A DNA stretch of 49,513 bases, taken from Macrostomum lignano (taxonomy: Eukaryota). The stretch lies in contig NIVC01004341.1 in the NCBI GenBank assembly GCA_002269645.1, positions 1-49,513 of the forward strand, in the 5' to 3' direction. The notes beneath the pieces are model-generated. The model searched no databases. It worked only from the letters and a program-made list of their open reading frames with translations, and was not told the DNA's origin. The position numbers and the translations under genes are program-made. This document shows, piece after piece, positions 1 to 49,513 of the stretch. Position 1 is the first letter of the stretch, and every line of letters starts with the position of its first letter.

Positions 1-2480
1 CTTCGAAACCACGCTTTATGAGTGAGTCATCAATTGGAAACGTTTCTGCTGACCAGCCTCGCTTGCGAGCCTGACTTAAGCATCAGCATGGCGTGCAGCA
101 TTTCCTCCTGTAGGCAGTTACGTTCATTGGTTAAATTGGATGTCAGGAGCTTCAGCAGGCGCTCCGTGTCTGCATTACCATGTGGTAGGCCAGAGCGAGG
201 AAAGAGCCAATTTACTCAAGGTTCGATACGATTCCAGATTGCTCACACTTAACCAGAAGCCCACAATGTTGCGAGTCTCCGAAAGTGTGCAATCAAAGGT
301 GTTAATTCGGTCATAGATCCGCAGCATACGAGCTTCTGCTGCGACGGAGACCACATCTTCAGTGATTACTGTTTTCATCACCTTCGCAACTGAGACAGCA
401 TTCTCCTCAAAGAATGAATTAGCTCGAGTGCTAGGATCAAGAAAAAAGACTTCGCCGTAGTTTCGCCCTGCTTATGATTTCCAACTGGCAAATAATGCAA
501 TAGCTTGTCAACAAGTGTTAGCATAGAAGTCCTTGACATCTTTGAGAAACATCAGACTGGCACCGCTCCAATTTGAAAATGCTGCTTCGAAGTGTCTCCT
601 GGCTTGGCCGAAGGTGGTTGACAGAATTTTTTAAATCGATCTGATGCACGGCTCTGCCTTCCATGGCTTCCTTTGAGACAAAGCGGACGAGAGCAGACTT
701 GAACAGATCATCCATCTTCTGGAAAAGGGCATGAATCAGAGTTTCATTCCTTTGAAAAAGAAGTTCAAACTTCTTGCACTGCTGCAGTGGCATCCTGAAG
801 AAATTGGAGTTTCAGGAGTGTGGTCTTGTTTGCAGTCGCAAGCTTGATACGCTTTACGAGCGTAGTCGCAACTTGTTCTGCGTGTCTTCATTGGCGTCAT
901 CTGGAGCTTGGCTAAAGCTCCAAAGCAGGCCACACGACAAGAAGCCGACTAACGACTGGATGCATCTGCAACCAGCGGGTCTCGACTAGCCGGAGTAGAA
1001 AAAGTTCCGGAATTTGTACTCTCGATGAATCACTTCAATACTATTCCTTCGTTTGGCGTAGCGAAAGTAGTTGAAGAGGTCTTTGGCAAATTGCTCTACT
1101 TCTTCTCCCAGTGCAGTGACAGCATACTTGGTCGCATTGTGCACATGGTGTAGTGAGCAACCACCAGATCGAGAATATGCTGAAGGCCAGGTTCCTTTCG
1201 CAGTTTTGCGATTACACCACCTTTTCACCTCTCATGGTGTTGCAGCTGTCGCACATGATTGCAAGCAGGTTCTTAAAAGGAACACCTCTCGCAACTAAGA
1301 CGTCCTGAAGAAGTTTTTTTCAGGACTTCAGCTGTCTGCTCTGAGAGCTCATTGACACTTAAGCAAGTAGTAACGACCTCTTTCTTATCTTGATCTAAAA
1401 TAGCGCACTAGAAAGGCAACGAAGGACCTGTTACCTCTTGTCTTCTCATCGAGAAGAACGAGAATGGGCATTTTGATAGCTTCTCAATTAGCATCGCCGT
1501 AAATTCTGATTCTAGTGCTTCAATAGTCAGGTACGTCGCCTTCATCCTGCCCACAGGAAAAGTCTTGCAATCGATAAATCAGGAAACATTCACTAAAAGT
1601 AGCTGCCGTAGCCCAGCGGTAGCGCAGCTGCTCTGGTGTGCCAGCGACCCAGGCTCGATTCCAAGTGCAGTCACATTAATTTGGGGCTGAATTGGAATCT
1701 CGGCTTGGCTCTGCTGGTGCAATTGACGGCCTTGAGATCCAACCCCCAAGGCGCAGTAAAGTGTACATGCCTAACGATAATATAAAGTTAGGGCCACTGT
1801 ACACTCCTGTGTGAGTGTGTGCCTGCGTACGTATCCGCGCGCTTGTATGCCTGCTCAGGGGAGTCTGCGGAATGGGCAGCAATGCCTCTCGCCGGTTGTG
1901 TGCCAATGTCGCTTAAAGTGCGCCAGGGTGCACACAACCCCCTGCCTCTAATAAAAAAAGCTGCGGAGTCAGAGCTGGATGCAAAAGAAAAGTCGTGCTC
2001 CACCTGTCGAGTGACCCAAATGAGCTCAGACTGCAAAACATCTTTTTGGTGCTTCGTAAAATTGCTATTTGGAGTTGCTGCAAAGAAGCTTGTTACAGGC
2101 TGACATTTCGACACTTCCCGTACCAGCATGCTTGGGCGCAACCTAGGGATTCACCCGGCCGTTTCTATTGGCAACGCACACTGTCTTAGTAGTAGTCACG
2201 TAGTAGTAGTCACGTGACTGCTCTCAGCCAATAGCGACTTACATGAGTGTATTGCCAATAAAACGGCCGGGTGATTCCAAAGGTTGCGCATGTAAGCGTA
2301 CCAGGCGCTTGTGCTTCTCAGCTCTTGAGTGACTAATAAGCCGAGAGATGCCTCCCTGAGAGACATCAATGCTGGTCTTGCAGACAAAGCATTCCGCCTC
2401 TGTTTCCGTGTCAACGCGCTTGCACCAAGTCTTTATCAATGTTCCATTTGAGTCGGTCTGCTGGAGCCAATCGGACCGAA
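1..2480 (-). pseudogene. Decayed hAT-family DNA transposase with frameshifts and stops, interrupted by a SINE
   Basis: Minus-strand fragments in hAT order: BED-like zinc finger (ECFVCKTSIDVSQGG...HSRAEKH, 2239-2439), MFPD..IA..FSCG..KATY-like segment (~1540-1590), CxxH motif (GCSLHHVHNA, 986-1228), and dimerisation region (FWLSV...LSKLAL...NADTER, ~130-380). Confidence 0.8.
1605..2210 (+). mobile_element. tRNA-derived SINE-like insertion inside the hAT pseudogene
   Basis: tRNA-like head with A box (TAGCCCAGCGG) and B box (GGCTCGATTCC) at ~1605-1670, and an (AGT)n tail at ~2188-2210. Transposase homology stops on one side and resumes on the other. Confidence 0.65.
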
Positions 2481-3162
2481 ATTTTGTTTTCGCTCATAAC
2501 AATTATTCTGAAATTGAGGCACATAATTAGTCCCAAGTGCCAAGTCAGGTGGCTAATTACTGAATTTTGATTGCAAGATAAGGACCTTTGCTCAAAGCAC
2601 TCTAAGGCTTCTAGCATTGCAATAATGTAATTTTGTTCCTTTACAGTTTTTTGCACATTTAAAATAGAATACTAATAATTCCTCTTAAGTAGTATATATT
2701 GCTTTTTATATAATGTATGTATTTATGTGTGTATAAAAGTCATTTGGATGTAAAAAATCGACTCAACACGGAGGGCTGATGAAAATAAGACGTAGGGGTG
2801 GCATTTCTACTTTAATTGGTAATTGATTCGAAAATTAACTATTGAAGAAATCAGAGACCCACTTGAATTGTACTATTTCTCTCCCTTTTATGGTATTTGT
2901 ACCGGCTATTTTAAATTTAATTTGCTAAAGTGCACTGTTTCTACCTATCTGCTAGATTAAATGTATCGAAATGCAGAATTTGATTGCAGTTAAGCCCTAT
3001 TACTAAAATAATGATAGACTATGGATTCTCTGCATTCTCCTTTCCTGCTACTATGCGTACGTTCTGTTTTCATTCTCTATCTGCAATTGGCGAGTCTCAT
3101 TGGCGTTTCTCCCACCCCCCCTCCCTCCTGCCCTGTCTCTCTCCAATGCCTGCTCTGGTTAG

Positions 3163-3651
3163 AACGGCTCAAAAGGTTTGTGCAGCGAGCCGGTCGAGTC
3201 TCCGCGACCCGAGCCGCCGCCTCCGCCGCCGCCGCCACCTGACAGGCGCTACGACCCGGCTAATTACTCTCTGCGCCTGCGGCAGCTCAGCAGCAACACT
3301 AGCGGCGGCCCTACAGCAGCACCTGCTGGCATTCCCAACGGCAAGCGCCAGCCGCCTCCACCGCCGCCCCCACCGCCTCAGCAGCAGCAGCAGCAGCAGC
3401 ATCGCGTGATCACGCCATCAAATTTTCACGCCCCACCGCCTGCAGCCGTTCTGGCAGCCATGGCCGAGGAAACTCTCATGGCTGCCGCTGCAGCCGCCGC
3501 TGCCGCAGCTTCAAACAACGACGGGAAGCGTCGTCATAGCAACGGATCGTTCGAAGGTGACAAACCCGTACCGCCGGACGTGTCGCTGATTAATAGCAGG
3601 CACTACGGCTCCACGTCGAGTCTGGAGGCGTTGCAGAAGACTATGAGCAAG
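3163..3651 (+). CDS. SIPA1L: SIPA1L/SPAR-like Rap GTPase-activating protein, exon 1 (start uncertain: acceptor at 3162 or ATG at 3460)
   Basis: Pro/Gln/Ala-rich ORF with HYGSTSSL, matching the YGSTSSI motif of SIPA1L proteins; donor AAG|GTTTGC at 3651/3652, phase 0. Confidence 0.7.
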
Positions 3652-3745
3652 GTTTGCGCTTTCAATTGGTGTTTTTCTTAAGTGGGTGGTAAATATGGGG
3701 ATGGAAAACTCCGGCCTGCGAAGCCTCTCTATCTGGCCTTCCAGT

Positions 3746-4482
3746 GCCTGCGCGTGAAAAGTGGTTTAGTGAGAGAGAGGAACGGTCATAGACAACAACA
3801 ACAACAAGGGTTGGGGTAACTCCTGGGGTTCACGAGAGGCAGTCAAAGTCATCAGCCGAGGGCCTGCGCGTGAAAAGTGGTTTAGTGAGAGAGGAACGGC
3901 CATAGACAACAACAGCAAGGGTTGGGGTAACTCCATGGATGAAGGAATAAAAAGGATCGCTCAACTGAAAGCGAGTCTATGGCCAAAACGTCCCAAAAAT
4001 TTGGGATACCCCCCATGAATTTCATTGGCTGATGGAATTTAATAATAGTACCCCCTAAGTTCCTACTAGCTGAAGCTTGTACGCGAAGGAAATTCCAAAT
4101 CCAAAGTCACGATTAACGTTAGACATCTTTAACTTCCTCTGGGCCACGACGGCTTAAGGGAAAGAAATTAGCATTTCCCCCGAGTACAAGCTTCAGCCAT
4201 TAAGAACTTAGGGGAGACTTATTAAATTCCAGCAGCCAATAAAATTCATGAGGGGAAATATCCCAATTTTTAGAAAGTCTTGGCCATAGACTCGCTTTCA
4301 GATGAGCGATCCTTTCTATTCCTTCATCCATGGGTAACTCCTGGAGTTCACGAGAGACAGTCAAAATCATCAGCCGAGGGCCTGCGCGTGAAAAGTGGTT
4401 TAGAGAAAGGAATGGCCATAAACAACAGCAAGGGTTGGGGTAACTCGTGCGGTTCACGAGAGACAGTCAAAGTCATCAGCCT
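3746..4482. repeat. Three tandem ~116-bp repeats; the second carries a foldback insertion
   Basis: GCCTGCGCGTGAAAAGTGGTTTAG...GGGTTGGGGTAACTC...TTCACGAGA...CAAAGTCATCAGCC recurs at ~3746, ~3862 and ~4380. Confidence 0.85.
3934..4332. mobile_element. MITE/foldback element with ~160-bp imperfect TIRs and a target-site duplication
   Basis: CATGGATGAAGGAATA... at 3934 is inverted at ...TATTCCTTCATCCATG 4332. GGTAACTC flanks both sides (3926-3933, 4333-4340). The empty site GGGGTAACTCCTGG is visible in the first repeat copy (~3814-3827). Confidence 0.85.
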
Positions 4483-5115
4483 GCAATAATGCTTGTGGCT
4501 AGACCATGTGGCTCTTGTACTATCTTGTCTCCATTGTTGAATGTACGTACAAGCGTATATTGGATTTTTCTTGCACAAAGCAGAATGGGGAGGCTTCGGA
4601 ATAAGCGAGCTAGATCTAGAAGCAGACACGAGCAGGTAGCAATTAAATAGATTGAGTATCCCCCTCTCGAGTATGTAGCAGGTGCTGCGCAAGGCTTCTG
4701 GAGCGACCGAGGGAAAAATATCACGGCGGGGAAGCTATACAGTCAGATCCTGCTGATAAAGCGCGTAATTTCTCTGTGTAGCCTTCTTCCTGTTAGTGAG
4801 TTTGCCTTTGTGTTCCCAACAGTAACAAGACTGACTGATTAATCTTCAAATACTTTCTAGGTCTGCATCCGTTTGACTCGGCCTGTTCGACTAAAAGGGG
4901 GGGGGGTCGCTAGGGAAGCTAGAAATTCAGTCAGTCAAGTCCGCTTGCTCAGCAGCTAGCTTTTTACTTTATGTCTGAGGGATTGCAGGACTACAGTATG
5001 CAAGTTATTAATTGAAAATGGCTTGCGAATAATTATAAGCACACAATATAGATCGATTGATGTATCGATATAATACACCGAATAGTTCGCTACTAGGTAC
5101 GTAGGACAAACCATA

Positions 5116-5590
5116 AACAGAGCAGATGGATATGTACACACGAGATGGATATATACATACAGAAGATGGATATATACATACAGAAGATGGATATATACAT
5201 ACAGAAGATGGATATATACATACAGAAGATAGACCTATGCACAAAGTAGATGAATATATACACAATATGGATATATGCATACACAAGATGGATATATACA
5301 TACAGAAGATAGACCTATGCACAAAGTAGATGGATATATATACACAATATGGATATATACATACACAAGATGGATATATACATACACAAGATGGATATAT
5401 ACATATAGAAGATGGATATATACATACAGAAGATGGATATATACATACAGAAGATGGATATATACATATAGAAGATGGATATATACATACAGAAGATGGA
5501 AATATACACACCAAAGATGGATATATACACGCAACAGATGGGTATGCACACTGCATGTGGATATATACACGCAGTAGATGGATATATGCT
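5116..5590. repeat. 21-bp minisatellite (AGATGGATATATACATACAGA)
   Basis: Direct tandem periodicity; located in intron 1. Confidence 0.95.
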
Positions 5591-5683
5591 AAGAAATGAG
5601 TGCAGTTACGAGTAATAGATGTCAGTAAGCCCGAATAAATGCACCCAAGCCAGCCGCAGCTTCTCACCCGCAATCCACGCCAG

Positions 5684-7010
5684 GTTCGCATATCCGACGA
5701 TGTCTCTATTGAGCCTAATAGGCAGCCGCCTTCCCAGCATCTGCGCAATTCCCAACAACAGAAGCAGCAGCAGCAGCATCAACAGCATAGCAAGCTGGGT
5801 TCTCAGCAGCAACACCAGCAGCAGCAGTTGCTGAGCCCCTCCCGACCCGAGCAAGCCAAAGCCGGCAGTTTCAGCCTGTTTAAAAGCTTTCGCAAGAATA
5901 ATTCTCTAAGCGAATTGGAGACTCCGGCTAGTCAGGCCAGGGCCAGGCAGCTGTTCGCCCACTGGGACTGCCAGAGCGCCGCATGGCGCGCCGAGGACCT
6001 CCTCGCTGCTGCCGCTGTCGCCTCCAGTTCCGCTGCCGCCGCCGCCGCTGCGGCCACTGCAGCTGTTGATGGCTCCGGCGATTATAGCGCTGGCTTCGGC
6101 GGCGGCGGCGGTTCAACATCGTCTGGTGCGGCGTCTCCACTGCAGCCTCAGCAGCAGCCCCATCCTGGTGGCAAGCAGTCGCCGCAGCTGCCGCCGCCGC
6201 CTCCTGCGCAGCCGCAGCCGCCTAAGCGTCGCAACACGGGCGCTTCAGCCGCCGCCGTTGCTCAGGCCAGCGAAGACGGCGGCGACGAGACCAGCGGAGG
6301 CTGCGGTCGCTCCTCGGATGATTCCAGTGCAGTCGGCGGCAGCAACGGCGGAGCAGGCGGCAGCTGCGGCCTGCTGCTCCGCTGTCCGCACTTCGTTAAC
6401 GAGCTTGGCGGCGAGCCAGTCCGAGTCTGCGCCCACACCCGCCTGACCTGCTCGCGTGTCTACGCGGCCTCCGCTGTGCCGCCGCCCCAGCAGCTCCTGC
6501 TGCCGCCGTCGGCCAATTCAGCCTGCATGCTAGCCCAGCCGCTGCCCGGACACTGTCCGGAATTCGCAGACCTTGGCGCCTGCTATTACAGGCAGCATTT
6601 CCGTACATTCGACGATCACACTAATTGGTTCGGTCAGGACCCGGACCTGGGACCCCTGGCTGTCAGCCTGCGCCGGGAGAAGATCAGCAGCCAGGATGGG
6701 CAGTACTCCGGTCACCTGTGGCGCGTCATCATTCGGAGCGGCGAGTTGCGAGCACTGCGCGGCTGCATCCTAGAGGAGGCGGTGCCAACCCACAGTCGCT
6801 ATTCGGCTAACAAGGGCCTGCCGCCGCGCGACGTGCTGCACTTTGTGGCTCCCCAGCTGCCGCTGTCCTGCCTGCACCTGGGCCGGTCGGAGCCGCGCGT
6901 CTGGGACGATCTAGTGGCTATAGATGAACAGGTGCTAATTAATAAAATCAAAGTTGGCGTGCTGTTGTGCAAGGCTGGGCAGTCAACAGAAGAGGAAATG
7001 TATAATAATG
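5684..7010 (+). CDS. SIPA1L: SIPA1L-like exon 2 (N-terminal extension and start of the Rap-GAP domain)
   Basis: Acceptor ...CCACGCCAG|GTT (phase 0); motifs CPHFVNELGGE, GACYYRQHF, HTNWFGQDPDLGPLAVSLRRE, KIKVGVLLCKAGQSTEEEMYNN; donor AATG|GTGAG. Confidence 0.93.
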
Positions 7011-7088
7011 GTGAGATTGTTTAAACTTCTTTACCTGCCAGTTTTGCTCAATTCATGGACCTCTGGAGATCTGGACTGGACTCAACCG

Positions 7089-7715
7089 GGGATTGTAGCC
7101 TAGTGGTTAGAGCGTCAGACTCGCGACTGAAAGGTCGGGAGTTCGATTCTCGACCCACTCGCTCGGAACAATCTGTGTCCTTGAGCAAGAACCATCTCGT
7201 CAATACATTTTGCAGGGGTTTGCAGTCTAGTAGGGGTTTGCAGTCTAGTAGGGGTTTGCAGCCTAGTAGGGGTTTGCAGTCTAGTAGGGGGTTTGCAGTC
7301 TAGTAGGGGGTTGCAGTCTAGTAGGGGTTTGCAGTCTAGTAGGGGGTTGCAGTCTAGTAGGGGGTTGCAGTCTAGTAGGGGTTTGCAGTCTAGTAGGGGG
7401 TTGCAGTCTAGTAGGGGTTTGCAGTCTAGTAAGGGTTTGCAGTCTAGTAGGGGTTTGCAGTCTGGTAGGAGGTTGCTGTCTAGTAGGGGGTTGGTAACTG
7501 AGGGTGTGTGTGGCGACCCCCCAGTCCTTGGACTGAACAGCCGTACGCTGATATTATCAGCCGAAAACCTTACTATCGGAGGAGGCCTAAATGGTGAATA
7601 TGTGCAGGGCCGGCTTCCAATCCAGGTCTTTAGCTGTAGAGGTCCGTGATCTAATATTTGTCCTCCGCTTCTTTTCGTGCCAACGGTGCACCGTCTTATC
7701 AATTAATCAATAAAT
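7089..7715 (+). mobile_element. tRNA-derived SINE with CORE/V-like domain, its middle replaced by an 18-bp minisatellite
   Basis: tRNA-like head with A and B boxes (7089-7160), TGTGTCCTTGAGCAAG, and body GTGTGTGGCGACCCCCAGTCCTTGGACTGAACAGCCGTACGC shared with the copy at 25223-25540. 3' end approximate. Confidence 0.75.
7214..7495. repeat. 18-bp minisatellite (TTTGCAGTCTAGTAGGGG)
   Basis: Direct tandem periodicity inside the SINE. Confidence 0.95.
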
Positions 7716-7726
7716 CGATGTTTCAG

Positions 7727-7825
7727 AGCACACGAGCCCAGCTCTGGAGGAATTTATGGAACTAATTGCTACTAAAGTTTCGTTGAAAAATTTCGACAAA
7801 TTCAAAGGCGGCTTGGACTCGAAGT
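7727..7825 (+). CDS. SIPA1L: SIPA1L-like exon 3 (Rap-GAP)
   Basis: TTTCAG| acceptor, phase 1; reads (E)HTSPALEEFMELIATKVSLKNFDKFKGGLDSK; donor |GTGAGT. Not in the ORF track. Confidence 0.92.
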
Positions 7826-8524
7826 GTGAGTATAAGACTTGGCGTGACGCAAATGTGGGACCGCTGCTCCTACAAACGCTGTATACAGAGGGGTCTAGTT
7901 CTGAGCATATATGAGCGGGGAAAAGGGCCGCAAATAATCTCCGACCCTAGCAACACGGGGGGATTTATTAATCCTTTTGACTTCATTCTCTTTTTCTTCA
8001 TCAGTGGCAGCAGAATGCTCCTCACACACACACATGCGTCTCCCTCTCTCCAGCCGACAAAGGAAAACGCGGGGGAGGGAGTGAGATTAAGGCGGGGCAA
8101 ATGCAGGGCAGGTAAGAATGCGGGATGAGCTGAGAAAGGGAAGGAAGAGAACTGAGTGGGGATTTTCGAATGCGGACTTGCGGTACGCGGGCGGGCATCT
8201 GCGTGTAGGGAAGAGAGCTCGGGGTGTTTCGGCGTGTCAGTTTTCTTCTCGCCCTGATTTCAGCGGCGGCTGCTGTAAGACAGAAAGAGACGGTAAGGCA
8301 GGGATGCGGGGTACACAGAGGCTGAACGCTCGCTTCTCTATCTGCAGCCGATTCTCCGCCTCAGTTTGCCGGTTTTGCTATTAACAGATTTCTAGTCTTG
8401 CTTTCGCATAGCTCTCCCCATTGCTTGCATGGGGGAAATGTTTTATACATTGCTTTGCTACTTGAATTTTGCTACTGCGATAGTCTGTTTTGGGAAAGAG
8501 AGCTCTCTGCTTTGCTCTGCGCCA

Positions 8525-9935
8525 TCTCTGTCTGTCCGTCTGCCTGTCTAATCTACCTGTCTGTGCCTGATCTACCTGTCTGTGTGCCTGATCTACCTGT
8601 CTGTGTTCCTGATCTACCGGTCTGTGTGCCTGATCTACCTGTCTGTGTGCCTGATCTACCTGTCTGTGTGCCTGATCTACCTGTCTGTGCCTGATCTACC
8701 TGTCTGTGTGCCTGATCTACCTGTCTGTGCCTGATCTACCTGTCTGTGTTCCTGATCTACCTGTCTGTGTTCCTGATCTACCTGTCTGTGTTCCTGATCT
8801 ACCTGTCTGTGTACCTGATTTACCTGTCTGTGTTCCTGATCTACCTGTCTGTGCCTGATATACCTGTCTGTGTGCCTGATCTACCTGTATGTGTGCCTGA
8901 TCTACCTGTCTGTGCCTGATCTACCTGTCTGTGCCTGATCTACCTGTATGTGTGCCTGATCTACCTGTCTGTGTGCCTGATCTACCTGTCTGTGTTCCTG
9001 ATCTACCTGTCTGTGTGCCTGATCTACCGGTCTGTGTGCCTGATCTACCTGTCTGTGCCTGATCTACCTGTCTGTGTGCCTGATCTACCTGTCTGTGTGC
9101 CTGATCTACCTGTCTGTGTTCCTGATCTACCTGTCTGTGTTCCTGATCTACCTGTCTGTGTTCCTGATCTACCTGTCTGTGTTCCTGATCTACCTGTCTG
9201 TGTGCCTGATCTACCTGTCTGTGCGCCTGATCTACCGGTCTGTGTGCCTGATCTACCTGTCTGTGTTCCTGATCTACCTGTCTCTGTGCCTGATCTACCT
9301 GTCTGTGTTCCTGATCTACCTGTCTCTGTGCCTGATCTACCTGTCTGTGTTCCTGATCTACCTGTCTGTGCGCCTGATCTACCGGTCTGTGTGCCTGATC
9401 TACCTGTCTGTGTGCCTGATCTACCTGTCTGTGTTCCTGATCTACCTGTCTGTGTGCCTGATCTACCGGTCTGTGTGCCTGATCTACCTGTCTGTGTGCC
9501 TGATCTACCTGTCTGTGTTCCTGATCTACCTGTCTGTGCGCCTGATCTACCGGTCTGTGTGCCTGATCTACCTGTCTGTGTTCCTGATCTACCTGTTTGT
9601 GTGCCTGATCTACCTGTCTGTGTTCCTGATCTACCTGTCTGTGTGCCTGATCTACCTGTCTGTGTTCCTGATCTACCTGTCTGTGCGCCTGATCTACCGG
9701 TCTGTGTGCCTGATCTACCTGTCTGTGTGCCTGATCTACCTGTCTGTGTTCCTGATCTACCTGTCTGTGCGCCTGATCTACCGGTCTGTGTGCCTGATCT
9801 ACCTGTCTGTGTTCCTGATCTACCTGTTTGTGTGCCTGATCTACCTGTCTGTGTTCCTGATCTACCTGTCTGTGTGCCTGATCTACCTGTCTGTGTTCCT
9901 GATCTACCTGTCTGTGTTCCTGATCTACCTGCCTG
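8525..9935. repeat. 19-21-bp minisatellite (GTGCCTGATCTACCTGTCTGT)
   Basis: About 1.4 kb of tandem copies in intron 3. Confidence 0.97.
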
Positions 9936-10724
9936 TATCTCTCATTTCGGCCCGTAACAGTGACTTCAAAGGATTATATGGGAATGCCTTATCTGATGTA
10001 AATGTCGGGGATCAGCTCAAAATAATACGCCTACGAGCAGCGAGAAGTTTAGTTTTAGTTTTTTTATTTAAAATAAAGTTACAACCAAGATTTCTAATAT
10101 TAACACGAACAGAGAGGCAGATTTTTCTGCCGAACTAATGAGCACGAGATATCCGCGTGGCTCTCTAGAGAACAGTTAAAGTCATAAATTAGTTGGCCTT
10201 ATTGTCAAATTTGTACTTTTATTTACATATATAGACTCTCGGTCTGTTGCCGGCAGGAGATGGCCAAGTAATTATCGTGCAGTGGATAGCAGTTCCTCAT
10301 TTTTGTCAGTTTTCTCTCTATGTACAGGTTTTATAATCCCGTGACAGAAAGAAGATGTTTTGCTGATGGAGAATGGAAAGTTTAGCAGGGAGTTGGCCTA
10401 ACTAGGCAATGCATATATATACAGGCTATGAGACGCTGTGCGCCTCTTTCCCAACCGGTTGCTTCTCCCAACTACAATCGTCTCCTAGCATTAGCATTGG
10501 GAAGGTTAGGAATTAATAAGCGCACTATTTTTCTATGCCGCCAATGACTTTTCCTAATGATTTTTATTGATTATATAATGTAGCACTTGTATAGCAACTG
10601 GAATTGGGCGCAAGTCTGAGTCTGTCCTATTTTAATTTCTCGTCTACCGATCCCAGGTCCTCTACTAATCAATGAAATATTTCACATTTCCTTTGCACTC
10701 TCGTGCACTCTCGTGCCATCTCTT

Positions 10725-11575
10725 GTCTTACTCTACCCTCTCCCGTGTTCCTCTACCCTCTCCCGTGTTGCTTTACCCTCTCCCGTGTTCCTCTACCCTC
10801 TCCCGTGTTCCTCTACCCTCTCCCGTGTTGCTTTACCCTCTCCCGTGTTCCTCTACCCTCTCCCGTGTTCCTCTACCCTCTCCCGTGTTCCTCTACCCTC
10901 TCCGTGTTCCTCTACCCTCTCCCGTGTTCCTCTACCCTCTCCCGTGTTCCTCTACCCTCTCCCGTGTTCCTCTACCCTCTCCCGTGTTCCTCTACCCTCT
11001 CCGTGTTCCTCTACCCTCTCCCGTGTTCCTCTACCCTCTCCCGTGTTCCTCTACCCTCTCCCGTGTTCCTCTACCCTCTCCCGTGTTCCTCTACCCTCTC
11101 CGTGTTCCTCTACCCTCTCCCGTGTTCCTCTACCCTCTCCCGTGTTCCTCTACCCTCTCCCGTGTTCCTCTACCCTCTCCCGTGTTCCTCTACCCTCTCC
11201 CGTGTTCCTCTACCCTCTCCGTGTTCCTCTACCCTCTCCCGTGTTCCTCTACCCTCTCCCGTGTTGCTTTACCCTCTCCCGTGTTCCTCTACCCTCTCCC
11301 GTGTTCCTCTACCCTCTCCCGTGTTGCTTTACCCTCTCCCGTGTTCCTCTACCCTCTCCCGTGTTCCTCTACCCTCTCCCGTGTTCCTCTACCCTCTCCG
11401 TGTTCCTCTACCCTCTCCCGTGTTCCTCTACCCTCTCCCGTGTTCCTCTACCCTCTCCCGTGTTCCTCTACCCTCTCCCGTGTTCCTCTACCCTCTCCGT
11501 GTTCCTCTACCCTCTCCCGTGTTCCTCTACCCTCTCCCGTGTTCCTCTACCCTCTCCCGTGTTCCTCTACCCTCT
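10725..11575. repeat. 20-bp minisatellite (CTCTACCCTCTCCCGTGTTC)
   Basis: Tandem copies in intron 3. Confidence 0.97.
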
Positions 11576-11688
11576 ACTGCTTTCCTGTACCCTCCTGCCT
11601 TTTTTACCCTCTACCGTTTTCATTTGCCCTCCTGCCTTCCACTCTACTCTCTACACTGAACTGTCACACCAAACCGTCACACCTACAG

Positions 11689-12079
11689 GCACAGGCGATT
11701 ACACTTATTATACTACTATGGGCGACTGCGAGCTGGTATTCCACGTGTCCACCATGCTGCCCTATTCAAATACTAACCGGCAGCAGCTGCTGCGCAAGAA
11801 GCACATCGGTAACGATATCGTTACTATAGTGTTCCAGGAGCCGGGGGCTCTGGCGTTCTCTCCTAGGACGGTTCGCAGCCAGTTCCAGCACGTGTTCATT
11901 GTGGTCCGGGCGCACAACCCCTGCACTAAGAAGCTCTACTATTCGGTGGCCGTAGCCCGCTCAGAGGAGATGCCGGCGTTTGGGCCGCCGTTCTCAGCCG
12001 GGCACCAGTTCGCCAGGGAGCCAGCGTTCAGAGAGTTCCTCCTGCGCAAGATCATCAACGGGGAGAACGCCGCGTTCAG
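11689..12079 (+). CDS. SIPA1L: SIPA1L-like exon 4 (Rap-GAP catalytic core)
   Basis: FHVSTMLPY...[22 protein letters not shown]...FQHVFIVVR...INGENAAF, including the GND asparagine-thumb motif; acceptor CCTACAG|, donor TTCAG|GTGAC. Confidence 0.95.
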
Positions 12080-12099
12080 GTGACTTGGAGTCGGGAACT

Positions 12100-12210
12100 A
12101 AGACAGACAGACAGCGGAGTACAGAGAGACACAGACAGACAGACAGAGGAGTACAGAGACAGACAGACAGACAGACACAGACAGGCAAACAGACAGGCAG
12201 ACAGACAGAC

Positions 12211-12243
<33 letters not shown>

Positions 12244-12324
12244 GACAGACAGGCAGACAGACAGACACAGACAGACAGACACAGACAGACAGACAGGCAG
12301 ACAGACAGACACAGACAGACAGAC

Positions 12325-12359
<35 letters not shown>

Positions 12360-12372
12360 CAGACAGACAGAC

Positions 12373-12403
<31 letters not shown>

Positions 12404-12545
12404 GGCAGGCAGACAGACAGACAGACAGGCAGGCAGCAGACAGACAGACAGACAGACAGACAGACAGGCAGGCAGGCAGACAGACAGACAGACAGACAGG
12501 CAGGCAGACAGACAGACACACAGACAGACAGACAGACACTGAACA
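12100..12545. repeat. (ACAG)n microsatellite
   Basis: Tetranucleotide run in intron 4. Confidence 0.97.
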
Positions 12546-12697
12546 GACAAAGCAACACACTGCCATGCCAAGGTAATCACAAAACTTGCAGACCAACAAA
12601 CAGATACAAAGCACACCAACAAAACATACTAATACATAGGCTACTCACCAGTGCCAGTGGGCTTGACGCCATCCACCCCTCCCCTGACATGCCTCAG

Positions 12698-12995
12698 GTC
12701 AGAGAAGTTCTGCCAGATGCAGAAACGCACCCGTGAGGACCGGCTGAAGGAGCTGGCTGAATCGCATTCCGCCGCCGCCACTATCGACATAAAATCGACG
12801 CGCTCTCTGCTGGGCAGCGGCCGGCGTCGCAGCTCCAAGTCGCTGACTGCAAGCAACGACGCCGTCAACCGACTGGTTGTTGAACTCAATGAAGCTCTGA
12901 GATTTGAAGTCACCCTGACCGAGCCTAACAATAGAGAGATGCGCTGCGACCTGCTTATTGGCCGCACTTACCTGGCCCTGCAGTACGGACAGCAG
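12698..12995 (+). CDS. SIPA1L: SIPA1L-like exon 5
   Basis: Phase-2 join gives RSEKFCQMQKRTREDRLKELAE, matching SIPA1L KSEKF..M..RTR..YLKDLAE; donor CAG|GTGAG. Confidence 0.92.
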
Positions 12996-13084
12996 GTGAG
13001 GATTATGTTTTGTTTATAATTGCCCATTGGTTTATATTTTCTTTAAAAGTATTTACCCGATGAGAATCTCATTCTCAATGCAAA

Positions 13085-13812
13085 TCGTCCCATCACTAAA
13101 GAGAATCTCCCCATCACCAGTAAGAATCGCCCCATCACCAACAAGAATCGCCCCATTAACAATGAGAATCTCCCCATCACCAATGAGAATCTCCCCCATC
13201 ACCAATGAGAATCTCCCTATCACCAATGAGAACCGCCCCATCACCAATGAGAATCTCCCCATCACCAGTAAGAATCGCCCCATCACCAACAAGAATCGCC
13301 CCATTAACAATGAGAATCACCCGCATCACCAATGAGAATCACCCCATCACCAATGAGAATCTCCCCCATCACCAATGAGAACCGCCCCATCACCAATGAG
13401 AACCACCCCATCACCAATGAGAATCTCCCCCATCACCAATGAGAATCTCCCCCATCACCAATGAGAATCTCCCTATCACCAATGAGAACCGCCCCATCAC
13501 CAATGAGAATCTCCCCATCACCAACAAGAATCGCCCCATTAACAATGAGAATCACCCGCATCACCAATGAGAATCTCCCCCATCACCAATGAGAACCGCC
13601 CCATCACCAATGAGAATCTCCCCCATCACCAATGAGAATCGCCCCATCACCAATGAGAACCGCCCCATCACCAATGAGAATCTCCCCCATCACCAATGAG
13701 AATCTCCCCATCACCAATGAGAATCACCCGCATCACCAATGAGAATCTCCCCCATCACCAATGAGAATCTCCCCATCACCAATGAGAATCGCCCCATTAA
13801 CAATGAGAACCG
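13085..13812. repeat. ~21-bp minisatellite (GAGAATCTCCCCATCACCAAT)
   Basis: Tandem copies in intron 5. Confidence 0.95.
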
Positions 13813-13894
13813 CCCTATTCCGAATCGCCCTTTAGCCCAAGTCTGTTCCCAAAGCCAGCAGTTGCTATACCCGGCCAATTGGCCAATTCCCCAG

Positions 13895-14499
13895 GTGCTG
13901 CTATCGATCCCGACCGGCTGCATGCTGTCGTGGCGCACAGGCCAGGCGGGAGAGCTCACTGTGTATTACAATCGCGGCGAGCTGCTCCGCATGCGCTGCT
14001 CAACCGAAACCGCCTGCCAGTTGGCGGCCCGCCGCCTGGCCTGGCTTGGCGAACAGGAAACCCCCGGCGCTTGCCAGGCCATCGAAGTCACGGTGCACCG
14101 CGTCACGGCCTACGAGGCCAGCCTGAGCTTCGGCGTACAAGCCGACGCTTTCTACGTTCGCTCTGTGGACTCGGCCGCCCTGCCGGACGTGGCTAAAAAC
14201 TCTCGTTTAGTAGAATTGTGCGGCGTGCCGATCTGCGCCATGCCGGAGGCGCGCGTATTCAACCTGCTGCAGACCGAGGCCCAGCTGGCACTCGTGCTGG
14301 TGCCACCAACTTCAAAAGGCGCCGTCCGTTGTTCGCAGGAGTTGCGCGATATTTTCCTGACTAATCGAGCGCACGCTCTGTTCTGCCCAGCCGGGGCTGC
14401 CGGCAGCGGACAGGGCAGCCCGGAAGTCGGCCCGGACCATGGCGACTGTCGCTTCCTGGATGCGTCTCTGCTGCGCAGCGGAGAAGCCGCGGTTTCCGG
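13895..14499 (+). CDS. SIPA1L: SIPA1L-like exon 6, containing a divergent PDZ domain
   Basis: Acceptor CCCCAG|; VLLSIPTGCMLSW; PDZ-like SLSFGVQ...NSRLVELCGVPI...LLQT...LVLVPP; donor GG|GTGAG. Confidence 0.88.
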
Positions 14500-14599
14500 G
14501 TGAGAAATTCTTTTCTTTTCCACTCAGGCAGATTCAATCCTCATTTGCCCTGTGGATATTTTCCCTTTGTTCATTCATCCGCCAACCCGATGGTGTAAC

Positions 14600-14740
14600 C
14601 GGGTTCCCCTGCTGTTTGTGCCATGAGCAGCCTCAGGTTCCCCTGCTGTTTGTGCCATGAGCAGCCTCGGGTTCCCCTGCTGTTTGTGCCATGAGCAGCC
14701 TCGGGTTCCCCTGCTGTTTGTGCCATGAGCAGCCTCGGGT
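14600..14740. repeat. 34-bp repeat x4 (GGGTTCCCCTGCTGTTTGTGCCATGAGCAGCCTC)
   Basis: Near-identical direct repeats without spacers. Confidence 0.95.
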
Positions 14741-15134
14741 TTGTCCCCGTTTTTATCTAATAATAAGATTCCGAATAATGAATATCCTCTTTTTTGGATG
14801 GCATTGATTTGTAAGGCATTGAGGCTTTCTCGGTGCAGGATGCATCGGTGCTATGCCTAGGCTATTGTATCTGTTTAACAGAGCATGCAGGCAGGTGCAT
14901 CCTGCCAGTTGAAAACTCGTTTTGCATGACAGAACAGGGATCTGCATCTGCCTACGTGTTTTGGTTGAATGGCATTTCTTAATTGCTGTCCATGATTTTT
15001 GCAGGGCAGCTCAAATTCTAGCTTGGAACTTCCTGTGTCACTACTTTTAGTAGCAGTGTTTGCGACAAAAGCAGATGTTTTTTTGCGAGCTGTTTTCCTT
15101 GCTTCATAAAGGTCTAATAAAAAACAGAGTTATC

Positions 15135-15720
15135 TCCCAGACTCCGGCCCTTCATCTGCCGGGACCTCATCCTCCCAGACTGGTTCTTCATCTGCCGGCT
15201 CCTCATTCTCCCAGACTGGTTCTTCATCTGCCGGCTCCTCATCCTCCCAGACTCCGGACCTTCATCTGGCTAGCACCTCATCCTCCCAGCCTCCGGCCCT
15301 TCATCTGGCTAGCACCTTCTCCTCCCAGACTTCGACCCTTCATCTGGCTAGCACCTTCTCCTCCCAGCCTCCGGCCCTTCATCTGGCTAGCACCTTCTCC
15401 TCCCAGACTTCGACCCTTCATCTGGCTAGCACCTCATCCTCCCAGCCTCCGGCCCTTCATCTGGCTAGCACCTTCTCCTTCCAGACTTCGACCCTTCATC
15501 TGGCTAGCACCTCATCCTCCCAGACTTCGACCCTTCATCTGGCTAGCACCTCATCCTCCCAGCCTCCGGCCCTTCATCTGGCTAGCACCTTCTCCTTCCA
15601 GACTTCGACCCTTCATCTGGCTAGCACCTCATCCTCCCAGCCTCCGGCCCTTCATCTGGCTAGCACCTTCTCCTCCCAGACTTCGACCCTTCATCTGGCC
15701 GGCACCTCATTCTCCCAGCC
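15135..15720. repeat. 39-bp minisatellite (CCTTCATCTGGCTAGCACCTCATCCTCCCAGCCTCCGGC)
   Basis: Tandem copies in intron 6. Confidence 0.95.
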
Positions 15721-15763
15721 TCCAATTCTTCTGCATCTCATTTAGTCGCCTATCTCACTGCAG

Positions 15764-16184
15764 CGGCTCTCCTATTCGAGCGCCGCCTACTCAGCAACAG
15801 CCGCATCAAGCGGCCAACACACAGGACAAGCTGAAGCGCCTCATCAACAATGAGATTAGCGAAGATCAGTTGCGTCGCGAAGACGACTGGAGCCAGCTGG
15901 TCCGCAGCGCCAACCAGTTCGCCGCGGCCGCCGCCAACTCAACCACTTCCTCTTCTAGCGGTCGCGGGACAGCGCAGAAGCAGCAGCCACGGTGCGGCCG
16001 CTGCCAGCAGCTCGAGGAGCAGCTCCGCGCCAGCGAGGCGGAGCGTCAGGCGCTGAAGCGTCGGCTAGTTGAATCGGCCGACGAGATTGAACGACTTCGG
16101 GCCCAAACAATGGAGGCTAAACAGGGCCTGATTCAGTTTACTGAGAAATTCTTCACTAGCATGGACACTCAGACTACATTGTGA
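15764..16184 (+). CDS. SIPA1L: SIPA1L-like terminal exon with coiled coil
   Basis: Phase-2 acceptor CTGCAG| (alternative TTTAG| at 15745); DWSQLVRSANQF and a coiled coil ending ...LIQFTEKFF, as in SIPA1L C-termini; stop at 16182-16184. Confidence 0.85.
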
Positions 16185-16719
16185 CCGTTGGATAGTTGTG
16201 CGTGATCCCAGTCCAATTCGATTGTCAATCTGCCCTGTTCTTCGGTTTCAACTTGTCTGATTTAGTGTGCTACATAACAGATACTAAAATCCCAAAGTTT
16301 TCCTAAGGTTTGCAATTCACAGCCATAAGGGCCAACCCCCCCCCCCGGTTGCATCTGTAGTGCACGTCTCCTCGGTTAGGCAAATAGCAATGCAACAATT
16401 ACAGCAGACCAACAGGTGTTTCTAAAGAGTTGCTAGCTGAGTTTGGAGCCCCATCCAGACTAGAAGCTGCCCCACTGCATTTCTGCAGGCATGCGGAACA
16501 TTTTTTGGTTAAATTCTTGCGTTTAACTCTTTTGTTTGAATCCGATGAACCGGTTCTTGGTAGTTAACTCTTCTCTCGGCACCAGTCCAAGTGTGTTTTC
16601 AGTGGTCCATGCTGCGCATGCTAAAATGCAAGTTCTTTTTGTTGTACTACTGTATTGTGCGTCACTGCTTTCACAATCTGCACTTTCATTGTGCTAATCT
16701 GGCCGCTCTACTTATCCTC

Positions 16720-18070
16720 TACCCACTACTATCCACCTCCCGCTCTAACCCTCTACCCGCTCTACTATCCACCACCCGCTCTACTACCCTCCACCCGCTC
16801 TACTATCCACCACCCGCTCTACTATCCACCTCCCGCTCTACTACCCTCCACCCGCTCTACTACCCACCACCCGCTCTACTATCCACCACCCGCTCTACTA
16901 CCCACCACCCGCTCTACTACCCACCACCCGCTCTACTATCCACCACTCGCTCTACTACCCTCCACCCGCTCTACTACCCACCACCCGCTCTACTACCCTC
17001 CACCCGCTCTACTACCCTCCACCCACTCTACTATCCACCACCCTCCATACATCTCTCCACCTGCTGGCATTCCGGTCTAAAGCTGTGTTCATAGTTTTCT
17101 GTCTGTCTGAATTCTTGTCGCTTATAAAATTAATGCCATTATATCAAATGTATGTGCATATAGTTTTTATATTTAATAATCTGGATTAATCTCATAGTGC
17201 GTACTATTTAACTGTTGATTCTTCATTTGCTGCTATGTCTAAGTATTGTTATTTTTTTCCACACGAATATGTTTCCCTTGTTGGCTTTTGTCAAGGTGTA
17301 ATCTCAGAGCGCGTCTCAGTCCTGCTTGTTTGCTAACTTAAATGTGTTTTTTTGTTTTGTCAATTTTTATTAACGTTTTGCTTGGCAAATTTACGCTTGT
17401 AATTAGTGCGCTTATTGTGTATTGTGTACAGTAGTTTAGCTGACTTCTGTCTTGTCTGCCTGCTGATCTGCACTAATCTCTCATCCCTGCATCTCTTTTC
17501 TTCTCGTTGCATTTCTCTTCTCTCCATACAATTCCTCTCCGTACATCTCTCTTCCTCTCCTCTATGCTTTTTTCTTTGTTTGTCTCCCCTCCCTACACCT
17601 CTCTCCTCCCTACATCTCTCTCCTCCCTACATCTCCTCTCCCTACATCTCTCTCCTTCCAAAATCTCTCCCCTTCCTACATCTCTCCCCTTCCCACATCT
17701 CTCCCCTTCCCACATATCTCCCCTTCCTACATCTCTCCCCTCCCTACATCTCCCCTCCCTACATCTCCCCTTCCTACATCTCTCCCCTCCCTACATCTCC
17801 CCTCCCTACATCTCTCCCCTCCCTACATCTCTCCCCTCCCTACATCCCCCCTCCCTACATCCCCCTCCCTACATCTATCCCCTCCCTACATCTATCCCCT
17901 CCCTACATCTCCCCTCCCTACATCTCCCCTCCCTACATCTATCCCCTCCCTACATTTCTCCCCTCCCTACATTTCTCCCCTTGCTACATCTCTCCCTCAA
18001 GTCCCCTTCCTAAATCTCTCATCCCAACATCTCTTGCATCTCTCCCCTTCCTACATATCTCCCCTCTCTA
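16720..18070. repeat. Two C-rich minisatellites: ~19-22-bp CCGCTCTACTATCCACCAC (16720-17045) and ~17-bp CCCTACATCTCTCCCCT (17590-18070)
   Basis: Tandem periodicity downstream of the SIPA1L-like stop. Confidence 0.9.
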
Positions 18071-18794
18071 CAATATCTCCTCTTCCTGCATTTCCCCTCA
18101 GCTACATCTCTCTCCTGTCCCTTCATCTCTCTCTTCCCTACCTCCTCTTCCTATATCTCTCCTCCCTTCATCTCTACATTTCTCTTCTCCTTTCATCTCG
18201 TCCTTCCTTGCATCTCTTCTCCCAACCTACATCTCTAGCTCCCTGCATCTATATCCGCCTATTTGTCTTCAATTTGCGCTCAATCGGCATATCATAATTA
18301 TTTATAATCATAATCCTATCAATCATTCCCCAGAGTCTCCTTCGCGCTGTGCTTAACTAGCTAGTTCCGTGTCCGCACTGTGCCCTAAATTTGTCTCCAT
18401 ATAAAGTGTTTTAGCCTGCTTAGAATCTGACCTGCATTGAGCGTCCGAAATTAATTTAATTCTTGGTTTGTTTACTCAAAGTTAGTCGGTGTAATGCACT
18501 ACTCATGAATTGGCGCGTCTGTAGTATGAGAGCGAATGAAAATAAAATGCTCCACCACCTGCTCAGAGTATAGGCAGTCCTGATTTGCACCTGGCTGTAA
18601 GGTACACAGTACAATTAATTGGTATCGATACATTGATTTTAATTATTGTTTTTGTCAAGTTAAGTCTATTAAAGTACACTTGAGCGGAGGCGTTTAAATA
18701 TTAAATAGTTTTGCTCACTGACTGATAGACATTTTGAGACTATCGTGTTACTATAATTACTTCAGTGTGTTTCAAAATTGCATTGTTCTGGGGT

Positions 18795-18848
18795 ATTAAC
18801 AGTTATTAAATCCGTCTGTCTGTCTGTCTGTCTGTCTGTGTCTATTTA

Positions 18849-18881
<33 letters not shown>

Positions 18882-18890
18882 GTCTATTTA

Positions 18891-18941
<51 letters not shown>

Positions 18942-19006
18942 ATGTCTATTTATCTGTCTGTCTGTCTGTGTCTATTTATGTCTGTCTGTCTGTCTGTTTC
19001 TATTTA

Positions 19007-19041
<35 letters not shown>

Positions 19042-19050
19042 TTCTATTTA

Positions 19051-19089
<39 letters not shown>

Positions 19090-19120
19090 GTCTATTTATC
19101 TGTCTGTCTGTCTGTCTGTC

Positions 19121-19169
<49 letters not shown>

Positions 19170-19185
19170 TTCTCTATCTATCCAT
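18795..19185. repeat. (TCTG)n microsatellite
   Basis: Tetranucleotide run with TCTATTTA interruptions. Confidence 0.97.
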
Positions 19186-19639
19186 CTATTTTTGCTTGCA
19201 CCTACTTCAGTATCTCTCCCTTCTATCTCACTAGTGGATCGCAGTGCTCACAGAGGGTTCTATCACAGCAAGTAAGGCTGTCCTTGATACTGAGCAATCA
19301 TATCCAAAAGCTAGATTGGCGTTGTACCGTCACTGCAGGCAATGGGGCCAGAACTGAAGCATTGTGCTGCTCATCTTGCAAACAGATGTCAAAGCCAAGT
19401 GTTGCTGCTTACAGCTTTGCAGCAATAAATTGGCAAAAAGTTTCCCACTGTAAAGCAAACAAGTCATTAGCGAAAATTCTATAATCGGGACTTCTCGTCA
19501 GGTTCGCATTTCATTTTTATCTTTGATTGTCTTTGCTTTTTTACTATGCAAAACTTCAACCTCTGTTCAGCTGTTTCAGTTGATTCGCTTGTCACTATTT
19601 GCAAAATTTTTGCTAAGTTTTTTTTCTTGAATTTACACT

Positions 19640-19790
19640 ATCACCTGAGCTCTCATCCTCCTCTCGAGCTCTCACTATCACATGAGTTCTCACTCTCTCC
19701 CAAGGTCTCACTAGCACATGAATTCTCACTCTCTCCCAAGGTCTCACTAGCACATGAGTTCTCACTCTCTCCCGAGCTGCATTCAATTCT
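19640..19790. repeat. 36-bp repeat, 3-4 copies (CTCACTAGCACATGAGTTCTCACTCTCTCCCAAGGT)
   Basis: Direct repeats. Confidence 0.85.
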
Positions 19791-20639
19791 CCTGAGTTGA
19801 GAATGGCTACCAATAGCATTGCTGAGCTCATCTATATAATTTTCTAGAATGCAAATTCCTTTTGCCAAGCCGGCAGTAAACTGGCTCTTTGCAGGTTTTC
19901 CTGTACATTTAAATGGCCAGCGGTGTGTCTGAGGACCATTTTTCAACGCAGCCCCGGGGGCAATCTATCATCAGCTTGGGAGATTTTCGCAGCAAAGGCG
20001 CCGGTTTCGCTATTCATGAGCTCTCGTGTGTCTGCAGTGCGGGTGGTGCGACACCCGATCCTTGATTAGCTGCTTAAGCCGCTCGCCTCCTTTCCCTTAC
20101 CCCCGTGTCCAGGATTTGGGACGCTGTTAGCATTGGCAATAAAAATCTTTAGCTGCGCGCGTGTATACAATTTCTCACAGTTGGAGCTGATGAAGATGCA
20201 AGAAATCTCGCACAGTGTACCTATCTGCGCACTTCTGCTCATGGCATCTGGGCATTTTCTCTAACTGCTTCGGTAATGAACTTGTTATCAGGGCCAAGAA
20301 ACTGGCAGATTTCATATCTCTGCCGCCTGTCTCCGGGGAGCCTGTCTGCTTAGAGATTGAAATCGAAATTCACATGAGTTCCTTAAATTAGCTGTCTTGC
20401 GGGAAATGCAAAGCTGTTAGGATTCTGTGTGTGCAGCATTGCGTGATTCACTGATTGCCAATTATCCTGATTTTTCCCTCTTCGATGCGCGAAAAGACGT
20501 TGCTTTTAACAATTTTCTCCATCGAAGCATGCTGCTGAGCATCGTTGCGAAGCAGTGACGGGGGCACAAGTGACTCATGATTGCGAAACTGTGAGAAGAA
20601 AATGACTCGACATGACTGTTACCATGACTTACAAGTCTC

Positions 20640-21890
20640 CGACCATGAGTCACCTGTGCCCCTCACCGCTCACCAACCATGAGTCACCTGTGCCCATCAC
20701 CGCTCACCAACCATGAGTCACCTGTGCCCATCACGGCTCACCAACCATGAGTCACCTATGCCCATCACCGCTTACCAACCATGAGTCAACTGTGCCCCTC
20801 ACCGCTCACCAACTAAGAGTGACCTGTGCCCATCACCGCTCACCAACCATGAGTCACCTGTGCTCAATACCGCTCACCAACCATGAGTGACCTGTGCCCC
20901 TCACCGCTCACCAACCAGGAGTGACCTGTGCCCCTTACTGCTCACCAACCATGAGTGACCTGTGCCCCTCACTGCTCACCAACCAGGAGTGACCTGTGCC
21001 CCTCACTGCTCACCAACCAGGAGTGACCTGTGCCCCTCACTGCTCACCAACCATGAGTGACCTGTGCCCCTCACCGCTCACCAACCATGAGTCACCTGTG
21101 CCCCTCACCGCTCACCAACCATGAGTCACCTGTGCCCATCACCGCTCACCAACCATGAGTCACCTGTGCCCATCACCGCTCACCAACCATGAGTGACCTG
21201 TGCCCATCACCGCTCACCAACCATGAGTCACCTGTGGCCATCACCGCTCACCAACCATGAGTCACCTGTGCCCATCACCGCTCACCAACCATGAGTGACC
21301 TGTGCCCATCACCGCTCACCAACCATGAGTCACCTGTGCCCCTCACCGCTTACCAACCATGAGTCACCTGCGCTCAATACCCCTTACGAACCATGAGTCA
21401 CCTGTGCCCATCACCGCTCACCAACCATGAGTCACCTGTGCCCCTCACTGCTCACCAACCATGAGTCACCTGTGCCCATCACCGCTCACCAACCATGAGT
21501 CACCTGTGCCCCTCACTGCTCACCAACCATGAGTCACCTGTGCCCCTCACTGCTCACCAACCATGAGTCACCTGTGGCCATCACCGCTCACGAACCATGA
21601 GTCACCTGTGCTCAATACCGCTCACCAACCATGAGTCACCTGTGCTCAATACCGCTCACCAACCATGAGTCACCTGTGCTCAATACCGCTCACGAACCAT
21701 GAGTCACCTGTGCCCCTCACTGCTCACCAACCATGAGTCACCTGTGGCCATCACCGCTCACGAACCATGAGTCACCTGTGCTCAATACCGCTCACCAACC
21801 ATGAGTCACCTGTGCTCAATACCGCTCACCAACCATGAGTCACCTGTGCTCAATACCGCTCACGAACCATGAGTCCCCTGTGCCCCTTTC
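20640..21890. repeat. 34-bp minisatellite A, array 1 (CCATGAGTCACCTGTGCCCATCACCGCTCACCAA)
   Basis: Head-to-tail copies; same unit at 25819-26278 and 28925-29163. Confidence 0.97.
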
Positions 21891-22274
21891 TGCTCACCAA
21901 CCAGACGCGAACATGCAAATTCGCAGTGTATTTAGAGAGTCAAATTATGAAAAAACCAAGCCAAAGACAGGAACTGAAGATGAAGCGTTTGAATTTTGCC
22001 GGATTTTCTGCTATAACAATTATTAAATTTCCAAGGCGAGATTTTCCTGCAATTTCTCAGTTTATCTGCTATGTGGTGGGAAAAATTGGCGGCATTTTCA
22101 ATTCCGCTTAGATTAACAGCTGTTTTACTTTCACACCGAAAAAGTTCACGGAATTCCGTACATGTGATGCTGACGTCCTATCTGAAATTTTTTGTGATAG
22201 CCAGTCATAAATATCCGCTCTGTATAGGAGAAACAAAAATATCTCGAGTTTACGAGTAGAGTCAAAAACGAGAA

Positions 22275-22848
22275 CAGTCTAGCAATCCAGAACACACAGT
22301 CTAGCAATCCAGAACACACAGTCTAGCAATCCATCATGCAGTCTAGCAATCCAGAACACACAGTCTAGCAATCCATCATACAGTCTAGCAATCCAGCATG
22401 CAGTCTAGCAATCCAGCATGCACAGTCTAGCAATCCAGCATGCACAGTCTAGCAATCCAGCATGCACAGTCTAGCAATCCAGCATGCAGTCTAGCAATCC
22501 AGCATGCACAGTCTAGCAATCCAGCATTCAGTCTAGCAATCCAGCATGCAGTCTAGCAATCCAGAACACACAGTCTAGCAATCCAGCATGCAGTCTAGCA
22601 ATCCAGCATGCAGTCTAGCAATCCATCATGCAGTCTAGCAATCCAGCATTCAGTCTAGCAATCCATCATACAGTCTAGCAATCCAGCATGCACAGTCTAG
22701 CAATCCAGAACACACAGTCTAGCAATCCAGCATGCAGTCTAGCAATCCAGCATTCAGTCTAGCAATCCAGCATGCAGTCTAGCAATCCAGCATGCAGTCT
22801 AGCAATCCAGCATGCAGTCTAGCAATCCAGCATGCAGTCTAGCAATCC
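22275..22848. repeat. 20-22-bp minisatellite B, array 1 (CAGTCTAGCAATCCAGCATGCA)
   Basis: Directly 3' of neuropeptide ORF 1; same unit at 26595-27205. Confidence 0.97.
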
Positions 22849-22861
22849 TCAATCGTAAATA

Positions 22862-23134
22862 TCAGTAGCCGCACCTTCCATAGTTGCTTCCGAACCTCAG
22901 GCTGTTTCTAAAGCCTCTCTTTTCTGCCTGGGCGGCGGCCCTCTGCCTCAGCAGCGACAGCAGCAGGGCCTCCTCATCATCCGCCCACTGCTGATCGCTC
23001 AGTCGGGCAGCGCCTTCGGCTTCGGCCGCCTCCACGGCAGCACCTGAAGCCGAACGGCCTTCAGCGGGGCTCCACAGGGCGACTGCGAGCACCAGGAGCA
23101 GCGGCAGGACGAGCTTCGGGACTGGGCACTTCAT
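22862..23134 (-). CDS. Neuropeptide precursor 1; predicted GFRNSLRFGSNY-amide, allatotropin-like
   Basis: Signal peptide (MKCPVPKLVLPLLLVLAVALWSPAEG), acidic spacer, KR site, peptide followed by G-R. A possible donor GGAAG|GTGCGG at 22875 could give a different C-terminus. Confidence 0.8.
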   Translation of the reverse strand: MKCPVPKLVLPLLLVLAVALWSPAEGRSASGAAVEAAEAEGAARLSDQQWADDEEALLLSLLRQRAAAQAEKRGFRNSLRFGSNYGRCGY

Positions 23135-23199
23135 CGTTGTGAGCAGCTGTGCTGTGCTGATGATGAGCTGGCTTGTTATAACTGGCTGAGCTGAGGATG

Positions 23200-23560
23200 A
23201 TGGGTGAGAGTGAGATGAGTGAGAGTGAAATGAGTGAGACTGAGATGAGTGAGAGTGAAATGAGTGAGTGTAAGACGAGTGAGAGTGAGACGGGTGAGAG
23301 AAAGATAAGTGAGAGAGAAATGAGTGAGAGTGAAATGAGTGAGACTGAGATGAGTGAGAGTGAAATGAGTGAGACTGAGATGAGTGAGAGTGAAATGAGT
23401 GAGTGAGTGAATGAGTGAGTGTAAGACGAGTGAGAGTGAGATGGGTGAGAGAAAGATGAGTGAGAGTGAAATGAGTGAGAGTGAGACTGATGAGTGAGAT
23501 GGGTGAGAGAAAGATGAGTGAGAGTGAAATGAATGAGAGTGGGATAAGTGAGAGTGAGAA
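23200..23560. repeat. GAGTGA-based repeat in the 5'-UTR intron of neuropeptide gene 1
   Basis: Tandem (GAGTGAGAGTGAAAT)-like units; counterpart at 27505-27920. Confidence 0.9.
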
Positions 23561-23607
23561 TAGAGCACTACAACCGTGAGAGCCAGGGCAGCTGGCGGGA
23601 ATCTCAC

Positions 23608-23737
23608 CTGAAGCTGTAGCACGGGAATTCGGTGGAGTTCGAGATCAGAGAGTCTCCAGGCGGCAGGGATCGCTGAGCTGATCAGGGCTCCCTCAATTTA
23701 TAGGCGACTTGACCGAGTGGGCGCACCGGCAGCCAAT
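23608..23737 (-). promoter_or_regulatory. Core promoter and non-coding first exon of neuropeptide gene 1
   Basis: CCAAT at 23733-23737; CTATAAA on minus strand at 23703-23697; Inr-like TCAG ~28 nt downstream; donor CTTCAG|GTGAGA at 23608. All conserved in copy 2. Confidence 0.75.
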
Positions 23738-24439
23738 GGGTAGCCGGCTGCACCGCCCTGCTCTGCAAGGCATCGTGTGCGGGACATTTGGCACACAATT
23801 TGATAATTAGAAAGTCAAACAGCTAGCGGTGGCTTCTCAAATATTGATTGTTAGCCAAGCCATCGCCTAATTTTCCTCGAGCACTCTCGGTCGTTGAATT
23901 CGAATCTAATTTTCGCTATAGCGATGCAATGATTGAATCAGATTTTTGTCACCGTTTTTGCTCCGGCGTTGGAATAAAGCCTGGCTAACAAAATGAGGAT
24001 GAAATGTTTCGGTGGAAAATGACAAATGCTGGAGGAGATTCAAGATTGACAAGCTGTTGAAACCAGGGGATTTTGAACCCGGGGAATTCCAATCCCCGGA
24101 ACTAGTTTTGCATCTATTCTGAAATCTAAGGCCACACTCAAACAAAAACTTGTTAATAGTTAGTAGGATAGATGGTAAGCATAAAATGGAGCACATTCGT
24201 GTAAAATTAGGATTTGAGGCAAACATTTGATATTGTTGGCTGGGGTGCTGCGCAGAATGTCAGGCAATGTCTGTCTGACTCTAAAACATGTATTGGCAAA
24301 CTCTGGCCTCTGCCTCTGACTCTCCCTACATCCCTTGAATCCTTTGAAACTTCTATCTTCTCTTCTGCTTCCTCTCTTCTCTCTCTCCTCTTATCTCTTC
24401 TCTTTTTTCCTCTCTCCTCTCTCCTCTCTCCCCTCTTAT

Positions 24440-24690
24440 CTCAGAGTGAAAGTAGAGAGAGTGAAAATAGAGAGTGTGAAAGTACAGAGTGAAAGTAGGG
24501 AGAGTGAAAGTACAGAGTTAAAGTACAGAGGGAAAGTACAGAGTGAAAGTAGAGAGTGAAAGTAGAGAGAGTGAAAGTACAGAGTGAAAGTACAGAGTGA
24601 AAGTACAGAGTTAAAGTATAGAGTGAAAGTATAGAGAGTGAAAGTAGAGAGAGTGAAAGTAGAGAGAGTGAAAATAGGAAGAGTGAAACA
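24440..24690. repeat. AGAGTGAAAGTAC/G-type minisatellite
   Basis: Tandem 13-15-bp units. Confidence 0.85.
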
Positions 24691-25222
24691 GCGATAATTT
24701 AAGGAAAACAGTGAAAATGTTGTGTGGGTGGAGAGAGTATAAAGAGAGAAAACAATAAGTGTAAATATGGAAACTCTCTGAAATTGCGGAACAAAGAGCT
24801 TTCAGTGCCAGCATTGAGTTGCTTTCATTTTTGCGACTCAATTGATTTGGTATTGCCAGCAGAAAAAAAATACAAAAATAAATTGTCTTCAGTGTGCCAG
24901 TTTCAGATTTCGCAGGCACTCAGCTGCAGTTTTCTATCTTACAATGGAAGATGCAGGATTCTTGCACGCTTTGATGAGCTCTTTAGCTTTGAGATTTTTT
25001 AATGCTGGTGCTGCCTTCCACAGTTGTCTAACAACAGTCTCTAGGCGAATATTGCGCTTTAGTGAATCTATTTTTTGTCTTTTACTGCTTTCAATGGTTT
25101 CAATTTTCTATATTGTTTGCTTGAGGGCTTTAAGCAATATGCTTTGTGTTGGTAGTGAATTCAGTGCTCTGAAGGCCTGAAGCTCAGATTCTCTCATTCA
25201 CCTTCTTGATTGGATGCCTGCC

Positions 25223-25540
25223 ATTATAATAAATAATAATAATAATAACTGATTACACCTGTCCTGATTTGCAGATGAGCAACCGACAGCTCAGCCGCAG
25301 CTATTGCGCGGCGCATCTGAAGGCTGCGTACGGCTGTTCAGTCCAAGGACTGGGGGGTCGCCACACACAGCCTCAATTACCCCAGCTAATGCTGGCACCC
25401 ATTTTACAGCTGGGTGAACTGAAACAATGCAGAGTTAAGCCTCTTGCTCAAGGACACAAATTGTTCAGAGTAGGTCGAGAATCGAACACCCGACCTTTCA
25501 GTCGTGATTGCGAAACTCCAACCACTGGGATACAAACCTC
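25223..25540 (-). mobile_element. tRNA-derived SINE with CORE/V-like domain, uninterrupted copy
   Basis: Minus strand: tRNA-like head (GGTGTTCGATTCTC), TGTGTCCTTGAGCAAG, CAGTTCACCCAGCTGTAAAATGGGT, body shared with the 7089 copy, (TTA)n tail. Confidence 0.8.
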
Positions 25541-25818
25541 CCTATTATGCAATTATAATAGTCCACCCGCATTCGTACTGCGTCTCTTTGATGCCACGGA
25601 GAACAAAATACACTACTGAATTACTGTGAGTAATATAGTAAGAACTTAAGAGAAATATTTTGGCAGACTGCTTGCTACCTGTGTGCTGTGCAAGAGGCAT
25701 CGTGTCTGACGCAGTGTTTATCTTAGGCAATCGTATTGACACAGCCGGACCTTGCCTTTGCCTGTAGCAGTGCCAGTCAGTCCAAGTAACCAAGCTATCC
25801 AGGACATGCGCAGTGCCC

Positions 25819-26278
25819 AACCATGAGTCACCTGTGCCCCTCACCGCTCACCAACCATGAGTCACCTGTGCTCAATACAGCTCACCAACCATGAGTCACC
25901 TGTGCTCAATACAGCTCACCAACCATGAGTCACCTGTGCCCATCATCGCTCACCAAACATGAGTCACCTGTGCCCATCACCGCTCACCAACCATGAGTCA
26001 CCTGTGCTCAATACAGCTCACCAACCATGAGTCACCTGTGCCCATCACCGCTCACCAACCATGAGTCACCTGTGCCCATCACCGCTCACCAACCATGAGT
26101 CACCTGTGCCCATCACGGCTCACTAACCATGAGTCACCTGTGCCCATCACCGCTCACCAACCATGAGTCACCTGTGCCCATCACCGCTCACTAACCATGA
26201 GTCACCTGTGCCCATCACCGCTCACCAACCATGAGTCACCTGTGCCCATCACCGCTCACCAACCATGAGTCACTTGTG
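25819..26278. repeat. 34-bp minisatellite A, array 2
   Basis: Same unit and orientation as 20640-21890. Confidence 0.97.
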
Positions 26279-26594
26279 ATTTGGAAACCTGTGCCCTGCT
26301 TCTGTCATGTGAGCAGGTGCTTCAGCAATTTGATAACGCATTTCTTTTTGATGAAAAAATCAGAGATCGGTTTGGATTTATGATGAATGCAATTTCGATT
26401 GTATTTATTTGTTTTCCAAATTGCCCAACCGATATTTTGTATCGACTTAGATTCAACCAACAGTTTTTCAACGGTTTTTCTTCACCCTGAAAGCTTTCAC
26501 CGGAATTGGCTTCAGTGGCGGAGTTGAAATTTTTGTCTGTGCATTTTTCCGTCCGGATAACTGCCGTCCTTATCTGAAATTTTTTGTGGTAGAT

Positions 26595-27205
26595 AGTCTA
26601 GCAATCCATCATACAGTTTAGCAATCCAGCATGCACAGTCTAGCAATCCAGCATGCACAGTCTAGCAATCCAGCATGCACAGTCTAGCAATCCAGCATGC
26701 ACAGTCTAGCAATCCAGCATGCACAGTCTAGCAATCCAGCATGCACAGTCTAGCAATCCAGCATGCACAGCACAGTCTAGCAATCCAGCATGCACAGTCT
26801 AGCAATCCAGCATGCACAGTCTAGCAATCCAGCATGCACAGTCTAGCAATCCAGCATGCACAGTCTAGCAATCCAGCATGCACAGTCTAGCAATCCAGCA
26901 TGCACAGTCTAGCAATCCAGCATGCACAGTCTAGCAATCCAGCATGCACAGTCTAGCAATCCAGCATGCACAGTCTAGCAATCCAGCATGCACAGTCTAG
27001 CAATCCAGCATGCACAGTCTAGCAATCCAGCATGCACAGTCTAGCAATCCAGCATGCACAGTCTAGCAATCCAGCATGCACAGCACAGTCTAGCAATCCA
27101 GCATGCACAGTCTAGCAATCCAGCATGCACAGTCTAGCAATCCAGCATGCACAGTCTAGCAATCCAGCATGCACAGTCTAGCAATCCAGCATGCACAGTC
27201 TAGCT
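26595..27205. repeat. 22-bp minisatellite B, array 2
   Basis: Same unit as 22275-22848, directly 3' of neuropeptide ORF 2. Confidence 0.97.
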
Positions 27206-27219
27206 ATCTATTTATCATG

Positions 27220-27459
27220 TTAGGAGCCGCACCTTCCATAGTTGCTGGCAAACCTTAGAGTGCCTCTAAAGCCTCTCTTTTCAGCCTGGGCGGCGGCCCT
27301 CTGCCTCAGCAGCGACAGCAGCAGGGCCTCCTCTGCATCCGCCCACAGCCAATCTTTCAGTTCGGCAGCTGCTGCAGGACGGCCTTCAGCGGGGCTCCAT
27401 AGGGCGACTGCGAGCACCAGGAGCAGCGGCAGGACGACCTTCAGGACTGGGCACTTCAT
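27220..27459 (-). CDS. Neuropeptide precursor 2 (paralogue); predicted GFRGTLRFASNY-amide
   Basis: Same signal peptide, EEALLLSLLRQRAAAQAEKR, and peptide-GR layout as copy 1, with a shorter propeptide. Confidence 0.8.
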   Translation of the reverse strand: MKCPVLKVVLPLLLVLAVALWSPAEGRPAAAAELKDWLWADAEEALLLSLLRQRAAAQAEKRGFRGTLRFASNYGRCGS

Positions 27460-27504
27460 CGTTGTGAGCTGGGCTTGCGCAATGAGCTTAGTTGAGGGTG
27501 ATTT

Positions 27505-27920
27505 GTGAGAGTGGGATGGGTGAGAGTGAGATGAGTGAGAGTGAGATGAGTGAGAGTGAGATGAGTGAGAGTGAGATGAGTGAGAGTGAGATGAGTGAGA
27601 GTGAGATGAGTGAGAGTGAGATGAGTGAGAGTGAGATGGGGGATCGGTGAGAGTGAGATGAGATTGTGAGAGTCAGAGTGAGATGAGATTGTGAGAGTCA
27701 GAGTGAGATAGGTGAGAGTGATATGGGTGAGAGTGAGATGGGTGAGAGTGATATGGGTGAGAGTGATATGGGTGAGAGTGATATGGATGAGAGTGAGATG
27801 GGTGAGAGTGATATGGGTGAGAGTGAAATGAGTGAGAGTAAAATAAGTGAGAGTGAAATGAGTGAGAGTGAAATGAGTGAGAGTGAAATGAGTGAGAGTG
27901 ACATAAGTGAGAGTGAGAAT
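27505..27920. repeat. GAGTGA-based repeat in the 5'-UTR intron of neuropeptide gene 2
   Basis: Tandem 15-bp-like units. Confidence 0.9.
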
Positions 27921-27966
27921 AGAGCACTACAACCGTGAGAGCCAGGGCAGCTGGCGGGAATCTCAC

Positions 27967-28096
27967 CTGAAGCTGTAGCACGGGAATTCGGTGGAGTTCG
28001 AGATCAGAGAGTCTCCAGGCGGCAGGGATCGCTGAGCTGATCAGGGCACCCTCAGTTTATAGGCGACTTGACCGAGTGGGCGCACCGGCAGCCAAT
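27967..28096 (-). promoter_or_regulatory. Core promoter and non-coding first exon of neuropeptide gene 2
   Basis: CCAAT at 28092-28096, CTATAAA at 28062-28056 (-), donor at 27967; nearly identical to 23608-23737. Confidence 0.75.
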
Positions 28097-28489
28097 GGGA
28101 CCGGCTGGGCGTTAACCCGAATATCCGTGAAGCCGGCCGTGCCAATCAATTCAAGACGCATCGAGTGCCATATCTGGATGTTTTTGATTAACCGAGTGAA
28201 AACGCATCGCTTGTGAAAGTCCAGGAGCGTGACAAAGGGTTTTATTCCAAAGAGTTATTTTCGTTCAAAATTCATTTGATATTTTTCTGTAAATACAAAT
28301 TAATTGCAGTCAAAAAGCAATTCGCTGTGATTGCTCCCAGCAGCTGTCAGAGATAAGGGCTGTCGTGTCGCCTAATTGCTTTGCGAATAAACTCATTGCA
28401 TGCTCTAAAAATGGAAAAAATACGGCAATTAATCTGCTTTATTGGCTGCTGTTTGATGCCTGTGTGCGCTGCAATGCAGATTGCGCTTA

Positions 28490-28635
28490 TTCTATTGAGC
28501 GCTTATTCCACTGGGAGCTTATTCCACTGGGAGCTTATTCCACTGGGTGCTTATTCCACTGGGTGCTTATTCCACTGGCTGCTTATTCCACTGGCTGCTT
28601 ATTCCACTGGGTGCTTATTCCACTGGGTGCTTGTC
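28490..28635. repeat. 16-bp minisatellite (TTATTCCACTGGGTGC)
   Basis: Tandem copies. Confidence 0.9.
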
Positions 28636-28924
28636 CCATTGATTGCTTAAATTTCCTGTTCCGTAATGGTTTCTCACCTTTTCAATTCAAATATCGACCG
28701 AACATCATTAACATTAACAGTAGCATGTTGAGAGCTTGGTTTTTTCTTGGTCAATAACATTCCTGTAGATAATATATGAATGTAATAACATCTGTAATGA
28801 AAACGTTGTTTGTTTTAACCTTAGCTGCTTCAAAGAGTACACTGAACTTGTCGATGAAGTCGTCAATGCTTAGCATTTTAAATCATGCCCGTTTGTTTGA
28901 GTCTAGGTCTAAACGTCTATCCCT

Positions 28925-29163
28925 ACTCACCGCTCACCAACCATGAGTCACCTGTGCCTCTCATCGCTCACCAACCATGAGTCACCTGTGCCCCTCACCG
29001 CTCACCAACCATGAGTCACCTGTGCTTCTCATCGCTCACCAACCATGAGTCACCTGTGCCCCTCACCGCTCACCAACCATGAGTCACCTGTGCCTCTCAT
29101 CGCTCACCAACCATGAGTCACCTGTGCCCCTCACCGCTCACCAACCATGAGTCCCCTGTGCCT
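28925..29163. repeat. 34-bp minisatellite A, array 3
   Basis: Same unit and orientation as arrays 1 and 2. Confidence 0.95.
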
Positions 29164-29864
29164 GTCAATACAGGTACTGGTTACAACTTATAATTTTTCG
29201 TCAGGCAAACTGATAAAGCTTAGAGCAAACCGTATTTGAAACTATAGTTATTCGATGGTGATTTCAGGCATTAATGCATAGGTAAATATGAATTCTGGCC
29301 ACTTGGCAAGCGGTAGGTTTCAAAATATATTCGGCCATCTAATGAGTAGAAACCTAGAAAAGTTTCTGTATAATTGAAAACCAATCAGTCGATAAATATA
29401 TGCATAGTATATATAATGTGACATCGCTAAAATCTTTGGAACATGGAATGCGGACAGCAACTGATTTTTTAGTTTCTTAAAAATATCAGATATAATATTT
29501 CAGGCGCACACACGTAAATAGGCAAATATTTATATGAAATGAAGAGATTGAGCTGACAAAACGAGAGGCAGATGGTTATTAAAACAGTGTCAGTGTACAT
29601 TGAATGTTCATTGGGGATAGGGAGAAGAGACAGTGAAAGCATCCCAGCCAATCAGGGGCTTTTTATCTAATCTATTTACTGTACTTTTGTAATAGAAATT
29701 TTCTCTAACGACATTTCTTGAAAAACCTGAGAGACACACCAGTGCTCAGATGAGAAAACGTACAGTCAACGTCGAAATATTCGTAATCATGTAATTGTTC
29801 TTGTCAGTGAAATTGATAAACAAACTGATGGAGAATCCCCCATTTGCTGCCACAACTGAACAGA

Positions 29865-30310
29865 TCTTGGCTATAGACAATAAAACTACTCTTGGCCATA
29901 GACAATAAAACTACTCTTGGCCATAGACAATAAAACTACTCTTGGCCATAGACAATAAAACTACTCTTGGCCATAGACAACAAATCTGCTCTTGGCCATA
30001 GACAACAAATCTGCTCTTGGCCATAGACAATAAAACTACTCTTGACCATAGACAATAAATCTGCTCTTGGCCATAGACAATAAATCTGTTCTTGGCCATA
30101 GACAATAAATCTGCTCTTGGCCATAGACAATAAAACTACTCTTGACCATAGACAATAAATCTGCTCTTGGCCATAGACAACAAATCTGCTCTTGGCCATA
30201 GACAATAAATCTGCTCTTGGCCATAGACAACAAATCTGCTCTTGGCCATAGACAATAAATCTGCTCTTGGCCATAGACAATAAATCTGTTCTTGGCCATA
30301 GACAATAAAA
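29865..30310. repeat. 25-bp minisatellite (CTCTTGGCCATAGACAATAAATCTG)
   Basis: Tandem copies. Confidence 0.95.
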
Positions 30311-30505
30311 CTAGATTCGTAATTTCCCATTCGAGCACTGAGACAGACCCAGTTAATTAGTATTTGATGGATTGATGGCTGGATTTGAGCTGCAGAGTCC
30401 AGTTTCATTCCGCTGGGTATAGAACTACTCGTATTTTAAAAAGAGTTCACACATTGAATACGTAATGAGGCTTTGTTCAGCTCCATAGAGGGAGATCTGG
30501 GCGGC

Positions 30506-30814
30506 TCACATCCCAAGGGCGTCAAGCAGGCGCCGGAACTCGGAGAAGTCGATGAACCCATCCCGGTTGGTGTCGGCGTGGCGGATCATCTGGCGGACGT
30601 CCTCCTCGGAGATCTCCTCACCCAAGCTGCTCATGACGCTCTTGAGCTCCTCTGGGCTGATGAAGCCGTCACCGTTCTTGTCGAAGGCTTTGAACAGCTC
30701 TTGAAGGTCCTCGGTGCTGGCCGCCTGGCTGCCGCTACGGTTTTCCATCATGCTGATGAACTCCTCGAATTCGATGGTGCCGTTGCCATCCAAGTCGACG
30801 TCCTTGATCATGTC
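30506..30814 (-). CDS. Calmodulin-like protein, exon 2 (EF-hands 2-4)
   Basis: Acceptor CCTTCCAG|GAC; loops DLDGNGTIEFEE, DKNGDGFISPEE, DTNRDGFIDFSE; stop at 30506. Confidence 0.93.
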   Translation of the reverse strand, partial: DMIKDVDLDGNGTIEFEEFISMMENRSGSQAASTEDLQELFKAFDKNGDGFISPEELKSVMSSLGEEISEEDVRQMIRHADTNRDGFIDFSEFRRLLDALGM

Positions 30815-31724
30815 CTGGAAGGTTGAAGGTTGATCTAGCTGACATAGTGGCTGCTTCTATCTATCTAGGTATGTGACTGATTTCAGAATAACAGCTTGCA
30901 GCTAAAAAAAGAATTTCGACATAAAATACGCATATGAGAGTTGCTGTGATGTCAAGGCTGATAGGGGGAATTGCTGTAATACTGTGGCTCAAGGCTCATG
31001 TTAGGAAGTGCGGAAAGTTCAAGGTTCATGTGGGGAATTGCTGAGATGCCGAGGGTCAATTCAGAGTCAGTGACTGTACAATGTCAGAATCTACGTGTAA
31101 TTTATTAAAAAATATTTCTTTCTTTCTTTCTTGCCTCCAAAATCAATACCGGTTGATGACGTAATCTTGAAAGTGATCCTTAAAGCTTAGGTACAAAATA
31201 AATTTCAATTCATTGCCACTAATACCGTCCAAGGAAGAGCACTGAGAAGTTTTTTCAGTTAATCTAATAAGACTAATAAAATGGTCATTCACAAGTTTCT
31301 AATCAAAGCAATTCATAGTCTATGGTCGATCATGCGCTGTAACTCACTCTCACTTGCATCCAATCACTGAAACTTAGTAAATGGTTGCTAGAATAACTAT
31401 AGGGAGATGGAATTGAGACAATTAGGTATAAAGCGATGAAAACGAAATAGGGCATATTTGAGCGAGATACTCTATGTCGACATTTATAAGCTGAATGAAA
31501 GCATACAATACACGATTGAGCGTAATATGGGGTGGGACGATCAATAAAGAGTGAAAGTGGTGCGATCAATAATTTTGGGACTGTACGTACGAGCAAGATA
31601 AATATGCTAACCTCTAATTGAGCGTACATTTAGCTATTGCAAACGTAAAAGTATAAGAAATACGGTGATACAGTGGCAGCTCCAGAACATCTATTGTCAA
31701 ACGTCTAAGCGGTACGCAATGATA

Positions 31725-31857
31725 GATTGTGTCTATGGTTATGGAGGCAGACAATGGTAGATTGTGTCTATGGTTATGGAGGCAGACAATGGTAGATTGT
31801 GTCTATGGTTTTGGAGGCAGACATGGTAGATTGTGTCTATGGTTTTGGAGGCAGACA
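31725..31857. repeat. 35-bp repeat x~4 (GATTGTGTCTATGGTTATGGAGGCAGACAATGGTA)
   Basis: Direct repeats in the calmodulin-like intron. Confidence 0.9.
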
Positions 31858-31964
31858 ATATAGTTGATGCTACAAGTGAGTAAAATACGACAGAATCTAC
31901 GACAAAATATTGTTTAAATTCTTCAAACCACAAGATATTTCAGACATAAGCATTTAACCAATAC

Positions 31965-32120
31965 CTTAATCTCCTCTTTGCTGGGTTCCTGGCCGAGATT
32001 CCGCATCACCGTGGCGAGCTCCTTGGCTGAGATTCGGCCGTCTCCGTTTTTGTCGAACATTTTAAAGGCCTCCGTGTACTCGTTGATTTGAGTCGGAGTC
32101 AGTTTGTGTCGCTGTGACAT
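31965..32120 (-). CDS. Calmodulin-like protein, exon 1 (EF-hand 1)
   Basis: MSQRHKLTPTQINEYTEAFKMFDKNGDGRISAKELATVMRNLGQEPSKEEIK; donor AAG|GTATT, phase 0. Joined product is 154 aa with four EF-hands, too divergent to be canonical calmodulin. Confidence 0.93.
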
Positions 32121-34504
32121 GATTGAGGCCGGCTTTTGAAAGCTTTAAGATTGAAGGAATTGTGACAGGCTGAACCGTTGGTTACCCAGAGCTGGGACAG
32201 AGCCGCAGGCGGGCAATGCTATAAAATAAATAAGGTGAGAAGCGAAACCAGGTAACGACAAGTTTCAGTCGGGCACAATGAGACACGACAGATGGACCAA
32301 CAGAATAGAGAAAGAAAAGAGAGAAGCACAAGCTCTGGCTACTAGCTATAGTTTTGAGCAGTTGGTGTTTGTTTTGTACATTATCATACACTAATCAATG
32401 TATGGCGGCTGAGAGAGAGAGAAAGAGAGGTTCAGGGGTAGGAAAAACTTGGCGGCATTGTGTTGACTGCTGCCTACAAAGATGCTCACCATTATGCTAT
32501 TTGAGACAGAACAGCAGAGTACAGCAGTGTAAGTGCTATGCACAGATATGGGGTGAAACGACAGGCTTGCGCAAAAAAATACCATTAGCTATTGTTCTTT
32601 GCACAGTCGCATTAACTGTGCTCAAAGTGGGGAGGGGGCTGGGGGTTGAGGTAGAGAAACTCAACAACTGAGTAGCTAACAAACGAAACTCGAACCTGGA
32701 GCTCCGAAAAAAATGCAAGGAGCTCGTGTGACGTCGACTGGATTCTAAAATTAGAACAGGTATTCGTTTTTAAACAGTTTTTTCAAAGCCTTATTTGCCA
32801 GTTAGAGAGCGACAATCGTCTTTGGTCAACAGTAAATCAAGTTTTGCATTCTGTTTGGACTGTTTACGTGACCAAAGCATAGAGAGCAGTTAACTTTAGC
32901 ATTCAAACTGAGCAACTTCTTAACTTTTTAAAATACTTTCAAATTTTTAAATATTCCAACTATGCATGACGTTGTCTAAAAAGGCGATTTTTTATGTTAA
33001 ATTGGTTTTGTCATTATTTTAAACGTTTTTTCAAGTGACAGACCAATTTAACATGAAAAATCGATTAATGAGTCGTTAGAGCAGCTTGTTGTCACAAAAT
33101 AGTGTAATTAGGACTTTCTCTGTCACTGTTAAGAGACCCAATCACTGTTTTAGTGTTGAAAATCGTGAAATTTCCTATCTCCGTATTGTATTTTTCCGGT
33201 GAAACCTGCCTTTAAAACTATTTCTGAATAAAAAGCTTTATGAATATCAATAGAGCAATAAGAAAGACACAACATATCACAAGATGAACACTGGATCTGC
33301 CTCCTATCAAAAGCAAAAACAATTTTTGTGCTGAAAAAATCAAAACCTCCTATCTCTGTAGTGTATTTTTCGGCGAAAAGTTGCCTTCAAAACATTTACC
33401 ATTGATTTCGAGTGTAGCGTCCCATATATATGTTATTTGAGTAGTCCTTGTGCTATCTATGGTCACGTGATGCTAGCTTTCCACTAGCACACAGGCCCTA
33501 TACGAATTGGACGCAAAAGTTAACTGCTATTTATGGTCACGTGACGCTAGCTTTCCACTAGCGCACAAGACCCTTACCCAAATAAAATGCAAAATGATGG
33601 CTCTATACGTAAACCTAAAACTTTAGGTTTAAGGCAATATACGAGCTTCGTAGCGATGGTATCACAGAAAGATAGTTAAGAAACAAGTATAAAGATGTGG
33701 TGGTAAAAGTACAATCTCACCAGGGCTCTTTTCTCCAGATTTCTCCACAGAACTTAGTTCTGTAAGTTCTGTGGATTTCTCTGCTCTCTCTACCCCTCTC
33801 TCTCTCTCTCTATCTTTCTCTCTGGATGTCATAGACAACACAATAGACAGAAATAATAGAGAAAGATGAGAATTAAGCAAAGAAACAAGTGTATGCTTGT
33901 ATCTGCGCAAGCTAGCTAGTTGAGTGTAAGTGACAGGTAGAGTTGCATGAACCTCTGGATACCTGATTCGGAACGGGACCAGTGGCTCATTTGGAAATGA
34001 GAAACATTAATAAGCAACACGATGCATGCGTCCTGTTTAATATTTGAAATTTGTTAAAGATTAAAAATAAAACATTCTGTACTGGTTACAAGTCCGTTCC
34101 CGTTTCCAAACCGGCTGTTTCAAACGTCCATGGCTGGGAGACAACTTGAGCTGCAGGAGCAAACAGAAACAAATTTAAAAGGCTTGACCAGTTCTTGCAA
34201 CTGTTCTCTATCCAAGCATAGAATAATAATAAGTAAAATTTCACACGAAACAGCTGACAAAAGTTTTTAGTCGTTCATTTCTGTTTCGTTTTAGCCAAGA
34301 CTAATTGGTTACCTGCTTTTCATCTTGCTGTTGTGTTTGACAGGCTTCTACAGATCAAACTAACGGCTCCCGATAATTGCAGCTGTGTTCCTGCATCGAA
34401 TAGCTTTAGGAGATGACAGCATGTGCTGTGAAACTCTGCCGATGACTGATTGGCCACAGCAGCTAAGCTGCCCGCGGCCAGGCTAACGAGGGATCGTTTC
34501 ACAG

Positions 34505-34513
34505 GCTCCAAGT

Positions 34514-34544
<31 letters not shown>

Positions 34545-34571
34545 GGCAAACAGACAGGCAGACAGACAGAC

Positions 34572-34638
<67 letters not shown>

Positions 34639-34687
34639 GGCAGACAGACAGGCACAGACAGACAGACAGACAGGCAGACAGACAGGC

Positions 34688-34738
<51 letters not shown>

Positions 34739-34810
34739 GGCAGACAGACAGGCACAGACAGACAGACAGACAGGCAGACAGACAGGCACAGACAGACAGG
34801 CAGACAGGCA
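34505..34810. repeat. (ACAG)n microsatellite
   Basis: Tetranucleotide run, followed by a TATAAA at ~34813. Confidence 0.97.
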
Positions 34811-35302
34811 GGTATAAAGAGCCGGTCACGAAGGAGTTGCAGGTGCAAAGCTGCCCGGTTCGGTAATGCCCCCCTCCCAAATTGCTTACGTGCGGCGCTT
34901 CATCTCCTCTCGCTATTTGAGGTCCGCTTCACCTGTGCACTTTTTCGTCTCCCCTCCCCTCGCAAGCCAGTCCAGTTAGCAGTTGCCCGTTCATCAAGGC
35001 TGGACCTGCTGGATCCCACAACAGCCCGCCAATCTTCTTGCCCTGCCTTCCCCAATGCGAACCGTTCACTTCAGCCGATAACAAAGTGAAAAGTTTGCGC
35101 AGGTGAACCGCGAGCTACGCAGGTGGATTCTAGCCTTACCTGAGCTTAGTTAATGCAGCCTTGGAACGCTGGTTCTCGGACGCAAAAGCTTTCAGCCCTG
35201 ATTCAGTTAGCAAGACTGCTTACTTCACACTGGAGTATTTTGAATATTTTTCACCAAATTGTCTTCTTCGTTGCGGACCTGACCTGACCTGCTGACTTCT
35301 AA

Positions 35303-35656
35303 TCAGCAGTCAGCAGTCAGCAGTCAGCAGTCAGCAGTCAGCAGTCAGCAGTCAGCAGTCAGCAGTCAGCAGTCAGCAGTCAGCAGTCAGCAGTCAGCAG
35401 TCAGCAGTCAGCAGTCAGCAGTCAGCAGTCAGCAGTCAGCAGTCAGCAGTCAGCAGTCAGCAGTCAGCAGTCAGCAGTCAGCAATCAGCAGTCAGCAGTC
35501 AGCAGTCAGCAGTCAGCAGTCAGCAGTCAGCAGTCAGCAGTCAGCAGTCAGCAGTCAGCAGTCAGCAGTCAGCAGTCAGCAGTCAGCAGTCAGCAGTCAG
35601 CAGTCAGCAGTCAGCAGTCAGCAGTCAGCAGTCAGCAGTCAGCAGTCAGCAGTCAG
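35303..35656. repeat. (CAGCAGT)n heptamer array
   Basis: About 50 near-perfect copies ending just before GCGGCACCATG. Confidence 0.97.
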
Positions 35657-35663
35657 CGGCACC

Positions 35664-35944
35664 ATGCTGTCAGCAGCCGGTGTGAACAGTGGCGCCGGCC
35701 GTCTCAGAGACTGCTGGTACACCAGCGGCGGCGGCGCGGTCAGATTCTACCCGATGGACCCGCCGACGATGTCCAACAGGCGGTCCGTCCGCTACCTGCA
35801 CAAGTTCCGCTTTGGTGACACCTACCAGCTGAAGAGTCGCAGCTGGTTGCTGCCGCAGTTTCTCAGCGGCGCGCTGACCATGTGCGGAGTGATCTTCACC
35901 TTGGTGGGCATTATCTGCCTGCAGATTAATAAATACCTGCGCAG
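35664..35944 (+). CDS. Membrane protein of unknown family, first coding exon (TM1)
   Basis: ACCATG context, GC-rich coding style, hydrophobic FLSGALTMCGVIFTLVGIICL; strong donor CAG|GTAAGT, phase 2. Confidence 0.7.
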
Positions 35945-35974
35945 GTAAGTTAAGAGCTACATGTACTTTCCGGC

Positions 35975-38900
35975 ACACCTCATACTGCTCCCCCTCTGAC
36001 ACACCTCATGCAGACTGCTCCCCTTCTGACACACCTCAAACTGCTCTCCCCTCTGACACACCTCATGCAGACTGCTCCCCTTCTGACACACCTCAGACTA
36101 CTCCCCTTCTGACACACCTCATACTGCTCCCCCTCTGACACACCTCATGCAGACTACTCCCCTTCTGACACACCTCAAACTGCTCTCCCCTCTGACACAC
36201 CTCATGCAGACTACTCCCCCTCTGACACACCTCATGCAGACTACTCCCCTTCTGACACACCTCATGCAGACTGCTCCCCTTCTGACACACCTCATGCAGA
36301 CTACTCCCCCTCTGACACACCTCATGCAGACTACTCCCCCTCTGACACACCTCATGCAGACTACTCCCCTTCTAACACACCTCATGCAGACTACTCCCCT
36401 TCTGACACACCTCATGCAGACTACTCCCCTTCTGACACACCTCAAACTGCTCTCCCCTCTGACACACCTTAAACTGTTCTCCCCTCTGACACACCTCAAA
36501 CTGCTCCCCCCTTTGACACACCTCAAACTGCTCCCCCCTCTGACACACCTCAAACTGCTCTCCCTCTGACACACCTCAAACTGCTCCCCCCTCTGACACA
36601 CCTCAAACTGCTCCCCCTCTGACACACCTCAAACTGTTCTCCCCTCTGACACACCTCAAACTGCTCCCCCCTCTGACACACCTCAAACTGTTCTCCCTCT
36701 GACACACCTCAACCTACTCCCCCTCTGACACACCTCATGCAGACTACTCCCCTTCTAACACACCTCATGCAGACTACTCCCCCTCCGACACACCTCAAAC
36801 TGCTCCCCCTCTGACACACCTCACACTGCTCCCCCTCCGACACACCTCAAACTGCTCCCCCTCTGACACACCTCAAACTGCTCCCCCTCTGACACACCTC
36901 AAACTGCTCCCCCTCTGACACACCTCAAACTGCTCCCCCTCTGACACACCTCAAACTGCTCCCCCTCTGACACACCTCACACTGCTCCCCCTCTGACACA
37001 CCTCAAACTGCTCCCCCTCTGACACACCTCACACTGCTCCCCCTCTGACACACCTCAAACTGCTCCCCCTCTGACACACCTCAAACTGCTCCCCTCTGAC
37101 ACACCTCAAACTGCTCCCCCTCTGACACACCTCAAACTGCTCCCCCTCTGACACACCTCAAACTGCTCCCCCTCTGACACACCTCAAACTGCTCCCCCTC
37201 TGACACACCTCAAACTGCTCCCCCTCTGACACAACTCAAACTGCTCCCCCTCTGACACACCTCACACTGCTCCCCCTCTGACACACCTCAAACTGCTCCC
37301 CCTCTGACACACCTCAAACTGCTCTCCCTCTGACACACCTCAAACTGCTCCCCCTCTGACACACCTCAAACTGCTCCCCCTCTGACACACCTCAAACTGC
37401 TCCCCCTCTGACACACCTCAAACTGCTCCCCCTCTGACACACCTCAAACTGCTCCCCCTCTGACACACCTCAAACTGCTCCCCTCTGACACACCTCAAAC
37501 TGCTCCCCCTCTGACACACCTCAAACTGCTCCCCCTCTGACACACCTCAAACTGCTCCCCCTCTGACACACCTCAAACTGCTCCCCCTCTGACACACCTC
37601 AAACTGCTCCCCTCTGACACACCTCACACTGCTCCCCCTCTGACACACCTCAAACTGCTCCCCTCTGACACACCTCAAACTGCTCCCCTCTGACACACCT
37701 CAAACTGCTCCCCCTCTGACACACCTCAAACTGCTCCCCCTCTGACACACCTCAAACTGCTCCCCCTCTGACACACCTCATGCAGACTACTCCCCTTCTA
37801 ACACACCTCATGCAGACTACTCCCCCTCCGACACACCTCAAACTGCTCCCCTCTGACACACCTCACAACTGCTCCCCCTCTGACACACCTCAAACTGTTC
37901 TCCCTCTGACACACCTCAACCTACTCCCCCTCTGACACACCTCATGCAGACTACTCCCCTTCTAACACACCTCATGCAGACTACTCCCCCTCCGACACAC
38001 CTCAAACTGCTCCCCCTCTGACACACCTCAAACTGCTCCCCCTCTGACACACCTCAAACTGCTCCCCCTCTGACACACCTCAAACTGCTCCCCTCTGACA
38101 CACCTCAAACTGCTCCCCCTCTGACACACCTCAAACTGCTCCCCCTCTGACACACCTCAAACTGCTCCCCCTCTGACACAACTCAAACTGCTCCCCCTCT
38201 GACACACCTCACACTGCTCCCCCTCTGACACACCTCAAACTGCTCCCCCTCTGACACACCTCAAACTGCTCTCCCTCTGACACACCTCAAACTGCTCCCC
38301 CCTCTGACACACCTCAAACTGCTCCCCCTCTGACACACCTCAAACTGCTCCCCTCTGACACACCTCAAACTGCTCCCCCTCTGACACACCTCAAACTGCT
38401 CCCCTCTGACACACCTCAAACTGCTCCCCCTCTGACACACCTCAAACTGCTCCCCCTCTGACACACCTCAAACTGCTCCCCCTCTGACACACCTCAAACT
38501 GCTCCCCTCTGACACACCTCAAACTGCTCCCCCTCTGACACACCTCAAACTGCTCCCCCTCTGACACACCTCACACTGCTCCCCCTCTGACACACCTCAA
38601 ACTGCTCCCCCTCTGACACACCTCAAACTGCTCCCCCTCTGACACACCTCAAACTGCTCCCCCTCTGACACACCTCAAACTGCTCCCCCTCTGACACACC
38701 TCAAACTGCTCCCCCTCTGACACACCTCATGCAGACTACTCCCCTTCTAACACACCTCATGCAGACTACTCCCCCTCCGACACACCTCAAACTGCTCCCC
38801 CTCTGACACACCTCACACTGCTCCCCCTCCGACACACCTCAAACTGCTCCCCCTCTGACACACCTCAAACTGTTCTCCCTCTGACACACCTCAACCTACT

Positions 38901-40410
38901 CCCCCTCTGACACACCTCATGCAGACTACTCCCCTTCTAACACACCTCATGCAGACTACTCCCCCTCCGACACACCTCAAACTGCTCCCCTCTGACACAC
39001 CTCAAACTGCTCCCCTCTGACACACCTCAAACTGCTCCCCCTCTGACACACCTCAAACTGCTCCCCCTCTGACACACCTCAAACTGCTCCCCCTCTGACA
39101 CACCTCAAACTGCTCCCCCTCTGACACACCTCAAACTGCTCCCCCTCTGACACACCTCAAACTGCTCCCCCTCTGACACACCTCAAACTGCTCCCCTCTG
39201 ACACACCTCAAACTGCTCCCCCTCTGACACACCTCAAACTGCTCCCCCTCTGACACACCTCAAACTGCTCCCCCTCTGACACACCTCAAACTGCTCCCCC
39301 TCTGACACACCTCAAACTGCTCCCCCTCTGACACACCTCAAACTGCTCCCCCTCTGACACACCTCAAACTGCTCCCCCTCTGACACACCTCAAACTGCTC
39401 CCCTCTGACACACCTCAAACTGCTCCCCCTCTGACACACCTCACACTGCTCCCCCTCTGACACACCTCAAACTGCTCCCCCTCTGACACACCTCAAACTG
39501 CTCCCCCTCTGACACACCTCAAACTGCTCCCCCTCTGACACACCTCAAACTGCTCCCCCTCTGACACACCTCAAACTGCTCCCCCTCTGACACACCTCAA
39601 ACTGCTCCCCCTCTGACACACCTCAAACTGCTCCCCCTCTGACACACCTCAAACTGCTCCCCCTCTGACACACCTCAAACTGCTCCCCCTCTGACACACC
39701 TCAAACTGCTCCCCCTCTGACACACCTCAAACTGCTCCCCCTCTGACACACCTCAAACTGCTCCCCCTCTGACACACCTCAAACTGCTCCCCCTCTGACA
39801 CACCTCAAACTGCTCCCCCTCTGACACACCTCAAACTGCTCCCCCTCTGACACACCTCAAACTGCTCCCCCTCTGACACACCTCAAACTGCTCTCCCTCT
39901 GACACACCTCAAACTGCTCCCCCTCTGACACACCTCAAACTGCTCCCCCTCTGACACACCTCAAACTGCTCCCCCTCTGACACACCTCACACTGCTCCCC
40001 TCTGACACACCTCAAACTGCTCCCCCTCTGACACACCTCAAACTGCTCCCCTCTGACACACCTCAAACTGCTCCCCCTCTGAAACACCTCAAACTGCTCC
40101 CCCTCTGACACACCTCACACTGCTCCCCCTCTGACACACCTCAAACTGCTCCCCCTCTGACACACCTCAAACTACTCCCCCTCTGACACACCTCAAACTG
40201 CTCCCCCTCTGACACACCTCAAACTACTCCCCCTCTGACGCACCTCAAACTGCTCCCCCTCCGACACACCTCAAACTGCTCCCCCTCTGACACACCTCAA
40301 ACTGCTCCCCCTCTGACACACCTCAAACTGCTCCCCCTCTGACACACCTCACACTGCTCCCCCTCTGACACACCTCAAACTGCTCCCCCTCTGACACACC
40401 TCACACTGCT
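35975..40410. repeat. 26-bp satellite (CTGACACACCTCAAACTGCTCCCCCT), ~4.4 kb
   Basis: Period of 26 measured directly; makes up most of the intron. Confidence 0.98.
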
Positions 40411-40630
40411 CGAAACTCACCAAAAATTTCAGGTGTGATTCAGACGATGCAATACACTGCAAAGACAATCAGGCAAAAATTAATAAGTAATTTCACACGA
40501 TTTGTAACTTCATTTGTTCAAAGTTTGCGAAAATTTTGCGAAACTACATTCTTTATTTTCTATTACAAGTAGTATCAAAATAATATTATTCGCATATTGT
40601 AATCCAAAATAAAAACGCGCAAAATTGCAG

Positions 40631-40745
40631 CGTCATGATGCCGATTGGAGTCGGGTCAACTGGCGGAGGATTAACGCTAATCTTAATCTCCGGATTTATC
40701 TTCGTGCACGCCTTCTGCGTTATCTACGACGACACAGAGCACCAG
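40631..40745 (+). CDS. Membrane protein of unknown family, second exon (TM2)
   Basis: Acceptor TTGCAG|C is phase-2 compatible; reads (S)VMMPIGVGSTGGGLTLILISGFIFVHAFCVIYDDTEHQ; donor CAG|GTAGGT. With exon 1 it forms a TM hairpin reminiscent of PIRT/TMEM100-type proteins (inference). Confidence 0.65.
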
Positions 40746-40821
40746 GTAGGTCCAGAGTTTTATACTAATTGGTGGAATGTGAAACCAGTCAAACAGTTTT
40801 TCCCTTCTGTGAGTTGCGTGA

Positions 40822-41381
40822 ATTGCTATGGGAATGCCAAGCATGATCTCAACTGGTTGCTATGGCTTGCCGAACATTATCTCAACTGGTTGCTATGGGA
40901 ATGCCAAGCATGATCTCAACTGGTTGCTATGGCTTGCCGAACATTATCTCAACTGGTTGCTATGGGAATGCCAAGCATGATCTCAACTGGTTGCTATGGC
41001 TTGCCGAACATTATCTCAACTGGTTGCTATGGGAATGCCGAGCATGATCTCAACTGGTTGCTATGGCTTTCCGAACATTATCTCAACTGGTTGCTATGGG
41101 AATGCCGAACATTATCTCAACTGGTTGCTATGGGAATGCCAAGCATGATCTCAACTGGTTGCTATGGCTTGCCGAACATTATCTCAACTGGTTGCTATGG
41201 GAATGCCGAGCATGATCTCAACTGGTTGCTATGGCTTGCCGAACATTATCTCAACTGGTTGCTATGGGAATGCCGAGCATGATCTCAACTGGTTGCTATG
41301 GCTTGCCGAACATTATCTCAACTGGTTGCTATGGGAATGCCGAGCATGATCTCAACTGGTTGCTATGGCTTGCCGAACATT
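40822..41381. repeat. 33/34-bp dimeric satellite (ATCTCAACTGGTTGCTATGG core), cut off by the Polinton
   Basis: Alternating ...GGCTTGCCGAACATT and ...GGGAATGCCAAGCATG units; ends abruptly at 41381. Confidence 0.95.
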
Positions 41382-41659
41382 AGTAGTAGGGAAAAAGACG
41401 CTTCCAGACCCAGAGCACTTTTTTAACAGCCGTTTTAAGGGTCTAGAGGGGGGACACGGGGGGGTAAATAAAAAACACATCTAAACACCCTTAACACATC
41501 TAATCACCCATAATCACCCACAACACCCCTTAATACCAAAAATCAATATAACCCATCCCCAACTCATCTTATCACACCCCTCGTGTCCCCCCTCTGGAAC
41601 CTTATAAACGATCATTAAAAAAGGTCTGATCTGGAAGCGTCTTTTTCCCTACTACTACT
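41382..41659. repeat. Palindromic terminal segment of the Polinton
   Basis: 41382-41408 (AGTAGTAGGGAAAAAGACGCTTCCAGA) is the exact reverse complement of 41630-41656; imperfect pairing extends about 85 bp. Confidence 0.9.
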
Positions 41660-41713
41660 CTATAACCCCTTGCCCGCGCCGCAGGCGCGAAGGGTCTTTT
41701 TCTGTTACTAAAA

Positions 41714-42028
41714 ATGACCCGAGTTTACACCTTTTCTGTTAGTGATACTTTTGAGACTGTTGCTAAAAATGCAGAGATAATAAAACAACATATTTTGAAT
41801 GGAATAATTGATGAAGTTTATTTAAAATATGACGACAAGCATGACCTAAAGCTTTATCCATTAGAGCTAGATGAGATGTATGATTTAGAACAAGAGGGTG
41901 AGTTAATATTTCAACTTGGAGATTATTTAAATTCGGATGATTGGGAGGTTAGATCAACAGATTCCGAATCAACAAATAGTTCATATGAAACCAGTGATTC
42001 AGAGAATGAAAGTGAAATTTTTATGTGA
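41714..42028 (+). CDS. Polinton hypothetical acidic protein (104 aa)
   Basis: Intact ORF with AAAAATG start and acidic C-terminus; no recognised motif. Confidence 0.6.
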   Translation: MTRVYTFSVSDTFETVAKNAEIIKQHILNGIIDEVYLKYDDKHDLKLYPLELDEMYDLEQEGELIFQLGDYLNSDDWEVRSTDSESTNSSYETSDSENESEIFM

Positions 42029-42044
42029 AAAAAATATTTAAAAA

Positions 42045-42299
42045 ATGAACTATTATTCTATAACAGAAACGACGTTTATTATGAAAAATATATATAAAAA
42101 AATGAAGGTAAATCGAACCCATGGTTCGCGTGCTTTGCACGATTATTCCTACATCGGAAATGTTCCAATTAATGAACTTAATGAAAATTTAAGTTTGATA
42201 ACAGTTGAACAAATGTCAATAATAATATTAGTAACAATAATAGTAATAATATTGTTTTTGTTTGTAATAAAAAATTTACTACCATGTTGTCTTAAGTAA
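42045..42299 (+). CDS. Polinton small single-pass membrane protein
   Basis: C-terminal hydrophobic helix IIILVTIIVIILFLFVI followed by KNLLPCCLK; contains one double-hairpin element in frame. Confidence 0.55.
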   Translation: MNYYSITETTFIMKNIYKKMKVNRTHGSRALHDYSYIGNVPINELNENLSLITVEQMSIIILVTIIVIILFLFVIKNLLPCCLK

Positions 42300-42309
42300 C
42301 TGTTCGAAC

Positions 42310-43456
42310 TTAGTTCGCTGATATTAGTTGGTTCTCATAAAACGAACCCAATATTTCTTCACCGTCCTTATCAGCAATTATATAGGTTGTAGGATTGGTA
42401 TTTAAAACTTTACTGATAGTAAATTTCTCACTTATCTTCCAATATCCTTTTCTTCCTTTTTCAAACTTATCTTTCCATTTATAGATATAAACAGAATCAC
42501 CAACCTTAAAAGATTTCTTTTTATTTTTTTCAAATTTTCCAAAAGTAACTTTAACGTTTTCAGGATTGTTATAAGCTTGTTGAGGAGTCATCTTTATCGC
42601 CGAATGATATGAATTGTTATAATCTTTCACTACGTCTGGTAATATTTTTACCCATTTTTGGTTACCATTAAGACTAAACTGAAACCACAATTTCTTACCT
42701 AAAGTTCGATTAAATCTTTCTATTAATGCGTTTTTGCTTTCTCCATAAATAGAATAAATTTTATTAATATACTCCCCATTCGCGTCTTTTTTCCTTTCTT
42801 GTCCTTTTTCAAAATGATATAATTTATACATATGAGGATTGTAAAATTCTTTTCCTTCGTCAACACACAAACGTTCGCTTTTTTCTCCAAGACTTCTAAA
42901 AGCAGCAGCAACATCCTCTCCTTTTTTGGATTTCAAAGGAACAGCCCACGCGTATCGAGTAAAACCATCTAATATGGTTAAGATATATTTATATCCTCTT
43001 TCGTTCGGCATCGACATTAAATCAGCATACCAAATTTCATTCTTTTTGAAGTTCATGATTTTTCTATAAAATTTCGGTTTTCGATATTCTTTATGAAGAA
43101 TCTTTGCCTCATCAGAACTTAACCCACCACCACTTAACAACAAACACTCAACACAATTATTTCCATGTTGATTATAATTAATTCCCAAACCAAATTTAAC
43201 TTTAGACTGCAAGATCTTTTTAACCATCCACCTAGTTAATTTTTGACCTACCGATAATCCCTGCAAGTTATCTAATCCTTGAATCATTTTTTGATCGGCT
43301 TCATGTTTTAATCTTAATGCTTCCTCGGGGTGTTCTTATCAGCATCTCTGTATGCTAAGTCATGATAGTATGCTAACCAATCAATTCCATTTATGGAATT
43401 GAATCGGCTTTTGGGGTGTCATCAGGATTTAATCTCAAATCTAAGCGAGTGCCGGG
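42310..43456 (-). CDS. PLA2-integrase fusion, exon 2 (PLA2 catalytic half, rve integrase, chromo-like tail); two single-base deletions near 43394 and 43328
   Basis: PGTRLDLRLNPDD...INGIDWLAYYHDLAY...KHEADQKM...KILQSKVKFGLG is in frame, after two +1 corrections, with the DDE integrase motifs WYADL, CVDEGKEF and ERFNRTL. Confidence 0.88.
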
Positions 43457-43789
43457 TAGTTTACCCTCAATCTTTCGAAAGAGGCTGGAGCACACCTTAA
43501 GCGGCGATAATTACCGCCCATCTCCGTCTGCTCTCTGAACCTTCTCCTTATATTTAAAATACTTAGGAGCTTGGCTGCGCATTGCCACCGTGTCTTCAAG
43601 CTTGTTACCATCGAACCATAGGTTCGCGTGCAAAGCACGATTGGGAAGAGGAGTTACCTCTGTTCCTTCAAAAGATTTCTCAATTGAAGTGGTACTTGAA
43701 GCTGTATGACGGGTTTCACGCAATTTGGAGATGTCGCCACAAATAGTGACTAGCAAGGACATTGCCTTCCTCACTCAGGCCACGGGTTA
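43457..43789 (-). ncRNA. Group I intron (IC1-like ribozyme, 333 nt, no homing-endonuclease ORF)
   Basis: P motif AAATTGCGTGAAA; Q AATGCGCAGCCAAG; R GTTCAGAGAGCA; S AAGGTGTGCTCC. P3 CATCTCC/GGAGATG; P7 GAGCA/TGCTC; P5abc with A-rich bulge TGGTAACAAG and GAAA loop; IGS GCCTG pairs with exon CAGGT (U.G). Removal restores NFTG|PGT. Confidence 0.93.
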
Positions 43790-43915
43790 ACCTGTGAAGT
43801 TCATTGATGGTAGGTGTAGTTCCCCTGTATATTTACCAGTAGTAAAGATTGGTGGTAAGCTTGTTAATCCTTTTTGAACATCTAACAATCCTCCTTCAAA
43901 CACTATTTGGTTCAT
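43790..43915 (-). CDS. PLA2-integrase fusion, exon 1
   Basis: AAAAATG start; MNQIVF...GELHLPSMNFTG matches the ELHLPG(Y)N(F/Y)xGPGT motif of Polinton/parvovirus-type PLA2; the intron begins with TAA. Confidence 0.88.
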
Positions 43916-44465
43916 TTTTAATAGCCTTAAAAATACATGAAAGCACCAATTGTTTTGCAAACTCTTCAATGGTTGGTTGTTTAACTTTTTTATAGTTATT
44001 ATCTACGCTAGTTAAGTATCTTTTATTTGTCCAATGTTCAGACTTTTTCATCTGATCTTCATCTTTGTAACTAAACGAAGAAGCGGGAATGAAATGATCA
44101 ATATCTAAATTTCCAGTATAATCTTTTGAAACATAATATTTTCTTGTGAAATTTAACCAATCAAAAAAGAATTCTTTTGTGCAATCAAGATATGAGATAT
44201 AGTCCTTGTCATTAAAATTTTTCAACGCCCAATTTATTCTATTTCTAATTAAAACAATATGTTTGTAATTATCATCATTGTGATACTTGTTTTTTCTATA
44301 TTCATTAAATTTATCTTTATTGTTTTTCATCCAAATAGTAGATGAGGTATTATGACAAGATCGACAATCATTTCTAAATTTTTTTGAATCATTTCTCCAA
44401 AAATAAAATTCTTTCGTCATTGGTTTTTCTTGTTTACACTTAATACAAATCTTTTTAGGTTCCAT
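43896..44465 (-). CDS. Free-standing HNH endonuclease with N-terminal zinc ribbon
   Basis: CIKC...CRSC zinc finger and DIDHFIP...HWTN...DNNYK, resembling the HIDH..P...CFH.TNLQPL..EN..K HNH nucleases of large DNA viruses; overlaps the PLA2 start by 20 nt. Confidence 0.78.
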   Translation of the reverse strand: MEPKKICIKCKQEKPMTKEFYFWRNDSKKFRNDCRSCHNTSSTIWMKNNKDKFNEYRKNKYHNDDNYKHIVLIRNRINWALKNFNDKDYISYLDCTKEFFFDWLNFTRKYYVSKDYTGNLDIDHFIPASSFSYKDEDQMKKSEHWTNKRYLTSVDNNYKKVKQPTIEEFAKQLVLSCIFKAIKNEPNSV

Positions 44466-44492
44466 TTTATAAAAAATAAATTTAACAATTAA

Positions 44493-45164
44493 TTAAACTC
44501 CAGTATGTCCAGCAGCTTTCGCAGCAGCTAAAACAAGTTTTCGCGGTGTTTTAAATCCTTCTCCAACAGCTGGTTTGTTATTTATAGAATTAACAATCCT
44601 TTTATACAAGCTGGTATTTTTAGCAGCTCTTACTCCCAACTCATCATAAAAAATTTTTGCACTTACTAATTCATCCCTAGTATATAATTCAGGGTTAAAT
44701 TTTACCCTAGGGTTCATAACAATATTATATGCTCCGCCCAATTCTCTATATAGTTCATTTCGATTTTTATCAACTCCACCAATTCGATAATTATTATTAC
44801 CTAAATCTGTCACAGCAATACTAGTTGGTGCAGCTCTCGGATATTCATCAACTCCACCCCTTTCTGCAGCCCTAATCTCTGCAACTCTCAATTGAGCTTG
44901 ATCAACATCATAAGCTGGCGGCTCATCCAAAATTTCATCCTCTTTTGGCTCCGTATTTTTAGCAATTTTTTCCAGAAGATCTTTATCTGTTTTTTCTAGT
45001 TCACTAATTTTCCCAGTAATAGGATTAACAAAAGGAGCAGCAAATCTTTCACCCGCTAATTGTATTCCTAACTTTCTTTTTTGTAAATTTCTAACAAAAT
45101 CAGAATATCTTTGCTTCTCTTTATAAATCGCTAACTCTCCATCAACGTCCATAAATTGACTCAT
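44493..45164 (-). CDS. Polinton hypothetical protein (223 aa)
   Basis: Intact ORF with AAAAATG start; F..PIT..L-like motif of the kind seen in Polinton accessory ORFs; function unassigned. Confidence 0.65.
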   Translation of the reverse strand: MSQFMDVDGELAIYKEKQRYSDFVRNLQKRKLGIQLAGERFAAPFVNPITGKISELEKTDKDLLEKIAKNTEPKEDEILDEPPAYDVDQAQLRVAEIRAAERGGVDEYPRAAPTSIAVTDLGNNNYRIGGVDKNRNELYRELGGAYNIVMNPRVKFNPELYTRDELVSAKIFYDELGVRAAKNTSLYKRIVNSINNKPAVGEGFKTPRKLVLAAAKAAGHTGV

Positions 45165-45201
45165 TTTTTAACATAAAAAACTTTTTTAACTTAAAAAAAT
45201 G
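45162..45201. promoter_or_regulatory. Near-palindromic 34-bp intergenic region between divergent start codons
   Basis: CATTTTTTAACATAAAAAACTTTTTTAACTTAAAAAAATG is nearly its own reverse complement. Confidence 0.55.
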
Positions 45202-46669
45202 GCTGAAACAAAAACTATGTGGAGTGATAAATTTCATTTCAAAAAGCACCGACAGTATATTAATGAGGTCAGAGCAAGAGATTTAAATTATACCCTACCA
45301 ACAAGTGATAATTCAAATAACTTTACTACTGGAACGGTAACTTTTGACATCGGCGCAACCAACACTATATTGGATATGAAAAATGCGTTTTTCCGCGTTA
45401 GATGGTTGTATACTAGAAATGATGGAACTGCTCTTGCAGCCGGAGATATCGCAGATCGATCCGGAATAATAATAGAAAATGATTGGTTTTATAAATGTTT
45501 TTCCCAAGCTCAACTAACTGTTAATGGTGCTGAGGTTGAGACATCATCAAACCCCGCAGAGATTAATGGAGTTTTGAAACATTTAAATTATACTTATTTA
45601 TCAAAACAAGTTGGTGATAATGTTGGGTGGATGCCGGATAAAGGTAACGGTCAAGCAGTAGTTTTCCCTAATGTACAAAACGCAGCCGGTGCAGATACTG
45701 CAGCGCTAATTGTTTACCTTAATACAAACATAGTTCCAGTTGTAACCACTATGACTAATACAAAAGATATTAATACTGGTTTTATAGATCGTCAGAATAA
45801 ATTCCCAGTCGCGGTTTTAACCACGGCGACGGCATATGAGCAGGACTTTTCAATCTTCCCGCTATTTGGGTTCTTCTCACCAAATCGGGTATGGAAAGGA
45901 TTAAAATTTGGGATACAGTTGCAAATATCTGGTGGATATCAGCCTAGGATACTTTATGGAACCTCAATTTCAACCGATATAGCAGTTCGTATAGATTCAA
46001 TTCAATTAGTCGTACCAACTATTGAGGTAACAGCTCCGCTTTTAAAACACATCGATAATCAGTTAACGCATGATCAGGAAATATTTTATTTGAATCGTAG
46101 ACACTTTATGCGAACCATTAATAACAATCAGGATTCATTCCAGTGGCAAATACTGACATCAAAACGTCGGGTGAGATATATTTTTGTTTGGTTTAAGATA
46201 ACAAATAGAAGGAGTAAAAGAGCAAATGGGGATTTATATTGGCTTCAATCGGTGACATAGCAGCACAAGCAGCTACCGCAACAGACAACGCAGTTGCTGC
46301 AATTAACGAGTTTAATGTTCAGAATATCCGCCTGCAGGTTGATGATCAATATTATCCGGTTAAAGACCCCTAAATTTAAATATAGCAAATAATAATGTTA
46401 ATGATTTTATAAAATATTATCAAGATTATGCTAAAAATGAAGCGTATGCCGTCCCTCAGTACACACCCACAGAGTTTCTAAACATTCATCCAGTGGTTGT
46501 TTATGATCTAACGGCACAGAAAGAAAACGTAGCCAATATTGGACTTAATTATATGTTAGAGATTAATAAAACCGGTAATCAGGCACTTGACGCCCACGTA
46601 TTGTTTCTAGAGGAATATATGTCAATTGCTAAAGCTGATGGCACGATTGTTCGGGACGCGCCGCTGTAA
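45199..46669 (+). CDS. Major capsid protein (double jelly-roll), frameshifted near 46200-46240 and ~46370
   Basis: 353-aa ORF continues in shifted frames as ...NIRLQVDDQYYPVKDP/LNLNIANNN...FLNIHPVVVYDLTAQKE...RDAPL*, a typical Polinton MCP C-terminus. Confidence 0.85.
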
Positions 46670-46720
46670 AATGAGTGCAGGTCTCCGACCGTCGCGCCTA
46701 TTTAAATTATTTCTTTAAAA

Positions 46721-47521
46721 ATGGTAAAGGCAAAACACGATAAGATATTTCCAAATGATCCTTTTCTTTGTTTAGTAATTGGTGGGTCGGGTAAAGGAAA
46801 AACACACTTTGTTTACGATTTATTAACAACAGATGGAATGCTAGACTATAATAATTTAATAATTTATACTAACAAACCTAGAATAAAATATTATGAATTT
46901 CTTAAACATGGATTAAAAAACAAATTAAAAAAAGATGTCTTGTTTAGAATGTTAAGAGCATATGAGCAATATGAGGATGATGACGAACCGCGATTTAATC
47001 TAGCAGACATTGAGGATTTATGTAAAACAATGGCACAACAGCCAGAAAACATCACCGATCGCCCCGAAGGGTCGCGGACTTCGTCCGATCGAGCCCCAAC
47101 TGTTAGAGTATCAACCCGATTAGCCTATGATCAAATTCCAAAACATGATAAAACACTAATTATTTTTGATGATTGTATTAATGACGGTGATCAAGAATTA
47201 CAAAAGGAAATTTTTGTTAGTGGTAGAGGAGATGGAATTGGAGCTTTTTATCTTACTCAATCCTTTAGAGAATTAGAATCGATTATAAAAAAGAATGCTA
47301 GCTGTTGTGTAATGTTTGATTTAGATAACTATGATCTACAAAATATTCACGCTAGATTTAATCCCGGGTTGGATGCAAAACCATTTAAAAGTATGTGTAA
47401 AAAAATTTGGGATGATAGCCAATACAAACATATTTATATCAATCCGAGGTTAGAAAGGAAACATAGAATTTTAACAAATTTGATAAAAGAAGATAATGAG
47501 GAAGAAGAGGATCGTGCATAG
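46721..47521 (+). CDS. A32/FtsK-like DNA packaging ATPase
   Basis: Walker A GGSGKGKT, Walker B LIIFDD, R-G..IG..YLTQS motif; carries a 10-aa in-frame hairpin insertion. Confidence 0.93.
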   Translation: MVKAKHDKIFPNDPFLCLVIGGSGKGKTHFVYDLLTTDGMLDYNNLIIYTNKPRIKYYEFLKHGLKNKLKKDVLFRMLRAYEQYEDDDEPRFNLADIEDLCKTMAQQPENITDRPEGSRTSSDRAPTVRVSTRLAYDQIPKHDKTLIIFDDCINDGDQELQKEIFVSGRGDGIGAFYLTQSFRELESIIKKNASCCVMFDLDNYDLQNIHARFNPGLDAKPFKSMCKKIWDDSQYKHIYINPRLERKHRILTNLIKEDNEEEEDRA

Positions 47522-47602
47522 CACGCGTACCTTCGGTACGATCGCCCCATAGGGTCGCGAACTTCGTTCGATCGTTCCTTCGGAACGCGGACTTCGTCCG
47601 AT
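47511..47602. repeat. Three tandem 28-bp double-hairpin elements separated by AT
   Basis: Cores at 47513-47540, 47543-47570 and 47573-47600. Other copies at 42114-42141, 43612-43639, 47060-47087, 48408-48435, 48460-48487 and 49083-49110. Confidence 0.93.
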
Positions 47603-47620
47603 TAATTTCCCACTATAAAA

Positions 47621-48406
47621 ATGACTACAAATTTAGATACTATAAAACAATTGGTAGATCGAACTAATTCAAAATTTAGTACAACATTACAGTTTATAAT
47701 GACAACCAGCGAGCAACGGATTCAATTGCGCGATCCATTACAACTTGATCAAAGCCTAAGTTATCAAATAGGTTTAATACTATTTTCGGTTTTCAACATG
47801 CCTCAATTAATTAATGCAACAAATAATCAATTTAGATATTCTAAAGATTCCGGAGCCAATTGGACAACATTTAGCGTTAACCCAGGAGCGTATAGCTATA
47901 CTGATTTGAATGCTTATATAGAAGGAGAATTAACATCTAACGGCGATTGGGTAGCAGGGCGAATTGTTATAGGTGTTGATTTACCGTCTGGCAGATTCAC
48001 ACTATCACTAGGATCCGGATATCAGGTTGATTTCACAATTGCAAATTCACTCAGAACCATACTTGGATTTAATTCCCGAATAGTTACCACATCAAGCACC
48101 GGTGATACAGTTGGAAATATAGAGGGTGGAGTAAATACAATTAATATAACAACCGACATTTCAAACGGTGGTTATATAACAGACGATAACGGAGTTTTGG
48201 TTCAACGTGGAATTATTTATTCAATCCCATTTCTTGCTGTTCCAATTGGAGAGAAAATGATTGTATCACCTCAAACCCCAATATATTACCCATTAAATCA
48301 ATATAATGTTCAATCAATTTATATTAGGATTGTAGATGAAAGCGATAGATTAATAAGTTTTGGTGGGCAGTCAATAACAGTGATTTTACGTATAAAACAG
48401 GTTTAG
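47621..48406 (+). CDS. Minor capsid protein (penton, single jelly-roll)
   Basis: P..LD...YQIGL..F..FN, GVNTINITTDI, PQTPIYYPLN, IRIVDESDRLISFGG..ITVILRIK pattern of Polinton minor capsid proteins. Confidence 0.88.
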   Translation: MTTNLDTIKQLVDRTNSKFSTTLQFIMTTSEQRIQLRDPLQLDQSLSYQIGLILFSVFNMPQLINATNNQFRYSKDSGANWTTFSVNPGAYSYTDLNAYIEGELTSNGDWVAGRIVIGVDLPSGRFTLSLGSGYQVDFTIANSLRTILGFNSRIVTTSSTGDTVGNIEGGVNTINITTDISNGGYITDDNGVLVQRGIIYSIPFLAVPIGEKMIVSPQTPIYYPLNQYNVQSIYIRIVDESDRLISFGGQSITVILRIKQV

Positions 48407-48450
48407 CCGAACCAAAGGTTCGAGGACTTTGTCCGTTTCCTATAGTAAAA

Positions 48451-48660
48451 ATGGGTAATCGAACAACATGTTCGCGTGCAAAGCACGATAATAATAATAA
48501 TTTAATAAAAAAACAATCAGAAAAAGTTAAAAAAGCTGAAGATAATTACGAACTAGAACTAGCAAAATTAAGGCAGTTACAAGCTGATAAAATAAGAAAG
48601 GAATTGTTAAAACCCACACCTACGAAACTAACTAAAACCAAGAGTTTTTCAGGAACATAA
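48451..48660 (+). CDS. Polinton small basic/coiled-coil protein (69 aa)
   Basis: AAAAATG start; codons 3-13 derive from a hairpin element. Confidence 0.45.
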   Translation: MGNRTTCSRAKHDNNNNLIKKQSEKVKKAEDNYELELAKLRQLQADKIRKELLKPTPTKLTKTKSFSGT

Positions 48661-48661
48661 A

Positions 48662-49049
48662 ATGACCATGACGTGGGATGATTTTAAACAAGATATGGAA
48701 CGGACACAACAAGCAATATCGAATTAACAAATTGGGCGAGGCAGTTAAAAATAAAACCATTCAGATGTGTTATGCGAGATGAGATCAAAGACTTACCACA
48801 ATATGGATCTTTCATTGTTAATATTGAAACAACAAAAGAAAACGGTGTGTTCATTGGTCAGCAGTTTATTCAAAACCAAAACTTGTTTATTTTTTTGATT
48901 CATACGCGCTTCCTCCGTTACAGGAAATAAAAGACAAATTTAATCATACTAAAAATCGTTTATGTGGAGATCATCACGAACAGTTTCAAACCTTTGATAA
49001 AAGTTATTGCGGACAAGCAGCGTTATATTTTATATCGACTTTCGAATGA
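48662..49049 (+). pseudogene. Adenain-like cysteine protease, frameshifted
   Basis: Fragments read SNIELTNWARQL...IVNIETTKENG/HWSAV...YF/FDSYALPP...QFQTFDKSYCGQ, containing the His, Asp, Gln and Cys catalytic residues. Confidence 0.85.
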
Positions 49050-49140
49050 AGCTCGTGTAAACCACAAAGTATTTAAGACTATCATGCAAAGCATGCGAAC
49101 CTAAGGTTCGATTTTAGACTCTATAAAATAGACAGTAAAA

Positions 49141-49513
49141 ATGATATTTTCTGGAACACCCTCATGGAACGGAACAACAAGTAGTGGTGTGGTGGCACAT
49201 CTGGTGGAATAAGTGTTACATTTGGAGATAATCGATATATTAATGAAGATGAAGGTTATAAAAAAAGTGAAGTGATACTAAACTAAATTTGAAACGGAAT
49301 GTTGCAGATTCCTATAAAACTGAAATCATACTTCATTAAATCTTAAAAGAGATATTAGCGATTCATATACAAAATCAGAGGTTGACACTGGGTTAAATTT
49401 AAAAAGAGATATAACTGATTCTTATTCTCGAACTGATTCTGATTCGCGTTTATGTTCAAGCCACCGCAACCGGAACTTTAGATATGGATAACAATCGAAT
49501 TATAAATGTTGCA
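49141..49513 (+). pseudogene. Frameshifted ORF, possibly fibre-like, truncated by the window end
   Basis: AAAAATG start; window ends in GTLDMDNNRIINVA, resembling the LDM..NRI.NV motif of fibre-like repeat proteins. Confidence 0.4.

Follow-up and report, generated by a model that had tools for sequence, protein, structure and literature searches.

The DNA analysed here is a single contig of 49,513 nt (NIVC01004341.1, hereafter the window) of the 764-Mb assembly of the eukaryote Macrostomum lignano, and the Polinton copies compared with it come from the same genome. The contig ends inside an integrated Polinton (Table 1), in which retroviral-type integrase (rve) and Pox_A32 ATPase domains were matched. 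Parvovirus-like PLA2 (PF08398) was matched on the intron-less copies L069 and L159, and sister copies (e.g., C2506, C3469, C2140, C3109, and C4889) encode protein-primed PolB (PF03175) on the same strand, ca. 10 kb upstream. Integrase, A32 ATPase, PLA2, a terminal repeat and, in the sister copies, pPolB are the features of the Polinton/Maverick elements, here of the adintovirus type with a PLA2X gene (PMC8502044, in part). To the left of the element are the exons of a host RapGAP gene (5639-14503; PF02145, PF21022), with introns rich in tandem repeats, and long tandem arrays border the element (about 36000-40400 and 40820-41380). The RapGAP exons, together with the PLA2X gene type, suggest that the host is an animal.

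Table 1. Features of the Polinton in the window (positions in the 49,513-nt contig)
Feature	Position	Strand	Basis
Left part of integrated Polinton	41381..49513	.	Terminal AGTAGT-type repeat, integrase, capsid-like ORFs, A32 ATPase; contig end falls inside element
Conserved 223-aa ORF, upstream flank of nuclease slot	44493..45164	-	Sequence conservation among copies
AT-rich start context of slot gene	44466..44492	-	Same motif precedes PLA2 in nuclease-free family-B elements
Putative free-standing zinc-ribbon plus HNH (beta-beta-alpha-metal) endonuclease, 189 aa, in exchangeable nuclease slot	43896..44465	-	Motifs, alignment, PHROG, fold
PLA2 exon 1, 42 codons	43790..43915	-	ATG overlaps HNH 3' end; final 5 nt enter P1 as its exon strand
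Group I intron without ORF, 333 nt, ending in A	43457..43789	-	RF00028, 61.1 bits; borders from intron-less copies
Short hairpin just before P3	43736..43750	-	Nuclease ORF in this loop in family B, L209, and L215
P7 strands (43535-43529 and 43492-43487) and 5' strand of P9.0 (43486-43485)	43485..43535	-	RF00028 alignment; canonical G-C guanosine-site pair
PLA2 exon 2	42310..43456	-	Runs on into retroviral-type integrase where copies are intact; frameshift near 43394 in the window

The first-pass annotation had described an intact zinc-ribbon plus HNH ORF overlapping the PLA2 start codon, and this was borne out. The ORF is free of stops, carries CxxC..CxxC and IDHFIP..N..N motifs, and has the PLA2 ATG (43915-43913) within its last 7 codons, an overlap of 20 nt. 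Its stop codon ends 106 nt from the end of exon 1, where ca. 107 nt had been given. The AT-rich tract in front of it could be the promoter or 5' leader of the gene. Catalysis by HNH nucleases depends on a His with an acidic residue before it and two conserved Asn, and these are all in place: in an alignment of 79 sequences H124, N147, N156, and K159 are invariant and D123 is kept in at least 90%, and none of the 14 aligned genome copies departs from D123, H124, N147, or N156. PHROG 1035 (endonuclease VII) matches residues 4-163 (E 9e-7). Among Pfam models none matched the ORF of the window, and PF01844 matched 2 of the 79 relatives. In a word-indexed homologue search with the single protein none of 24 candidates reached E 0.001; with a profile built from 14 genome copies, 16,445 representatives did so.

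Structure prediction, put forward earlier as a way of confirming the HNH fold, gave a mixed result. The model is of high confidence (pLDDT 94.5) and has strong matches among predicted viral structures, namely mimivirus L246 (E 5e-11), an “intron encoded endonuclease” of Bodo saltans virus (E 8e-9), and HNH proteins (E down to 5e-8), but its matches to solved structures are weak. The best in the PDB had E 0.01, mostly Cas9 HNH domains, with none at E ≤0.001, and in the VIA comparison the best was Hpy99I (Z 4.8, residues 1-43, rmsd 2.6, 42 aligned), with HNH proteins at Z 3-4.6; the zinc finger of Hpy99I was also the best hit of a sequence search against solved structures (E 0.015). Support for an HNH-type nuclease from PHROG 1035, the invariant H124, N147, and N156, and the fold matches is good but not complete. 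The dN/dS of the 42 intact ORFs, 0.44 overall and 0.31 in the catalytic region (residues 116-185), indicates that the gene is under purifying selection; the values for PLA2 exon 2 and for the alternative slot gene described below are 0.06 and 0.25. One could see in it a relic, or a housekeeping helper (e.g., in packaging or splicing) that no longer takes part in homing, as 35 of 104 genome copies are broken and its dN/dS greatly exceeds the value for PLA2 exon 2. We hold this to be very improbable, because the four catalytic positions are invariant in the aligned copies and because a gene that can be replaced by an unrelated fold, and that is absent from a second family of elements, is not an essential helper.

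The borders of the PLA2 intron are fixed by the natural intron-less copies L069, L105, and L126 and cannot slide. A scan of 19.5 kb with Rfam overlooked it, and a scan of a 451-nt stretch detected it as RF00028 (cut-off 50 bits; E 3.4e-15; model positions 1-253), with a match that spans the full group I core. The earlier statement that it encodes no nuclease stands, since its sole ORF of at least 80 aa (83 aa) reads through the ribozyme core and has no nuclease motif. P7 and P9.0 are named after the Tetrahymena numbering, and the hairpin in front of P3 is, in our reading, P2.1. The P7/P9.0 pattern of the window recurs in 110 of the 114 loci with this intron type (I1). A U-G pair closes P1 at the 5' splice site, and P1 covaries with the intron type, the exon ending in CAGGT in 112 of 114 I1 loci (guide GCCTG) and in CGGGT in 24 of 24 loci with a second type, I2 (guide GCCCG). 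I2 occupies the identical position in PLA2 (24 loci, e.g., L018:2210-2540), has a different P3/P4/P7 core and the P5 region in common, and is perhaps chimeric; Rfam gave no match for it (searched with L107), and its 3' splice site is ambiguous. Compared with the intron of the second family, P7 shows compensatory changes with the guanosine-site G-C pair kept.

The intron of the window does not end in the G expected of group I introns. The terminal nucleotide of I1 is A in 84 of 114 loci and G in 30, and the introns of the second family (family B) and of a metagenome contig, L209, end in G; in L213, another contig, the 3' end is apparently T. Alternative 3' splice sites that would restore a terminal G were ruled out, as the junction is set by the intron-less copies and P9.0 likewise indicates the A. 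Coral mitochondria reportedly offer a precedent for a terminal A. Codons 1-57 of exon 2, upstream of an internal integrase Met, have a dN/dS of 0.06 in both A-ending and G-ending copies, which suggests that both are spliced, a signal that recombination could also carry. Contigs from 4 of the 23 listed sequencing runs, none of them recorded as RNA, contained no intron-spanning joint, which is uninformative either way. In intact copies PLA2 and integrase share one reading frame (43915-42310 in the window, L218:7183-8541, and L069), and in L218 the PLA2 and rve domains were matched in one ORF; integrase output may thus hinge on splicing, unless the internal Met serves as a start.

After 11 duplicates had been dropped 169 loci were examined, of which 147 belong to the family of the window (family A). 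Both exons could be placed in 141, the other six being truncated or rearranged and excluded; these 141 represent 103 distinct haplotype classes and, as copies within a genome, are non-independent samples. In the PLA2 searches, which had 501 and 245 candidates, 150 were scored each time; both ran on into a more distant family, so that family A is probably near complete. The slot between the 223-aa ORF and PLA2 was filled in all 141 loci, with HNH in 104 (69 intact) and an unrelated Eco47II-like gene (RE) in 37 (26 intact), never with both. The N-terminal halves of HNH are mosaic, HNH and RE alleles have their first four codons in common (20 and 12 loci), and the elements recombine freely outside the HNH body (r2 about 0.1 within 100 nt). 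To judge from these copies, the slot is always filled and is exchanged by recombination. In the rearranged copies L154, L155 (C87), L070, L181, and L182 it is not PLA2 that comes after the slot nuclease but other genes or RING-finger-like ORFs.

The intron was present in 138 of the 141 loci. HNH was found with I1 in 84, with I2 in 17 and without an intron in three, and the corresponding numbers for RE were 30, 7, and 0. No significant pairing of nuclease and intron was detected (Fisher p 0.55-0.80 over the 141 loci, a comparison of low power with 138 of them intron-plus). The first-pass annotation had asked whether HNH and intron occur together across copies, and a positive association failed to appear, with 37 intron-plus loci carrying the other nuclease. 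The co-inheritance that is expected of collaborative homing was thus not seen in these 141 loci, which have little power, and a strict one-to-one partnership is not supported, as the intron is nearly fixed and equally so with either nuclease. All three intron-less loci carry HNH, in two of them intact. Compared with the nearest intron-plus exon flanks, their junctions have 2-4 changes in 30 nt, and for this reason the intron-less alleles with an intact HNH may be resistant.

Such a distribution could also arise by intronless homing or interference competition, in which both nucleases cut rival Polintons at a site unaffected by the intron (a flanking gene, an exon variant, or the rival slot allele) and compete for the slot, the intron simply hitchhiking. 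A slot that is always filled by mutually exclusive genes, in all four combinations with the two introns, speaks for this, as do the mosaic N-terminal halves, the shared first codons and the precedent in phages (PMC2988022, in part), and it would explain why the nuclease is kept under purifying selection in spite of a nearly fixed intron. We nevertheless consider it unlikely, if worth serious attention, because the divergence described below concentrates at the intron site and not elsewhere in the exons tested, and because both nuclease families are intron-borne at the same site in other elements.

One of these is family B, of the same genome, whose PLA2 is ca. 60% identical to that of family A. 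Its intron, at the same site, is ca. 880 nt long, and an Eco47II-like ORF fills the hairpin loop which in the window contains none. The PLA2 searches picked 22 family-B loci, six intron-plus with the ORF inside, 15 intron-less and one composite, and neither nuclease was present in the upstream stretch fetched for the 15 intron-less ones. Another 14 two-exon loci, a biased sample because picked by the RE gene, had the same layout. The intron-encoded ORF passes the PF09553 (Eco47II) cut-off (27.1 vs. 25.9 bits), and no methyltransferase stood out among the ORFs listed next to it. The Eco47II-like restriction-enzyme fold inside a group I intron, seen in family B and at L167:1273-1956, is a candidate new type of homing endonuclease. 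The RE tree, with its root open, does not tell in which direction the gene moved: the slot clade (99/100) arises from a polytomy whose other members mostly have an intron tail.

Beyond this genome, a search with the intron-core pattern retrieved 3 viral and 10 metagenome stretches, most of them capsid or RNA polymerase genes of the giant-virus type, together with two PLA2 genes, L209 and L213, interrupted at the same site as in the window. The contig L209 has an RF00028 intron (101 bits) and, in the same loop, an HNH of the same family (33% identical to that of the window over 114 aa, with one stop); the intron of L213 is ORF-less. An HNH of the same family lies inside the RNA polymerase intron of L215. 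The protein clusters P0038, P0194-96, P0198, and P0199 are 32-37% identical to the HNH of the window over residues 5-175, and their C-termini are a read-through of the same intron core. The Eco47II-like P0014 and P0018 bear an identical tail, and from this it appears that one and the same intron houses now one, now the other of the two nucleases in other elements. The nearest HNH relatives, P0036 and P0046, are without the tail, and the HNH of L209 is not the sister of the slot clade (quick tree only). Scans of viral contigs gave just 2 weak, N-terminal-only matches with the A1 query and nothing with P0038, the family-B PLA2, the RE protein or the 5'-junction pattern. Members of the same intron family, often in tandem, interrupt the capsid and RNA polymerase genes of the giant-virus-like contigs L203-L208, L210-L212, L214, and L215, with GIY-YIG-like or HNH ORFs near them.

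This company would also suit a defence nuclease that takes no part in the spread of the intron and is directed against a giant virus, either helper or competitor, or against foreign DNA of another kind: the closest folds are giant-virus proteins, the same intron family occupies genes of giant-virus-like contigs, and the alternative slot gene is restriction-enzyme-like (PF09553). Such a role appears to us quite improbable, since all 15 intron-less elements of family B do without either nuclease in the stretch fetched, and since neither the position of the slot nor the site-centred divergence would be explained by it.

The divergence in question is clearest in family B, where the 432 exon nt compared hold five fixed differences between alleles with and without the intron, all of them within -12 to +12 of the site (stop-free loci only, 8 of the 15 with the intron and 12 of the 14 without), and one of the five is the U required by P1. 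This clustering is what short co-conversion tracts, or the survival of resistant alleles, would be expected to leave. In family A, codon diversity peaks near the junction (1.03-1.07 vs. 0.55 bits, permutation p 0.002-0.009 in 61 haplotypes, codons being non-independent), and so does synonymous diversity (p 0.009-0.023 in the same number of haplotypes). A linkage scan of 71 HNH plus I1 haplotypes found no recombination peak at the junction.

We favour the interpretation that HNH is the homing endonuclease of this intron lineage, residing outside the intron and cutting sensitive intron-less PLA2 alleles, that is, collaborative (trans) homing, and give it a probability of about 0.55. HNH would belong to a homing endonuclease family carried inside group I introns of giant viruses and Polinton-like elements, and would probably have moved out of the intron to the slot. 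When two related Polinton genomes meet in one nucleus, presumably by co-infection, it would nick or cut PLA2 alleles in which the insertion site is empty and sensitive, and repair templated by the donor would copy the intron and in many cases also the slot gene, which is 106 nt from it. By splitting the target, the intron would protect the donor. The Eco47II-like nuclease would be the alternative occupant of the slot, with the same role.

The partnership of HNH and intron suggested at first pass is supported in some respects and not in others. An adjacent free-standing nuclease gene and an intron without an ORF of its own are what collaborative homing systems have. We count in its favour that L209 carries an HNH of this family in an intron at the same PLA2 site, with an ORF-less version in L213, that relatives of both nucleases have intron tails, that family B has either an intron with the Eco47II-like ORF inside or no intron and no nuclease, that divergence clusters at the insertion site in both families, and, lastly, the constraint on HNH, its fold match to Bodo saltans virus and the free recombination among elements. 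Against it we count the missing positive association with the intron, the flat recombination profile at the junction, the tail-less nearest relatives and the position of the L209 HNH in the tree. The three intron-less loci are all HNH-bearing, and a cognate cutter of the junction, intact in two of them, should destroy alleles that are not resistant. Besides, with 138 of 141 sites occupied few targets are left, yet 69 of 104 HNH genes are intact. The HNH family is also so large that some intronic members are expected by chance. With co-inheritance unseen, membership among the collaborative homing systems is not established. The broader proposition, that Polintons of a probably animal nuclear genome carry a working homing system derived from giant viruses, with a single group I intron in the PLA2-integrase gene, two unrelated, interchangeable nucleases, each found both inside that intron and outside it at the start of PLA2, and a majority intron variant that splices with a terminal A, we advance tentatively, with rather more doubt than confidence.

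Among known systems, mobE of phage T4 reportedly homes in trans. The closest likeness is with F-CphI and the psbA intron of cyanophage S-PM2, where a free-standing beta-beta-alpha-metal nuclease likewise lies beside a gene with an ORF-less group I intron (PMC6083498, in part), and to which the Endo VII-like PHROG match of HNH also points. Here, however, the carrier is an integrating virus of a eukaryote, two unrelated nucleases alternate, and intron-less alleles with an intact nuclease exist. The free-standing endonucleases of T4 (seg and mob, intronless homing) are, as in the window, promoter-less cassettes between conserved genes that overlap the downstream start (PMC2988022, in part). Host and target differ, and mob genes have the HNH fused to a C-terminal region, whereas here the zinc ribbon is N-terminal and the HNH C-terminal.

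Collaborative homing has been demonstrated in phages and is only proposed for eukaryotic viruses. In Bodo saltans virus, HNH or GIY-YIG endonucleases, the former related in fold to the HNH here, are encoded in group I introns; their ORF-less offspring introns were proposed to depend on trans homing, and interference competition has also been proposed (PMC5871332, in part). That virus is giant and cytoplasmic, with RNA polymerase targets and the nuclease inside the parental intron, and ours is small and integrating, with PLA2 as the presumed target and the nuclease outside. In entomopoxviruses collaborative homing has been raised as a possibility for helicase-nuclease pairs (PMC11296320, in part), and HNH domains occur within the pPolB of nematodes (10.1101/2023.08.22.554363, in part). 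Polinton-like viruses of protists, like the element here, have short RF00028 introns (309-376 bp) and free-standing HNH genes, but their introns interrupt a short, unannotated gene that precedes the one for the capsid, in three protist groups, and the available part of the source draws no link with a neighbouring nuclease (PMC12220804). Eco47II-family restriction endonucleases share PF09553 with the family-B ORF, but here the gene is intron-borne or in the slot. The literature searched (few subscription papers, and without the supplementary intron tables of PMC12220804) contained no report of a Polinton PLA2 intron, a two-nuclease slot or an intron-encoded Eco47II-like nuclease.

Nuclear group I introns were considered in 2013 to be confined to rRNA genes of microbial eukaryotes (PMC3679873, in part); here more than 100 copies interrupt a protein gene of a virus that has integrated. 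Introns with the nuclease inside, introns with it outside and alleles without an intron coexist in one genome, which opens the route proposed to link free-standing with intronic endonucleases to direct tests. If our reading is true, Polinton genomes meet and cut one another within one nucleus, and the intronic and free-standing stages of homing-endonuclease evolution stand side by side in one genome. The system further provides a candidate for a new fold among homing endonucleases (Eco47II-like) and, in its omega-A and omega-G introns, a natural pair of ribozymes.

The copy in the window is itself decaying, with a capsid-like ORF (45199-46630) that stops early near 46260, besides the frameshift in PLA2 exon 2. 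The end of the element (41381-41657) is a nested inverted repeat, with perfect 28-nt arms 221 nt apart and a 45-nt inner pair. A family of palindromic insertions of 30-36 nt is scattered along the element (at 42110, 43608, 47056, 47539, 47569, 48404, 48458, and 49081); they occupy ORFs, spacers, and the P5 region of the intron, which occurs in 333-nt and 303-nt variants.
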